DNA from: an uncultured cyanobacterium
Lineage (GTDB): Bacteria > Cyanobacteriota > Cyanobacteriia > Cyanobacteriales > Nostocaceae
NCBI GenBank assembly: GCA_963706595.1
Contig: OY970166.1
Location: forward strand, 2,336,001 to 2,400,000
Direction: 5' to 3'
Length of the DNA: 64,000 nt
The notes under the pieces are model-generated. The model searched no databases, was not told the origin of the DNA, and saw nothing but the letters and a program-made list of their open reading frames with translations. Each line of letters starts with the position of its first letter. Positions within the stretch are counted from its first letter, which is position 1. The position numbers and the translations under genes were made by a program. This document shows, piece by piece, positions 1-64,000 of the stretch.

Positions 1-1093
1 CTAGTTCTGTCTGAAATTCTGCACTCATGGCATACTCGGCAAAGGTGAAGGCGGCTTGTTCTCGTTCTGGTGTGGTTTTGAACAAGAATAAATTTTCACC
101 GCCGACGCTGGTCGCAGGTTCTTGACTCACAGGAATGGGAAAAACGTCAAAGTCTACGCCACTGGCGGTAAATTCTCCCAGACTCCAGGGACCTGTGACT
201 TGCATGGCGACGTTACCAGCGATTAAGTCACCTGTTTCATAGCCTCTTTCGGGACTGGATAACATGGCGGAACCATCTACAATTAGATTACGCCAAAATT
301 GCAAGGCGGCGATCGCACCGGCATTATCTTCTAACATCACTCCTGCTGGATTCTGCGATTCCTCTTTTACCAATTCGCCGCCGCTACTCCACATAAATGG
401 TAGCCAGGTGAAAACTGTAAATTCTCCTTTCCCTAATGGCAAAAACATTCCATACTGATTTATGCGACCATCGCCATTGGTATCACGAGTTAATTTTTTG
501 GCAACTTCCCGAAACTGTTCCCAAGTCTTAGGTAATTCGGTAATTCCGGCGGCTTTAAATAAACTGGGACGGTAATAGACAGCAACATTATTGGTCGCAA
601 ATGGCACAGACCAAATTTGACCCTGGTATTCCATTGACTCAAATAAAGCGGGGTCAATTTCGGCTTTAACAGGAGAATTATTCAGCTTTTCGTCTAAAGG
701 AATTAAAGCTTGTAGTTCGACTAATTGACCGGCAATGGTGGGGTTATACCATAATAAATCCGGTGGCGCATTGCCCACAACTGCGGCTAAAATTTTTGGC
801 GTTTGCTGGTCTTGTTGTCCAGCATAAAGAGATTCTACTTGAATTTTCGGATGAGTTTGATTAAATTTATCTACAAGCTTTTGTAAAACATCTCGATTAG
901 CTGGTGGGTTTACACCTTGCCATAAAGTCAGATGAATTACACCTGTTTCGGCCGTTCGCATAGTCTGGCATCCACCTAAAGCTAGTATGCCCACTAGCAG
1001 TAACAGCAGTAAACTTTTAAAGTAGTACTGCACGTTTTTTCTTTTTCTCCTGAATTTTTGGGTTATGGAAAAAAGCCGTGCATTATGTCTCAT
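1..1093 (-). CDS. ABC transporter sugar-type substrate-binding lipoprotein (3' end outside window)
   Basis: Not in the ORF track. Manual minus-strand translation gives ...LLLLLVGILALGGC (lipobox) QTMRTAETGVIHLTLWQGVNPPANRDVLQKLVDKFNQTHPKIQVES. Start is ATG 1093 or in-frame GTG 1033. Confidence 0.85.
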   Translation of the reverse strand, partial: MRHNARLFSITQKFRRKRKNVQYYFKSLLLLLLVGILALGGCQTMRTAETGVIHLTLWQGVNPPANRDVLQKLVDKFNQTHPKIQVESLYAGQQDQQTPKILAAVVGNAPPDLLWYNPTIAGQLVELQALIPLDEKLNNSPVKAEIDPALFESMEYQGQIWSVPFATNNVAVYYRPSLFKAAGITELPKTWEQFREVAKKLTRDTNGDGRINQYGMFLPLGKGEFTVFTWLPFMWSSGGELVKEESQNPAGVMLEDNAGAIAALQFWRNLIVDGSAMLSSPERGYETGDLIAGNVAMQVTGPWSLGEFTASGVDFDVFPIPVSQEPATSVGGENLFLFKTTPEREQAAFTFAEYAMSAEFQTEL

Positions 1094-1206
1094 AAGGTAT
1101 CGGAGAATAGAGGTAATTTTTACAAAATTCAATAGGCTGTCTCTTGCATCTAGGTAAAAACTATATATATCCTAAACTTTTAAGGAAGCGTTAATCATTT
1201 GAGATT

Positions 1207-1962
1207 ATGGCAGGACACAGTAAATGGGCTAATATTAAGCGCCAAAAGGCGGTGGTAGATGCCAAAAAGGGCAAGACTTTCGCCCAGTTGTCTAGGGCAA
1301 TTATTATTGCTGCTAGAAGTGGTGTACCAGACCCAAATTTAAATTTTCAGCTACGGACAGCTATTGATAAGGCTAAGGCGGCTGATATTCCTAATGATAA
1401 TATTGAACGGGCGATCGCTAAAGGGGCGGGAACTTTTGGCGGTGATGGTGCTAGTTTTGAGGCTATTCGTTATGAGGGTTATGGTCCGGGTGGTGTGGCG
1501 ATTTTAATTGAAGCCCTGACTGATAATCGTAATCGCACGGCGGCTGATTTACGTGGGGCTTTTAGTAAATGTGGTGGAAATTTGGGTGAAACGGGTTGTG
1601 TTAGCTGGATGTTTGACCAAAAGGGTGTGTGTGTGGTTTCTGGGGTGGAGGATGAAGACCAGCTTTTGGAAGCGTCTCTGGAAGGTGGGGCTGAGTTTTA
1701 TGAGATGTCTGAGGATGATATGGCTGAGGTGTTTACTGAGATGTCAAATTTGGAGGTTCTCAGTCAGAGGTTGAGGGATACGGGTTTTCGGGTGGATGAT
1801 GTGGAGTTACGCTGGATTCCTAGTAATTATATTGAGGTTGTTGATTTTGAGCAAGGGCGATCGCTTGTTAAGTTAATTGATTCTCTTGAGGGGTTGGATG
1901 ATGTCCAGAATGTGACTGCTAATTTTGATATGGCGGATAGTGTTTTGGAGTTGTTGGTTTAA
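1207..1962 (+). CDS. yebC: YebC/PmpR family protein
   Basis: MAGHSKWANIK N-terminus, YEGYGPGGVA and TDNRNRT motifs. Confidence 0.95.
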   Translation: MAGHSKWANIKRQKAVVDAKKGKTFAQLSRAIIIAARSGVPDPNLNFQLRTAIDKAKAADIPNDNIERAIAKGAGTFGGDGASFEAIRYEGYGPGGVAILIEALTDNRNRTAADLRGAFSKCGGNLGETGCVSWMFDQKGVCVVSGVEDEDQLLEASLEGGAEFYEMSEDDMAEVFTEMSNLEVLSQRLRDTGFRVDDVELRWIPSNYIEVVDFEQGRSLVKLIDSLEGLDDVQNVTANFDMADSVLELLV

Positions 1963-2032
1963 GAGGAACGAACCGCCAAGGCGCAAAGTACGCCAAGGAA
2001 GAGGGGAAAAGGTAATATTACGAATTACAAAT

Positions 2033-2128
2033 TATAGCGGTATGCACTTCAATATAGCCCCCTCCTCGCTTGCGGGGAGGGGGTTGGGGGTGGGGTTCTT
2101 GTATCTCACTTAATTGATAACCGCTATA
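2033..2128. mobile_element. MITE-like element with TATAGCGGT/ACCGCTATA ends and a GC-rich hairpin core
   Basis: Terminal inverted repeats; sits inside a TTACGAA heptamer array; a related inverted copy is at 33872-33981. Confidence 0.7.
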
Positions 2129-2146
2129 CGAATTACGAATTATGAA

Positions 2147-3958
2147 TTATTTGTAGCCCGCAGCTTGCAAATAAAACAATTTGGCGTAACGTCCTCCGGT
2201 CTGTAATAATTCTTCGTGGGTTCCCTGTTCTGCAATTTTACCTTCTTCGATAACTGCAATTTTGTCAGCCATTCTGACTGTGGAGAAACGGTGAGAAATT
2301 AAAAATACCATCTGATTTTGTGTCAGTGTGCGAAAATGATTGAATATATCAAACTCGGCTTGAGCATCCATTGCTGATGTTGGTTCGTCTAATACTAAAA
2401 TATCTGCTTTTGTTCGCATAAATGCACGGGCTAGGGCGATTTTTTGCCACTGTCCCCCTGAAAGTTCTTGTCCACTTTTGAACCAACGCCCTAGTTGGGT
2501 TTGAAAGTTTTGCGGTAGTTTCTCTATGAAGGGTTGCGCCATACCTTTTTCGGCGGCTATTTCCCAGCGATATTTATCTTCTAAATGTTCTACGTCGCCG
2601 ACACCAATATTTTCGCCGACGGTGAATTGATAACGCACAAAGTTCTGAAATATGACTCCAATCCGTTGACGCAATACATCGACATTCCATTCTTGCAAGT
2701 CTAAGCCATCTAAATAAATCCTTCCTGAATCTGGGGTGTAAAGTCGGGTGAGTAATTTAATTAAGGTGGTTTTACCTGAACCGTTTTCACCGACAATGGC
2801 TAGTTTTTCTCCCGGTTTTAAATGTAGAGAAATATCTGTTAATGCAGGTTGAGAACTTCCAGGATAAGTAAATGATACGTTCTCAAAACGGACTCCATCT
2901 TCCGGGTTTATCCCTCTGGTTGCATTACCCCAAGATTTGGGAACTTCTTCTTCTAAGAAATCGTAGAGGTTGGACAAATATAAGTTGTCTTCATACATTC
3001 CGCCAATTGAAGTTAGGGCATTAGAAAATGTAGACTGTCCTTGGCGAAACACGGTGAGATACATTGTCATATCTCCTAAAGAAATCCTCCCCATTGCTGT
3101 TTCAACAACTATCCAAGCGTAAGCTAAGTAAAAAGCCGCCGTACTCACTAAACTTAGGAGATATCCCCACAAACCCCGCCGTAGAGTTAAATCTCTATCT
3201 TCACTATATAGTTGACGAAACAGGTTGCGGTAACGTTCTAGCAGGGTTTCACCTAGTTGGTAAAGTTTGACTTCTGTGGCATAGTCTTCTCTGGCTAGTA
3301 AGCTTTCGATATATTGCTGTTTCCGGCTTTCTGGGGCGCGCCAACTAAATAAACGAAAGGCTTGTCCAGCAAATTTGGTTTCGGCAATAAAGGAGGGCAT
3401 CGCTGCTAAAATTAAGACTATGACTGCCCAAGCTGAGAAGTTTATTAATAAAATGCCGTAGGTGACTAGGGAAAGGGCGTTTTGTACTAAGCCAAAGGTG
3501 CGATTTACTAAGGAAAGGGGACGCACTGAGGCTTCGCGCCGGGCGTTGGTGAGTTTGTCATAAAATTCGGAATCTTCAAACTGGCGTAAATCTAATGTCA
3601 GGGCTTTTTCTAATATCAGTACATTTACTTTTTGCCCTAGTAGCACCCGTAACAGCGATTGACAGATAGAAATGCCCCGTTGACTTCCTGCGAGGAGTGC
3701 GATCGCCACTGCTTCCAAGCCCACATATAATAAAGGTTGGGTAATATTGCCATCATTGACTTGCGCCGCCAAAACAACAGCATCCACAATTAACTTGCCA
3801 ATGTAGGCGATCGCAGCTGGTAAAAGACCCGCAACTAAAGTTAAAGTAGCAAGAATAATGGTCAAAATCTGACTAGTATTCCACACTAAGCTGATAGCCC
3901 GTCCGCTATAGCGAAAAACAGCCAATGACTGGCGCAGAGTGTTTCTTATTTTTTTCAT
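2147..3958 (-). CDS. ABC exporter, fused permease/ATP-binding protein
   Basis: N-terminal TM helices, Walker A GENGSGKT, LSGGQ signature, Walker B ILVLDEP. Start moved to ATG 3958 (MKKIRN) to avoid overlap with the divergent gene. Confidence 0.92.
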   Translation of the reverse strand: MKKIRNTLRQSLAVFRYSGRAISLVWNTSQILTIILATLTLVAGLLPAAIAYIGKLIVDAVVLAAQVNDGNITQPLLYVGLEAVAIALLAGSQRGISICQSLLRVLLGQKVNVLILEKALTLDLRQFEDSEFYDKLTNARREASVRPLSLVNRTFGLVQNALSLVTYGILLINFSAWAVIVLILAAMPSFIAETKFAGQAFRLFSWRAPESRKQQYIESLLAREDYATEVKLYQLGETLLERYRNLFRQLYSEDRDLTLRRGLWGYLLSLVSTAAFYLAYAWIVVETAMGRISLGDMTMYLTVFRQGQSTFSNALTSIGGMYEDNLYLSNLYDFLEEEVPKSWGNATRGINPEDGVRFENVSFTYPGSSQPALTDISLHLKPGEKLAIVGENGSGKTTLIKLLTRLYTPDSGRIYLDGLDLQEWNVDVLRQRIGVIFQNFVRYQFTVGENIGVGDVEHLEDKYRWEIAAEKGMAQPFIEKLPQNFQTQLGRWFKSGQELSGGQWQKIALARAFMRTKADILVLDEPTSAMDAQAEFDIFNHFRTLTQNQMVFLISHRFSTVRMADKIAVIEEGKIAEQGTHEELLQTGGRYAKLFYLQAAGYK

Positions 3959-3985
3959 GCTTATTTTTATACTGATTCTTATAAA

Positions 3986-4783
3986 ATGATCAAAATTTGG
4001 CAAGTTGACTTTTATCGTCGTCCGGTGCAGGATAAATCTGGACAAATTCTCTGGGAATTGTTGATTTGTGACGCAACACGTAGCTTTGAATATACAGCCA
4101 CCTGTCCCCAGTCAGCAGCCAACTCTCATTGGCTTGAGACTCAAATTCAGTTAGCAGATAATGACAACTTACCAGATATAATTGAGGTTTTTCGTCCCCA
4201 GTCTTTGAGTTTAATTCAAGCAGCTGCAAACAACTTAGATATTGATGTCGAAGCTACCCGCTACACTTTGGCGTTAAAACAGTGGTTAGAAGAAAAGCAA
4301 TATCCCTTAGCCCTGGATAAACCACCCCCAACACCATTACCCGAAAACCTCTGGGGGGAAGAATGGCGGTTTGCTACACTCTCAGCCGGCGAACTCGCAG
4401 ATGTGTTTGCACAACGCCCGATACCGATTGTATCTATACCAGAGTTTTTGAAACCGATAAATTTGGGTTTAGCATCCACAGTCCCTGTTCCTGGTGTCAT
4501 TATCTATGGTGGCAGAAAATCGATGCGTTTAGCAAGGTGGTTAGAAGAGGCACAGCCAGTATCGTTAAATTACATAGCTGGCGAGCCAAATGGTTTAATA
4601 TTAGAAGCTGGTTTAGTTGATAGATGGATTGTGGCGACGTTTGCAGATGCAGAGGTGGAAGCTGCTGCAAAAGTTTATCAACAGCGTCAACAACAAAGCC
4701 AAGGATTGCATTTTTTGTTAGTTCAACCCGATGATTCCGGGATGACTTATACAGGCTTTTGGTTATTAAGGGCAGAAAAATAG
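3986..4783 (+). CDS. Tab2/Atab2 family RNA-binding protein
   Basis: IWQVDFYRRP...LWELLICD N-terminus and GLHFLLVQPDDSG..YTGFWLL C-terminus. Confidence 0.88.
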   Translation: MIKIWQVDFYRRPVQDKSGQILWELLICDATRSFEYTATCPQSAANSHWLETQIQLADNDNLPDIIEVFRPQSLSLIQAAANNLDIDVEATRYTLALKQWLEEKQYPLALDKPPPTPLPENLWGEEWRFATLSAGELADVFAQRPIPIVSIPEFLKPINLGLASTVPVPGVIIYGGRKSMRLARWLEEAQPVSLNYIAGEPNGLILEAGLVDRWIVATFADAEVEAAAKVYQQRQQQSQGLHFLLVQPDDSGMTYTGFWLLRAEK

Positions 4784-4797
4784 TTCTAGAATTTGTT

Positions 4798-4937
4798 ATA
4801 TCAAGTCCGGTTGAATACTTACGAAACGCGAAAACCTGCTAAACCTTTGCTTTATCTCCCCTCCTCGCTTGCGGGGAGGGGTTGGGGGTGGGGTGACATG
4901 ATTGTGGCAATCGTCACTAATTAAACGGACATGATAT
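4798..4937. mobile_element. MITE-like element carrying the GC-rich hairpin repeat
   Basis: Imperfect TIR ATATCAAGTCCG / CGGACATGATAT; internal CCCCTCCTCGCTTGCGGGGAGGGG core at 4858-4894. Confidence 0.6.
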
Positions 4938-6238
4938 TAGATAACTAATTCCTCAATTTTCTCTGTTTTTGGTTGAGAATAAGACAACATTTTTAGTAAC
5001 ACTTCTTCAGCAACAGCTTTAACTACATTAATGCTTACCGAATTTCCTAGTTGATGGTAAGCTTTATCATCATTGGGATGAAGTAGAAAACTATCTGGAA
5101 AACCTTGTAACCTTGCTGCTTCACGAGGAGTTAGTCGTCGCACTCGCTGATTGTGATACACCCCTAATCGATTGGCATCACTAGCAACTAATGTTACTGA
5201 AATTTTATTTGGGTCTACAAATTTATAAACTTCAAATGAAAAATTACCAGATAAAGGTTTATATTTTCCATTAATTAGTTTAAGATATTTCTTGGCAACA
5301 AGTGAGTTTAAAACTTCTCCCAGATGAGGATAATCACAAAAACTAGCTATTTGTTCCTGAGTTAATAATTTACCATCTTGTTCGCAACCGAATTCTTTAT
5401 TTCGTCTTTTTAATATAAACTGGTTCATCAATGCAATTTCTTCTGCACTACATTCACCACGCAATCCTAATTCCCAAGAATGAATGGAGTTTCCTCCTCG
5501 ATAATCAATTAGTCTCACGCCGTGTAAGCGATTTAAATCATTGTTGAATATGCGTTTTAAAGCATTAATAAATGCTGGAGAACAATCATATTTACTACTA
5601 GGATTATCTTCTAAAATATCAGCAACAGTTGCAGTTTTTTTGGTTTGATGAAATAAACACATCTGTTGCGGATTATAAGTATGAGAATCTTTAGGTCCCA
5701 CATCTGACATCAAATCAAACTTAGGCGTGGCGTTTAAAATACCTATTAAATAAATTCGGACACGGTTTTGTGGTAAACCAAAGTTTGCACTGTTGAGTAA
5801 AAAAGCATCAAAGCTGTAACCTCTTTTTTGGATTTCGTGTTTAATAGTTACCAGAGTTTTACCTTGGTCATGACTGTAAATTCCTCGGACATTTTCAAAA
5901 ATAAAAGCTTGTGGTTTATATGTATCCAGTAATCTGGTGATTTCAAAAAATAGTGTCCCTCGTGTATCGCTAAAACCTTCTTTTTTACCAGCATGAGAAA
6001 ATGATTGACAGGGGAAACCAGCTAATAATATTTCATGTTCTGGTAGTTTCTCTATCAGTCGGACATCACCTAAAGACTTGTGATTGAAGTTGGTTTCATA
6101 AACGAATTGAGCATCTGTATTGATTTCGCTACTTAAAACACATTCACTTTCTATATTTAAGGAATTAGCCGCTTGTTCAAAGGCTAATCTAATTCCCCCT
6201 ATTCCTGAAAATAAGTCAATGAACCTAATTTTTTGCAT
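4937..6238 (-). CDS. DNA (cytosine-5) methyltransferase, BanI/HgiCI-like
   Basis: Motifs DLFSGIGG, GFPCQ, ENV, QNRVRIY, RLQGFP, GNSV; variable region LIDYRGGNSIHSWELG resembles M.BanI as I recall it. Confidence 0.93.
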   Translation of the reverse strand: MQKIRFIDLFSGIGGIRLAFEQAANSLNIESECVLSSEINTDAQFVYETNFNHKSLGDVRLIEKLPEHEILLAGFPCQSFSHAGKKEGFSDTRGTLFFEITRLLDTYKPQAFIFENVRGIYSHDQGKTLVTIKHEIQKRGYSFDAFLLNSANFGLPQNRVRIYLIGILNATPKFDLMSDVGPKDSHTYNPQQMCLFHQTKKTATVADILEDNPSSKYDCSPAFINALKRIFNNDLNRLHGVRLIDYRGGNSIHSWELGLRGECSAEEIALMNQFILKRRNKEFGCEQDGKLLTQEQIASFCDYPHLGEVLNSLVAKKYLKLINGKYKPLSGNFSFEVYKFVDPNKISVTLVASDANRLGVYHNQRVRRLTPREAARLQGFPDSFLLHPNDDKAYHQLGNSVSINVVKAVAEEVLLKMLSYSQPKTEKIEELVI

Positions 6239-6275
6239 CTTGTTAAATAGTTTTTTACCTAAAAATTAAAATGAT

Positions 6276-7319
6276 TTATCTGTCTAAAAAATATTCCTTT
6301 AAAAAATCACAAAATACATCAAGTTCTTCACGAGAAAACGCCACTGTACAATGACTATATGAACAAATTATCCTGAGTGCATTTTCTCTTTGAAAGTTGC
6401 CAGCACCATCAAGGACATAACCTATTTTATATCCAAGTGCTTCAATTTGTTCAAACCGCGATTTTGCTTGTCCAGCTTTTCTCTCAATCACACTATTAGT
6501 AGTTACTTGAAAGCTGACTTCTATAGCTACATACTTATTTTCTTGAGAAAGTACAATATCAAATGTTGTCGGATTATTGTCTTCAGTATGACTTACCCCT
6601 GGTATCTGTCCATTTGCTTTTATATCAACATTTGGAAGATTAAGGTGATTTTCTAAATATTCTTTGACAAAAGTTTGAGTAATTTGTCCTAAACTATTTG
6701 ATTGCGAACCAGCAGTAATGCGACTAACCCAGATATATCTTTGTTTAATAAATTGTTGTAACTTATCTGTTCTACCTATGTAGTTACCAATTTCACATTT
6801 CACTAGGATTTCTGAAGCTTTTTCGTTTGTGGAATTACTACCAAACAAAATCAAAGCTATAACGTCTTTGTGTAGTTGGGAAAGAGGTTGGTCTTCCAGT
6901 ATCTTTTTGCCAGTTATACCAAGTTTAGTATTATTGAGTTGACCCGATACAGGCAAAACTAGAAAACTATAAGAATAGCTTTTTGTATCCCATAAATAAT
7001 CTAACCTTTTAGAAGGAAATATTGATTCAAACTGACTATTTAATCTCTGAATCATCTCACCCCCAAAGTCAGCTAAAACAAGCAAATGTTTCAAAAATAG
7101 ATTTGCTGGGAGGCTGGAAGATTCAATAATTTGAAATAGTCCGTTTAAATTAGATACGCTAACACTCAAAATAGCAATAAATTGGTCTTGCGTTTCTATC
7201 AGTTTGGGAATTACACTCAGTTCTGCTTCTTGTTTTGATAACTTTGAAGGCCAAAACATAGAGGCTAACTGACGTAAATCCTCAACATTTCTCTGATAAC
7301 CTGGATTCAACATAATCAA
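6276..7319 (-). CDS. Type II restriction endonuclease, BanI/HgiCI-like (predicted GGYRCC)
   Basis: NLFLKHLLVLADFGGE, TTFDIV...AIEVSFQVTTNSVIERKAGQA and DGAGNFQR resemble R.BanI as I recall it; adjacent to the C5 MTase. Confidence 0.85.
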   Translation of the reverse strand: MIMLNPGYQRNVEDLRQLASMFWPSKLSKQEAELSVIPKLIETQDQFIAILSVSVSNLNGLFQIIESSSLPANLFLKHLLVLADFGGEMIQRLNSQFESIFPSKRLDYLWDTKSYSYSFLVLPVSGQLNNTKLGITGKKILEDQPLSQLHKDVIALILFGSNSTNEKASEILVKCEIGNYIGRTDKLQQFIKQRYIWVSRITAGSQSNSLGQITQTFVKEYLENHLNLPNVDIKANGQIPGVSHTEDNNPTTFDIVLSQENKYVAIEVSFQVTTNSVIERKAGQAKSRFEQIEALGYKIGYVLDGAGNFQRENALRIICSYSHCTVAFSREELDVFCDFLKEYFLDR

Positions 7320-7578
7320 TGTGTTATGCTAGTAGGCTGATTGGCTAACGCGAGGGGACTGGTATTTATTTTCATGAAGCAGTTAGTTAATGATTTCTCT
7401 TTAATCAGGATCACTGTTTTGGAGAATCAAGATTATTACTGCGTATTAAAATTGACTATTACAATTTTAGTATAGTTACTCAACCTGACTAGACATAAAC
7501 TATGGTTTGATACTTCAGAGATTAAAATTTATACAAGTATCAATATACACATTAATTCCATCTGAACTAACGCAATTC

Positions 7579-7875
7579 CTATTTTGCCTGAACCCGTGCT
7601 TGCTTCACCATTGCAATCAAAGTTTGGTGAGCATCTTCGGAGTCTACTAAAGTATGATCGAACTGAATCCGAACTTGAATCCGAACTGGGACAGTTTCAG
7701 AATTTACCTGTGCGGTTAAATTCATCCCCTCAGCGTCAATTGACAGCATTTCTGCGGTTGTCGCATCTGTAACACCGCCAAAAGCCTGGGCGTAAAGAAC
7801 CACCGCATTAGCATGATCATCGTTCATGTGACTGCAAATGCGTGAGCTGATTTCAGGAGAGAAGTTATCAGACAT
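7579..7875 (-). CDS. DUF2470 domain protein
   Basis: RICSHMNDDH motif, MLSIDAEGM, C-terminal LIAM helix; start set at MSDNFS. Confidence 0.85.
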   Translation of the reverse strand: MSDNFSPEISSRICSHMNDDHANAVVLYAQAFGGVTDATTAEMLSIDAEGMNLTAQVNSETVPVRIQVRIQFDHTLVDSEDAHQTLIAMVKQARVQAK

Positions 7876-8170
7876 GATGTAGTTGGGAGTTAGTAATACA
7901 GCCATTGCCTAAATTTTAAGCTAATTTGGCTAAAATTTGCAGGCTGGGAAACTGCCGGCAAAAGTTTCCGTCTTACTCTATTGCTTGGGTCGGCGATGTC
8001 TGACGAACAAGTTGCACTTTGTGTCTTTTTTTGCCGATATAATTTAACAGGTAAAAATTCAATTATGATGAAAGTAACATTTGTCAAATACTGTTTACAT
8101 ATTGTTGCGGAAACCAAAGAAGTTAGACTGTAGCAAAACTATTCAGCCCAACTATTGAAGCTAAGAACCG

Positions 8171-8917
8171 ATGAGCGAAACTAGCCAACGTCGAATTGTG
8201 ATTGGGGATGTACATGGACACTATGAAGGTTTGATGACATTGATGGAGGCGATCGCCCCCACATCAGACGATCAAGTATACTTTTTGGGAGACTTAATTG
8301 ATCGTGGTCCTAAAAGCGCACAGGTAATTGATTTTGTCAAGGACAATAATTATGCGTGTCTGCTGGGAAATCATGAGCAGATGTTATTAAGTATTTTGAC
8401 TGGTAGTAACACTTCTGCATCCGCAATGCAAGCATGGCTGTATGGTGGAGGGCAAGCAACTATAGCCAGTTACGAAGAAGCGAGTATTCCTGACGAACAT
8501 TTGGATTGGTTGAAAAGTTTGCCTCTGTATCTCGATTTGGGAGATATTTGGTTAACTCATGCTGGCGTTGATCCTGAATTATCTTTAGCAGAACAAACTG
8601 CCGAACAATTTTGCTGGATACGTGATGAATTTCACTGCATTTCGCAACCATACTTTGCTGATAAGCTGATGATCATCGGCCATACCATCACCTTTACCTT
8701 CCCTGGCGTTACCCCTGGTAAGTTGGCACAAGGGCAAGGATGGCTAGATATAGATACTGGTGCTTATCATCCCCGCAGTGGCTGGTTAACTGGATTGGAC
8801 GCTACAAATAACTTAATTTATCAAGTCAACGTTTTTAACAATTGTGTTCGCACCTTACCTCTAGCCGAAGGGGTGATCATGGTTGAACCTGCCAAAAGAG
8901 CAGGCTCGCCGCCATAA
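8171..8917 (+). CDS. Calcineurin-like metallophosphoesterase (Ser/Thr phosphatase family)
   Basis: GDVHG, GDLIDRG, GNHE, HAG, GHT, IDTG motifs. Confidence 0.92.
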   Translation: MSETSQRRIVIGDVHGHYEGLMTLMEAIAPTSDDQVYFLGDLIDRGPKSAQVIDFVKDNNYACLLGNHEQMLLSILTGSNTSASAMQAWLYGGGQATIASYEEASIPDEHLDWLKSLPLYLDLGDIWLTHAGVDPELSLAEQTAEQFCWIRDEFHCISQPYFADKLMIIGHTITFTFPGVTPGKLAQGQGWLDIDTGAYHPRSGWLTGLDATNNLIYQVNVFNNCVRTLPLAEGVIMVEPAKRAGSPP

Positions 8918-8949
8918 GCAGCGAGCATAGACAATTGTTGACATTTCAA

Positions 8950-9810
8950 TTAAAGTATGCTGCGGATATTAGCTCGGTAAGCAGCATTATCTAATCCGTC
9001 ACGCTGATTGCTAGGTTTGGCATTAATAGAACTTTGGAGGGCTTTGATGCGATCGCCTGTACCAGGGTGAGTACTCAAAAATGTCGGCACAGAACCCCTC
9101 CCTTGCATCAGCTTTTGCATAAAGGAAACCATTGCCGACTGACCATAACCAGCCTGTGTTAACGCTCTTAATCCTCTATTATCGGCATCAAATTCATCTT
9201 GACGACTGCGGGGACGGTTGAGTGCTAATTCTAAACCAATTCCCACGGCAGCATTGCGATCTAAACCTGCGGCTGAAGCTAAACCACCAGCGATCTCTCT
9301 TTGCCGCATCTGTTGTACTAAGTGTTTGCCGCCAATGTGACCAATTTCATGGGCAATTACACTAGCTAGTTCCGCTTCATTATCTGCGGCTTTCATCAAA
9401 CCTGTGTGGATGTATACATAACCGCCCAAAGTAGCAAAGGCATTGATAGCGTTATCATCAACGACTTGGAAGGTAAAAGGAAGATTAGGGCGATCGCTAC
9501 TAGCTACCAAGCGTTGACCAATTTGTTCTACATAGCGATTAATTTGAGAATTACGGCTAAATCGAATATTACTACTTTGCAACTGCTGATTCATCTGCCT
9601 ACCAAGATCAACCTCTTGGCGATCAGACATATTAGACATCTGAATTACCTGTATTCCCCGGAACAGAAGAGACCGGATATCAAAGGCATTTGCCGATATG
9701 GGTGTATTCAGGCACAGAGTGACGGCGACTACTACCGAAATCAACGGATAAAACCAACGTCGCCGTCCAGGATGATGATTTGCCAAAAATCCTTTCAAAT
9801 TCATTGTCAT
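8950..9810 (-). CDS. M48 family zinc metallopeptidase
   Basis: INAFA, HEIGH (HExxH), EFDAD, FLSTHP; N-terminal signal-like segment. Confidence 0.92.
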   Translation of the reverse strand: MTMNLKGFLANHHPGRRRWFYPLISVVVAVTLCLNTPISANAFDIRSLLFRGIQVIQMSNMSDRQEVDLGRQMNQQLQSSNIRFSRNSQINRYVEQIGQRLVASSDRPNLPFTFQVVDDNAINAFATLGGYVYIHTGLMKAADNEAELASVIAHEIGHIGGKHLVQQMRQREIAGGLASAAGLDRNAAVGIGLELALNRPRSRQDEFDADNRGLRALTQAGYGQSAMVSFMQKLMQGRGSVPTFLSTHPGTGDRIKALQSSINAKPSNQRDGLDNAAYRANIRSIL

Positions 9811-9896
9811 CAGGTTAATGGGATAAACTAGAGGACGGATTTAGAGCCTTCTAAGTTGCATTCTTGACTTCAAACAAAAGTTATATACCAGTATGA

Positions 9897-10256
9897 CTGG
9901 GGAGTGGGGAGTGGGGAGTGGGGAGTGGGTTAAAACCCGAATGGTGTCTAAGTCTGATGATCCGTTTATGTCTTAATCTCCTGGGCAGTTGCTATATCTC
10001 TAAAAATAGCCATAATTTTCTCCTGCTTCCTATTTGCCAACCCGTGATAAAATGTCGCATAACTAACTACAAAAACCAGATGCTTTGAGCGATTACGTCG
10101 GGAAACTTGCCGTCCCTGACAAAACTTATTGCTAAAATCAATTATTCTGCTTATAGCAACCGCCAAGGACGTTAGGACATAAACTGATCATAAAAGTTAG
10201 ATACCGAAAGGTTTTTACCCTACTCCCCACTCCCCACTCCCCACTCCCCAGCTATA
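9897..10256. repeat. Inverted pair of ~100-bp repeat elements containing GGGGAGT heptamer arrays
   Basis: 9897-9996 aligns with the reverse complement of 10152-10256; related fragments at ~32507 and ~63660. Confidence 0.8.
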
Positions 10257-10274
10257 TATCTAGGAAAAGTTTCT

Positions 10275-10808
10275 ATGGCTATTTTAGATTCCAAAGGACG
10301 TTTGTTCGGCAAAATCAATCTCCTTGATTTCGGTGCTGCACTGGTAATTTTACTAGTAATAATTGGTATATTTGTTTTTCCTGGAACTACTGGCTCTGTT
10401 GCCCAAGTTGGGACTAAAACCGTACCCATTGAGGTAGATTTAGCCGTTCGTGGTTTGAATGTCCGCGATCCTGAGCGGTTATTTGATCAAGGATTAACAA
10501 AAGGCGGTAAAACTAACGTGATTATCCGCAATCAACCCTACGGTCAGATTGGGATCAAATCTGTTCAAGTCCTACCTAGAACCTTAACAGTTTCCCAACC
10601 AGATGGTTCTGTTAAAGAATTACCAGACCCCAGGAGCAACAATTTTAGTACAGATATGCTTTTAACTTTAGAAGGTAAAGCTCAAGTTACTGACAGTGGG
10701 CTAGTTTTAGGTAAGAGCCAAGTAAAAATTGGGACGACTTTTGAATTAGAAGGTTTTAACTATAATTTTAATTCTACTGTGATCGATGTCCGATTGTTAG
10801 ATAAATAA
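10275..10808 (+). CDS. DUF4330 family membrane-anchored protein
   Basis: MAILDSKGRLFGKINLLD start, one TM helix, IIRNQP motif. Confidence 0.85.
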   Translation: MAILDSKGRLFGKINLLDFGAALVILLVIIGIFVFPGTTGSVAQVGTKTVPIEVDLAVRGLNVRDPERLFDQGLTKGGKTNVIIRNQPYGQIGIKSVQVLPRTLTVSQPDGSVKELPDPRSNNFSTDMLLTLEGKAQVTDSGLVLGKSQVKIGTTFELEGFNYNFNSTVIDVRLLDK

Positions 10809-10816
10809 TAGAAGAA

Positions 10817-10969
10817 GATAAATCTCTACAAGAAGACGCGATAAATCTCAAAGAAGACGCGATAAATCTCAAAGAAGACGTGATAAATCTCAAAGAAGAC
10901 GTGATAAATCTCTACAAGAAGACGCGATAAATCTCTACAAGAAGACGCGATAAATCGCGTCTCTACAAG
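10817..10969. repeat. Tandem array of six 21/23-bp units ending in a REP-like hairpin
   Basis: AGAAGACG(C/T)GATAAATCTC units; terminal AGACGCGATAAATCGCGTCTCTAC. Confidence 0.9.
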
Positions 10970-10981
10970 GCTATAAAATCA

Positions 10982-11881
10982 CTAATCTAACATAGGAAAA
11001 AATTGGCGAATTAACCCAATAGTTACGGCTGGTAGTTCCAACTGAGGCGTTAATCCTACATTTTCTAATGGTTGAAATATTCGGATAGCTTGGGGATTTT
11101 TTTCGGAAAGACGACGACCAATTTCTGGTCCAGTAAATTCTGACTTTTGTCCCCAAATAATCGCGGTGGGAGTTGTCAATTGTTGAATGTATAAGGACAA
11201 ATCAAAACATAAGTCGCCACGGACAAAGGAAAGGGCGGCATATTCAGCATTGGGTTGTTGGGCAGATTGCAGATAAGCTGTGACAATTTCTTCGTATATA
11301 CGATTAGACTGGGCAAATTGCCGTTGTTCTAAAAAGTTACGAATACCCGCGCTTGTGGCAATTCCAGTGCTATAAAGTAGGCGGTCAATAATGGGAACGC
11401 TGACTATCTGGGCAAAAACGCTGCGAGAGTAGTCTTCGCCAAAATCCGAGAGTCCGGCTGGTGTGATCAGTATTAAAGACTGGAATAAATCAGGATAGGC
11501 GATCGCCACTCGAATTGTAAAGGCCGCAGTCAGGGAAGAAGCAATCACTTTCACAGGACCTGTACAAGTCTGTTGGATAAACTCCCGAATCGTTGTGAGA
11601 TAGTCATCAATCATGTAGTTCCGGGCTGGATGCTCAGACCTACCCCAACCAATTAAATCTGGTGCTAAAACGCGATATTCGGCAGCAAAAGCCGGATAAA
11701 CTTTCGACCACTCATAAGCAGAAGACCCACCACCAAAGCCATGTAGGAATACTAAAGTTTCCCTCTCATCTTGTTTGGCAGTGGAATTTTCCTGCCAAGG
11801 TGAGCTAGTGGCAGTATAATAAACCATCTTACCTAGTGAGGTAATTATGGAGCGTTGCTCAAATCCTTGTGGCTGAAACAT
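10982..11881 (-). CDS. Alpha/beta fold hydrolase
   Basis: LVFLHGFGGG, APDLIGWGRS, IIWG motifs; nucleophile elbow is atypical (IASSL). Confidence 0.9.
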   Translation of the reverse strand: MFQPQGFEQRSIITSLGKMVYYTATSSPWQENSTAKQDERETLVFLHGFGGGSSAYEWSKVYPAFAAEYRVLAPDLIGWGRSEHPARNYMIDDYLTTIREFIQQTCTGPVKVIASSLTAAFTIRVAIAYPDLFQSLILITPAGLSDFGEDYSRSVFAQIVSVPIIDRLLYSTGIATSAGIRNFLEQRQFAQSNRIYEEIVTAYLQSAQQPNAEYAALSFVRGDLCFDLSLYIQQLTTPTAIIWGQKSEFTGPEIGRRLSEKNPQAIRIFQPLENVGLTPQLELPAVTIGLIRQFFPMLD

Positions 11882-12128
11882 AGGTGTTGATTAAATGTAT
11901 GTAATGGTTACTGGATATGACCGATAGTTGCTTGACCCCAAAGCCCTGACCTGTTGGATGCAAACAGACCACAATTCTGATTATCGGCTAACCAAAAACT
12001 CTGCACCTCTAGCCCTTGTCAGATTAAGTAAGTAATTTTTGGGCTATTCTCAAAAATTTATTTGCTTGTAATTGCTAACAGACAAGGATTTATGATTAAA
12101 GATTATTGTAATTAAGTAGGTAAACACT

Positions 12129-12878
12129 ATGGCCAAGGCTTCATTTTTTGGGAAGCAACTGCTTAACCAGATTTCCCACAAGTCGCTCAATTCAAAGCCC
12201 AGAACCTTCAAGCCTTTGTCCGGTCCCGGAGGCATTCTCGGCTTTTTCACAATTATTGTGGCCATGCTGTTGTGGAACTGGAAACTGCTATTGGCAATTC
12301 TGGTTGGCGTTGGGGTGATGTTATTAGTTTACTCAATGCAGAAATGGGACTGGCAATTGCGCTTATCTCAAGTGTGGAAGTTCTTAAACAGCCCCAATTG
12401 TCGTTTAGCCTTAGCGGTAGGTAGTGGCGGTATTGCCACTGTTAGCACATACATGGCTGCTGCTATCTGGGTTGACTCCAAAAGTTCCTGGATTGCGGCT
12501 GGTGCGATTGTGCAAGGTTTAGGAACGTTATTAACTTTAATTTTATTAATGTGGCAAATCGTCAGCTTTTACGGCAACCAAGAGCAAAATCATGTTGATC
12601 AGTTATTGGTGAATTTAACAGAACCAGACTCCTTGAAACGTTTAATTGCTATACGACAATTAACTAAAATCATCACCAGTCAGCGAGTTGATTCACAAAT
12701 GCAAGAAGAAGTTGTTCAATGCTTGCGACTATTACTAACTCAAGAGCAGGAAACAGTAATCAGAGATGCAGCTTTAGACAGTTTACAAGCCTGGGATAAC
12801 AGGCGATCGCTACTATCCGAAAAACTGACAACTTTGATCCCGAAATCTACAAAATTGAAAGTTCGCATTCATTCCTAA
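12129..12878 (+). CDS. Membrane protein with C-terminal HEAT/armadillo-like repeats
   Basis: About four TM segments followed by DSLKRLIAIRQL and ETVIRDAALDSL HEAT-like motifs. Confidence 0.75.
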   Translation: MAKASFFGKQLLNQISHKSLNSKPRTFKPLSGPGGILGFFTIIVAMLLWNWKLLLAILVGVGVMLLVYSMQKWDWQLRLSQVWKFLNSPNCRLALAVGSGGIATVSTYMAAAIWVDSKSSWIAAGAIVQGLGTLLTLILLMWQIVSFYGNQEQNHVDQLLVNLTEPDSLKRLIAIRQLTKIITSQRVDSQMQEEVVQCLRLLLTQEQETVIRDAALDSLQAWDNRRSLLSEKLTTLIPKSTKLKVRIHS

Positions 12879-12957
12879 TGTAGGTCGCTGAAAAATTCAT
12901 TTTTCCCTCTAACTGAGGCTGACAGCAAGATTAACACAGGAGAGGATGAAAAGCATC

Positions 12958-13341
12958 TCATCGCCATCTGAGGCGTTTGCCAAAAATAACAATTTTTCCA
13001 ACTAGCCACAAAAAGAGGCTATAAAACAAGATATTCAGGACAAATGCCTTATAGTTTAGAGAAGTCAAATCGCCATCTAGATCAGCTTTGCCCCAACTGC
13101 TAGTAGGAGAACCCTGTTCTGTATCCCAGATGAATGGTAATGGAAAGCCTGCTCTTTGCTCACCAAATTGACATTCCCCAACTTGACAGGGTGACTTCAT
13201 ACACAAGCTTTGGCAGTTGGCTGGCTGCTTATATTGTAATGAGGTTATGGTTAAACCCGTTCCCAGCAGCATAATCAGGATTACGGAAATTCCTCTGCGA
13301 GCAGTAAAGCCCAATTTTGGCATTGCTTTTAACTCAAACAA
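12958..13341 (-). CDS. Hypothetical small membrane protein
   Basis: 127-aa ORF with N- and C-terminal hydrophobic segments and a Cys-rich loop; start uncertain. Confidence 0.55.
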   Translation of the reverse strand: MFELKAMPKLGFTARRGISVILIMLLGTGLTITSLQYKQPANCQSLCMKSPCQVGECQFGEQRAGFPLPFIWDTEQGSPTSSWGKADLDGDLTSLNYKAFVLNILFYSLFLWLVGKIVIFGKRLRWR

Positions 13342-13438
13342 TTTGTATGACAGTCGCTACAAATTTAGAAGTGAAATATAAAGGATATGTTGCCGAAAGA
13401 AAGGAAATCAGGAAGTTGGCGCAAATCAGGTTAACTAG

Positions 13439-14215
13439 TCATGGTTGATAATGGCTATGAACGTTTGGCGATTGTCGATAAATGCGTCCGTTACGGACTT
13501 GCACTACTGGATGATTGCAACGACGTACTAATTGTTCATCATGGGTAGTCACAATTACGGTTGCGCCAAAGGTATTTAATTTTTGGAGAATCTGCATAAC
13601 TTGCCAAGAATTATCAGGATCAAGATTACCTGTTGGCTCATCAGCCAATAGTAACGGAGGTGTGCCAACAATCGCCCGCGCGATACTTACCCGTTGTTGT
13701 TCTCCCCCAGAAAGTTGATCGGGAAAGCAATCGGCTTTACTCAGTAAACCTACTAACTTCAAAGTTGGTGCTAAACGTCGGTGAATTTCCTTACGTGTAT
13801 ATCCTTGAGCTTGCAAAACAAAAGTGATGTTTTCTGCCACTGTACGCTGAGGAATCAATTTGTAGTCTTGAAAGACAATCCCAATACGTCTGCGTAATTC
13901 TGACAGGCGATCGCCTCGCAAAGTCTTCACATTACAATCATTCACAATCACATCGCCCTGTGTTGCTAACTCCTCACCATACAACAGTTTTAACAGCGTT
14001 GATTTCCCTGAACCACTAGGCCCAGTGATAAATAAAAATCCCTTTTTTTTGACCTCTAAATTGACATCCAATAAAGCATGACAGCCATTTGTATAGGTTT
14101 TCGTCACAGAGCGTAATTGTACCATTGCCTCTGTGTTGCTAATATGCTGTTGAGTTGGGCGGTCTTCTGTGTTAATTGATTTATCAGTAGTTTTTGGGGT
14201 TGTTAATCCTGGCAT
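13439..14215 (-). CDS. ftsE: Cell division ATP-binding protein FtsE
   Basis: [52 protein letters not shown]. Confidence 0.9.
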
Positions 14216-14420
14216 TCTCAACTTTCCTCAAGTCCTCAAGCAAATAGCGGGAAGTTTGTGATTTGATCTGCACCTTAAAACCAGGATTCCCCGTTTTTGC
14301 CTGGGAATCTCAAATTGAAAGTCTAAAAATGAAAATTTGTTAAAGCTTTAATTACTTTACTCAGTAATAACACACAGCAGTATTGCCCAGACGCGAGTTA
14401 TCGCATCTGGGCAATTAGGA

Positions 14421-15173
14421 CTATATTGCACCCCTGGTAGTCAAACGATAAATAAAAGCTTTCACAGCAAATTCTGGCAAAGCCAACATCCGCCGCCAAC
14501 GCCAGGGTTCTTGATAAAGCCGATACAGCCATTCCAAGTTGTTATTTCCTAACCAAGCCGGAGCGCGAGTTTTTATCCCTGACCAAATATCGAAGCTACC
14601 ACCAACACCAATCCAAATTGCTTGGGGGCATAAATGACGGTTTTGGGCAATCCACAACTCTTGACGTGGTACTCCCAAACCGACAAAAATCAGTTGTGGC
14701 TGTAATTGAGTGAGTCTTTGTTTTAATTCCTCTTCTTGTTCTGGAGTATGGTAGCCAGAATTAGTACCTACTATATTCAATGTGGGGATTTGCTGCTGCC
14801 AAAATTCTGCGGCTTTTGCAACTACTCCAGTTGCTCCACCATAGAAAAAGAGTTTTGTGTCTGTTTGCTGTTGTCCGATTTCTTGCAACAGGGTTTCTGC
14901 TAGCTCAATACCTGGACAACGCTGGACTTTTTGCCAGAAAAGCCAACGTAAATACAAAACTACCCCCGCACCATCTGGAATTACTAGCTCGGCATTTTGA
15001 ATTATTTGAGCCAGAGTTGGATTGCGTTCTGCCTGCATAGTCATTTCTGCATTCAGCGTAACTACATGAGTCCCTCTGCTGTGTTGTAGGCATTCCAGCA
15101 ACCAGCCTGGATAGTTACTCATGACATGAACTGGTATTCCCAGTACCGAAAACATTTGAGGCGGTTTAAACAT
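14421..15173 (-). CDS. WecB/TagA/CpsF family glycosyltransferase
   Basis: VVTLNAE, IPDGAGVV, VGLGVPRQE, GVGGSFD, EWLYRL..EPWR. Confidence 0.93.
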   Translation of the reverse strand: MFKPPQMFSVLGIPVHVMSNYPGWLLECLQHSRGTHVVTLNAEMTMQAERNPTLAQIIQNAELVIPDGAGVVLYLRWLFWQKVQRCPGIELAETLLQEIGQQQTDTKLFFYGGATGVVAKAAEFWQQQIPTLNIVGTNSGYHTPEQEEELKQRLTQLQPQLIFVGLGVPRQELWIAQNRHLCPQAIWIGVGGSFDIWSGIKTRAPAWLGNNNLEWLYRLYQEPWRWRRMLALPEFAVKAFIYRLTTRGAI

Positions 15174-15483
15174 AGCCCGATCTTAAATTAGACTCACACC
15201 AGATTCTCCAGGCCGTAAGTTTATCAAATTTTTCTACAGACCGTCTGTGAAAAATTGAGCAACCAATAATTTATGCGCGCTGCTGTGTGATCAGACTGCA
15301 TGAGCTTCATTTCGGTATCCATCAAGATAAAATTTAGCCATAATCAGGAATGATGACTTATTACCATGCATCTATATTGAAATTTCGAGGCAGGCATTTC
15401 CCACAAATCACATTCGCGGGCTGACAGAGCAAAGAGATTCGGTGAACTTGATTTTAAAGTTAAAGTAATGTAACGTACGCAAT

Positions 15484-16206
15484 TTGACTATGAGTAAGAT
15501 TCGTATTGCTCTGATTGAAGATCATGACCTGACTCGTGTAGGTATTCGGACGGCTTTACTACAAAAGGATGAAGTTGAAGTTGTCGGAGAAGCTGCCAAT
15601 GCGGCGGCCGGTTTAAAAATGTTAAAAAAGGTACAGCCTGATATTGCAATTATCGATATTGGTTTACCAGACAAGGATGGTATTGAACTGACGCGGGAAT
15701 TAAAAGCTTTCACCAATGGAGACGATTCCGCCACAAAGGTGCTAATTCTAACCCTTCAGGACAACAAAGAAGCCGTGCTGGCAGCTTTTGCGGCTGGGGC
15801 AGACTCTTACTGTATGAAGGATATCAAGTTTGATAATTTGCTCGAAGCCATACGAGTTACTTACAATGGCAATGCTTGGATTGATCCAGCGATCGCGCGA
15901 ATTGTGTTGCAACAAGCCCAAAAGAATCCTCCATTACGGGAAACTGTTTCCACGGGTCAGAAAAATATTTTGCCCAACTCAGAATCTGAGGACGAAGAAA
16001 ATACTGACACTTATACCCTTACAGAAAGGGAGTTAGAAGTGCTACAGTTAATCGTTGAAGGTTGTAGCAATGCACTGATTGCCGAACGACTATATATTAC
16101 TGTTGGGACTGTAAAAACACACGTCAGAAATATTTTGAATAAGCTATGTGCCGATGACCGTACCCAAGCGGCAGTACGCGCCTTGCGTTCTGGATTGGTG
16201 GGATAA
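15484..16206 (+). CDS. NarL/LuxR family response regulator
   Basis: Receiver domain (EDH, DIGLP) plus LTERELEVL...TVKTHVRNI HTH; ATG 15490 is an alternative start. Confidence 0.93.
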   Translation: MTMSKIRIALIEDHDLTRVGIRTALLQKDEVEVVGEAANAAAGLKMLKKVQPDIAIIDIGLPDKDGIELTRELKAFTNGDDSATKVLILTLQDNKEAVLAAFAAGADSYCMKDIKFDNLLEAIRVTYNGNAWIDPAIARIVLQQAQKNPPLRETVSTGQKNILPNSESEDEENTDTYTLTERELEVLQLIVEGCSNALIAERLYITVGTVKTHVRNILNKLCADDRTQAAVRALRSGLVG

Positions 16207-16385
16207 AGTTAAATTTGAGTGTAAAAACCATGAAACCAACTCCACCGAAATTAAAAACTTTGAGTGAATTTATCAGCTCCAAGTGGGTAACTTCTCTTTA
16301 GAGATTATTTTTAACCTTGAGGTAATAGGTGGGATAAAAATTGCAAAATCTCGCCATTTTAGTATCCCAAAATTTAAAGTCAAAT

Positions 16386-18059
16386 ATGACTGTAACAGAC
16401 ACAGGCAAACTGAAGCTCATGGTCGTAGACGATGAGCAGGACAACTTAGATTTACTCTATCGTACTTTTAGGCGAGACTTTCAAGTATATAAAGCCAATC
16501 ATGCTTTGAGTGCGCTAGAAATTCTCGACAAAGAAGGCGAGATGGCTGTGATTATTTCGGATCAAAGGATGCCGGAAATGAACGGTACCGACTTTCTTAG
16601 TCTCACAGTGGAGCGATTTCCCGATACAATTCGGATTTTACTAACTGGCTTTACTGATGTTGAAGACTTGGTAGCGGCAATTAATTCTGGTCAAGTGTTC
16701 AAGTACATCACCAAACCCTGGAGTCCTGAACAACTTAAGGTATTAGTTGAGCAAGCCACTGATACATATTGCCTAGTCAAGAAGCGTACCCGCGAGTTAA
16801 GTCGGGCTTTGCGGCGAGAATCTTTGTTCAATGCGGTGACAACGGCAATTCGGGAATCCCTGGATTACGACAGTATGCTGCAAAAAATTGTGGCTACTAT
16901 TGGACACTCATTTGCAACAACTTGTTGTTTACTCAGACCAGTAGAAGGCGATCGCTTGACAGAAGAGGAATTTTGTTACCAAGACTCTAACTCCAGTTGC
17001 CCTGATTTTACCTACGATCCCAGTCTGTTAATTGAAAAAGTTCTCCAAACCCGCCATTATCAACTGACTCAAGATACTTATGACGGCAACAACTCTCAAC
17101 AGATGGTTGTACCACTGGCCTACCAGCAGCATTTGCTAGCTGTCCTTGCTATCTACCAGTGGGGAAAGGAACAACTTTGGCAAGAGGAAGAAATTCAACT
17201 GATGGCAGGTGTAGCTGAACAAGCAGCTTTAGCTCTCTCCCAAGCAAAACTCTACCAGCGCCTCCAAGAAAAGCAAGCACAGCTCGGCACTGAATTGGAA
17301 GTGGCTCGCCAAATTCAGCACAATCTGCTCCGCCAAACTCTACCAGATATCAATGGTGGGAAGGTGCAAGCCTGTTGCTACCCAGCCCATGAAGTGGGAG
17401 GAGATTTTTTTGAGGTATTTGTCCATCCCAAGGGCGATTTATGGTTAGCCGTGGGTGATGTTTCCGGTAAAGGTGTCCCAGCTGCTTTATTCATGGCTAG
17501 TGCAATTTCGGTATTACGCCGAGAATTAGCTCAAGAAACACCAGCCGAGCCAAATGTAGTGGTACATCACCTCAACAACGCTCTTGGTGATGACTTGATT
17601 GGCAACAATTGCTTCATTACCCTCGTCCTTGCTCGTTATACTCCTACAACCAAAGAATTAGTTTATGCTAATGCCGGTCACATCTATCCTTTAGTTTGGT
17701 CCCATCAAAACAATGTCGCCGTTAACCCGAATTATCTCAAAGTGCGTGGCATTCCTTTAGGTATATTGCCCCAGTGGCAAGCAAAATCGGGTCGCTTAAC
17801 TCTCGCTTCAGGAGATACCTTATTACTAGCTAGTGATGGAATTACTGAAGCTATGGTATCAAATAAATTTTTAAATCCTGGAACTACTGTGGATAGCCGA
17901 CAGCTAATCAGCCGTTCTATGCTCAATCAAGAAGGGCTTTGGACAATTTTACAAAGAGAACCCCAACCACTTTCTCTTGAAAATTTACTAGCTCGCATTC
18001 AAGCCGATCACCACATTCAAGAAGATGATCAAACTATACTCTCACTGGAGGTTTTATAG
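16386..18059 (+). CDS. SpoIIE/RsbU-type PP2C phosphatase with receiver and GAF domains
   Basis: VVDDE, SDQRMP receiver; GAF; VGGDFF, GDVSGKG, NAGH, SDGITE, EDDQT. Confidence 0.92.
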   Translation: MTVTDTGKLKLMVVDDEQDNLDLLYRTFRRDFQVYKANHALSALEILDKEGEMAVIISDQRMPEMNGTDFLSLTVERFPDTIRILLTGFTDVEDLVAAINSGQVFKYITKPWSPEQLKVLVEQATDTYCLVKKRTRELSRALRRESLFNAVTTAIRESLDYDSMLQKIVATIGHSFATTCCLLRPVEGDRLTEEEFCYQDSNSSCPDFTYDPSLLIEKVLQTRHYQLTQDTYDGNNSQQMVVPLAYQQHLLAVLAIYQWGKEQLWQEEEIQLMAGVAEQAALALSQAKLYQRLQEKQAQLGTELEVARQIQHNLLRQTLPDINGGKVQACCYPAHEVGGDFFEVFVHPKGDLWLAVGDVSGKGVPAALFMASAISVLRRELAQETPAEPNVVVHHLNNALGDDLIGNNCFITLVLARYTPTTKELVYANAGHIYPLVWSHQNNVAVNPNYLKVRGIPLGILPQWQAKSGRLTLASGDTLLLASDGITEAMVSNKFLNPGTTVDSRQLISRSMLNQEGLWTILQREPQPLSLENLLARIQADHHIQEDDQTILSLEVL

Positions 18060-18062
18060 GTA

Positions 18063-18488
18063 ATGAAAAGTGAGCTTCATGTACCAAGTGATCTGAATTA
18101 TTTAAATATCGTCGAAGGCTGGCTATTAGGGTGCTTAAAAATACACCTTAAAGAATCAGTTGATTGGTCAAGGCAATCAAGTCGTTTGCGGCTAGCTTTG
18201 GTGGAAGCATATTCAAATGCAGTCCGTCATGCCCACAAAGAACAGCCTAGTTTGCCGGTTCTATTGCGTTTGGAACTGAAAAACCGAGATATTGCCATAG
18301 AAATTTGGGACTATGGCGAAGGCTTTGATATCGCTACCTACTTTCCGCCCAATCCTACAGATAAACAAGAAGGCGGTTATGGATGGCTGATTATGAATCG
18401 TCTGATGGATAATGTTGAATATCAGTTACAAGTTGATGGTGCAAATTGCCTCAAGTTAGAAGCTACTCTACCAGAATTAACTAGTTAG
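18063..18488 (+). CDS. RsbW-like anti-sigma factor / HATPase_c kinase
   Basis: EAYSNAVRHA, DYGEGFD, GGYGWLIM..LMD; 3 bp after the phosphatase gene. Confidence 0.9.
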   Translation: MKSELHVPSDLNYLNIVEGWLLGCLKIHLKESVDWSRQSSRLRLALVEAYSNAVRHAHKEQPSLPVLLRLELKNRDIAIEIWDYGEGFDIATYFPPNPTDKQEGGYGWLIMNRLMDNVEYQLQVDGANCLKLEATLPELTS

Positions 18489-18810
18489 AAATTTTGACAA
18501 TTTTGGTTGGCTAAATTGACGATTGCTAGACTTTTTCAGTATTGTTTACGCTCACTTACATAAAAAGTCTGGTAATTGCCGATTTTCCAGTAGTGCTGTT
18601 AGCGCCACGGGTATTGTGAATAAAGATGAAGTTAAATCATAATTTTTGCTAATTTAAGTTGATTTATCAGTGGTAATTATTAAATACTGGATATAGTAGC
18701 AAGCCTAAAAGCCGATTTTATATCTACAGCAAAAAAGCTAATGGCATAGCTCTACAACTCCCAGGATAGACGAGCGGGTAAAGAATTACACTGAGTCAAC
18801 CAAAGTTGTT

Positions 18811-19263
18811 ATGACGAAATCTATGCAAGCTTTATTTTGTTTGTCGCCACGCTATCGCCTTGATGATGAATCACCTTGGCTACAGGGTATCGACCCCAGT
18901 CGTCATTATTGGATTTCAGTGAATGGAGACAGCAATTTCACAATAGCTATACCTGGATTGGTAGTTTCTTCAATGGATGAATTGAAGCAAGCTATCCGCC
19001 AATTTCGCTCTTTGCAGCCTGGGGAACAAATGACTGTGAACAGAATTGCCAGTGATTGTACAATTCACTGTATTAGTCCTAATTGTTACGCTGTGGAAGC
19101 GGAAATTAATGATGCTCCAATTTGGCATCTGTTTGATCAAGAAACGTTAGATAGTTTATTAATGACGGCACACCCAGAATGGCAATGTGCGCCATCAGAT
19201 ATTGAGTTAGGTCGGAAATTGTTAATGCGCTCTTTGCTGCAAACATCTGTCACCAAAAAATAA
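18811..19263 (+). CDS. Hypothetical protein
   Basis: 150-aa ORF with ATG start filling the gap between recognisable genes. Confidence 0.75.
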   Translation: MTKSMQALFCLSPRYRLDDESPWLQGIDPSRHYWISVNGDSNFTIAIPGLVVSSMDELKQAIRQFRSLQPGEQMTVNRIASDCTIHCISPNCYAVEAEINDAPIWHLFDQETLDSLLMTAHPEWQCAPSDIELGRKLLMRSLLQTSVTKK

Positions 19264-19281
19264 CCCAGATGAAAATTTGGG

Positions 19282-19731
19282 CTAATTTTCCCGACGCAGA
19301 GCCAGTAAATCCTGGGGAGAACCTAACAGTTTGATTTTAGCGTTGACAATTTGCCGTTGTCGGTTGAGGATAAAGAACCAAGTGACATTGACACCACACC
19401 AGGAAGTTTCCGCTTTACCTGTCACCTGAAACTGGATTTGGTCATGTTCTAAAGTTTCGACAATTCCTTGACGCGGACAAGCTTGAATATTGTCAGCTTC
19501 TTGTTCTAAATAGAGAGCGATCGCCTCTGGTCCCACAATACCAGATTCAAAGGGCGGATACATCACCCCATCATCAGCAAATAAGGCCGCAGTTGCTGGA
19601 AATTCTCCGGCGTTGAGAGTTTCAAAGTAACGCAGGATAGTGGGTTCGGCGATTCCGTCTATCTGGAATTTTTCTGTGGTTCTAGCGGCGACATTTCTCT
19701 GCGTTGCCTCAATAGATTCAGCATTTGTCAT
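19282..19731 (-). CDS. CTDH, orange carotenoid protein C-terminal domain homologue (NTF2-like)
   Basis: YFETLNAGEF, PPFESGIVG, VTGKAETSWCGVNV resemble the OCP C-terminal domain. Confidence 0.85.
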   Translation of the reverse strand: MTNAESIEATQRNVAARTTEKFQIDGIAEPTILRYFETLNAGEFPATAALFADDGVMYPPFESGIVGPEAIALYLEQEADNIQACPRQGIVETLEHDQIQFQVTGKAETSWCGVNVTWFFILNRQRQIVNAKIKLLGSPQDLLALRREN

Positions 19732-19971
19732 ATATTTACCTTAAATAGGCTAGCTGAAGTTAATTGAAAGTTAAAAATAAAATTAAAAAAAGATCCTGTG
19801 GAAAGAGATTGCCAAAAGTGCAAAACCTCTTTAGTTATATATTGTATTATTGCTTAACAAAAATTCAATAATTATTATATAGCGGTGGGTTAGCAAATGT
19901 TGAACCCAGGTTTTCAAAGGATAATGTATAAATAAGCTGCCGATAATTGCGGCTAAATACACCTAAGAAAA

Positions 19972-20925
19972 ATGGATCAGCATTCTGTGACTAGCAGCAG
20001 TGTAGTTAAAGAAAAAGCCAGAGAGTTGGGATTTCACAAAGTCGGTATTACTGCTGTAGATGGAGTAGATAATACCGACGCACAGAGGTTAAAAGCCTGG
20101 ATAAGTCTGGGTTATCACGCCGATATGGAGTGGATGAATAGCCCCAAGCGTCAGGATATGAGCTTAATTATGCCAGAGGTGCGATCGCTAATATCTGTCG
20201 CCCTCAATTACTACACACCAGACCAACGTCCTGAAGGCGAAGAATACGCCAAAATTTCGCGTTATGGCTGGGGTAGGGACTATCATAAAGTGATGCATAA
20301 AAAGCTGAAGGCGCTGATGTTGTGGCTAGAATCACTGGGTGCAGGTATTCAAGCGAGATATTATGCAGACACTGGCCCGGTACAAGATAAAGTTTGGGCG
20401 CAACGAGCCGGAATCGGTTGGATTGCCAAAAATGGTAATCTGATTACTAGAGAATATGGTTCTTGGGTATTTTTAGGAGAGATGATCACAAATTTGCAAT
20501 TAGAGAGCGATCGCCCACATACAGAACACTGTGGTAGCTGCACTCGTTGTCTAGACGCTTGTCCCACAGGGGCAATTACCCAACCCTTTGTAGTTGATGC
20601 TAATCGCTGCATTGCCTATCATACCATCGAAAATCGGTCAGAAACATTACCTGAGACAATAGCACCCAATTTACAAGGTTGGGTTGCAGGTTGCGACATT
20701 TGCCAAGATGTGTGTCCGTGGAATCAGCGTTTTGCCCAGACAACTGATGTAGCAGATTTTCAACCTTATCCTGCTAATATTGCCCCTCATCTGATAGAAT
20801 TAGCCAACATCTCAAAAGAGGAGTGGGATAAACGATTTCCTGCATCTGCCTTGCGGCGGATTAAGCCAGAAATGTTAAGGCGAAATGCCCGTGCTAATCT
20901 TGACGCATCCAAAGTTAACGAATGA
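19972..20925 (+). CDS. queG: tRNA epoxyqueuosine(34) reductase
   Basis: SRYGWGRDYH, DTGPV, CGSCTRCLDACPT, GCDICQDVCPWN. Confidence 0.95.
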   Translation: MDQHSVTSSSVVKEKARELGFHKVGITAVDGVDNTDAQRLKAWISLGYHADMEWMNSPKRQDMSLIMPEVRSLISVALNYYTPDQRPEGEEYAKISRYGWGRDYHKVMHKKLKALMLWLESLGAGIQARYYADTGPVQDKVWAQRAGIGWIAKNGNLITREYGSWVFLGEMITNLQLESDRPHTEHCGSCTRCLDACPTGAITQPFVVDANRCIAYHTIENRSETLPETIAPNLQGWVAGCDICQDVCPWNQRFAQTTDVADFQPYPANIAPHLIELANISKEEWDKRFPASALRRIKPEMLRRNARANLDASKVNE

Positions 20926-21557
20926 CCCAGAAAGTAATTATTTTTGATTTTGATGGCACGATTGCGGATACAGTAGATGCTCTTGTGACTATTGCCAATC
21001 GTTTAGCTTTAGAGTTTGGTTATATCCAAATTACTCCAGAGGAACTTGCCCTACTCAGAACTTTTAGCTCTAGAGAAATTATTAAATACTCAGGAATCTC
21101 TTTATTTAAAATTCCGTTTCTCCTCAAGAAAGTTAAAGGCGAATTAAAATACAAAATTAAAGAATTTAAACCGATCCTGGGTATTCATGAAGCTTTAACA
21201 GAACTGCAAAACGAAGGTTATAGATTAGGAATTATTACGTCTAATTCTCAAGAAAATGTCACAGCTTTTCTGAAAAATAACGAATTAGAATATTTATTCG
21301 ACTTTATTTATTCAGGAGTCACAATTTTTGGGAAAACAACCATAATTAATAACGTTTTAAGGCAAAAACAACTCAAAACTCAAGCAGTCATTTATGTCGG
21401 GGATGAAACCAGGGATATAGAAGCTTCAAAAAAAGCTAATATTAAAGTAATTGCAGTCACTTGGGGCTTTAATTCTTCCGAAGCTTTAGCTAAACAAAAG
21501 CCAGATTTTCTAATTAACCATCCCAGCGAACTCCTAGAAGTTGTCAAAAAGTGCTGA
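20922..21557 (+). CDS. HAD family hydrolase (phosphoglycolate phosphatase-like)
   Basis: IFDFDGTIAD, ITSN, YVGDETRDI; ATGA overlap with queG. Confidence 0.9.
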   Translation: MTQKVIIFDFDGTIADTVDALVTIANRLALEFGYIQITPEELALLRTFSSREIIKYSGISLFKIPFLLKKVKGELKYKIKEFKPILGIHEALTELQNEGYRLGIITSNSQENVTAFLKNNELEYLFDFIYSGVTIFGKTTIINNVLRQKQLKTQAVIYVGDETRDIEASKKANIKVIAVTWGFNSSEALAKQKPDFLINHPSELLEVVKKC

Positions 21558-21602
21558 GAGGTTGTTTGTTAACTGCCAAACTTGACCGAATTAAACTCTT
21601 TT

Positions 21603-21633
21603 AAAGCCTCTCATCCTATGGGAAAGAGGCTTT
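21603..21633. terminator. Hairpin between convergent genes
   Basis: AAAGCCTCT...AGAGGCTTT inverted repeat. Confidence 0.55.
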
Positions 21634-21672
21634 GAAAATACCATATTTATTTCGGGTAAATTTTGGAAAAAA

Positions 21673-22047
21673 TTACTGTTTTGATTGACCTTTTTTAAAA
21701 GCTTTTTGAATTAAATCATCGCTAACATTAGTTACAGCGTCAGTTCTAGAACCCCCAAGTTCCTTGGCCATTTCTACATAGTCTTTGGGGTTCCCTGATG
21801 ATTGCGCTTCAGTTTTTGTTTCTTTGACTTCAGAAACTTTTTGTTGCGGTGCTGTGGCGGCTGAAGCGGCTGCTGCACCTTCATTTGTCCGGTCGATTTC
21901 ACTCACACTAAATTCCTGTGCAGCTGCATAATCGGATTCAAAATCAACCTTTGCTGCTTTTTCTTCACCACTAGCCAGATTATCAGCAGCTAATTGTGCA
22001 TCATGGGTAATAGCTTGATTTGCATCTGGTTTCACTTGATCAGCCAT
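21673..22047 (-). CDS. Hypothetical acidic Ala-rich protein
   Basis: 124-aa hydrophilic ORF with ATG start, divergent from the HCP gene. Confidence 0.75.
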   Translation of the reverse strand: MADQVKPDANQAITHDAQLAADNLASGEEKAAKVDFESDYAAAQEFSVSEIDRTNEGAAAASAATAPQQKVSEVKETKTEAQSSGNPKDYVEMAKELGGSRTDAVTNVSDDLIQKAFKKGQSKQ

Positions 22048-22249
22048 AAATAACGCCTTGGGTAATTTTGCAATTGCTGGAGCGATCTTACCAAAGCTAT
22101 TCGCAATTTTCTTTCTGTCTAGGGAGAGATTTATACATCCTCTAAAGATAGATCAAAGCTATTTAATATAACTCTTTCTTTAGGCAGTAGATTCTTACTA
22201 ATAAAGCTTGGTAATCATGAATTGAATTGATTAATCATGGAGACCCATT

Positions 22250-22780
22250 GTGACTAAAACTTCAAATAAAACAGTTTCCCAAGCACTAAGTAATGAAACT
22301 ATAAAAGTAGTTGAAGGGTTTAATGCCTTAGATACTGATGCTAAATTAGCATGGTTTTATTTTGTTTATAAAAAAATGGGTAAATCCATTACTCCTGCGG
22401 CTCCAGATGCGGCTGAACCAGAACTTGCACCCCTGCTTTTAGGAGACTATTTAAAGTTGTCACCAGAGCAACAATTAACAATTATGCGGGATATTGTGGA
22501 GGGTAAAGACACAGATTATTCCCGTGCTTATGGCGCGATTAAAGAAAATAATCAACTTTTAGTTTGGTATGCTTGGGCTGCGGCTATGGGAGATCAAGTA
22601 GTAGGAATGCCAGATAATTACCAGCGTACTGATGCAATCAAAAATTTGCTTTCCCAAACTGAAAAACTAGATTTTGAAGGACAAATATCTGTGTTCCGCA
22701 CCATTGCGGGTCAAATGGGCTACAGCGACGTTCAGCCAATTGAGACACAAGCACAAACCGGCAAAACCCCTAGTTTGTAA
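22250..22780 (+). CDS. Helical carotenoid protein (OCP N-terminal domain homologue)
   Basis: KLAWFYFVYKKMGKSITPAAP, SRAYG, LLVWYAWA..MG, DFEGQISVFR; GGAG RBS before GTG. Confidence 0.9.
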   Translation: MTKTSNKTVSQALSNETIKVVEGFNALDTDAKLAWFYFVYKKMGKSITPAAPDAAEPELAPLLLGDYLKLSPEQQLTIMRDIVEGKDTDYSRAYGAIKENNQLLVWYAWAAAMGDQVVGMPDNYQRTDAIKNLLSQTEKLDFEGQISVFRTIAGQMGYSDVQPIETQAQTGKTPSL

Positions 22781-22789
22781 CCGTAACTT

Positions 22790-22841
22790 GTAGAGACGCG
22801 ATTCATCGCGTCTGATTCATCGCGTCTGATTCATCACGTCT
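22790..22841. repeat. GTAG-type REP-like hairpin with triplicated 14-bp arm
   Basis: GTAGAGACGC followed by GATTCATC(G/A)CGTCT x3. Confidence 0.8.
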
Positions 22842-22917
22842 GTGCTGGGGAATCGGGAATAATAAAATATGGAACCTCACCCCCAACCCCTCTCCTTATT
22901 AAGGAGAGGGGAGATTT

Positions 22918-23685
22918 TTATGAGGACATTGTGACTTGAGTTAAATCTTTTGGTGTTAAGTTGCTGTGAACAACTGCGCCATCACGAAACCAAACAATAC
23001 GTTGGGTTTGACGCGCCACTTCTGATTCATGAGTCACCATGACAACGGTGATTCCACTGTCATTTAATTCGGTGAAAATATCCAAGACTTCCTGGGTTGT
23101 GTGGGAATCAAGTGCGCCTGTGGGTTCATCGGCGAGGAGGACAACGGGACGGTTAACTATAGCACGAGCGATCGCAACCCGTTGCTGCTGTCCACCAGAT
23201 AATTGCGTGGGTTTATTATTGAGGCGCTTTTCTAAACCGACTTTTGTCAATGCTTCAGTGGCGCGATCGCGTCTTTCGCTGGGGTTGACGCTGGCATAAA
23301 CCATTGGTAACATGACGTTTTCTAAGGCTGTCAGTTGGGGTAATAAGTGGAATTGTTGGAAGACAAACCCCAGTTTTTTATTGCGGATTTTTGCTAAATC
23401 TGCATCGTTCATTTGGGCGACATCAAGGTTATCTAAATAATAATGTCCGGTGGTGGGGCGATCTAAACAGCCGATAATATTCATGGCTGTGGATTTACCA
23501 GAACCAGAAGGCCCCATAATTGAACAATATTCGCCTTCATGGATCGTCAAATTCACATCATTGAGGGCTTTGACTTCGGTTTCACCACTTCCATAGATTT
23601 TAAAGATATTTTCTAGGCGAATAATTGCCGATTGCGGTGCAGGGTTAGGAACGAGAGAATCGGTAATTGTGATAGTTTTTGCCAT
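22918..23685 (-). CDS. ABC transporter ATP-binding protein (LolD/MacB-like)
   Basis: [35 protein letters not shown]. Confidence 0.93.
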   Translation of the reverse strand: MAKTITITDSLVPNPAPQSAIIRLENIFKIYGSGETEVKALNDVNLTIHEGEYCSIMGPSGSGKSTAMNIIGCLDRPTTGHYYLDNLDVAQMNDADLAKIRNKKLGFVFQQFHLLPQLTALENVMLPMVYASVNPSERRDRATEALTKVGLEKRLNNKPTQLSGGQQQRVAIARAIVNRPVVLLADEPTGALDSHTTQEVLDIFTELNDSGITVVMVTHESEVARQTQRIVWFRDGAVVHSNLTPKDLTQVTMSS

Positions 23686-23707
23686 AAGAATTTAGTTATT
23701 GGTCTAC

Positions 23708-25129
23708 TTACTTCTTATTTCTAGGATAGTATTTCCATTTCGTGATCAGCCAACCAACACCGATAAATAATAATGTAGCAATAAAACTAAAAAGCAGGGA
23801 TGCGTAAATGGGATGAGGTGGATTTTTGGGAAATATCGCAGCGAGGGGATTATTGCTTTCGCTGATGTATTGGATGATAATGCCAGAAATAATTGCACCG
23901 CCACCCAAGCCAATACCTAATATTTGGATGGTGTTTTCTAGGGAGCGATCACGTTCAGCTTGTTCTATTTCTACTATAGCCCGAATTGAATCTAGGGCTT
24001 TACCCAATAGTTCTAAACCGTGGCGAAAATAACCTAAATCTGCGGTTATTTGTTGTTGAAAATAAAGGCTAGTTTTTTGACTAAAAAATTCTAAGAAGCT
24101 GACATCACCACCAATCGTATCACGAATACGCTGTAATGTTTCATTGTAATTGTAGGTGTGAATAGCAATTGTGTTTTGTTGTTCTTCTAAATCTCGCAGT
24201 AGGCGCGTGTATTCTAATGCAATTTGAGGTAGAACTTTTAATTGGTTTTGTAAATCAGTTAAATCTCCTGTATTACTAGATTTTTTATCGTTTATTTTTG
24301 GTAAGTTTTCAATAGTTGTTTCTATTTGACGATAGGCTATATCTAGTTTTTGATAAGTTTTCTTACTGTCTTTATAAGCTTTTACAGATTTGGTGCGGAA
24401 GAAAAATAAATCTAGTAAATCTTTATAGCATTCATTAAACTTAATATCTGCTTGTTTATCGGCAAATAGCCAAATTAAAACGTGTTGATAATTATCTAAT
24501 TGACTAAATAAGCCATATTCAAAAATTGGACTACCAAATAATTCACCTTGGCGATTAAATGGTGGTAATGGATAATTATCAGGAAAGAGAGATTTTAAAC
24601 ATTCGTTGGCTATTTCTTGGCTGCTTTTTTTATCCTTTGCACCTGTTAACCAACCAGTAACTAGCAAAGTTTGACCAAGAAATAAAGGTTTTTCTGGCAG
24701 AATTAAACAATTACTTGGATTTAACTGGCGTAAAAAAGCAATCTCTAGACTATCTGTATTGTAATTATTTTCTGTTTCTGGACGGCGTAAATTTAGCCAC
24801 AAACCGTAGCTATCATGAAACCGTAGAGGATAAGCAAAGCCGTTAACTAGCAAGTCTTGGTTGAAAGTAACTTTACCCTCAAAATTGACAGCATAGTTAT
24901 CATCTATAATTTCTGTGTCTTTGAGCAAATCAACACGAGGATTATTTGGTTCTTTATCAACATCAAGGCGCTGACTGAGATGCAAGTCTTGGTGTAAGGT
25001 TGTGCGGACTATCTCATTACCAGTATTCCAAATCAGATTTTTATCTATTAATGAATCATTTACGTCAATATTGGAGATTTTGTATAGTTGAAAAGCAAAT
25101 AAATGGATATTTGGCGCATAAATTTTCAT
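23708..25129 (-). CDS. Hypothetical protein with long coiled coil and two C-terminal TM helices (CorA-like topology)
   Basis: 473 aa; hydrophobic ILGIGLGGGAIISGIII and IYASLLFSFIATLLFIGVGWLI after a helical stalk; ATGA overlap with the upstream gene. Confidence 0.8.
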   Translation of the reverse strand: MKIYAPNIHLFAFQLYKISNIDVNDSLIDKNLIWNTGNEIVRTTLHQDLHLSQRLDVDKEPNNPRVDLLKDTEIIDDNYAVNFEGKVTFNQDLLVNGFAYPLRFHDSYGLWLNLRRPETENNYNTDSLEIAFLRQLNPSNCLILPEKPLFLGQTLLVTGWLTGAKDKKSSQEIANECLKSLFPDNYPLPPFNRQGELFGSPIFEYGLFSQLDNYQHVLIWLFADKQADIKFNECYKDLLDLFFFRTKSVKAYKDSKKTYQKLDIAYRQIETTIENLPKINDKKSSNTGDLTDLQNQLKVLPQIALEYTRLLRDLEEQQNTIAIHTYNYNETLQRIRDTIGGDVSFLEFFSQKTSLYFQQQITADLGYFRHGLELLGKALDSIRAIVEIEQAERDRSLENTIQILGIGLGGGAIISGIIIQYISESNNPLAAIFPKNPPHPIYASLLFSFIATLLFIGVGWLITKWKYYPRNKK

Positions 25130-25470
25130 GGTTTGTTTGGCTGGTTTGTAGCTGTTTTATTATTGTGCAATTTTGCGAGGTCTTCTTCCAAAACTCGGTA
25201 GCGATTTTCTTGGATATTTTCTTGGTTTTCTGGTTGAGTTTTACGCACTCTCGTAATTTCTCTTTCTTCAATTAGTACCGCATCTCTCACATCTTCATAT
25301 TCGATGTACCACAGGCGAAGTACTTCTGCTACTAAATCAGGTGTTTGGGTTTCTAATTCGGCTAGGTTTTTTTGTAGTTCGGGGATGGCTGTGATAGCCT
25401 CTGGGGAGAAAACATAATCTTGCTCTCTCACAACTTGGGTAAATGCTTGGATGAGTTTATCTGGTTCCAT
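25126..25470 (-). CDS. Small acidic helical hypothetical protein
   Basis: 114-aa ORF translationally coupled to the 473-aa gene, directly downstream of the CHAT gene. Confidence 0.75.
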   Translation of the reverse strand: MEPDKLIQAFTQVVREQDYVFSPEAITAIPELQKNLAELETQTPDLVAEVLRLWYIEYEDVRDAVLIEEREITRVRKTQPENQENIQENRYRVLEEDLAKLHNNKTATNQPNKP

Positions 25471-25533
25471 CGGTTTAGTTTTGGGGTTGGTTAAATATTA
25501 TCATATCCACCTTATAGGTTATTGCCATAAATA

Positions 25534-25566
25534 AGATCCCCGACTTCTTGAAGAAGTCGGGGATCT
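25534..25566. repeat. Palindromic dispersed repeat AGATCCCCGACTTC-loop-GAAGTCGGGGATCT
   Basis: Perfect hairpin; related copies at ~34633-34665 and ~51717-51749. Confidence 0.8.
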
Positions 25567-25576
25567 GAATCTCTCA

Positions 25577-28500
25577 TCAACAGGGAGATATGGCACAGAA
25601 AGCCGCCCAGTATTCTGGTCTTTTAAATGGTTTTTGTTCTGGTTTATATTGTTTCAACAAATCTATGATTTGGTGTTTATGTGAGGACTCTATTTTATCT
25701 ATACCTTGAATCCAGGTAATTATTTGTGCTTGAGTGGCTTGACGTAGCCATTGCTGGGTTTTATTCAGTGCTAAGGATACATTATGTAAATCTTGAGACA
25801 AAGTTTCATAAAATCTAATCATTAATAAAGCTGTATGAAAGTCACTCACAGCCCATAAACTAGTAATAATATTAGCTGCACCAGCTTTGATAAAACCACT
25901 TGCCAAGCCTATATATTCATCACTGTTATTTGTAAAATCAATAAAGCCAGTTTCACAAGCAGAAAGAGTCACCAGACGGCATTTAGGTAAGTTTAATAGG
26001 AAGATATCTTCTAGAGTTAGGCATTTATCTAAATCAATTGCTGTGTTTTCATCAATTTGGATATTTCGTGATGAGTAGGTATTAGCAGGAATATCATAAA
26101 TCACTGCATCTGCTAACTGTAAGCCTGATTGTAAGGGAAACTGGAAATTAAAATATCCGTGACAAGAAAAATGTATCCATTGAGATTTGCAGAGATTTTC
26201 ATTGGTTGAAGGTTCTGCTAAAACAGCTTTGCTGGCTTGACTGTGTTTGAGAATTTGGTGGGGTTGAAAGTTTGTAGCTATTGTCTCAACTTCGATATCA
26301 GTGAAGTCTAAATCATTAGTGGGGTTTTGAATAGCAAATAAATTGCTGAGTTGATTTAACTGTGAACTTGCTAATTGTTGAGCTTTAAGTTGAGCGAAAC
26401 GTAACAGTTGACAACTAGGTGCATAACTCACTCCATCGGGAAATCTATCAATTAGATATTCTGGTGTTGAGGTGTTGCTGGTAGATAGAGGGATAGCGTG
26501 GAGAGGAAACAGGTGTAAATAACGATGCGGGATTAAAACTAGCTTTTGGCAACTACTGGGGACGAGGGAAATGATTTTATCAAGGTGGAATCTTTGTGTT
26601 AGCTGGGTAAGTTTATCACTTAGTTTAAACTGCCAACGTTTTTTATCTTCGCTGTACAGTTTCAGGTAATCAACAGTCCAATTTACTAAATTTTCTAAAT
26701 CTTGTTGATCAGAATGCCAAATAACTGGTTTCTCGCAGTCATGGGTGATGATGAAAGCACGAAAACAATCATTAAAGATGTACCACTTGATGATGGCAGT
26801 GTTTTTATCTAAGAGGTTTTGAATTTCCGGAAATCTGATACTACTACTAATTAATGGTAAATTTGCTTGACTTGTTGATGTAGCTTTGGTTAACAGTTCT
26901 ACTAAATTGCGGGTTTTGCTGCGTTCAATATATTCTATTGCTTCAGTGTCTCTTCCCAAGGCTAGGCAAACTTCCACCATTCGTCTAAAAAGTTTATTCC
27001 ATTCCTCTGCTTGTTTGCGTTTACTTTCCTCCCCAGAAATGATTTCACCCCGTAAATCTTCAACTGTGATAATAGCATCATTAAAGGTAGAGTAAGCTAA
27101 ATCAAACTGTTGTGATTCTTGATAAGCAATACCTAAATTCAATAAAGTTTCAGCGTTCTTTTGAGGAAAATTGCTGCGAGTTCTGACTTCTAAAGCAGCA
27201 GTATAAGCAGCGATGGCATATTCTAAATTATCGGCTTGATCTCCTCTGATTCTTTTAAGGTAGGCAGTTGCCAGATTATTTTGCGTGGTTGCCCAATCTA
27301 CAGGAAAATCGTTGCGAGTTCTGACTTTTAAAGCAGCAGTATAAGCAGCGATGGCATATTCTAGATTATCGGCTTGATCTCCTCTGATTCTTTTAAGGTA
27401 GGCATTCCCAAGATTATTTTGCGTGGCTGCCCAATCTACGGGAAAATCGTTGCGATTTATGACTTCTAAAACAGCAGTATAAGCAGCGATGGCATATTCT
27501 AGATTGTCGGCTTGATCTCCTCTGATTCTGTTAGAGTAGGCAGCACCTAGATTATTTTGCACAGATGCCCAAGTAACAGGAACATTAGTGGGTGTATAAA
27601 CTTCTAAAGCCGATGAAAAAGCAGCGATCGCCTTTTCCAAATTCTCAGCTTTATCCCCCCTAATTCTGTCAGAGTAGGCAGTACCTAGATTATTTTGCGT
27701 CATTGCCCAATCTACAGGAAAATCCGTTTGGTTTCTTACTTCTAAAGCCGCCGAAAAAGCAGTGATCGCCTTTTCCAAATTCTCAGCTTTATCCCCCCTA
27801 ATTCTGTCAGAGTAGGCAGTACCTAGATTATTTTGTGTCATTGCCCAATCTACAGGAAAATCCGTTTGGTTTCTTACTTCTAAAGCCGCCGAAAAAGCAG
27901 TGATCGCCTTTTCCAAATTCTCAGCTTTATCCCCTCTAATTCTGTCAGAGTAGGCAGTACCTAGATTATTTTGCACAGATGCCCAAATTTCTGGGGAAAT
28001 GTTACGGGTAAAAAACGTTAGAGCTATTTCATTACCAGTAATAGCAATTTCGATGTTATCGGCTTTGTTACCTAAAGGAAATTCGTTAATCAGATTACTA
28101 AATTCACCTATCACAAAAGCGAAGAATTGTGCTTTTTCTAGTTCTACTTCTGCTTCTGCTAGTATTTTTGTTGCCCAAAGACGCAATAATTCTGCAAAAA
28201 CATGGTCGAGTTTATCAGTATTGGCTGCCAGCAAGGGGTAAATTACTTGAGGATCACCCTCGCTTTCTGCTGTTGCTAACAGCACCTCTTGTAAAAATTG
28301 CTCATAAACCTTGATATTTTCTGGGGTGACAGTGGAAGTTTCACCACCTGCTGGAGATGTTGTTGGTAAGTTCAGCGCAGCGCTAAGTTGTGTTTCTAAG
28401 TTTCTCAGCCAATTTGCAGTATTTTCCTGTCCCTGCTGTGAGTAATGCTGTGCTGCTACTGCCAACATCTGCAAAAAGCCAGCATCCAGTAATTCTGTAT

Positions 28501-28591
28501 TAGCGGCTAATATTTCTGCTTCTTCTCCATCCGGGCATTTGAGCAGACTTTCAATTAGCTGAGAATAAGCCTGTTGGCGCTGTTCGTCCAT
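25577..28591 (-). CDS. TPR-repeat CHAT domain (caspase-like) protease
   Basis: Six 46-aa TPR-like repeats; CHAT motifs LVLIPH..LHLFPLHA, IHFSCHG (His), VTLSACETG (Cys), SLWAVSD, YWAAF. Confidence 0.93.
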   Translation of the reverse strand: MDEQRQQAYSQLIESLLKCPDGEEAEILAANTELLDAGFLQMLAVAAQHYSQQGQENTANWLRNLETQLSAALNLPTTSPAGGETSTVTPENIKVYEQFLQEVLLATAESEGDPQVIYPLLAANTDKLDHVFAELLRLWATKILAEAEVELEKAQFFAFVIGEFSNLINEFPLGNKADNIEIAITGNEIALTFFTRNISPEIWASVQNNLGTAYSDRIRGDKAENLEKAITAFSAALEVRNQTDFPVDWAMTQNNLGTAYSDRIRGDKAENLEKAITAFSAALEVRNQTDFPVDWAMTQNNLGTAYSDRIRGDKAENLEKAIAAFSSALEVYTPTNVPVTWASVQNNLGAAYSNRIRGDQADNLEYAIAAYTAVLEVINRNDFPVDWAATQNNLGNAYLKRIRGDQADNLEYAIAAYTAALKVRTRNDFPVDWATTQNNLATAYLKRIRGDQADNLEYAIAAYTAALEVRTRSNFPQKNAETLLNLGIAYQESQQFDLAYSTFNDAIITVEDLRGEIISGEESKRKQAEEWNKLFRRMVEVCLALGRDTEAIEYIERSKTRNLVELLTKATSTSQANLPLISSSIRFPEIQNLLDKNTAIIKWYIFNDCFRAFIITHDCEKPVIWHSDQQDLENLVNWTVDYLKLYSEDKKRWQFKLSDKLTQLTQRFHLDKIISLVPSSCQKLVLIPHRYLHLFPLHAIPLSTSNTSTPEYLIDRFPDGVSYAPSCQLLRFAQLKAQQLASSQLNQLSNLFAIQNPTNDLDFTDIEVETIATNFQPHQILKHSQASKAVLAEPSTNENLCKSQWIHFSCHGYFNFQFPLQSGLQLADAVIYDIPANTYSSRNIQIDENTAIDLDKCLTLEDIFLLNLPKCRLVTLSACETGFIDFTNNSDEYIGLASGFIKAGAANIITSLWAVSDFHTALLMIRFYETLSQDLHNVSLALNKTQQWLRQATQAQIITWIQGIDKIESSHKHQIIDLLKQYKPEQKPFKRPEYWAAFCAISPC
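27158..27985 (-). repeat. Six tandem 138-bp coding repeats
   Basis: GTACCTAGATTATTTT recurs at 27681, 27819 and 27957 (138-bp period); two subtypes of three copies each. Confidence 0.9.
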
Positions 28592-29095
28592 GAGCAGGTG
28601 TTAGATAGATATATCATTGATCAAGCTTTAACAGTATTATCCTCTATTTCTAAAAAATCAGGTGATAAATTTAGCTCACAGGCAAGCTGTGATCCGAATT
28701 TAAATCTTGTCGTGAGTGTATGCGATTTCTAATACCAATTCACAAAATGTTGGCAACATCTGTAGCGACTGTCCTATTATTTTCGGTAATTGGTATACTC
28801 CCTTCCCACTGTTAAATGACTTAAATTTTTTAATAACGAACCACAGAGGCACAGAAAAAAACCAGTAACTGTATGAGACCCCAGTAGTCGCCCTAGAAAA
28901 TCAGGAGAGAGGGTAGGACTGACGCTGCTCAAGTGGGTGGGTGGCATATCTGCGTTTTGTGACGGCGGTGCTGATGTCAAAACCCCTGTAGAGAGGTGAC
29001 ATGGAACGTCTCTACATTTAAATTCATACTTGGTTTCACCAACGCCAAAATAACGCCAGGCGATCGCCTAAAATCTCTAACAGATGAGTAGGTAA

Positions 29096-29452
<357 letters not shown>

Positions 29453-29535
29453 TTCAACCTGAATGAATCGTGTCTTAAGATGCGATTCATTACAAAAACT
29501 AATCACTTTTATAAGTAAAAATTTATTAAAATCCC

Positions 29536-29564
29536 TTTACAAAACAAAACTTATCCTCTAAGGT
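29536..29564 (+). promoter_or_regulatory. Putative psbA promoter
   Basis: -35 TTTACA (29536-29541), 17-bp spacer, -10 TAAGGT (29559-29564). Confidence 0.6.
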
Positions 29565-29625
29565 AGTATTCAAGTAGGCAAGTTTACCTACCCAATTCGT
29601 AAACACGAAAAGCAATTATAAAAAC

Positions 29626-30708
29626 ATGACCACAACCTTACAACAGCGTCAAAGCGCTAACGTATGGGATCGCTTCTGCGAGTGGATCACCAGCACCGAC
29701 AACCGCATTTATATCGGTTGGTTCGGCGTTCTCATGATCCCAACCCTACTAGCTGCTACCACCTGCTTCATCATCGCCTTCGTAGCTGCACCTCCAGTAG
29801 ACATCGACGGTATCCGTGAACCAGTAGCTGGTTCCTTGATTTACGGAAACAACATCATCTCCGGTGCAGTTGTTCCTTCTTCTAACGCTATCGGCTTGCA
29901 CTTCTACCCAATCTGGGAAGCAGCTTCCTTAGATGAGTGGTTGTACAACGGCGGTCCTTACCAATTGGTAATTTTCCACTTCTTGATCGGTTGCGCTTGC
30001 TACCTTGGTCGTCAGTGGGAATTATCTTACCGCTTGGGTATGCGTCCTTGGATTTGTGTAGCTTACTCTGCGCCTTTGGCTTCTGCTACAGCAGTATTCT
30101 TGATCTACCCAATTGGTCAAGGTTCCTTCTCTGACGGTATGCCTTTGGGTATCTCCGGAACCTTCAACTTCATGATTGTGTTCCAAGCTGAACACAACAT
30201 CTTGATGCACCCCTTCCACATGTTAGGTGTGGCTGGTGTCTTCGGTGGTTCATTATTCTCCGCAATGCACGGTTCCTTGGTGACATCATCCTTGGTACGT
30301 GAAACAACCGAAACCGAATCCCAAAACTACGGTTACAAGTTCGGACAAGAAGAAGAAACCTACAACATCGTTGCAGCCCACGGGTACTTCGGTCGGTTAA
30401 TCTTCCAATACGCTTCCTTCAACAACAGCCGTTCACTTCACTTCTTCCTAGCTGCTTGGCCTGTAATCGGTATCTGGTTTACCGCTTTGGGTATCAGCAC
30501 AATGGCGTTCAACTTGAACGGTTTCAACTTCAACCAATCCGTAATTGATTCTCAAGGTCGCGTTATCGCTACCTGGGCTGACGTAATCAACCGCGCTAAC
30601 TTGGGTATGGAAGTAATGCACGAGCGTAACGCTCACAACTTCCCCCTAGACTTGGCTGCTGCTGATGTTGCTCCAGTTGCTTTAACAGCACCTGCAATCA
30701 ACGGTTAA
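29626..30708 (+). CDS. psbA: Photosystem II reaction centre protein D1 (Gln130 form)
   Basis: 360 aa; [26 protein letters not shown]; strongly biased codon use. Confidence 0.99.
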
Positions 30709-30727
30709 TCATCAAGTTTAGCTGAAT

Positions 30728-30762
30728 AAAAAACGCCTTCCAGAAATGGGGGGCGTTTTTTA
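30728..30762 (+). terminator. Intrinsic terminator of psbA
   Basis: AAAAAACGCC...GGCGTTTTTT hairpin with T tract. Confidence 0.8.
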
Positions 30763-31084
30763 TTGTATATAATATATATTTGAATTTCTTTAATTAACCA
30801 CAGAGAACACAGAGGACGCAGAGTTAAGAGAAGTATTGAGAGTTTCTGTGGTGCTTTGGTTTTTTTATCCGTTTTTTCTTTATATCTCACGCAAAGGCGC
30901 AAAGGCGCAAAGGAAGAAAGAAATACAAATATCAGCTTGTGGTCTAAATAGATGAAAACTGCTGTAATTCAGCAACGGCGAGTAAAGAGAATCAATGCTC
31001 CAGATTATAGGGCTATCTCAGCCAGATGAAAGTACGCGAAAAATGTCATTATAGTTAAGGTGATGACATACGGGAGATAAGACT

Positions 31085-31681
31085 ACGGTTTACGCACGTC
31101 CTTTAGCACGGTTAATTGAGCAGTTGCAACGCCTACCAGGAGTTGGTCCCAAGTCAGCCCAACGCCTAGCCTTGCACATATTGAAGCGCCCCGAAGCAGA
31201 AGTAGAAGCTTTAGCGCAAGCCCTAATTGATGCAAAAAAGCAGATAGGCTTGTGTTCGGTTTGCTTTCACCTATCTGCTGATCCTGTTTGTGAAATTTGT
31301 CGTCATCCTAACCGTGACAATACATCAATCTGTGTGGTTGCGGATTCTCGTGATTTGATTGCGTTGGAAAAAACCCGCGAATATAAAGGTAAGTATCACG
31401 TCTTGGGTGGGGTAATTTCCCCTATGGATGGTATTGGACCAGAACAGCTAACTATTCAAGCTTTGGTGCGGCGGGTGAGTCAACAAAAAATCCAAGAAGT
31501 GATTATGGCGATTAGTCCGACAATCGAAGGGGAAACTACAACCCTGTATATCGGTCAGCTACTGAAACCATTTACCAAGGTGACACGTATCGCCTTTGGT
31601 CTGCCTGTGGGTGGCGATTTGGAATATGCCGATGAAGTGACGCTGGCAAGAGCCTTGGAAGGTCGCAGAGAGTTAGATTAA
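31085..31681 (+). CDS. recR: Recombination mediator RecR
   Basis: [14 protein letters not shown]4 zinc finger, YHVLGG.ISP, Toprim, GGDLEYAD. The frame extends upstream of TTG 31124 to a probable ACG start at 31085. Confidence 0.95.
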
Positions 31682-31936
31682 GTTTTATCAAGAATTGCTT
31701 AAGAACAGGCGTTGAGTGCTTAATAGTCCGCATCTTTCGATACTATGCTACGAAGATTACTTGCTCGTTAGCTGGGATTTCAGTAGCTTGACAGTTATTT
31801 ACCTGTGGATGTGTAGAATTTCAGGTAATGCTGTAGTGCTATGAACCTTCCATTGTTTGAGTGTTACCAGAATTTCTTCACGGCGAACACTTTTATCCCA
31901 TATCAGTTAACACGAAGCATTCCACCAGGGGCTTAT

Positions 31937-32074
31937 TTAGCGCTCTCCTGTTTTTTCAATCGTTTCGATGACTGCTAAACCAATACCAGAAGCTGCTATT
32001 AGCATGACTGCTGAGAGCAAATACATATTGGTAAACATTCTGAGAGCATCTTCAAAAAACATATAGGTGGTCAT
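31937..32074 (-). CDS. Putative 45-aa single-pass membrane peptide
   Basis: Manual translation MTTYMFFEDALRMFTNMYLLSAVMLIAASGIGLAVIETIEKTGER; GAAGGTG RBS-like sequence upstream; shorter than any ORF in the track. Confidence 0.6.
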   Translation of the reverse strand: MTTYMFFEDALRMFTNMYLLSAVMLIAASGIGLAVIETIEKTGER

Positions 32075-32647
32075 TGCTTCACCTTCTCAACTTTACGCTG
32101 CTAGTAGTTTTGGTTTTTCCACATGACTTAGTAGTTTTTGTAGAAAAATTTATATTAGTATCTTAACAAAACTTTAGCTAATACACGAGATCACTCGCAA
32201 GTTTTTTTTTTAAGATTAGATGAACTTCATCAGCTTTCTGTCACAGAGAATACTGCAAAGGTTTCACTGTCATAATTATGGCTGAAAAAGTTTACGTAAA
32301 TACTTCATTTAAGCAGAGACTTAAATTACAGAGCAAAAATAAATATTATGGAACCATCAAATTTACAAATATTTACGAAACGTTTGTCACTGCGTCTGAA
32401 ATGGCTGGCATAGAAAGAAAATATCTTGATGGAATTTACTGAATAAATTATCAGTTATATGTATTTAAATTTACTTCAAAAATTTCTGAAGTTGAATTAT
32501 TTATAAATATAGCAACCGCCAAGGAGGTGAGGACATTGTTGATTACTGAAAGCCTTGAAGCAACTTGGTTTTTACGGGCTAACGCCCCGCTTCGCTCTAA
32601 ACGCAAGCCATACCCGCAGGGCTTTACAGCACTCAGCACTTTACTAT

Positions 32648-32852
32648 CGCTCTTTTATGACTCTGAAAAAATAAAATATTCTTAGGTTGGGTTAAGCGCA
32701 GCGCAACCCAACGAAACCAAGGATTGTTGGTGTTGGGTTACGCCTTCGGCAAACTACGTTAACGTTCCTCTACCCAACCTACGCCTAAATTCATCCAACT
32801 CCTTGAAAATAAGGGTGAATGATTTTTATCCGACGAAAGTCATAAAAGAGCG
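32648..32852. mobile_element. MITE with 15-bp perfect TIRs containing a REP doublet
   Basis: CGCTCTTTTATGACT / AGTCATAAAAGAGCG; inner TAGGTTGGGT...ACCCAACCTAC at 32683-32782; another GTAG hairpin at 32857-32884. Confidence 0.75.
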
Positions 32853-32896
32853 CTATGTAGGGGCGCAAGGCCTTGCGCCCCGACGAAAGATGTAGT

Positions 32897-33832
32897 TCAA
32901 ATACATGAAAACTGATGTAAGCAGCGTTCAATTGTGGCTAAGACAGATTGGGAAAGTGATGGAAAATCATAACCACCTTCCAAACCAAAGATAATTTTAT
33001 GAGTTATTCCCAGACAAGCGTCTGTAAATAAAGCATAATTTTCTGGTTGTAAATTTGTATCAGCTAAAGGATCTGCCCTGTTACCATCATAACCAGCACT
33101 GACAATCAGTAAGTCTGCCTGAAAGTTAGCTAAAAACGGGATGGCTTTGTTTTCTAGTAGTGGCTGATATGTAGTGATATCACTACCAGGAGGTACAGGT
33201 AGGTTTAAAACATTGTCATAAAATCCAGGTTCAGTAGATTTCCCAGTTCCGGGATAAGACGGATATTGATGTAAAGAACAGTAGGCAATTTGGGGATGAG
33301 TTTCAACGATCGCCTGTGTACCATTACCATGATGCACATCCCAGTCTAAAATGGCGACACGGTTAACTCCTGGTTGTTCTAGGGCATATAAAGCTGCGAT
33401 CGCGGCATTGGAAAATAAGCAAAATCCCATCCCCGTATTACTTTCAGCATGGTGTCCTGGTGGACGTGTTAGGACAAAAGCCGGATTTTTTGTGGCGATT
33501 ACAGTATCAACTCCATCCATCCAAGCACTTACTGCTAACAACGCCACGTCATAACTGCGGGGGGAAACTGGTGTATCACCGTCTAAATAACCGCCACCAG
33601 TAGCAGCAATTTCTTTAACTTTATTGATATAGGTGGGAGTGTGCGCTTTTAATAGTGTAGACATCAGCGATCGCCTTTCTGATGCTGCGGTAGGCGATCG
33701 CCAAGTAATTTTTTCGGCAAAAGCGGCTGATTTCAGGGCATTAACTATAACTGTTAAGCGTTCTGGGCATTCTGGATGATATTTTCCAGTATTGTGATCC
33801 AGAAACTCGTGAGAATAAATGACTGGTAGCAT
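32897..33832 (-). CDS. Histone deacetylase family protein
   Basis: HPECPER, RPPGHHA, GFCLFSN, DWDVHHGNGTQ, SAGYD, LEGGY. Confidence 0.95.
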   Translation of the reverse strand: MLPVIYSHEFLDHNTGKYHPECPERLTVIVNALKSAAFAEKITWRSPTAASERRSLMSTLLKAHTPTYINKVKEIAATGGGYLDGDTPVSPRSYDVALLAVSAWMDGVDTVIATKNPAFVLTRPPGHHAESNTGMGFCLFSNAAIAALYALEQPGVNRVAILDWDVHHGNGTQAIVETHPQIAYCSLHQYPSYPGTGKSTEPGFYDNVLNLPVPPGSDITTYQPLLENKAIPFLANFQADLLIVSAGYDGNRADPLADTNLQPENYALFTDACLGITHKIIFGLEGGYDFPSLSQSVLATIERCLHQFSCI

Positions 33833-33871
33833 AAGGAGAAAAATATCAGCAATAAAATACTGAAATCATTT

Positions 33872-33981
33872 TATAGCAGTTATCGCTTGAGTGAGATACA
33901 AGAACCCCACCCCCAACCCCCTCCCCGCAAGCGAGGAGGGGGCTATGATGGATGTACTTCATTCAAGTGCATACCGCTATA
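33872..33981. mobile_element. MITE-like element, inverted relative of 2033-2128
   Basis: TATAGC...ACCGCTATA ends and the same hairpin core. Confidence 0.7.
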
Positions 33982-33995
33982 TCCTGACTACTACC

Positions 33996-34214
33996 CTACT
34001 CTCGATCATCCATCAGTGTTTCATCAATTGGTTGCTCCAGCATTTCTGGGACTAAAGCGGGATTTCCCCGACGTTCCGCAGGCGATTGTCCTCTGATCAC
34101 ATCATCCATTTTGGGAGGATGTTTAATCATGTCCAGCACCTCTGGACTTAATTGAGATGCAGCATCTTCTGGATGAGTTTTTTCCCTGGGATTGGGAACT
34201 TTTTCCTGATTCAT
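33996..34214 (-). CDS. Hypothetical 72-aa acidic protein
   Basis: ATG start with AAGGAG RBS upstream. Confidence 0.7.
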   Translation of the reverse strand: MNQEKVPNPREKTHPEDAASQLSPEVLDMIKHPPKMDDVIRGQSPAERRGNPALVPEMLEQPIDETLMDDRE

Positions 34215-34377
34215 GGAAAACTCCTTTAACTGCTAGTCTTCACCTTAAGATATATTGTGGCGAGGCGGAAACTATCTTGAGACTTAAATTGCTATTTTTA
34301 AGCATCTCTCAACAGTAGCTATGGTGGGCTGCATTAAAGTGGTAATTTGTAAACATCCTCTAGATATAATAATGATA

Positions 34378-34506
34378 TATAGGAGACGCGCTCAAATGAA
34401 ATATAGGAGACGCGATTAAATGAAATATAGAAGACGCGATTAAATGAAATATAGAAGACGCGATCAAATAAAATATAGAAGACGCGATCAATCGCGTCTC
34501 TACAAG
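34378..34506. repeat. Tandem array of five 24-bp units ending in a REP-like hairpin
   Basis: TATAG(G/A)AGACGCGATTAAATGAAA-like units; terminal AGACGCGATCAATCGCGTCTCTAC. Confidence 0.9.
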
Positions 34507-35012
34507 AATAAATAATCAATTAACTACAGATAAATTACTAAATGCTATGGTTACGCGCATCTATGGCTAGGTCATACCAGCGATTATAGGGAATTGATAT
34601 GGCAATCCTAAATTAGTTATGAACCTAAAGAAAGATCACCAACTTCTTTAAGAAGTCGGGGATCTGAGTCAATTGGATCAGATTTTTTTGAGGAATAAAA
34701 TATTACTAATCAATTTATTTAGCTGATAAACTGCATTTATAATAAAGTCTTAAATAAGGATTTAATAGATTATTTCTTAGAAAAAAAATCACCTAAAAAG
34801 CAACTTGTAAAAAATTTCATATAGCAGCCTATAAAAAATTAACTTTTAAATTTTAACTTCTGATGTTGGAGCTAGTTCGTTTATCGGCAAAACACCAGTC
34901 TATGTGTTAGAATGTTAACAAAATATGGCAATTATTCAAGATTAATTGAGAATAATTTGACGCTTGCAAAAGCGTAAGGGCTAAAATCTACATTTTTGGA
35001 GTTTTTTAGGTT

Positions 35013-37653
35013 ATGACAACCTCACAGGAGAGGATTATCCCGACAGACTTGCGGAACGAAATGTCGCAGTCTTATCTGGAATACGCCATGAGTGTTATTG
35101 TGGGTCGGGCGCTCCCAGATGCCAGGGATGGTCTGAAACCTGTGCATCGTCGCATCCTCTACGCAATGCACGAGCTGGGTCTGATGCACGATCGCCCGTT
35201 TCGGAAATGCGCCCGTGTAGTCGGGGAAGTGTTGGGTAAATATCACCCCCACGGCGATACAGCAGTGTATGATGCTTTGGTGCGGATGGCACAGGATTTT
35301 TCCATGCGATCGCCCCTAATTAACGGGCATGGTAACTTTGGTTCAGTAGACAACGATCCGCCGGCGGCAATGCGGTACACAGAATGTCGTTTGCAAGCCT
35401 TAACTAATCTGTCTCTACTGCAAGACATTGAATCAGAAACCGTCGATTTCATCGATAACTTCGACGGTTCCCAACAAGAACCCACAGTATTACCATCACG
35501 CATCCCCCAATTATTGCTGAATGGTTCCTCCGGAATTGCCGTGGGGATGGCTACGAATATTCCTCCCCACAACTTGGGCGAATTGATTGATGGTTTGGTA
35601 GCCCTGATTCATAATCCAGAGATCACCGACCTGGAATTAATGGAGAACTATATTCAGGGGCCAGACTTTCCCACCGGGGCGCAGGTTTTAGGAACATCTG
35701 GGATTCGGGAAGCTTACACCACTGGACGGGGTTCCATTACCATGCGTGGTGTGGCTACCATTGAAACCGTCGAACAACGAGGACGGCAGGATCGGGAAGC
35801 AATTATTATCACCGAGTTGCCTTACCAAACCAACAAAGCGGCGTTGATTGAAAAAATCGCCGATATGGTGAATGAGAAGCGGTTAGAGGGAATTGCAGAC
35901 ATCCGGGACGAAAGCGATCGCGACGGGATGAGAATTGTAATTGAACTGAAACGCGATTCTTACCCCCGTGTAGTCCTCAATAATCTTTACAAGCAAACCC
36001 CACTCCAAGCCAACTTTGGGGCGAATATGCTGGCGTTGGTGAATGGTAAACCGGAAATCCTCAACCTCAAGAAGTTCTTAGAAGTCTTCTTAGATTTCCG
36101 CATCGAATCCATTACCAGACGCACCCGCTACGAACTGCGAAAAGCCGAAGCCCGTGATCATCTCTTACAAGGGTTATTAATTGCCTTATCGCAGTTAGAT
36201 GCAATTATCGTCTTAATTCGTCACGCACCCGACGCACCCACAGCCAAAGGAGAGTTAATTACAAACTACGGGCTGTCAGAAGTGCAAGCTGACGCTATTT
36301 TGCAGATGCAACTGCGGCGTTTGACTGCCTTAGAAGCAGATAAAATTCGTCAAGAACACGAAGACTTACAAACGCAGATTGCCGATTTGCAAGATATTTT
36401 GGCACGGCGAGAACGGATACTAGAAATCATTGAAACCGAAATCGCTCAGTTAAAAGAAAGCTTTTCTACACCCCGGCGCACAGTAATTTTACCTGGAGAA
36501 GGCGAAATAGATGAGCGTGATTTGATTGCCAATGAAAAAGCGATCATTCTCGTCACAGAGCAAGGTTACATCAAACGGATGCCTGTCAACACCTTTGAAG
36601 CTCAAAGCCGTGCTACCAGAGGTAAAGCTGCTGCTAAGGTCAAAGATGATGATACCATTGAGCATTTCTTGACTTGCTGCGACCATGACAGTATTTTATT
36701 CTTTAGCGATCGCGGTGTCGTCTACTGCTTAAAAGCTTATCAAATTCCCGTGAGTTCCCGTACCAGTCGCGGTACAGCCATTGTACAAATGCTGCCCATT
36801 CCCAGGGAAGAAAAAATCACCTCAATTGTCCCCGTAGACGAGTTTAGCCGGGAAGAATATCTAGTGATGCTCACCAAAGGCGGCAACATTAAGAAAACCG
36901 AACTAGCTGCATTTAGTAACATTAGGGCTAACGGCTTAATTGCCATTTCTCTGGAAGAAGGCGACCAACTGCGCTGGGTGAGACGGGCGCGAGTTGAGGA
37001 CAGCATCTTAGTTGGTTCTCGTCTAGGTATGGCCATTCACTTTAGATGTACCCATGAACAGTTGCGTCCTTTAAGTAGAGCAACTCGTGGAGTCAGAGCC
37101 ATGAAACTGAAGAAAGGGGATGAATTGGTAGGAATGGACATACTTCCAGCCGCCATTCTGGACACCTTAAATACAGATGAACCCGAAACCGCAGAAACCG
37201 AAGCAGTAGAAATCGAAGCAGCAGAAACCGAAGCCGTAGAAACCGAAAATCAGGAGGAAACCGCAGAAGTAGCAAGTACCGGCAGTATACGGCCCTTGGG
37301 TGTTGGTAATTACAATGGGCGGATATGGCAAACGCGTTCCCGTCGCCCAATTCCGACTACAAAACCGTGCTGGTCAGGGTTTAATGGCTACCAAATTCAA
37401 AAACCGTAAAGGCAAAGACAAATTAGCCACCTTACGCATTGTTAATAATGACGATGATGAAATCATGATGGTAACAAAGCGTGGTATTATTATCCGTCAA
37501 GCAGTGAATGCGATTTCCATACAATCGCGGTCAGCAACTGGCGTAAGAGTGCAGCGTCTCGATGAAGAAGATGCCATTAACGGTGTAGCCATAGTTCCTC
37601 CTGATGCAGTTGATGATGTTGACGTGGTGGATGTGCTGGAAGAAGCTGAGTAA
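35013..37653 (+). CDS. gyrA: DNA gyrase subunit A (one apparent frameshift at ~37290)
   Basis: [30 protein letters not shown] catalytic Tyr, pinwheel blades; last blades continue in ORF 37300-37653. Confidence 0.95.
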
Positions 37654-37681
37654 AAAACACAGGGAGAAGCTAATTGTCTTA

Positions 37682-37842
37682 GAGGGTGTTTGAAAAGTTT
37701 TGGGCGAATATAATTCGCTACTACACAAGCAAAGTCCACCTCCGTGGACTAATGGAAAATTAAGGTTTTTAACCCGCGCAGGCGGGTTTAGCTTGTATAG
37801 CCGCGACTTCTAGTCGCCAGGATTGTTTTTCAAACAGCCTCT
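37682..37842. mobile_element. MITE with AGAGGGTGTTTGAAAA / TTTTCAAACAGCCTCT ends
   Basis: Imperfect 16-bp TIRs; internal multi-hairpin repeat. Confidence 0.65.
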
Positions 37843-37844
37843 TA

Positions 37845-37959
37845 AGACTTACGCAAGAACTCTCTAAAACTCTTATTTCTTCGTGTCCTTAGCGTTCTTC
37901 TCCCAAAGGGAGAGGCTAGTGCCAATGCGGTTCGTTTTTCCATGATTTTGCGTAAGTCT
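37845..37959. mobile_element. MITE with AGACTTACGCAA / TTGCGTAAGTCT TIRs overlapping the lnt start
   Basis: Perfect 12-bp TIRs; interior shared with 54212-54270. Confidence 0.7.
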
Positions 37960-39537
37960 CATACCTTACTCCCTTACTTAATCGCCTTAGCCAGTGGTGT
38001 ATTGATGGGGCTAACAGTAGCCCCAGTCGGTGCATGGTTTTTGGCATGGATTGCCCTAGCGCCCCTGTGGGTATTAGTTCTTACCTCTACCTCCTCTCCC
38101 CTCCTCCTAGCCCTAGCCTGGGGTGTGGGCTATCACGGAGTCGCCCTATCCTGGATTACCGGCATTCATCCAATGAATTGGTTGGGCGTTCCTTGGTTGC
38201 CGAGTTTAGCAATTACCTTGTTTTGTTGGTCATTTATCAGCCTCTACGGGGGTTCCCTCGTTACCCTCTGGGCAGCTGCTATGACTCGTTTCACTGTAAA
38301 AAACACTTGGCAGCGTGTTCTAATTGGTACAGCTATATGGTGTGCCTTAGAAAGCCTGTGGAGTGCAAGCCCCCTGTGGTGGAGTTCACTAGCTTATACC
38401 CAAAGTCCCCACAACCTAGTAATATTACACCTCGGTCAACTCTCCGGTGCGAACACAGTCACAGCCGTCATAGTTGCAGTCAATGGATTCATAGCCGAAG
38501 CCTGGATAAACCGCCCAGCAAAAACTTCCTCTGTGTCACGCCATTTGCTACAACGCGGGGAACCCGCGCAAAGCAATGGCTCCTCTGCGCCTCTGCGGTT
38601 GGTAAATAAAAACTTAGCCTCCGCCGCAGCAATATTAATTACCCTTCATCTTCTGGGTTTTTACTTGTATAGCCGTCCCCTAGCCCAACCACCAGAAGCC
38701 GCATTAAAAGTGGGAATTATCCAAGGTAATATTCCCAACGAAATTAAACTTATACCCCAAGGTTTGCGACAGGCGATCGCAGGTTACACCACTGGATATT
38801 ACAATCTAGTAGATCAAGGTGTAGATGCAGTCCTCACCCCAGAAACCGCCTTACCATATTTCCAGCGCGACTTACCCAACACCAGCTTAGTGCAAGCAGT
38901 GGCAGAAAAAGGCGTAGTTGCCTGGATTGGGGCATTTGGACAAAGGGAACGCAGTTATACAAATAGTTTATTTACCTTCACTGGTAACGGTGAAATTTTC
39001 AGCCGTTACGACAAAACCAAATTAGTCCCATTAGGCGAATATATCCCCTTTGAGGGCATTTTCGGCGGCATAATTCAGCGCTTATCACCTTTAAATGCCC
39101 ATCAAGTCCCAGGTTCCACAAATCAGATATTTGATACCCCCTTTGGTCGGGCAATAGTTGGTATTTGTTATGATTCCGCATTTCCCGAATTATTTCGCCG
39201 GCAAGCTGCTGCGGGTGGGCAATTTATTCTCAGTGCTTCTAACGACGCTCATTACACTGCATCTATGCCATTTCAGCATCACGCCTTAGATATGATGCGG
39301 GCGATTGAAACCGATAGATGGACAGTCAGGGCGACGAATACGGGATATTCAGCCTTTGTAGATCCTCATGGGAGAACCTTATGGATATCTAGATATAACA
39401 CATACCAAACTCATGCAGAAACCATATACAAACGACAAACTCAAACTTTGTATGTGCGTTGGGGCGATTGGTTGACAGTTTTGTTGTTGGGTTTGAGTGT
39501 CTTAGATTGGGTTACATCATACCTTTTGGCAAAATGA
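37942..39537 (+). CDS. lnt: Apolipoprotein N-acyltransferase
   Basis: TM N-half, IQGNIP, PETA, YDKTKLVPLGEYIP, ICYD, SNDA, RAIE, RATNTGYSA. Confidence 0.95.
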   Translation: MILRKSHTLLPYLIALASGVLMGLTVAPVGAWFLAWIALAPLWVLVLTSTSSPLLLALAWGVGYHGVALSWITGIHPMNWLGVPWLPSLAITLFCWSFISLYGGSLVTLWAAAMTRFTVKNTWQRVLIGTAIWCALESLWSASPLWWSSLAYTQSPHNLVILHLGQLSGANTVTAVIVAVNGFIAEAWINRPAKTSSVSRHLLQRGEPAQSNGSSAPLRLVNKNLASAAAILITLHLLGFYLYSRPLAQPPEAALKVGIIQGNIPNEIKLIPQGLRQAIAGYTTGYYNLVDQGVDAVLTPETALPYFQRDLPNTSLVQAVAEKGVVAWIGAFGQRERSYTNSLFTFTGNGEIFSRYDKTKLVPLGEYIPFEGIFGGIIQRLSPLNAHQVPGSTNQIFDTPFGRAIVGICYDSAFPELFRRQAAAGGQFILSASNDAHYTASMPFQHHALDMMRAIETDRWTVRATNTGYSAFVDPHGRTLWISRYNTYQTHAETIYKRQTQTLYVRWGDWLTVLLLGLSVLDWVTSYLLAK

Positions 39538-39546
39538 TCACGTAGC

Positions 39547-39632
39547 AATTGAGAAAAATTATTATTGTACTTAACCCCAAAAGTAAGGTATATTTTAATT
39601 TAAAAGTTCCTAATTGAGAATTAGAGTAATTA
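39547..39632. promoter_or_regulatory. Two Fur-box-like sites upstream of the AraC gene
   Basis: AATTGAGAA-containing AT-rich sites at 39547 and 39612, in front of an iron-uptake cluster. Confidence 0.55.
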
Positions 39633-39656
39633 ATTATCTCAAATTGCTGTCAAAAT

Positions 39657-40670
39657 ATGATGGAAGTGATTACGGCAGAAAGGCTTGAGGAAATTGAACA
39701 AGAAAGCCTAGTGCAGTCCGAGACTGTAGAGAATAGCTTTAACGAAATCAAGAAATGGGACAGTATATTTAGTAACGGTTATTATCAGCTAGTTCAGCTG
39801 CGTCCAGGATTAAATTTGAGCATTACTGATGAAACTTATTATCAGGCAATTAATTGTCACAATAATCACTATGGATTTTATGAGCTAACGTCTAAATTTT
39901 ATCTTTCCGGGAATCATGGCGTAATTTGTCCCAGTATTGCCGGAGTTAAGGACAATTATCAAGAGATAGCGGGAAATAACTACTTATTTTATTTACCAGA
40001 TATTGAAGAAATTGAGCAAAATTTTTCAGGCGATCGCATCTATTTAATTAAAATTTGTTTAGAATTAGATTTATTGAAATCCTTCATTAATGGACAAGAC
40101 CAGATACCAAAACAATTACGTCCTTTTTTAGAAAGTGATTCTGCACCACGCTTTCATCAACCAGTTGGTAAAATCACCCGTTCCATGCAGACAGCGTTAC
40201 AACAAATTATTCATGTCCCGTTTGACGGGATGCTACAGCGCATCTATCTGGAAGGTAAGGTATTAGAGTTACTGGCTTTGCAATTTGCCCAACTCATAGA
40301 CACAGATCCAGTTAAAAAACCCTTAATTAACTTGAAATCAGCCGATATTGAGAAAATATATCAAGCACGGGATATCTTAACTCGTAACTACGAACATCCA
40401 CCCTCGCTGCTCGATTTAGCGCAACAAATCGGTATAAATGATAACAAATTAAAATATGGTTTTAAAGAACTGTTTGGTACTACAGTATTTGGATATTTGC
40501 GGGATTATCGCCTAGAAATAGCGCGAAAGCTGCTACAAGAACAAAAACAGAATGTCAGAACCGTAGTAAATACCATTGGTTACGCCAATCAAAGTCACTT
40601 CGCCGCCGCATTTAAGCGTAAATTTGGGATGACTCCCCAAGATTGCCGGTTAGGGAAAAAGGCTGTCTAA
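39657..40670 (+). CDS. AraC family transcriptional regulator (PchR-like)
   Basis: IYLEGKVLELL, PPSLLDLAQQIG, GFKELFGTTVFGY, GYANQSHFAAAFKRKFGMTP. Confidence 0.93.
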   Translation: MMEVITAERLEEIEQESLVQSETVENSFNEIKKWDSIFSNGYYQLVQLRPGLNLSITDETYYQAINCHNNHYGFYELTSKFYLSGNHGVICPSIAGVKDNYQEIAGNNYLFYLPDIEEIEQNFSGDRIYLIKICLELDLLKSFINGQDQIPKQLRPFLESDSAPRFHQPVGKITRSMQTALQQIIHVPFDGMLQRIYLEGKVLELLALQFAQLIDTDPVKKPLINLKSADIEKIYQARDILTRNYEHPPSLLDLAQQIGINDNKLKYGFKELFGTTVFGYLRDYRLEIARKLLQEQKQNVRTVVNTIGYANQSHFAAAFKRKFGMTPQDCRLGKKAV

Positions 40671-40782
40671 ACCAAAGAGATTTTCCAGTCCTAACAAGAG
40701 AATTTAACTGTAAATCCAGTTCCCCTCCTCGCTTGCGGGGAGGGGCTAGGGGTGGGGTCTTCATGTCATAATTTACTCACAT

Positions 40783-40879
40783 TCTCCGTCTAGGGTTCAA
40801 AACTCTCCGTCTACTGTATAGACTTGACCTGTATAAATTACATAAACTCTTCCCACAGATAGTTGCTAATTATTAGCAA
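40783..40879 (+). promoter_or_regulatory. Receptor promoter: direct repeat plus Fur-like palindrome
   Basis: TCTCCGTCTA at 40783 and 40804 (21-bp period); perfect 8-1-8 palindrome TTGCTAAT-T-ATTAGCAA at 40863-40879. Confidence 0.65.
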
Positions 40880-40900
40880 TATTTAATTTGCATTTGTGGA

Positions 40901-43420
40901 GTGAGGAGTATGGGGTATCAGCAACCAAGAGAGATCATATCAGCAGGGATGGCGATCGCACTAACATCATTACTTGTACAGCCAGCTTTAGCTGAAACTA
41001 AAACGCATAATTTCACCAATACAGCAAAGTTACTATTAGCACAGCAATCTGTTGTCAAAATTACAGGTGTTCAAGTCAATGCTACAGATAAAGGGATTGA
41101 CGTAATTGTAGAAAGTGCAAACACAGAAGCACTTCAGCCTCTAAATAGAAGTACAGAAAATAATTACATTGCAGATATTCCCAACGCTGTTTTAGCATTA
41201 CCTGAACGTCAAAACTTTAACATTACTAATCCAGCCAGTGGGATTGTGTCTGTGAGTGTGACTCAAGCTGACCCTATTACTGTGCGGGTGACAGTTACAG
41301 GAGAGAAAGGTTTACCCACAGCACAGTTATTTGATAGTAATCAAGGTCTGATATTTGAATTTGCGCCCACTGTATCAGAAACACAACCACCAGAACAGCC
41401 GACAAGTGAAACCCCACCAGAAGCACCTATTGAATTACTTGTCACAGGTCAACAAGACAGCTACCGAGTTCCTAACGCCTCTACTGGGACAAAAACTGAC
41501 ACCCCAATCCGCGATATTCCTCAAGCAATTCAAGTCATCCCGAAGCAAGTTATTCAGGAACAGCAAGTGCAGCGTTTAAGTGACGCATTAAAAAATACTG
41601 CTGGTGTAATTACTAACACTTCAGACCGCAATATATTTGATGGCTTTGTAATTCGAGGATTCACCAATCGTACTATTATCCGTAATGGATTGAGAGATGA
41701 CACCAACACTACTGCTGGTTCTGGAATTGCCAACATTGAACAAATAGAAGTCCTCAGAGGGCCAGCTTCTGTTTTATTTGGTCAAGGTGGTGCTGGAGGT
41801 ACTGTCAATATTGTGACTAAAAAACCTCTTGAAACACCTTTTTATTCAATAGAAGGAACAATTGGCAGCTATGATTTATACAGTGGTGCAATTGATTTAA
41901 CAGGACCTCTGAATGAGAGTAAAACTCTGTTATATCGTCTTAATGCTTCTGCTTTTAGTTCGGGTTCCTTTGTCGATTTTGTAGACATTGAACGTTACTT
42001 AATAGCACCTGTTTTAACTTGGAAAATTGGTGAAAACACAGCATTAACTTTAGAAGCAGAGTATTTTGATACAAAACAACGTAACGACAGAGGTATCCCC
42101 GCATTAGGTACAGTCTTACCCAACCCTAACGGACAAATTCCTAGAAATAGGTTTACAAATGAGCCATCAATTGACAAAAATAATGGGCAAGTATGGCGAG
42201 TAGGCTATAATCTAGAGCATCGTTTCAATGAAGATTGGCAAATCCAAAATAGCTTACGTGGTTCATTTCAAAAAAGGCAACAAAATTCTGGTTTTCCCAC
42301 ATCTTTAGATGATGATGCTAGAACTTTAAACCGTGGTTTATTTATTAGTGAAGCTGCCGTAGATAGCTACATTTTAGATACCAATCTGGCTGGAAACTTT
42401 AATACTGGAAATATCAAACATAAACTGTTATTTGGGTTTGATTTATCTAGAGAAATATTTCAAGGTTCTAGTCAGCGTGTTGCAGTTAGTCCTCTAGATT
42501 TATTTAACCCAGTATACGGTTCACAAAACATTGGTGCTGTACTAGATGAATTTCCTAATGAGCCATTTACTCAACAAGGTTTAGGATTTTACTTACAAGA
42601 CCAAATTTCCCTAACAGATAACTTTAAATTAGTGATTGGGGGACGTTTGGATATTGTCAATCAAAAACAAGAAGATGCAGAAAGAAATGTTACTTCTTTT
42701 CAAGAAGACACAGCATTTAGTCCCCGCATTGGTATAGTTTATCAGCCAAGTCAATTAGTTTCACTTTATGCTAACTACAGCCGTTCATTTGAGCAGGTAA
42801 CAGGTACAACATTTGATACAGCTTTATTTAGACCAGAAAGAGGAACTCAATATGAAGTAGGAGCTAAGTTTGATTGGACAAATCAACTTTCATCAACTCT
42901 TTCTCTATATCAAATTACCCGTTCAAATGTGCTAACATCTGACCCGATAAACCCAGATTTTTCCATCCAAACAGGAGAACAAAGAAGTCGCGGTTTTGAA
43001 GTAGATATTGTGGGTGAAATATTACCTGGATGGAAAATTATTGGTGGTTATGCTTACACGGATGCTCAAATCACTCAAGATAATGATCTTCCTGTGGGTA
43101 ATCGAATTAATAATGTACCCAAAAATGCTTTAAGTTTATGGAACACTTACGAAATTCAACAAGGTAATTTACAAGGTTTAGGATTTGGTCTAGGTCTTTT
43201 TTATGTAGGAGAAAGAGAAGGGGATTTAAATAATACTTTCAGTTTACCCAGTTATTTACGTACAGATGCAGCATTATTTTATCGTAGAGATAACTTTCGA
43301 GCTGCTTTGAATGTGCAGAACTTGTTTGATACTGAGTATTTTCAATTAGCAGAAAACCGCTTACGTCTTTTTTACGGCGAACCACGCACTGTAAAATTCA
43401 CCTTGGGTTGGCAATTTTAA
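40901..43420 (+). CDS. TonB-dependent siderophore receptor with AMIN domain
   Basis: Signal peptide, AMIN-like region, ELLVTG TonB box, IEQIEVLRGPASVLFG plug motif, C-terminal WQF. Confidence 0.95.
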   Translation: MRSMGYQQPREIISAGMAIALTSLLVQPALAETKTHNFTNTAKLLLAQQSVVKITGVQVNATDKGIDVIVESANTEALQPLNRSTENNYIADIPNAVLALPERQNFNITNPASGIVSVSVTQADPITVRVTVTGEKGLPTAQLFDSNQGLIFEFAPTVSETQPPEQPTSETPPEAPIELLVTGQQDSYRVPNASTGTKTDTPIRDIPQAIQVIPKQVIQEQQVQRLSDALKNTAGVITNTSDRNIFDGFVIRGFTNRTIIRNGLRDDTNTTAGSGIANIEQIEVLRGPASVLFGQGGAGGTVNIVTKKPLETPFYSIEGTIGSYDLYSGAIDLTGPLNESKTLLYRLNASAFSSGSFVDFVDIERYLIAPVLTWKIGENTALTLEAEYFDTKQRNDRGIPALGTVLPNPNGQIPRNRFTNEPSIDKNNGQVWRVGYNLEHRFNEDWQIQNSLRGSFQKRQQNSGFPTSLDDDARTLNRGLFISEAAVDSYILDTNLAGNFNTGNIKHKLLFGFDLSREIFQGSSQRVAVSPLDLFNPVYGSQNIGAVLDEFPNEPFTQQGLGFYLQDQISLTDNFKLVIGGRLDIVNQKQEDAERNVTSFQEDTAFSPRIGIVYQPSQLVSLYANYSRSFEQVTGTTFDTALFRPERGTQYEVGAKFDWTNQLSSTLSLYQITRSNVLTSDPINPDFSIQTGEQRSRGFEVDIVGEILPGWKIIGGYAYTDAQITQDNDLPVGNRINNVPKNALSLWNTYEIQQGNLQGLGFGLGLFYVGEREGDLNNTFSLPSYLRTDAALFYRRDNFRAALNVQNLFDTEYFQLAENRLRLFYGEPRTVKFTLGWQF

Positions 43421-43446
43421 CTCATAAATTGCTCATAGGGTAGTTA

Positions 43447-43667
43447 TAGGACTCCTATTTGAGTTTTGTTGGCGTAGCTTATAAACACGTAGTTGACTGA
43501 CAGGCTTAAAATAGTTCATTAGACGTAGGTTGGGTTAAGCGCAGCGCCACCCAACGCGACCAATGATGTTGGGTTTCCTTACGTCAACCCAACCTACAAT
43601 TTTTTTGCAATATTTTAAGCTTGTCACGCCAATACTTATTTTTTTCATAAATCAAATCGGATTCCTA
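43447..43667. mobile_element. Three nested inverted-repeat elements
   Basis: Outer TIR 43447-43462/43652-43667; middle TIR 43498-43513/43611-43626; inner GTAG REP doublet 43525-43597. Confidence 0.75.
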
Positions 43668-43731
43668 TTACATATAGCCCTTGAATACTATCAGGGCTGT
43701 TTAATTACCAAATCCATCGCCAAAGCATTCA

Positions 43732-44712
43732 ATGATTAGAAAATGTTTGGATCACATCAAGCTATTTTTCATAGTAACCCTGGTTGCAATATTTTCCAAA
43801 GGATGTTATGATTTTTTCCCTGAAAATATCTCCTCGTCAAAAGCAAACTTAATCACATCAGAATGTCGAATCATTAAGCATGAGTTAGGAGAAAGCTGTA
43901 TTCCTAATAATCCTCAAAATATCATTGTGACTGACCAAGAAAGTTTAGAAATTTTAGTGGCTTTGGGTTTAAAACCAATAGCAGCAACTACAGCAAATCG
44001 GGTAGGGAATAAAGCACCTATATTGAAAGAAAAAATTGCTGGAATTATTGATTTAGGTAAAGAAGGTCAGCCTAATATTGAAAAAATTGTCAAATTACGT
44101 CCTGATTTGATTATAGGTTTTTTTATCACTCCTCAAAATTATCAAATTTTCTCCCAAATAGCTCCCACAGTTTCCATTGATGATTATACAGAAACTGGAT
44201 GGAAAAAAACTTTAATCCAGGTTGCTTATATAGTCGATAAAACTCCAGAAGCAGAACAACTATTAGAAAGATATCAACAAAGAATTGCAGATTTGAGACT
44301 CAAGTTTGATCAAAAATTACGAAATACTGAAATTACTATCATGCGATTTTACACAAATATTCAATTTACACAATTTTTGAATCAATCATCATTTCCTGTA
44401 AGTATTTTAGAAGAATTAAAACTATCTATACCCCTCGCACAACGTCAGCTTAGTAGAGGCGCAAATGTCAGTTATGAAAATGTTAGTTTAGAACGTGTAG
44501 ACTTGTTAGAGGCTGACGCAATGTTTATAGCACTAGACCCAGGTTCTGAAGAAAACTTGCAAAAATATCAGAATAATCCTCTATGGCAAAAGCTGAATGT
44601 AGTTAAAAACAATCGCGTATATACTGTTGATTCAGGTTACTGGATTTTTGGAAATATACTATCTGCTAATGCTATTTTAGATGACATTTATAAATATCTA
44701 TTAAATCAGTAA
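43732..44712 (+). CDS. Iron-siderophore ABC transporter substrate-binding protein
   Basis: CRIIKHELGESC, PNIEKIVKLRPDLI, SQIAPTV, PLWQKL.VVKNNRVY. Confidence 0.93.
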   Translation: MIRKCLDHIKLFFIVTLVAIFSKGCYDFFPENISSSKANLITSECRIIKHELGESCIPNNPQNIIVTDQESLEILVALGLKPIAATTANRVGNKAPILKEKIAGIIDLGKEGQPNIEKIVKLRPDLIIGFFITPQNYQIFSQIAPTVSIDDYTETGWKKTLIQVAYIVDKTPEAEQLLERYQQRIADLRLKFDQKLRNTEITIMRFYTNIQFTQFLNQSSFPVSILEELKLSIPLAQRQLSRGANVSYENVSLERVDLLEADAMFIALDPGSEENLQKYQNNPLWQKLNVVKNNRVYTVDSGYWIFGNILSANAILDDIYKYLLNQ

Positions 44713-44877
44713 TCCGTAGCATCTGTTCTAGCATTATTATCTGCGTTTATCTGCGTGCATCTGCGTTTAATTATTACTGCTTGTACCTTAATTAAATGAA
44801 GAATTGCTATATCGCATATCTTAACGCAATATTTGGAATTAGCGGCGCACATTATCCTTCTCCGAAATAACTAGATA

Positions 44878-45852
44878 ATGAAAAAATTATTAAGGCGTTA
44901 TTTTAATTTATTTTTTATCATGACTTTGACTATAATTTTAGTGCAAAGTTGTAATCAGCCTCAAAACACAGATTTATCTAAAGAAAATTTAGTCACATCT
45001 GAATGCAAATTAATCCAGCATCCTTTGGGAGAAACTTGTGTTCCCTTAAAACCTCAACGCATCATTGCTTTAGATGAAACCTCTATGGAAGCATTGCTGG
45101 CGCTCGACTTAAAACCAATAGCAACAGCACAGCCTAATATTGCAGGAAGCATCATACCAAAGTTGGGTAAAAAAGCTGAGGGAATAGTTTCTTTAGGAAA
45201 AGCTGAACAGCCAAATCTAGAAAAAATTGTGCAGTTAAATCCAGATTTAATTTTGGGTTTTTCTATTAGTGCAGAACAATATCAAATATTTTCACAAATA
45301 GCACCTACATTTACACTTGATTATGTACAATTTGGTTGGAAAGATGCTTTCTTAAGTATTGCTGAAACAACAGGTAAAACTGAAAAAGCACAAAAAATAC
45401 TTCAAGAATATCAACAAAGAGTTGAAAAATTACGCACATTTGTAAATGATAACCTCACAGAAAAAACTGTTTCCATTAGTCGCTTTTATGCTGGTAACAA
45501 CTTTACAGAATTTCGTACTAGATATTCATTTCCTGGGAGTATAGTGACAGAGGTGGGAATACCACTACCAGAAGTTCAAAATCAACTCACGACTAATGAA
45601 AATCAACCTCTATTTTCAGTTAGTTTAGAACGGATAGATTTAATAAATGCTGATATTTTATTTATAGTTTTAGACCCAGGTGCGGAAGAAAACTTTCAAA
45701 AATTTCAGAATAGTCCACTATGGCAAAATCTGAAAGCAGTTAAAAATCAACGAGTTTATACCGTTGACTCAAGTTATTGGATATTTGGAAATATTCTTTC
45801 AGCAAATGTTGTTTTAGATGATTTGTTTACATATTTAGTGAAACAACCATGA
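44878..45852 (+). CDS. Iron-siderophore ABC transporter substrate-binding protein (paralogue)
   Basis: Lipobox VQSC, same motifs as the upstream gene including YWIFGNILSAN. Confidence 0.93.
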   Translation: MKKLLRRYFNLFFIMTLTIILVQSCNQPQNTDLSKENLVTSECKLIQHPLGETCVPLKPQRIIALDETSMEALLALDLKPIATAQPNIAGSIIPKLGKKAEGIVSLGKAEQPNLEKIVQLNPDLILGFSISAEQYQIFSQIAPTFTLDYVQFGWKDAFLSIAETTGKTEKAQKILQEYQQRVEKLRTFVNDNLTEKTVSISRFYAGNNFTEFRTRYSFPGSIVTEVGIPLPEVQNQLTTNENQPLFSVSLERIDLINADILFIVLDPGAEENFQKFQNSPLWQNLKAVKNQRVYTVDSSYWIFGNILSANVVLDDLFTYLVKQP

Positions 45853-46763
45853 TATTTGATTCTAAAAATCGAGAAATACTGCAAATATCTCCAGAATTAG
45901 CTAATAGTAATATACTGGGATTTTTAATAGAAATATTAAATCTTGCTCAAAGCAATTTAGATAGTTTTTATACTGAGGGCATTATTTTAACTCAGCTTCC
46001 TGATGATGTTGAGGTGATTTCACTTAATGATTATCTACAACCAGATAGACTTTTATCTGATTGGCAAACCAGCGAAATATACCCAAAAACTCAAGATATT
46101 CGCATTGCTGCATCTATTTGGAATAAAGTTTATAGCTGGACAACATTACCAGGTGTTTTAGCTTTGATGACTTGGGCGGGAGTAGGGTTAGATGCTTCTA
46201 TTGATAATGTGAGTTTTGTTTTGGAAGATGATAAACCCAAGGCGTTATGGTTTCATGACTTGAGTGGTACTGTCATTTATCCTCAAAGATTACCTGTAGC
46301 AATTCCCGAAAATTATCCAGGAAAAATAGTAAATAGCGTTGCGGACTTACATGAATTTGTTTTTAGCAACTTATTCCAGCGCAATTTTGCACCAATGATA
46401 GACAGAGTTCATGGTTTAACTAAACTCTCTAAAAAAACTATGTGGGGTAATGCTGTAAATGCTTCTGAAAGACAGTTTGCTGAATTGAGTAAATGTATTA
46501 ACTCAGAAGCAATAAAAATAGATTATTCCACCTTGTATGAACAACAATATAGTAGTGTCATGCCAGGACGCAATCCTCTTTACAACTTAGTACGTAGTGA
46601 ACAAATCAACGAACCGGGTTTACCAGCAAAAACCACAGTGAGACGCACCTGTTGCTTATATGCGTTTATTCCTCCAGGAGATGAAAAGTGTACAAATTGT
46701 CCTCTTCTCACACCTCAAGAACGTATCGCTCAAATGAAGCAATACATGACAGAAGATGAATAA
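45849..46763 (+). CDS. FhuF-like ferric siderophore reductase, 2Fe-2S
   Basis: MWGNA and C-terminal RRTCC-x11-C-x2-CP motif. Confidence 0.85.
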   Translation: MIFDSKNREILQISPELANSNILGFLIEILNLAQSNLDSFYTEGIILTQLPDDVEVISLNDYLQPDRLLSDWQTSEIYPKTQDIRIAASIWNKVYSWTTLPGVLALMTWAGVGLDASIDNVSFVLEDDKPKALWFHDLSGTVIYPQRLPVAIPENYPGKIVNSVADLHEFVFSNLFQRNFAPMIDRVHGLTKLSKKTMWGNAVNASERQFAELSKCINSEAIKIDYSTLYEQQYSSVMPGRNPLYNLVRSEQINEPGLPAKTTVRRTCCLYAFIPPGDEKCTNCPLLTPQERIAQMKQYMTEDE

Positions 46764-48078
46764 AATGTCACAACAACCAAATTCCGCCAGTATGCGTAAT
46801 TTTCTCATAGTCTGGCTGGGTCAGCTAGTTTCTGCTATGGGTAGCCAAATGACCGGCTTTGCTATTGAAATTTGGGCTTGGGAAATTACAGGTAAAGCCA
46901 CTACTTTGACTTTAGTGGGTTTTTTTAGTTTACTTCCCAGTATTATTATTACCCCGATTAGTGGTGTAATTGTAGACCGTTTTAATCGGAAATTATTAAT
47001 GATGGTAGGTGATACTGTCGCCGTTCTCAGCACAGTTATGATTTTGTGGCTGCATCTCACCAATAATTTGCAAATTTGGCACTTTTACCTCACAGGCGCA
47101 ATTGTTGGGACTTTTAACCAATTTCAATCTTTAGCTTATTCGGCTTCAGTCTCGCTGATGATTCCCAAACAACATTATACCCGCGCTAGTAGTCTGGGAT
47201 TTTTATCTAGTTACGGTAGCCAAATTCTTGCACCTGCTTTAGCTGGATTTCTTTACACAATAATTGGTTTTGTCGGAATTTGGTTGATTGATATTTTGAC
47301 TTTTACTATAGCAATTGGCAGTTTATTTATAGTCAAAATTCCTCAACCACCACCTACGAAAGAAACTGAAAATATAGCCAACATTTGGCAAGATTTAGGA
47401 TTTGGTTGGCGTTATATTGTTAATCAAAAAGGTTTGCTAGCACTATTGATAGTGAATATATTATTTTGGCTACCCCATGATATCGGTAATTCTTTATATA
47501 CACCAATGATTTTATCTAGAAGTAATAATAATACTTTAGTGTTAGGAAGTTTAGCTTCTGCGGCTGGTTTGGGTGGTGTCATGGGGGCAATTATGATTAG
47601 CACTTGGGGAGGATTTCAACGCAAAATCAAAGGTGTTTTATTGGGGATGATTGGTGCAGGTATCAGTAAAATTATCTTTGGTTTGGGTAGAAGTCCTTGG
47701 GTTTGGATTCCGGCTCAATTTTGTTCTTCTTTGAATTTTCCTTTGAATGGGAGTTCAGATAATGCGATTTGGTTGGCTAAAGTTGCGCCGAATTTGCAGG
47801 GAAGGGTTTTTGGGGCGCGATCGCTTGTCTTACAAATAGCTTCTGCTGTAGCCTATTTAATAGCCGGACCTTTGGCTGATAATATGTTTGCACCTGCTTT
47901 GAGTACAGATAGTAGTCTGTTTTGGGGAATATTTGGCACTGGTACTGGTGCGGGAATTGCGGTGTTGTATGTAATTTGTGCGTTGTGTATGTTGCTAGTG
48001 GGTTTAGTGGGGTTGACAGTCCCCTTAGTGCGGGATGTGGAAAAGACTGTCCCTGACCATGATCAGGTCATTTTGTAG
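46756..48078 (+). CDS. MFS transporter
   Basis: Multiple TM segments, GVIVDRFNRK motif A, LQGRVFG. Confidence 0.92.
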   Translation: MNKMSQQPNSASMRNFLIVWLGQLVSAMGSQMTGFAIEIWAWEITGKATTLTLVGFFSLLPSIIITPISGVIVDRFNRKLLMMVGDTVAVLSTVMILWLHLTNNLQIWHFYLTGAIVGTFNQFQSLAYSASVSLMIPKQHYTRASSLGFLSSYGSQILAPALAGFLYTIIGFVGIWLIDILTFTIAIGSLFIVKIPQPPPTKETENIANIWQDLGFGWRYIVNQKGLLALLIVNILFWLPHDIGNSLYTPMILSRSNNNTLVLGSLASAAGLGGVMGAIMISTWGGFQRKIKGVLLGMIGAGISKIIFGLGRSPWVWIPAQFCSSLNFPLNGSSDNAIWLAKVAPNLQGRVFGARSLVLQIASAVAYLIAGPLADNMFAPALSTDSSLFWGIFGTGTGAGIAVLYVICALCMLLVGLVGLTVPLVRDVEKTVPDHDQVIL

Positions 48079-48130
48079 TGAACTACTCAGACTTGCCTGC
48101 GGCTGGAGTCTGAGCTTCCCAATTCATCGT
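48078..48130. mobile_element. Possible IS200/IS605-family end remnant
   Basis: GTGAACTAC-hairpin(CTCAGACT...AGTCTGAG)-CTTCCCAATTCATCG resembles cyanobacterial IS200/IS605 ends as I recall them; no transposase attached. Confidence 0.4.
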
Positions 48131-48269
48131 TAAAAATTGAAGGTGCGTTAGCCTACGGCATAACAGACCCTACGGGAGGGAGTAATTGAGAATGATAGCA
48201 ATTTACTATCTCGAATTTCTGTGAAGATTTAATGTTTTATCGAAAAATAGCACAAAGATCATATTTGTT

Positions 48270-49202
48270 CTACCCTTTTCCGTTGTCATTTGCTGCCATT
48301 GCGCCGGGGCTTTTCAACTGGTAAATTGCAAACACAACATAATAAGCCACAGTAAACATGATCCCAGAGAAGATTTGCCCTCCCCAAGGACCGTGCCAGA
48401 AGTCAAAGGTCGGTCTACCCCAGTAAAGCACCGCTAAGACTAACACTACTACTCGCGGAATATTGAACACAATCGCGATCGCTATCCCACTCACCATAGC
48501 CAGGCTAATACGCCACCAGACCTGCTTTAAAGTCAAACCTAACCAGAGACTCAGCCCGGTTAAAGAAATTACCATATCAAACCCGGTGCAGGCATAGCCC
48601 ACTCTGACAGATTCTTCTCCTACCAAAATGAGGTTTTTGGCGGCGATCGCTGGTTGCCCGATGACCTGGAGTGCTATACTACCTAGCCAAGCCGTGAAGT
48701 TTTCAGCCACTTCGGGTTCGATGATGCTGCTAAAGATGCGATCAGCCAAAAAAACAGTATTGGGATACATACTCACCAGAATCATCAAACAGGCCAGGGG
48801 ATAGCGCCAAAAGAGTCTAAATCCAAAGGAACTCCAGCCCACTCCCACGACTACGAGCAGCCAAATGAACGCCTGGACTGATACCGAGTCTCTACAGAAG
48901 GGGAGCCAAAATGCACTACCCATTATCAGCAGATGACCAATTAAGCGTTCATCGTGAGAGACTCGCATTTGCCGCAAGGTGTCTCGCTCAGTCCACAGCT
49001 TTTTTAGCCCGAAGTACAAAAAACCGCCATTGAACAACAGAGCGGCACTACCAAAGAGAATTGTAGACAGCAGGGTTCCTGCCCACACCGGGAAGTAAAA
49101 CAGCCCGGTTACGCCCGCCAGCGTTAACATCCGGCCATGATGAGTCTTGAGAGACTGCTGCCAAATATGAATTATCTGCCTGGGCTTGAGCTTTTTTAAC
49201 AT
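48270..49202 (-). CDS. crtC: Cyanoexosortase C
   Basis: Multi-TM; exosortase Cys-Arg-His triad in VGYACTG, FNIPRV, FWHGPWGGQIF; neighbouring PTPA-CTERM protein. Confidence 0.85.
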   Translation of the reverse strand: MLKKLKPRQIIHIWQQSLKTHHGRMLTLAGVTGLFYFPVWAGTLLSTILFGSAALLFNGGFLYFGLKKLWTERDTLRQMRVSHDERLIGHLLIMGSAFWLPFCRDSVSVQAFIWLLVVVGVGWSSFGFRLFWRYPLACLMILVSMYPNTVFLADRIFSSIIEPEVAENFTAWLGSIALQVIGQPAIAAKNLILVGEESVRVGYACTGFDMVISLTGLSLWLGLTLKQVWWRISLAMVSGIAIAIVFNIPRVVVLVLAVLYWGRPTFDFWHGPWGGQIFSGIMFTVAYYVVFAIYQLKSPGAMAANDNGKG

Positions 49203-49284
49203 CGCATCAATACATTAACTGACTGGGCTACTTTACCTGTTTGATCATCTGCACTGCCAAAGAACCGTCGCCCTGGTTCGGCAA

Positions 49285-49956
49285 TCAAATTAGGAGGGCA
49301 ATAGCAATAAGTGCGAATCCAGAGACCAGCAGGTTGCCTATAGCTACAGCTAAGAGCTTGTACAGCCTGTTTTGGGTATTGGTTTTCTGTTGCTGGGCCT
49401 GCTGCATCAACTGTTGAGAGACCTGCTCTAAACGTTCTGGGGTGATGTTAGGGTCTGGGGTCTCGGTGTTGGACTGAGCTATTTCTAACTGTTTTAAGGC
49501 TTGGGTTGATTGGTAATCAATATTCCCGATGGCCTGATCGCGAAGCTGAATGGTATCTCGAAATCCCAAAACCCCTGAGAGAATAAAGACCACGCCTAGC
49601 ACTAAGCAAAACCGGGTAACAATCCGTTTGAGGTAACGAGCGTCGAGCAAACCAAGACATAACAACGCCAGACCAGAGATCAGCACAATGCTGCGATCGC
49701 TAACCATGCGGAGGACACTAAATCGCCATTCCGCGGCCAGAAAATTCAGGGGTAACGCCACGCCAGTTAGGTCAACCAGAAACCCCGCAATGCAAGCCAA
49801 CCCCACAATTAGTGCCAGCTTATGCCCTACAGACTTGAAGCGCAATGGAAAACTGTTCAGCAGCTGTTTAGTATTCGTCCGCACCCATTTAGTCCATCCC
49901 AACTTAGGTAGTCTGATTGCTCCTAACTTAGGTCGTCTGATTGCTAGTAAACACAT
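49285..49956 (-). CDS. HpsJ-like membrane protein associated with the cyanoexosortase
   Basis: VGLACIAGFLVD, EWR...DR motifs, TM helices plus Gln-rich coiled coil; true start may be further downstream. Confidence 0.75.
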   Translation of the reverse strand: MCLLAIRRPKLGAIRLPKLGWTKWVRTNTKQLLNSFPLRFKSVGHKLALIVGLACIAGFLVDLTGVALPLNFLAAEWRFSVLRMVSDRSIVLISGLALLCLGLLDARYLKRIVTRFCLVLGVVFILSGVLGFRDTIQLRDQAIGNIDYQSTQALKQLEIAQSNTETPDPNITPERLEQVSQQLMQQAQQQKTNTQNRLYKLLAVAIGNLLVSGFALIAIALLI

Positions 49957-50199
49957 GATAATCTCATCAAAATCAACACTTGGGCAGGGGGAAGAGGTTC
50001 ATTTTCCCCAACCCTTGGTGGATGGGCATTTATAACTGTGCTATCGCGCGGCGGCGATAACACAGAGAATTTTCTCTTAAAATAGCCGTTAGCCATACAT
50101 CCCTGAAAAAACATAGGGTTTTGTGCTTTTCGTCCTAACTGATCAAATAATGCCTCCTGGCAAATTGCTAGGAAACAGAAACACAAGTTAAGTTTAGGT

Positions 50200-50820
50200 T
50201 TAAGACTCTTCTTTTGCTACTTCTTGCTGGCGTTTCTTACGCATTGCAGCTATCCACATACCTACTAGACCAGGTAACATCGCTGGAGTGGGAATTACGG
50301 GGTCGGGGGCGGGTACGAAGTCTAAGTTGAAGATTTCAGCTCTTGATCTAAGCCCCCCAGTACCGCCGCTTGTAAGAGTTGTGATGCGAAATCCGAAAAC
50401 ATCACCTGCGACAACATTTGCAGAGAATGGAAGAGTAGATTCACTGAGAATAGTTGCCAATGGAGTTAGTACATCATTCAACTGAAATTCAAGTTGAGAT
50501 GTGCCAGTCTGACGGGGTTGGAAGTTCCAATCAAAGTTGAAAGTGCCATCTGCTACACCTGTTATTAAGTAAGTACTAAAGGTATTAGGTGTAGTTAGAG
50601 GGCTACTACGAGAGGCGAACTCAATAAAATCAGGAGCGTTGCTCTCATCTAGAAATCCACTCGCATTTGGGCTATTGCTCAAAGTCCAATTGCTTGGATC
50701 GAAATCACCTTCAAAACCAGCAGCATAGCTGGGTGCAGCCATTACCAAACTGCCACAACATACAGAAGCAGTCGCTGCTGCAACTAAGAAACCACGATTC
50801 AGTGTGCTTTGCGCGAACAT
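50200..50820 (-). CDS. PTPA-CTERM sorting-domain surface protein
   Basis: Signal peptide ending APSYA; C-terminal IPTPAMLPGLVGMWIAAMRKKR; GAGGAG RBS before ATG 50820. Confidence 0.88.
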   Translation of the reverse strand: MFAQSTLNRGFLVAAATASVCCGSLVMAAPSYAAGFEGDFDPSNWTLSNSPNASGFLDESNAPDFIEFASRSSPLTTPNTFSTYLITGVADGTFNFDWNFQPRQTGTSQLEFQLNDVLTPLATILSESTLPFSANVVAGDVFGFRITTLTSGGTGGLRSRAEIFNLDFVPAPDPVIPTPAMLPGLVGMWIAAMRKKRQQEVAKEES

Positions 50821-51106
50821 AGAAATGTATCTCCTCACTTATTAATACGACGTTTTTACGTATAAATATCCATTTCCTGATGATTTATTGAAAATCTGAC
50901 CAGTTTTAAGTTGGATTTTCTCTTTTCATCTCAGTGAAATCGACTATGTACACAATATCATAGGTATATGGTAGTGCCAATAAACTTCATCAATATTTTG
51001 CAAAATTACTTTTAACATCATAATTCCGGATTATCACAGTCATAACTTGTAATTCTGACGACAGAGGCAAAATATACTGAAATTGTTTCATATAAATACT
51101 GATTGT

Positions 51107-51670
51107 TTAAGGTCTTGCACAAGCTGCTTCACCAGCAACAGGATCGGGATAAATAGCTAAAGTGTGATAATCAGGAGCAATATCTTCATATAATATTCTG
51201 AAAGTATACAGTTTACTTCTACTTTGCTCTTCAGTAATAACTGTTAAAAGTGTATTGTCTGTTTGAGGCAGTCCGGGAATATTCAGCCTTTCAATTCGCC
51301 GCAGTTGAATCACATTGGCTGACGATTTTGCACAATCTCCTGAAGTCAAATTACGTTCTGCACCAAACTGCATACACATCGGTCCATCAAAATCCATAGT
51401 TACCTGTGATGGGTCGTTTAACCACACTTTTTTAATGGTTTCGCCAGCTGGCAAAAAGCTTAAATTGGTTCCTTGCTGATAGGAAACTTTGATAGTAGGT
51501 ACGACTCCTCCTAAACCTTGTGCATGGCAAGAAAACATGGAACGGAGAACGGAATTATTAGCTAAAACTCGACCTGTAAATAATAATATAGCTGCGGAAA
51601 AAATCAGAGAAGTCAGAGACAATAAATTAGGATATTTTAATTTTTTTTCTATCAAGTTAATATGTTTCAT
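51107..51670 (-). CDS. Cyanobacterial T4SS component (VirB9-like)
   Basis: Signal peptide; GTNLSF...GETIKKVWLNDPS and TLLTVIT...LYTFRI beta-rich motifs; last gene of the cluster. Confidence 0.65.
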   Translation of the reverse strand: MKHINLIEKKLKYPNLLSLTSLIFSAAILLFTGRVLANNSVLRSMFSCHAQGLGGVVPTIKVSYQQGTNLSFLPAGETIKKVWLNDPSQVTMDFDGPMCMQFGAERNLTSGDCAKSSANVIQLRRIERLNIPGLPQTDNTLLTVITEEQSRSKLYTFRILYEDIAPDYHTLAIYPDPVAGEAACARP

Positions 51671-51766
51671 GGCTGCAAATATGGAAGTGAGTTGATGACA
51701 AACATAAAAGAGGTTTAGATACCCGACTTCTTAAAGAAGTCGGGTATCTATCTATTCAACTACGAA

Positions 51767-53311
51767 CTATAATTGCATGGTTCTATTGATGTATATTTCT
51801 ACTTCTTTACCAGCTGGCATAAACCAAACATTTGTTTGTTGCATCATGCGGGCGATCGCTTGTTGATTACGTTGTGAAATTTGGGGTACTACAGAGTTTA
51901 AACCACCTTCTAAAATTCCAGCCGGAATATTGCGTCTATTGTTATTGTTGGTGACGACGGTGCTACCATCCCCAACTGTGACTCTGGATTCAGTCCGATT
52001 AAATAACTCGGCTCCTTTACCAATTCCTCCCAAAACAAATAGCCCTAAATCCATTCCCGCTATCGATGTTCCTTGATTGGGATATTTATCTGCTACTAAA
52101 GGTTTCCCTTGGGGAGCGCGAACCATCATGGCATTACTGGGTAAGCTCTTTTCTCTGAGTTCGCCGTTATCTTCTGAAATCACTTTAACTACATTCAACC
52201 GCAGTAGCCCTTGTTCGGAAATAGAACTAATTTCAGCTAATAATTCCGTATTCACAGGTAAAGCGATCGCACCATCAACTGATTTTAGTGGATTTGTCAA
52301 ACGCAAAACAAATACATTACCGTCTTCATTACTTTCATTATTCTTTGACTTAGTAGTTTCTCCAAATACAGCTGTTGCTAAAACAGCTTTGACACTACTC
52401 CCAACTTTGATAGATTTCGAGCTTTGTGATGGTGCTTGGCTGACTAAATTATCTGGCTGTGGTGGCGTTGGTTCCGGGTTAGAATTGCTGACTTGGGCTG
52501 CTTGAGGATTAATTTTTGGTACAGATAAAGCTGTATCCACTCTCGATTGAGCAGTGGTATTCACCTGACCATAGCTACCTAACTTGGCTAACCTTGTCCA
52601 TTCCTCCAGGGGGTCTGGTGGAGATGGTGGAGTCTCTGGAGTTGCAACTGCTATCGGTGCGGGTAGAGGTGTAGGCGCTATAGCAACTGGCGCAGCAGCA
52701 GGCCTTTCCACAATTCGCTCCACAGTGACTATACGAGGTTGAGGTATAGAAGCCGTTTGCACAGGTTTAGGTATGCTTTCTCTCACCTGTGGAGTTTCCA
52801 CCCGCGCAGCTACTCTATTTCTGAGATTTTGTTGAGCTGCTGTCACTGTCTGTGCTTGTTCAGCTAGGGCTAATTTCGTTTTGAGAATCTCAACTTCCTG
52901 CTCTAAATTACGCTGCGGGGATTCACTGATTGTAGGTAATGGTGCTGTTGAGGAAACAGGATTATTTTTTGGCTGTTGATTGCTGGTATTCATTACCTGC
53001 GATAAAAATACCCCAGCAACTACCACTATAACCAAGGTAGCACTACCCACCAAAGCTAATTTAGCAAAGGGATTATCTGCAAGAGATTGCTCAGTTTGGA
53101 CTTCTTCTGGTTGAGACTGGGAAAGTTGCAAATTAGCTGAGTCTGTTTCTACTGTTTCAACGTTGACTTGTGGAGATTCTTCTTCAAAGCCAACCAATTT
53201 AGCCATTCTCGATTCCCAATCTGAAGAGTTTACTTCTGGTTCCTGCTGGTCTGGGATTGGTTTGACTAAATATTTTGCAGAAAGTTCGGGATGAATTGAA
53301 TAAGAAGTCAT
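51767..53311 (-). CDS. TrbI/VirB10-like T4SS core protein
   Basis: N-terminal TM, coiled coil, Pro-rich linker, C-terminal beta domain ending MPAGKEVEIYIN. Confidence 0.8.
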   Translation of the reverse strand: MTSYSIHPELSAKYLVKPIPDQQEPEVNSSDWESRMAKLVGFEEESPQVNVETVETDSANLQLSQSQPEEVQTEQSLADNPFAKLALVGSATLVIVVVAGVFLSQVMNTSNQQPKNNPVSSTAPLPTISESPQRNLEQEVEILKTKLALAEQAQTVTAAQQNLRNRVAARVETPQVRESIPKPVQTASIPQPRIVTVERIVERPAAAPVAIAPTPLPAPIAVATPETPPSPPDPLEEWTRLAKLGSYGQVNTTAQSRVDTALSVPKINPQAAQVSNSNPEPTPPQPDNLVSQAPSQSSKSIKVGSSVKAVLATAVFGETTKSKNNESNEDGNVFVLRLTNPLKSVDGAIALPVNTELLAEISSISEQGLLRLNVVKVISEDNGELREKSLPSNAMMVRAPQGKPLVADKYPNQGTSIAGMDLGLFVLGGIGKGAELFNRTESRVTVGDGSTVVTNNNNRRNIPAGILEGGLNSVVPQISQRNQQAIARMMQQTNVWFMPAGKEVEIYINRTMQL

Positions 53312-53442
53312 ACAATTTTAGATTTTAGATTTTGGATTTTGGATTTTAGATTGCGGATTTTCGATTGATTCTACAGATAAATATGGCTGGGTGCTTGTAA
53401 AATTAAGGCGTATTGCTCATGGTGTATTAAATGGTAATAATG

Positions 53443-54123
53443 TCAAGAACAATTGTTGTCTTTGATATCACATATCTCATAAATTTCTAGCCTAGCTTCG
53501 CCCAAACGGTAAGCGGCTAAATGCCACGGTAATGGTTTGGCTGGGAGTGAAATTGCTGGTTCATCTATGGCGCGGACTAAAATTTTTTTATTGAACGCAG
53601 TTGATATTCCCAGATTATTAGAACCACTAAAATTTAATTGATTAGCCAATATTTCTATTTTCCATTCACCATCAGCTATTTTTGTGGGTTGAGAGACTTT
53701 TTCTACTATTAATATATATTCAGTTGCCTGATTAATATTGGCTAATTGTCCTGTAGGATTTAAGTTAGTAATTTCTGCCTGAAACTTGGGTTTCAAATTA
53801 GGCGCTAAGAGTTGTGAACTAATTTCCCATACTGTAACAGGTGGCTGTTTCTGTGACCAAGTAAGCATCAGAGTCATGGTTTCACCCACAAAGCGGCGGA
53901 TTGTTTCTGGATGTCTTTGATCAGTTTGTTGAGGATTTACAGTAATCGCCCGACCATCAACAAGTTGCACCAAGCTTTCGGGTGTTAACTGCCGTTTTAA
54001 ATCCTGAATCATAGAACCGTGGAACAAAAGTAATAGCAAGCTAAATAGATGTAAACCGAATGTTCCTACAGCTAATAATGGCAATATACTACTTTTTTTG
54101 TTTTCTGGCTTAACTAATTGCAT
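53443..54123 (-). CDS. Cyanobacterial T4SS component (VirB8-like)
   Basis: Single N-terminal TM, LVQLVDG, IRRFVGETM; paralogous to the upstream gene. Confidence 0.65.
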   Translation of the reverse strand: MQLVKPENKKSSILPLLAVGTFGLHLFSLLLLLFHGSMIQDLKRQLTPESLVQLVDGRAITVNPQQTDQRHPETIRRFVGETMTLMLTWSQKQPPVTVWEISSQLLAPNLKPKFQAEITNLNPTGQLANINQATEYILIVEKVSQPTKIADGEWKIEILANQLNFSGSNNLGISTAFNKKILVRAIDEPAISLPAKPLPWHLAAYRLGEARLEIYEICDIKDNNCS

Positions 54124-54304
54124 AAATACGCACCATATAAATTATCAATAAGAACATCTCAATTAAAAAAAACTGACGAAGACCGAACCAAAAAACCTAT
54201 CAAACCCTCTTTCCTTGGCGTTCTTTGCGTCTTCTCCCAAAGGGAGAGGCTAGCGCCAAGGCGGTTCGTTCTTCCATTACTCCCTTTAATTCATTAATAA
54301 AAAA

Positions 54305-55129
54305 CTATCTTGTAAAACTATCAGAACTTATTTGCCTACCACAAGGGTTTGATTTATCCTCACCGAGATTACTATAATTATCCAATAAACATAAATTCCG
54401 AATTTCGTAAATTTCTAATTTGTCAGCCCGATTGCTATAAATTGCTTTTTGAATGTCGGTAGTATTATTAGCTAGAGGATAGGGAAAATAATCTACTGCA
54501 CGCACCAGGAAGTCTTTATTAAAGGGTGTGACTATTTTTCGATCATCATCCTGTTTTTTTTGAATCAGGTCGGCTACCATACCGACGCGCCACTTACCAG
54601 GGGCTATTTGTTCGGGAGGATAAATTCGTTGGATAAGTAATTCTGCTGATATCACTTGACTAGGATTGTTAGAGAATACTTCTGGTGGTGTCATTTGCGC
54701 GATCGCACTTAAAAAACCTTTACGAAAATCTTCGGATAGTGCAAAACTCGCGACCCAACTGCTGGTAGTCACTTTTTGGCTACCACCTGCTAGGGTTCTC
54801 ACCTGGATTCCGGGATCTGGTTGGGGTTTTGCAGCTGCTTCTATAGTTTGTGGTGGTAGAGTTCCCGACCAGTTAAACATGGCTATCATGGTTTTACTGA
54901 TGAATTGGCGAATGGCTTCGGGGTCTCTGGCTAAATCATCAACAGCAGCGACGGGTTGACCATCGATCATTTGTACAAAGTTAGGCGGTTTTCTCAGGCT
55001 GAGTTGGCGAATATTCAACCCTTGCAAGATGAATAAAACTAACACTAATAGATGTAAACTAAAGGTGGCGATCGCAAAGATTTTTAAAACATCTCTGGTG
55101 GGTTTTCTTTTCTGAAGTAAATTGGTCAT
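54305..55129 (-). CDS. Cyanobacterial T4SS component (VirB8-like)
   Basis: Single N-terminal TM, FVQMIDG, IRQFISKTM..MFNWSG, GKWRV, FNK..LVRA. Confidence 0.65.
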   Translation of the reverse strand: MTNLLQKRKPTRDVLKIFAIATFSLHLLVLVLFILQGLNIRQLSLRKPPNFVQMIDGQPVAAVDDLARDPEAIRQFISKTMIAMFNWSGTLPPQTIEAAAKPQPDPGIQVRTLAGGSQKVTTSSWVASFALSEDFRKGFLSAIAQMTPPEVFSNNPSQVISAELLIQRIYPPEQIAPGKWRVGMVADLIQKKQDDDRKIVTPFNKDFLVRAVDYFPYPLANNTTDIQKAIYSNRADKLEIYEIRNLCLLDNYSNLGEDKSNPCGRQISSDSFTR

Positions 55130-55195
55130 ACAATTTTGGATTTTAGATTTTGGATTTTGGATTTACCCTACAGATATATCTAGAGGATTGAAAAT

Positions 55196-56245
55196 TTATA
55201 TCCTATCTTTGACCACAGCAGTGGTATTATTAATCGCACTAAAAACCGCAAATCCTCCAGCCCCAGCCACAGCTAAAGATAATAATGGGGCTAAAATTCC
55301 TAGAAAAATTATGAACCACATTAAGTCAGGATTAGCATTAGGATTTTCGGCTGGACCATTAATTACAACTGCGGCGGTGACAGCAGCAATTATATTAAAT
55401 GAAATCTTGGCAATTCCCGCCGAGAAAAAACCTGTCAGCCACGCATAAATCGGTTTACCAGCTACAGGTAGCAAAGATGCACCCACAGCCAACGGACCTA
55501 AAGCAGCTATCAGCAACATAGAAGCTTCTATTAAATTTTGAAAGGCATATTGCAAGGAAATTAAAAAGCTTTTAATACTGGTTTGGGCTGTATTACCCAA
55601 CAAAGAATTAAAGGTAGTATCTGATAAATTCTCTGTCCCAAATTTCAGCGAAATTACCTGATTTTCCAGTCTTTGAATCCAGATTCTATTCCCGTATAAA
55701 TTTCTATATTCTTGCCAAAGGTTATCTATTTGGTCGCTGGCTTGAGCAAAACATTGGGTTTGTTGTTCTCCTGTGAGTGATTGACAAGGACGTAGTAAAG
55801 AACCAGCCACTTCTTCAGCCAAACTCATATTTAGTGCTTGCTGATAAGTTTGTTCAGCATCTGCTGTAGTCACTACTTGCTGATTGACTGTATTAATAAA
55901 GTTTCTAACTTCCAAGGTCAAATTAGAAAGTATGCTACCATCTCCCCCATTACTTAATAACATGACTACGATAAAAGGCCAAATTAAACCCGTTATTGGG
56001 CGGGAATATTCACTGTATATAACATCTTTGAGCCATTGCATCATAAAAAATAATAGAGTTCCTACAGCAAAAAATACACCCAGATTTGTGAGCGCTCCAT
56101 ATAAATTGTTACTGGTATTATTTTGTAATAAATCTAGCCATTGATTATCCCAACTTTCAGCCATGCTTCTCGCCGTTACAGCACCACTATCGAAAGTTTC
56201 ATTGATACCAATTTCCGGGAATATTTGTAAAATATAAAGCTGCAT
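55196..56245 (-). CDS. VirB6/TrbL-like polytopic membrane protein
   Basis: Multiple TMs around a large loop; LLIAALGPLAVGASLLP...AWLTGF; position in cluster. Confidence 0.7.
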   Translation of the reverse strand: MQLYILQIFPEIGINETFDSGAVTARSMAESWDNQWLDLLQNNTSNNLYGALTNLGVFFAVGTLLFFMMQWLKDVIYSEYSRPITGLIWPFIVVMLLSNGGDGSILSNLTLEVRNFINTVNQQVVTTADAEQTYQQALNMSLAEEVAGSLLRPCQSLTGEQQTQCFAQASDQIDNLWQEYRNLYGNRIWIQRLENQVISLKFGTENLSDTTFNSLLGNTAQTSIKSFLISLQYAFQNLIEASMLLIAALGPLAVGASLLPVAGKPIYAWLTGFFSAGIAKISFNIIAAVTAAVVINGPAENPNANPDLMWFIIFLGILAPLLSLAVAGAGGFAVFSAINNTTAVVKDRI

Positions 56246-56261
56246 TTTAGTTCACAATTTC

Positions 56262-57047
56262 CTAATTCTCTTCTCTACCAAACAAATCGATTTGGGCTGT
56301 AGTCCGCATCAGTCTTGCAGTTTCCGTGGCTGAATCTACTCGACGCGAGCGATTCATCTCATCCATTTGCTGGGAAATACTTGCTAAATTTAAATTAGAG
56401 TATTGTAGAGATTGATTTGATTGCACTGTCTGAGCCAATGTTTCTCCAATAATTTTTGATTGCTCACTTTGAATCTTCAGAGTTTGTAATTGCAAATTAA
56501 TTTGACCAACATTTGTCTGTGCTGATAACTGTTGAGCCGCATCTTGAATTAGCGGAATTTTGCCCATAATTTCAGTGATTAAGTTTTGGTTATTTTGCTC
56601 TGCATTATTGGCAGTTTCTATAATCGTGATAATTGTGTTCTCAGTCTGATCTAACTTGTCTTTTAACCGTCGTTGTCCATCTCTACCCATGAGACTTTCT
56701 ACTGAACTGCGAGTAATTAGACGGTTCAGTTCATTACTTACCGCATTTGATTGCACAACCGGATTATTTTCAAATTTATCTGTTGTCGGGTTAAATAATA
56801 TATCCTGGCGAAAACTTTTCCCAGCCTCAATCGGATTAGGTAAATTCAATTCTCCTGTGGAATTATTTAGCGCGTTTTGACCTCTAACCTCTAAAGGTCT
56901 TAAGGTTTCGCTGAGATTATTTCTGAGATAATTTTGCATATCCACAGAGTAATATTGAAAGTCTGTCCAAACTCTGCCTAATTGTGCCATTGCTGGTAGC
57001 ACTAATAAGCCGGAAAGAGTTAGTGTCAAAAATGTAGTTTTTCGCAT
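56262..57047 (-). CDS. Exported helical T4SS component (VirB5-like position)
   Basis: Signal peptide MRKTTF...PAMA; Gln/Asn-rich coiled coil; between VirB4 and the VirB6-like gene. The longer ORF-track start lies in a repeat. Confidence 0.65.
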   Translation of the reverse strand: MRKTTFLTLTLSGLLVLPAMAQLGRVWTDFQYYSVDMQNYLRNNLSETLRPLEVRGQNALNNSTGELNLPNPIEAGKSFRQDILFNPTTDKFENNPVVQSNAVSNELNRLITRSSVESLMGRDGQRRLKDKLDQTENTIITIIETANNAEQNNQNLITEIMGKIPLIQDAAQQLSAQTNVGQINLQLQTLKIQSEQSKIIGETLAQTVQSNQSLQYSNLNLASISQQMDEMNRSRRVDSATETARLMRTTAQIDLFGREEN

Positions 57048-57189
57048 ATATTTTGAAGGGATGAGGGAGGAACGAACCGCCAAGTACGCCAAGTGCGCCA
57101 AGGAAAGAGGAAGGAAAGAGATTCGGTGCAGTTATTCAAATCCAAATTTAATTCTCTGCGCCTCTGCGCCTCTGCGTGAGATTCCTTTC

Positions 57190-59937
57190 TCAACTCCCCC
57201 GCAACGAAGCGATTAACTGGCGTGCAAATACAGAAATTGCTTCATATTTATCCCTGTGTTGTAGCATGGCTTTTTGACGTGCAGTTTGTTCATTGGGGTT
57301 GTTAGCAACTACTGCTAATTGCTCAAACCCTGGATAGTAACGACAGAATGTATAAATGCCGTTATCATCTAACAACCATTGACTATAAATACCTTCTTTA
57401 CGAGGAAAAAAGCTTTCTGTAGCATTACGCGCAATAATATCACGGGGATATTTTAAAATGTTCACAAAACTATCTACTGCTACTGGTTGAATTCTCCCAA
57501 TTAATCTGGTTGACAAGTTTTGTAAAATCTTTGATGCGGCTTTAGATTTGGCGATAGTATCAGGGTCTTGTGCTGATAAAATGACTCGAATCCCGGCTTT
57601 CGCACCGTTAGCGCAAATTCTGCCCACTAAATCAGCAATTTGATCAAATTCAAATAATATTGGGGCTTCGTCAATGAAGAAGATAGAAGCTGGACTACTT
57701 AACGCCCGTCGTAAAGCGGCGGAATAAGCACTTAAAGACAGTACGGCTGCGTCTTCGTTATCTGAGAGGTTCCGCAATGCAAATACTAAAAGTTGTGCGT
57801 CGGTGGGAAAGCTAGATGGTGCAGAAATAGACTGTCCGACGCGACTCGAAAGCCAAAACCGTAACCGCAGTTGAATTTGACTGAGTGCGTCATCTACGCG
57901 ACCACTCAGAGAATCTAATTGCAGATGTTCTGGGGAACAGAAACAGAGAAAGTCTTTTAAAGTGGGGGTTTTTTGCCAAGCTTCACTCCCAAATCCGCCG
58001 GCTATAGCTTGTTTATATCGTTCTTGAATCCCTGTATCTGCAAAGAAAGCGCTTAAAGCCAAGTTGAGTAGGGAACGCACGGTTTGGGACAACAGTTGGT
58101 TTTCGGTGGATGACCCTAAAACCATTGTCATTAATGCTGATTCTAAGAACCCAGTATAATCCAATAGGCGATCGCGTTGTATTTCTGGAGAGAGCGATCG
58201 CAAATCAGGCTGCTCAAATAAATTATTGGCTTGTTTAGAAATATCAAAATAGGCTCCATTCCCCTCCATAAATTCTGTATAGTCAGTAAAGGTAGATGAA
58301 CCATCAGGTTTAGGAAAATCCAAAGCCACCACAGGAATCCCATGCGCTAAAGCCTGAGTTAAAATTCCCGATACCAAAACCGATTTACCAGCACGAGTAG
58401 TAGCAAACAAAGCTAAATTTTTGTGTTGGTTAAACAAATCTAAATGTATGGGAGTTCCCCCTTCTTCAGCAATTAATTCAAAACCGTGACTATCTCCTGC
58501 TTTAGTTAACACTAAAGGCATTAATCCGGGAACTTCACTGGTTAAATATAACTGACGACGGTTGAAAGGTTTTACTAACAAACCCTCCCAAACTATGGGT
58601 AAAGATTGCAGCCAAATTTTCCAAGTATATTCTATTTCTCTAATGACTTGCGCTGGTCTTTGAAAACAGTTTTCTATATATCTTGTGGCTTCATCTAATT
58701 TGGCTACAGTGGGACGATGAACAAAAATAACTATGCTTGTGTATATCGGTACTGCTCCTTCATATAATTGTTCTTGGGCTGCTACCGATTTTTTTAATTT
58801 TAATTGAGCATTAACATCAATAGTTTTACTTTTTTCTTGAGCCATAAGTGCTGTCATATTCGACTGTTTCAGCACTCGTTGCAAAGTGTTTTTAACTATA
58901 GCTGGATTAGCGGCGGTTAACTCGCAAAATATTTCTGTATCTACTATTGTTTCTCTGGCTAATAATTCCCATAAATAACGCATCTGAGCAAATTTATTTG
59001 GCCAACCACCGGGCTTTTCTAGAAACGTTAATGCCCCAATATAGCGATTTTTGACATTTACCCAACGGCGGTCAGCACAGGGTACATTAGACTCCATCAA
59101 CAAAGTTGTACTGTGGATATTTTCGATCAGTAACTTGGTACTAGCTAAGTCTGAATTAACTTGCTCATGTAGTCCATTTTCATCTAACTGAATTAATTGA
59201 GGAATTTCTATCGGTTGTGTATCATTAAATTTTTTCCAGGCGTGTTCCCATAATTGTTCCGCATTTAAAGGTTTGACATCTAACCCCATTTTGTTAGATA
59301 AAAGCTGTTCCCAACGAGAAAATCCTTGTTGGTAAGCTTTAATAATCAGAGTTTCGATGCGCTGGTTTTGAACTTCTGCCAGTTCACCTTTAAATTTTAA
59401 CCACCATAATTCACCTTTGGATAAAAGTTTTTCAATCCAATCATCTGTATGTGTAGTATTCGGTTCAATAGTATAAGTCACATAAATTTGGAGAAATTTC
59501 GGTTTACGAATTCCAGATTTAGTAAGTTCTTGAATTCTAGCTCTTTCTGCTGTTAATAAGAATTTAATATCCCGTGATGGTGTCCGCTTGACTAAATCGG
59601 CTAGTTCTGTTTGTCGTTTGGTGTCAGAACTAAAAGACCCTATATGTAAAGTCATTTTTTCACCTTCAGGAATATCTTTTAAACCTGATTCGATATTATT
59701 AAAAATTGTGTCTATTTGTTCAGACCGTAAAGTAGTATGAATGCCTCGACACTCAAACCCAAACACAAAGCAAAACCGATCTTTTTGGGTTTCTTTGTTC
59801 AAAATGTAAGCGCCGATATCACGACCATCCAGGGAAATGCGTAACATTGTTGCCAAATGTAAAGCATCTTCAAATGGTGTTAATCTACTTTCTTTGCCGG
59901 CGATGCTTAGGCTTTGTTTTCCGATTTTTTGCTTCAT
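57190..59937 (-). CDS. virB4: VirB4-family T4SS ATPase
   Basis: 915 aa; Walker A ATTRAGKS, Walker B FFIDEAP, GAKAGIRVILSAQ; overlaps the VirB3-like gene. Confidence 0.85.
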   Translation of the reverse strand: MKQKIGKQSLSIAGKESRLTPFEDALHLATMLRISLDGRDIGAYILNKETQKDRFCFVFGFECRGIHTTLRSEQIDTIFNNIESGLKDIPEGEKMTLHIGSFSSDTKRQTELADLVKRTPSRDIKFLLTAERARIQELTKSGIRKPKFLQIYVTYTIEPNTTHTDDWIEKLLSKGELWWLKFKGELAEVQNQRIETLIIKAYQQGFSRWEQLLSNKMGLDVKPLNAEQLWEHAWKKFNDTQPIEIPQLIQLDENGLHEQVNSDLASTKLLIENIHSTTLLMESNVPCADRRWVNVKNRYIGALTFLEKPGGWPNKFAQMRYLWELLARETIVDTEIFCELTAANPAIVKNTLQRVLKQSNMTALMAQEKSKTIDVNAQLKLKKSVAAQEQLYEGAVPIYTSIVIFVHRPTVAKLDEATRYIENCFQRPAQVIREIEYTWKIWLQSLPIVWEGLLVKPFNRRQLYLTSEVPGLMPLVLTKAGDSHGFELIAEEGGTPIHLDLFNQHKNLALFATTRAGKSVLVSGILTQALAHGIPVVALDFPKPDGSSTFTDYTEFMEGNGAYFDISKQANNLFEQPDLRSLSPEIQRDRLLDYTGFLESALMTMVLGSSTENQLLSQTVRSLLNLALSAFFADTGIQERYKQAIAGGFGSEAWQKTPTLKDFLCFCSPEHLQLDSLSGRVDDALSQIQLRLRFWLSSRVGQSISAPSSFPTDAQLLVFALRNLSDNEDAAVLSLSAYSAALRRALSSPASIFFIDEAPILFEFDQIADLVGRICANGAKAGIRVILSAQDPDTIAKSKAASKILQNLSTRLIGRIQPVAVDSFVNILKYPRDIIARNATESFFPRKEGIYSQWLLDDNGIYTFCRYYPGFEQLAVVANNPNEQTARQKAMLQHRDKYEAISVFARQLIASLRGS

Positions 59938-60262
59938 GGTTAACTTCTAACAAGCTTTGATAACGTGCAAAGCCTCTTGTCCAAGTGGGAACTCCCACGA
60001 ATTTGCTTAAAAAGCGCCAACTCCTACCACCACTTAAAATCCACCAAGTTGCTATTCCCCAACCGGCAATTAATACTGTCCATAACCATCTTTGGAAATC
60101 ATCTGCAAAAATCCCCCCAAAAACTCCATTAACTACAAAGTAAGCCGCTAAAATAATCACAATCCAAGGAAAGATTTGGTCAGCAGGAATTGGCCCTAAT
60201 GATGGTTGTGACCCTAGTATCTGATTGACTGGACGAAATTCTGGCTCTCTTTCTTGAGTCAT
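59885..60262 (-). CDS. VirB3-like membrane protein
   Basis: FRPVNQILG..PSLGPIPA, two TMs, directly upstream of virB4. Confidence 0.7.
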   Translation of the reverse strand: MTQEREPEFRPVNQILGSQPSLGPIPADQIFPWIVIILAAYFVVNGVFGGIFADDFQRWLWTVLIAGWGIATWWILSGGRSWRFLSKFVGVPTWTRGFARYQSLLEVNHEAKNRKTKPKHRRQRK

Positions 60263-60337
60263 AAATTTTTAGTTCGTAATTCGTAATTACTATTGCATTG
60301 GGTTCTTAACCATTGAATATTTTAGTTAGGTACTTAT

Positions 60338-60817
60338 CTAATTACTACTATCACCAATTACAAAGCCTGTCAGGACATCAGCAACAGTGACAGCGACTAC
60401 TACTAATAAAGGAACTCTGGCGATACTCTGCCAATCTTCATCTTTACGCACTGCATTAATTACACCAATCAGAGAAACTGCAATATAGAGTAAATAAATT
60501 GCCCTTAACACATTGAATATTAAGCTGACGGCTGGTTGGCTATTGTTACTGTTTCCTGTCCCTTGAGTTAAAGTATTGCGGAAAAAATCTTCAGCTCTAC
60601 CAAAAAATTGTGCATATACAGGTGCAGCAAAATAGTCTAACCAGAATAAACACAGGATGATAGATCCTGCTAATATTTGTAATAGTATAAGCCATCGCTT
60701 TGGCAAATGCACTTGCTGTCCAACTTGTTGCATGACTATTGCGATTAAACTACCCGCTAGCAAACAAAAAAGCAGCATGGGACTTTTTAAGCTAATTACG
60801 CTTAAAAACACACGCAC
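60338..60817 (-). CDS. VirB2/TrbC-like pilin
   Basis: Long hydrophobic leader, processing-like site APVYA-QFF, two hydrophobic helices; first gene of the cluster; start uncertain. Confidence 0.65.
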   Translation of the reverse strand: MRVFLSVISLKSPMLLFCLLAGSLIAIVMQQVGQQVHLPKRWLILLQILAGSIILCLFWLDYFAAPVYAQFFGRAEDFFRNTLTQGTGNSNNSQPAVSLIFNVLRAIYLLYIAVSLIGVINAVRKDEDWQSIARVPLLVVVAVTVADVLTGFVIGDSSN

Positions 60818-61347
60818 AAGCCATCAAAAATGGCACGGATTCAACTATGCTCAGATGCCATGATTCCCACAACCTTTGTCAATTTGTCAGATGTTTTCGT
60901 TGCACTAGCAGTTAAACCTTTGCTGAGTCTTCTCACACTGGATTTTCTAGACATTTACCAATTTCCCTGTTACGTATCACAAATATCAGTCGTATTCGTT
61001 CTTAAAATGTTTTACCATTTCACACAGCTAAGTTTCATACTTAAGTAATAAATTTATATCACCAAAATATAATATAGGTTCAACGTGTTACATTTTATTA
61101 AAGATGTATTAATCAATTCTTAAGATTTAGTTAAGTCAAATGATTTTCTTTAAAGTAATATATTATACCAAGTAGCTAAAAGCTTTATTTACTGATAGTA
61201 TATAAAGCTACTATAAAGAGGCTATGAGTTTATTGAAAGCTTATCACTATATCACGATCAGTAACAGCAATTATAAATTCAAAAAATCAAGATTTTGAAT
61301 TTAGCTTTTCTCAGGCTAAAGCAGTGCCTCTGAGCTTTTTAAGTCTT

Positions 61348-61452
61348 TTAAGTTTTGCCCGCAACAATGAAACTAGTTCCAGCGTTGGAAACACAAGTTG
61401 AACAGTTATTAACACCAGGGTCAATTCCAAGTGCTAGTTTTGAATTTAACTT
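61348..61452 (-). pseudogene. TnpB (IS200/IS605) fragment, RuvC-I motif
   Basis: Manual translation KLNSKLALGIDPGVNNCSTCVSNAGTSFIVAGKT*. Confidence 0.65.
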
Positions 61453-62030
61453 GATAAAGTAACGCATTTTCCCTTGTCTGAAATATCACTTTGTCTTTAT
61501 CCCAAAATGCGAAAAAAGGTGTTAGTTGGTGCAATAGCCCAAATGTTGCAGCAAATTATTTGTGAGGTTTGCTCTAGAATTCATAGATGGCGACTTGTAG
61601 CTATGAAATTATGTCAGACCATTTGCATCTAGTTTCTAGAATGCATATAGCTTCTGAGCAGATTGACCCATCAAGCATTCATCAAATGGCATTAAAGACA
61701 GAGCATCACATCACTTAAGAAAAGAGGGTTATAGTTACGGCTGAAATTTTATGCGGAGAATGGGGATAAATTTCTTTACCTGGGCATTTGGTCAGCTTGA
61801 AAAGACATAAGTACAGTAATTATGTCTAAAAATTATGCCTGAGAGGAGTTGATTTTTTTAGATAAGTTATTAACAATAAAGATAACCTCTAACAAGTTGT
61901 AGTCCATCTTGTTAAGAACCTAACCTTATCCAATTTTTCAAGTCCGCACCTGCGGACTTTATTTATTTGTTCGCAATGCTAGAGTTTGGCATCAGAAATT
62001 ATATCGAATTGCGATAATTTAGCTAATTGA

Positions 62031-63383
62031 TTAGAGAAATTCGGCACGAAACTGATTAACAACCCGATCTAGTCCCACGGAATGAGCAGCTTTGAATAAA
62101 ATGCGATCGCCTGTTTGCACAAATGTCTTTAATCGAGCTACCAAATCAGCATGAGTGGTAAAGCATTCTGATGGGATACCCTCTGCACTTTGAGCGATCG
62201 CTTCTGCATCTGTGCCATCCACTAAAACCAGCAAACCGTCTAATTGCAACCTCTGCACCGTTTCACCGACTCTTTGGTGCAATTGCAGCGATCGCTCTCC
62301 CAATTCTTTCATTGCACCTAATACCGCAATTTTGCGTTTTCCTGGTGTATCTGCCAATAATTGCAAAGCTGCTTCCATAGCTTCTGGTGCAGCATTATAA
62401 GTCTCATCTAAGAGAATAATATCATGAGGCAGGCTAAACTGTTGCGATCGCCCCGTAGGCATATTCACTTTCACACCATTTTGCAGCCTTGACCAGTGGA
62501 TTCCCAAAACCTGCGCCACAGCTAAAGCTGCTAAAAAATTACTGGCATTGTGACGACCAGGTAAAGGTAAAGGTAGCTGCATTCCCCCAACTTTGATCGT
62601 TTCGTTATCGATCAGCACTCCTTGGATATCGCCAGCAGACAAGCCATAACTCACAACTTCCCCAGACCAAACTTGCTGCGCTGTAGCCATTAACAGAGGA
62701 TTGTCATGATTGAGAATAGCTACACCATCTGCAGGCATTTCGGCTAATAATTCACATTTAGCCGAGCGATCGCTTCTTCAGAACCCAATAACTCAATATG
62801 TGCGGTTCCCACATTGGTAATCACCCCAATATTCGGAAGGGCTATTTGCGTCAGTTCAGCGATTTGTCCCTCACCCCGCATGGCCATTTCCACCACAGCA
62901 TAGTCATGTTCTGTACCCAGTTCTAACAAAGTTTTGGGAACGCCGATTTCGTTATTAAAATTGCCAAAAGTTTTGTGAACTCGTCCCTCAGTTGCTAATA
63001 CTGCGGCGATGAGTTCCTTAGTTGTGGTTTTACCTACAGAACCCGTCACCCCAATTACTGGAATATTCAAGCGATCGCGCCACCATCTGCGCCAGTTGCT
63101 GATATGCTGCTAAAGTGTTGTTAACTTGCAATACAGGTAAACCCGGATTTTCATAATCACCATCTACAATAGCCGCTATTGCACCTTGAGCGATCGCATG
63201 GGAAACGAAATCGTGTCCATCAAAATTTTCCCCTCGTAAAGCCAAAAATACTTCCCCAGGTTTGATCATCCGGGTATCTGTTTGGATACTGCTGCTGACT
63301 TGTGTTAAAGCAGCTTCAGATAAATTGATAGGTTGGGCGCACAGAACTGACAACAATTGGGAGATGCTAACAGACCAAGGCAT
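62031..63383 (-). CDS. murF: UDP-N-acetylmuramoyl-tripeptide--D-Ala-D-Ala ligase (two apparent frameshifts)
   Basis: Three consecutive ORFs: DTR..GEVFLALRGENFDGHDF; GVTGSVGKTTTKE, NFNNEIGVP, TNVGTAH; DETYNA, LGAMKELG. Confidence 0.93.
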
Positions 63384-63735
63384 AATTATGAACTTATTTT
63401 CAAAGTTAAATTAGCGAAACCCAAAGTATACAAATTTTCTGGTGCTTAGTCCCATCATTTCTGGGAGAAAAAATATATATAGCCACCCCATAGTCAACCG
63501 AAGCCCAAACTTCTCTATTATTGAGAAGAATGTGATATAATATTTTTACTGGAGAAAAGCCATATGAGTCCGACACGCCAACCCTGCGACCAACTAAACT
63601 AAACCGTTTAGTCTAGAACGAATAAAAATCTCTAATTCCTGCCTCCTCCAAACCACCCCCCAAGGCGTTTAGGACATAACAAAATTCCAAAGCCCAATCA
63701 CAGCAAGCATTTCAATTTTGACTTTTGCTCTGACT

Positions 63736-63773
63736 CCCCTCCTCGCTTGCGGGGAGGGGTTGGGGGTGGGGTT
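63736..63773. repeat. GC-rich hairpin dispersed repeat
   Basis: CCCCTCCTCGCTTGCGGGGAGGGGTTGGGGGTGGGG; also at ~2058, 4858, ~33903 (inverted), 40722 and a variant at ~22875. Confidence 0.85.
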
Positions 63774-63776
63774 CTT

Positions 63777-64000
63777 CTATTTACTTTCCACAAAATCGGC
63801 ATCAATTACATCTTCACCTGTAGTGCGATCGCCTTCGCCTGTCCCTCTACCATCACCACCAGCTTGAGCATAAATAGCACTACCAACTTGCATCAAAGCT
63901 TGCTGTAACTCATTAGTCAGAGACTTCATGCGATCAAAATTATCTTGATTAATCGCCTCCCGTAAATCCTGTACTAACCCTTCAACTCGGCTGCGATCCT
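63777..64000 (-). CDS. dnaK: Molecular chaperone DnaK, 3' end (5' part outside window)
   Basis: Manual translation ...DLREAINQDNFDRMKSLTNELQQALMQVGSAIYAQAGG...EDVIDADFVESK*. Confidence 0.85.
   Translation of the reverse strand, partial: DRSRVEGLVQDLREAINQDNFDRMKSLTNELQQALMQVGSAIYAQAGGDGRGTGEGDRTTGEDVIDADFVESK

Follow-up and report, generated by a model that had tools for sequence, protein, structure and literature searches.

What work does a type IV secretion system (T4SS) do in a cyanobacterial chromosome when neither a coupling protein (T4CP) nor a relaxase stands beside it? The window, a stretch of 64,000 nucleotides from an uncultured member of the Nostocaceae (GCA_963706595.1, contig OY970166.1), holds such a cluster. 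A sequence-only reading had described nine genes in one orientation, in the order pilin-like, VirB3-like, VirB4, exported protein, VirB6-like, two VirB8-like paralogues, VirB10-like and VirB9-like, and this was borne out by nine minus-strand open reading frames at 60817-51107. The cluster had also been likened to alr7204-alr7212 of plasmid pCC7120alpha, whose conjugative T4SS of class MPF_C comprises alr7204-alr7213 and the MobV gene alr7199 (Guglielmini 2014, PMC4027160; PMC8600333). That likeness holds for alr7204-alr7211, the homologues of which follow here in the same order with 25-53% identity, but it is not one-to-one: the VirB8-like gene, homologous to alr7209, is present twice, and a homologue of alr7212 was found neither in the whole genome by tblastn or HMM nor in 49 loci of the family. 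As expected of MPF_C, the VirB4 falls within the cyanobacterial group and the alr7204-alr7211 homologues form a compact locus; the T4SS core is present as VirB4 with Walker A and B motifs, VirB10/TrbI, a VirB8 fold and VirB9, the last as its N-terminal domain only. No VirB11 was found in the locus.

Gene 1 (60338..60954, minus strand, as for all nine genes; 40% identity to alr7204) encodes a probable, VirB2-like pilin. Alignments and hydropathy indicate a long membrane leader, a cleavage-like site between PxxA and QFF, a mature part of about 90 aa and two hydrophobic helices. The gene is in the place first claimed for it, but its extent had to be revised: the frame open in this assembly is 60338-60817, with two one-base shifts in the leader, whereas the start lies at 60954 and the protein measures about 204 aa in close relatives. 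Sequencing error is the likely cause, because murF, gyrA, dnaK and herA are also split. Architecture and position fit a VirB2 pilin, Atlas leads are below 0.9, and searches with pilin family profiles gave no significant match (TrbC at E 0.31 in one of 18 members and in none of 51 distant relatives). Throughout the chromosomal clade, identity in this mature pilin-like part is 80%. Gene 2 (59885..60262; 125 aa, 41% to alr7205) is VirB3-like by position and membrane segment and matched nothing in Pfam or NCBIfam. Genes 2, 4 and 5 all lack family matches and are homologous to alr7205, alr7207 and alr7208; the VirB3, VirB5 and VirB6 labels, like that of pilin, are putative.

Gene 3 (57190..59937; 915 aa, 53% to alr7206) encodes the VirB4 ATPase, the sole VirB4 found in the genome, with TraC/VirB4 matches below the cut-off (E 1e-15 and 4e-11) and intact Walker A (ATTRAGKS) and Walker B (FFIDE) motifs. 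The G-to-A change in Walker A was rejected as a sign of inactivation, being shared with the nearest mobile copies, L065-L067. Gene 4 (56262..57101; 25% to alr7207 by alignment) encodes an exported, putatively VirB5/TrbJ-like protein with its likely start at MRKT, 18 codons in, and an Atlas score of 0.94 to a cluster automatically named TrbJ. The product of gene 5 (55196..56245; 349 aa, 32% to alr7208) is a polytopic, putatively VirB6-like membrane protein with four hydrophobic segments and a dN/dS of 0.06.

The two VirB8-like paralogues are homologous to each other. Gene 6 (54305..55129; 274 aa, 35% to alr7209) is nearer to the plasmid copy in the tree, and gene 7 (53443..54123; 226 aa) is specific to the chromosomal clade. 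The AlphaFold model of the gene 7 product (pLDDT 79.7) has its best Foldseek matches in the stalk-arches chains of the R388 T4SS (E 3.7e-6) and in VirB8, TrwG, TraM and DotI. Modelled together, the two proteins form a complex scoring 0.77 (best control 0.00); 116 of 157 solved pairs and 2 of 215 mismatched pairs reached the mark. At least 67% of contacts are shared between runs and the partners have a pLDDT of at least 77, but the result may stem from resemblance to VirB8 oligomers of solved structure. An apparent VirB8 duplication in the mobile loci L085 and L086 was a clustering artefact arising through a fused reading frame and was not counted.

Gene 8 (51767..53311; 514 aa) encodes VirB10/TrbI (PF03743, 43.6 bits against a cut-off of 35), with one N-terminal membrane segment and a helical antenna region that aligns with the plasmid copies. 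A palindromic host repeat, or terminator-like hairpin (51716..51750, minus strand), separates it from gene 9 (51107..51670; 187 aa), which encodes the N-terminal (I-layer) domain of VirB9 only. The gene 9 model, compared by Foldseek and VIA, superimposes on the N-terminal domain of R388 TrwF (VIA Z 11.3, rmsd 2.9, 106 aligned); the helical C-terminal tail of the plasmid copies is missing, as is any O-layer domain in the 187-aa protein. Gene 9 is lacking in 7 of 49 loci and is absent in one sub-lineage. The modelled folds confirm that gene 7 encodes a VirB8 and gene 9 the N-domain of VirB9; sequence searches of the PDB with four alignments returned nothing significant.

The reported lack of a T4CP, relaxase or integrase nearby was upheld for the window and for 19 kb beyond it, the latter from translations. 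It extends to the T4CP and MOB families sought genome-wide, where the plasmid VirD4, alr7212 and MobV as queries, HMMs, and the Pfam models PF02534, PF10412, PF01076, PF03432, PF08751 and PF03389 (all controls positive) found none; the relaxase families covered were MOBV, MOBP, MOBF and MOBQ. Because the genome is a single contig, 94% complete, plasmids may be missing from the assembly. A substitute coupling protein of the HerA/DUF87 type was considered and set aside, the sole clear match being a split gene 0.5 Mb away. Across the family, none of 49 loci holds an integrase, MobV, alr7212 or VirD4. Of 27 loci of the mobile type, by contrast, 17 have alr7212 and 16 have VirD4.

Mobilizable plasmids with a coupling protein and relaxase of their own might still use the machine in trans, as a resident mating channel. 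Every gene for the channel and the pilus is intact, and 29 of 73 carrier genomes encode a T4CP somewhere; however, in the other 44 (16 of 33 and 28 of 40 in two sets) none was detected, and those T4CPs that were checked belong to mobile MPF_C clusters distinct from the operon. The loss of alr7212 also argues against such use, and an occasional benefit to plasmids hardly explains purifying selection throughout a family. We consider this explanation very improbable.

The operon is carried by about 244 of 301 genomes of the family and by one of 354 outside it. In trees built with FastTree only, the chromosomal VirB4s form one clade nested among cyanobacterial plasmid VirB4s. Inheritance is mostly vertical, but not strictly so: the VirB4 tree departs from that of rpoB more than a control gene does. 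Median dN/dS values of 0.05-0.23 for all nine genes (45-55 within-genus pairs) indicate purifying selection. The operon is dispensable: it has been lost many times over and on occasion replaced as a block. An ordinary or decaying integrative and conjugative element (ICE) could account for the departure from rpoB, for copies on a Gloeothece linear replicon and in G490, and for one genome with two copies. Against this stand the presence of just one copy in all but one of 32 carriers, the absence of integrase and transfer genes from the loci, a dN/dS far below 1 and a chromosomal neighbour common to distant genera. On these comparisons the ICE reading is refuted, and we regard it as exceedingly improbable; the alternative of a strain-specific, decaying cluster failed likewise against the family-wide clade and the low dN/dS.

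That older, downstream neighbour is gyrA-lnt (35013..39537, plus strand), identified by synteny across loci: lnt occurs in the fetched stretch of 11 other loci and gyrA in 8, distant genera included. It now lies 11.6 kb from the cluster, separated by inserted siderophore-uptake and exosortase cassettes. The exosortase cassette first named as a neighbour is indeed present but is a recent insertion, found in 3 of 33 loci. On the other side, murF (62031..63383, minus strand; outside the machine and broken into three frames in the assembly) adjoins the cluster upstream in 16 of the 49 loci, a synteny restricted to the genus of the window and its nearest relatives. All six host repeats noted in the spacers are present, and counts for four of the motifs range from 4 to 123 in the whole genome. 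The cluster also holds six HIP1 sites, where the genome averages 7.65 over the same length; HIP1 density was rejected as a marker of residency (0-10 per chromosomal and 0-9 per mobile cluster). Upstream of gene 1, no convincing known regulator motif was found.

We conclude that the claim of a long-resident, chromosomal, MPF_C-derived T4SS retained for a task other than conjugation is supported. By sequence, it is very probable that a plasmid-type MPF_C operon was fixed early in the chromosome of the heterocyst-forming family and, with alr7212, VirD4 and the relaxase gone and VirB8 doubled, is now an envelope machine under host control. In contrast to the system of pCC7120alpha, it is chromosomal, single-copy and family-wide, with gene 9 shortened or lost.

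The operon probably does a job for the host cell, most likely that of building a contact pilus. As a full explanation, a VirB4-driven pilus or contact machine is the best we can offer, and we hold it tentatively, at a little under an even chance. VirB4, the sole ATPase, would act with VirB3 and VirB6 to pull the processed gene 1 pilin from the inner membrane; the pilin would polymerise behind a tip formed by the gene 4 product, and the filament would cross a VirB8 ring of gene 6 and gene 7 products and then the VirB10 outer-membrane pore. The product would be a short, low-abundance pilus for contact with, or attachment to, cells or surfaces. Because there is no coupling protein, neither DNA bound to a relaxase nor effectors from the cytoplasm would be expected to leave by the usual route. 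Exposed adhesins are usually not as strongly conserved as this pilin, which counts against an adhesive pilus. According to PMC9259494, pilus formation needs VirB2-VirB11 only, VirD4 being needed for transfer; the genes retained here appear to be the pilus-building set. The absence of alr7212 and VirD4 from the loci, the many carriers in which no T4CP was found, intact Walker motifs, low dN/dS, pilin conservation, the modelled complex of genes 6 and 7 and the single transcription unit also count for the pilus. The missing pilin family match, a weak, uninduced transcript of the pilin-like gene, the loci without gene 9, the failure of every tested trait to track the operon and the report that no VirB2 homologue was found in MPF_C (PMC4027160) count against it.

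In PCC 7120 the orthologues are all0471-all0463, annotated as unknown proteins; all0471 corresponds to gene 1, all0469 to virB4, all0466 and all0465 to the VirB8 pair and all0464 to virB10 (all3984, a 'TrbI', is a different gene from the VirB10/TrbI of the operon). Published data from that strain show one weak transcript or transcription unit. Within it, virB4 and gene 4 increase 5.6-6.8-fold once nitrogen is withdrawn (unreplicated); expression of the pilin-like gene is very low (RPKM 0.6-1.1), and it does not share the induction of virB4. Conserved NtcA control was rejected: the putative site keeps its GTA in only 7 of 49 sequences, and the three NtcA ChIP regions in the operon are about as dense as those of the chromosome as a whole, which has 2143 over 6.4 Mb.

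The rise after nitrogen removal would suit T4CP-independent export of periplasmic cargo, whether a protein, a polysaccharide-associated factor or a small metabolite, through the VirB10 pore in the manner of Bordetella Ptl. Some protein-secreting T4SSs without a T4CP do secrete from the periplasm (10.1101/031039; the protein-secreting classes named there are MPF_T and MPF_I only), and PMC2726228 cites unpublished data that a T4SS, which one being unstated, secretes scytonemin. However, the locus has no VirB11, and the loci compared show no conserved cargo gene next to the operon. Among 40 carriers and 40 non-carriers hand-picked from the 301 family genomes, the UV-sunscreen gene scyC was found in 19 and 3, respectively (kin not independent); the failure to find it in 21 carriers and in the genome studied here led us to reject scytonemin export as the general job. 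Periplasmic export is, in our judgement, unlikely.

Import of DNA, or exchange of chromosomal DNA between filaments for recombination or repair, would likewise need no T4CP or relaxase. According to PMC9905601, the archaeal Ced/Ted systems are domesticated chromosomal conjugation machineries that import DNA with one VirB4-type ATPase, a VirB6-like channel and a VirB2-type pilin, without a relaxase; unlike them, the present operon keeps a diderm core (two VirB8s, the VirB9 N-domain and VirB10) and is of independent origin. ComB of Helicobacter pylori takes in DNA (PMC4027160). The greater frequency of scyC in carriers counts in favour, and so does comEC, detected in 39 of the 40 carriers but equally in all 40 non-carriers. 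The hormogonium motility gene hmpF, a marker of the type IV pilus motility system, is full-length in 37 of 40 carriers, so that the usual DNA-uptake route probably exists in them; nor was any DNA-binding or recombination gene linked to the operon across the loci compared. DNA import is the main rival of the pilus, though a rather unlikely explanation. At the level of parts it is compatible with the pilus explanation. Links with competence and, with hmpF full-length in 33 of 40 non-carriers and missing from three carriers, with hormogonium motility were rejected, as was an association of operon loss with gas vesicles (at the strict threshold, 12 of 40 against 14 of 40); of these traits, scyC included, none tracks the operon.

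Other T4SSs have taken similar paths. ComB, a chromosomal T4SS derived from MPF_T, has a single VirB4 and, as here, no known relaxase, T4CP or VirB11. It is not known to have VirB5; in the present operon the gene at the VirB5 position is kept and comEC does not follow it. Bartonella Trw (adhesion) and Bordetella Ptl (periplasmic export) are exaptations with no known T4CP, and rickettsial rvh and Legionella DotI/DotJ have duplicated VirB8-type subunits, as here. All four are proteobacterial systems of MPF_T or MPF_I with VirB11 or DotB, and differ from the present operon, in which pilin genes are not amplified. In the literature searched, we found neither a published description of the chromosomal operon nor a function besides conjugation for the cyanobacterial T4SS class.

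The operon is a natural minimal T4SS, with one ATPase, two VirB8s and, of VirB9, either half or nothing. Selection maintains it in about four-fifths of heterocyst-family genomes, including that of the genetically tractable PCC 7120. More speculatively, and with a rather low probability, it may be an ancestral T4SS under host regulation that carries chromosomal DNA or macromolecules from one filament to another and rises in nitrogen starvation. Its VirB8 ring would then be heteromeric and its outer-membrane core reduced in VirB9, and it would be a bacterial counterpart of archaeal Ced. If true, a domesticated MPF_C machine would for the first time have a demonstrated function. At stake is a possible unrecognised pilus, export route or DNA-exchange route in multicellular cyanobacteria.

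The nine co-oriented genes named in the sequence-only reading are present as nine minus-strand ORFs between 60817 and 51107, encoding 159, 125, 915, 279, 349, 274, 226, 514 and 187 aa (genes 1-9). Genes 1 to 5 matched alr7204 to alr7208 of the MPF_C conjugation cluster on plasmid pCC7120alpha at 40%, 41%, 53%, 25% and 32% identity, genes 6 and 7 both matched alr7209 (35% and 27%), and genes 8 and 9 matched alr7210 (26%) and alr7211 (44%), with tags anchored on the coordinates of alr7204, alr7206 and alr7213. The proposed likeness to the run alr7204-alr7212 thus holds up to alr7211, with alr7209 matched twice and alr7212 unmatched in the genome. Only two genes matched a protein family: gene 8 exceeded the cut-off for Pfam TrbI, and gene 3, which retains Walker A and Walker B, matched TraC/VirB4 below cut-off. 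Cluster-mates of the proteins encoded in the window, which spans G000:C1:2336001-2400000, mostly carry the name Nodularia. The labels VirB3-like (gene 2) and VirB6-like (gene 5) are putative, from position and membrane pattern, as is VirB5-like (gene 4), for which an Atlas cluster name adds to these. The AlphaFold model of gene 7 identifies it as VirB8, the best Foldseek match being the R388 stalk-arches chain (E 3.7e-6), followed by VirB8, TraM and DotI. The predicted structure of gene 9 matched the TrwF NTD (Z 11.3; 10 chains with Z of at least 8), and on this model gene 9 is a VirB9 N-terminal domain only. A joint model of genes 6 and 7 scored 0.77 (best control 0.00), on a scale where 116/157 solved pairs and 2/215 mismatched pairs reach the mark; contact agreement was 67% or more and partner pLDDT 77 or more. 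Because VirB8 oligomers have been solved, the score may stem from resemblance to them and not from binding.

In gene 1, two hydrophobic helices come after a cleavage-like PxxA site. Of 150 distant relatives, 125 matched when the site was searched with a loose pattern; pilin profiles gave no significant match. Close relatives have a protein of ~204 aa, versus the 159-aa ORF here, whose leader contains two one-base shifts. Since such shifts also occur in the core genes murF (twice), gyrA, dnaK and herA, assembly indel errors are suggested at these sites (window 62031-63383, 35013-37653 and 60818-60954; compared locus L246, 777-2778; own contig, G000:C1:1876182-1877913).

That no coupling protein or relaxase accompanies the operon was borne out genome-wide: alr7212, VirD4 (alr7213) and MobV had no match, and Pfam models detected neither a T4CP nor any of four relaxase families (MOBV, MOBP, MOBF and MOBQ), the positive controls having responded, in an assembly of one 5.57 Mb contig that is 94% complete and from which plasmids may be missing. 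Alr7212, VirD4, MobV and the plasmid integrase were absent from all 49 family loci within the ~20 kb fetched per locus, and an integrative conjugative element (ICE) is very improbable. Mobile-type loci contained alr7212 in 17/27 and VirD4 in 16/27 cases. A T4CP was not found genome-wide in 16 of 33 carriers, our genome included (cyanobacterial VirD4 query), nor in 28 of 40 further carriers (PF02534); use of the operon in trans is considered quite unlikely. In mobile MPF_C copies the alr7212-like gene (L091 22913-24109; family F7, L066-L084) lies between VirB9 and VirD4 and was lost together with VirD4; it encodes a secreted protein that falls in no known family and has cysteine in its C-terminal part, possibly a mating-pair stabiliser. 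A lone 1050-aa ORF (G000:C1:4972701-4975850), 2.6 Mb from the operon, resembles plasmid DUF3854 proteins encoded downstream of VirD4 and, judged by sequence, is a plasmid remnant. In one genome (G020), chromosomal MPF_C copies of the mobile type (L064, L069) are decaying, their virB4 interrupted by stops, and coexist with an intact domesticated copy.

VirB4 of this clade (74-98% identity) occurs in 32 of 36 family genomes, as a single copy in 31; outside the family but within the order, none of 24 genomes has it. Gene 7 was matched in 266 of 301 family genomes; setting aside 22 matches with E weaker than 1e-20, two of them in fragmented carriers, left 244 (counted by eye), one without VirB4. 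Outside the family, the clade was detected in one of 354 genomes (G490) and on the 880-kb linear replicon of Gloeothece verrucosa, both copies being rearranged and the sequence retrieved around them lacking gene 9. On the Gloeothece replicon two co-oriented genes (L092 11737-14124), one with a PEP-CTERM-like tail, precede the operon. The 49 family loci came from 48 genomes: all nine genes stood in order in 39, three were cut by a contig end and seven lacked gene 9, which was not found elsewhere in three of the genomes concerned and only within mobile clusters in two. Operons without gene 9 (L057-L062, L051, L092, L240; six family genomes, the Gloeothece replicon and G490) belong mostly to one sub-lineage, and imply an outer-membrane core without any VirB9.

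Consistent with a cluster that is kept, median dN/dS over the nine genes ranged from 0.05 to 0.23 (VirB4 0.05, gene 5 0.06, others 0.15-0.23; within genus, 11 genomes), with dS of 0.27-0.68, close to that of rpoB (0.32). Family VirB4s grouped in a single clade of 35 rows with a FastTree support of 100, and plasmid-type copies, at 31-63% identity, fell outside it. Across 35 genomes, virB4 and rpoB trees had 11/32 splits in common (shuffled null 0.26, maximum 2; patristic rho 0.70), the control pair rpoB-hmpF had 16/32 (rho 0.80), and operon genes agreed among themselves at rho 0.91-0.95. In a set of 47 genomes, 37 operon splits were strong, and a strong rpoB split contradicted 23 of them, a figure that single-gene DNA trees exaggerate. 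From these comparisons, descent is largely vertical, with some whole-block replacement, and the long residence proposed earlier is supported. Non-carriers are scattered across the rpoB tree, therefore loss was repeated and the operon is dispensable. In 16 of the 49 family loci murF is found upstream of the operon; downstream lie lnt in 11 and gyrA in 8, distant genera included. In the window, gyrA-lnt is now 11.6 kb from the operon, behind inserted cassettes. One is a Cyanoexosortase C cassette (48270-50838; CrtC, HpsJ-like C-associated protein, PTPA-CTERM protein), adjoining the operon in only 3/33 loci (own, G001, G006). Between lnt and the operon, a low-GC siderophore-uptake island (39657-48078) encodes an AraC regulator, a TonB receptor, two periplasmic iron-binding proteins, FhuF and an MFS protein. 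A C5 methyltransferase and a BanI-like restriction enzyme are encoded at 4937-7319.

In PCC 7120, all0471-all0463 correspond to genes 1-9, by the gene 7 orthologue P0151 (230 aa) and by their order and lengths as given in the supplement to PMC3141674, and form one 12.1-kb transcription unit (PMC10287535). The PMC3141674 table, with a single value per time point, gives low levels (RPKM 0.1-3.5 at 0 h); after nitrogen removal all0469 (virB4) rose 5.9-fold at 12 h and 5.6-fold at 21 h (33 to 200 reads) and all0468 6.7- and 6.8-fold, all0471 and all0465 stayed almost flat, and plasmid alr7206 also rose 3-4-fold on tiny counts. All0463 is listed as heterocyst-specific, function unassigned (PMC4365693). 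Conserved NtcA control was rejected: peaks are present without enrichment, and the site is not conserved.

The operon derives from a T4SS, is chromosomal and under selection, and is transcribed in PCC 7120; neither a coupling protein nor a relaxase was found. The remaining genes would form a pilus-building set as in PMC9259494. The simplest working mode, which we favour tentatively, would then be for VirB4 to drive the assembly of a short contact pilus. DNA import, by analogy with Ced or ComB, is a less probable possibility, and periplasmic export is unlikely. The presence of comEC, scyC, hmpF and gas-vesicle genes does not follow that of the operon; the scyC skew (19/40 carriers vs 3/40 non-carriers) may reflect habitat or kinship. 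PMC2726228 mentions, on unpublished data, scytonemin secretion by a T4SS.

MPF_C was defined on the alpha plasmid, at that time without experimental studies (PMC4027160); PMC8600333 concerns plasmids, and one sentence in PMC3158045 states that cyanobacteria have MOBless T4SS. In these and related publications (10.1101/031039, PMC8147232, PMC10406281, PMC9905601, PMC3141437, PMC3898017) and the full-text literature covered, which excludes subscription journals with cyanobacterial secretion reviews among them, we found no description of this chromosomal clade. The operon is a domesticated MPF_C variant, ordinary in its parts and unusual in its state, in about four fifths of heterocyst-family genomes, and its function is directly testable in a model strain.
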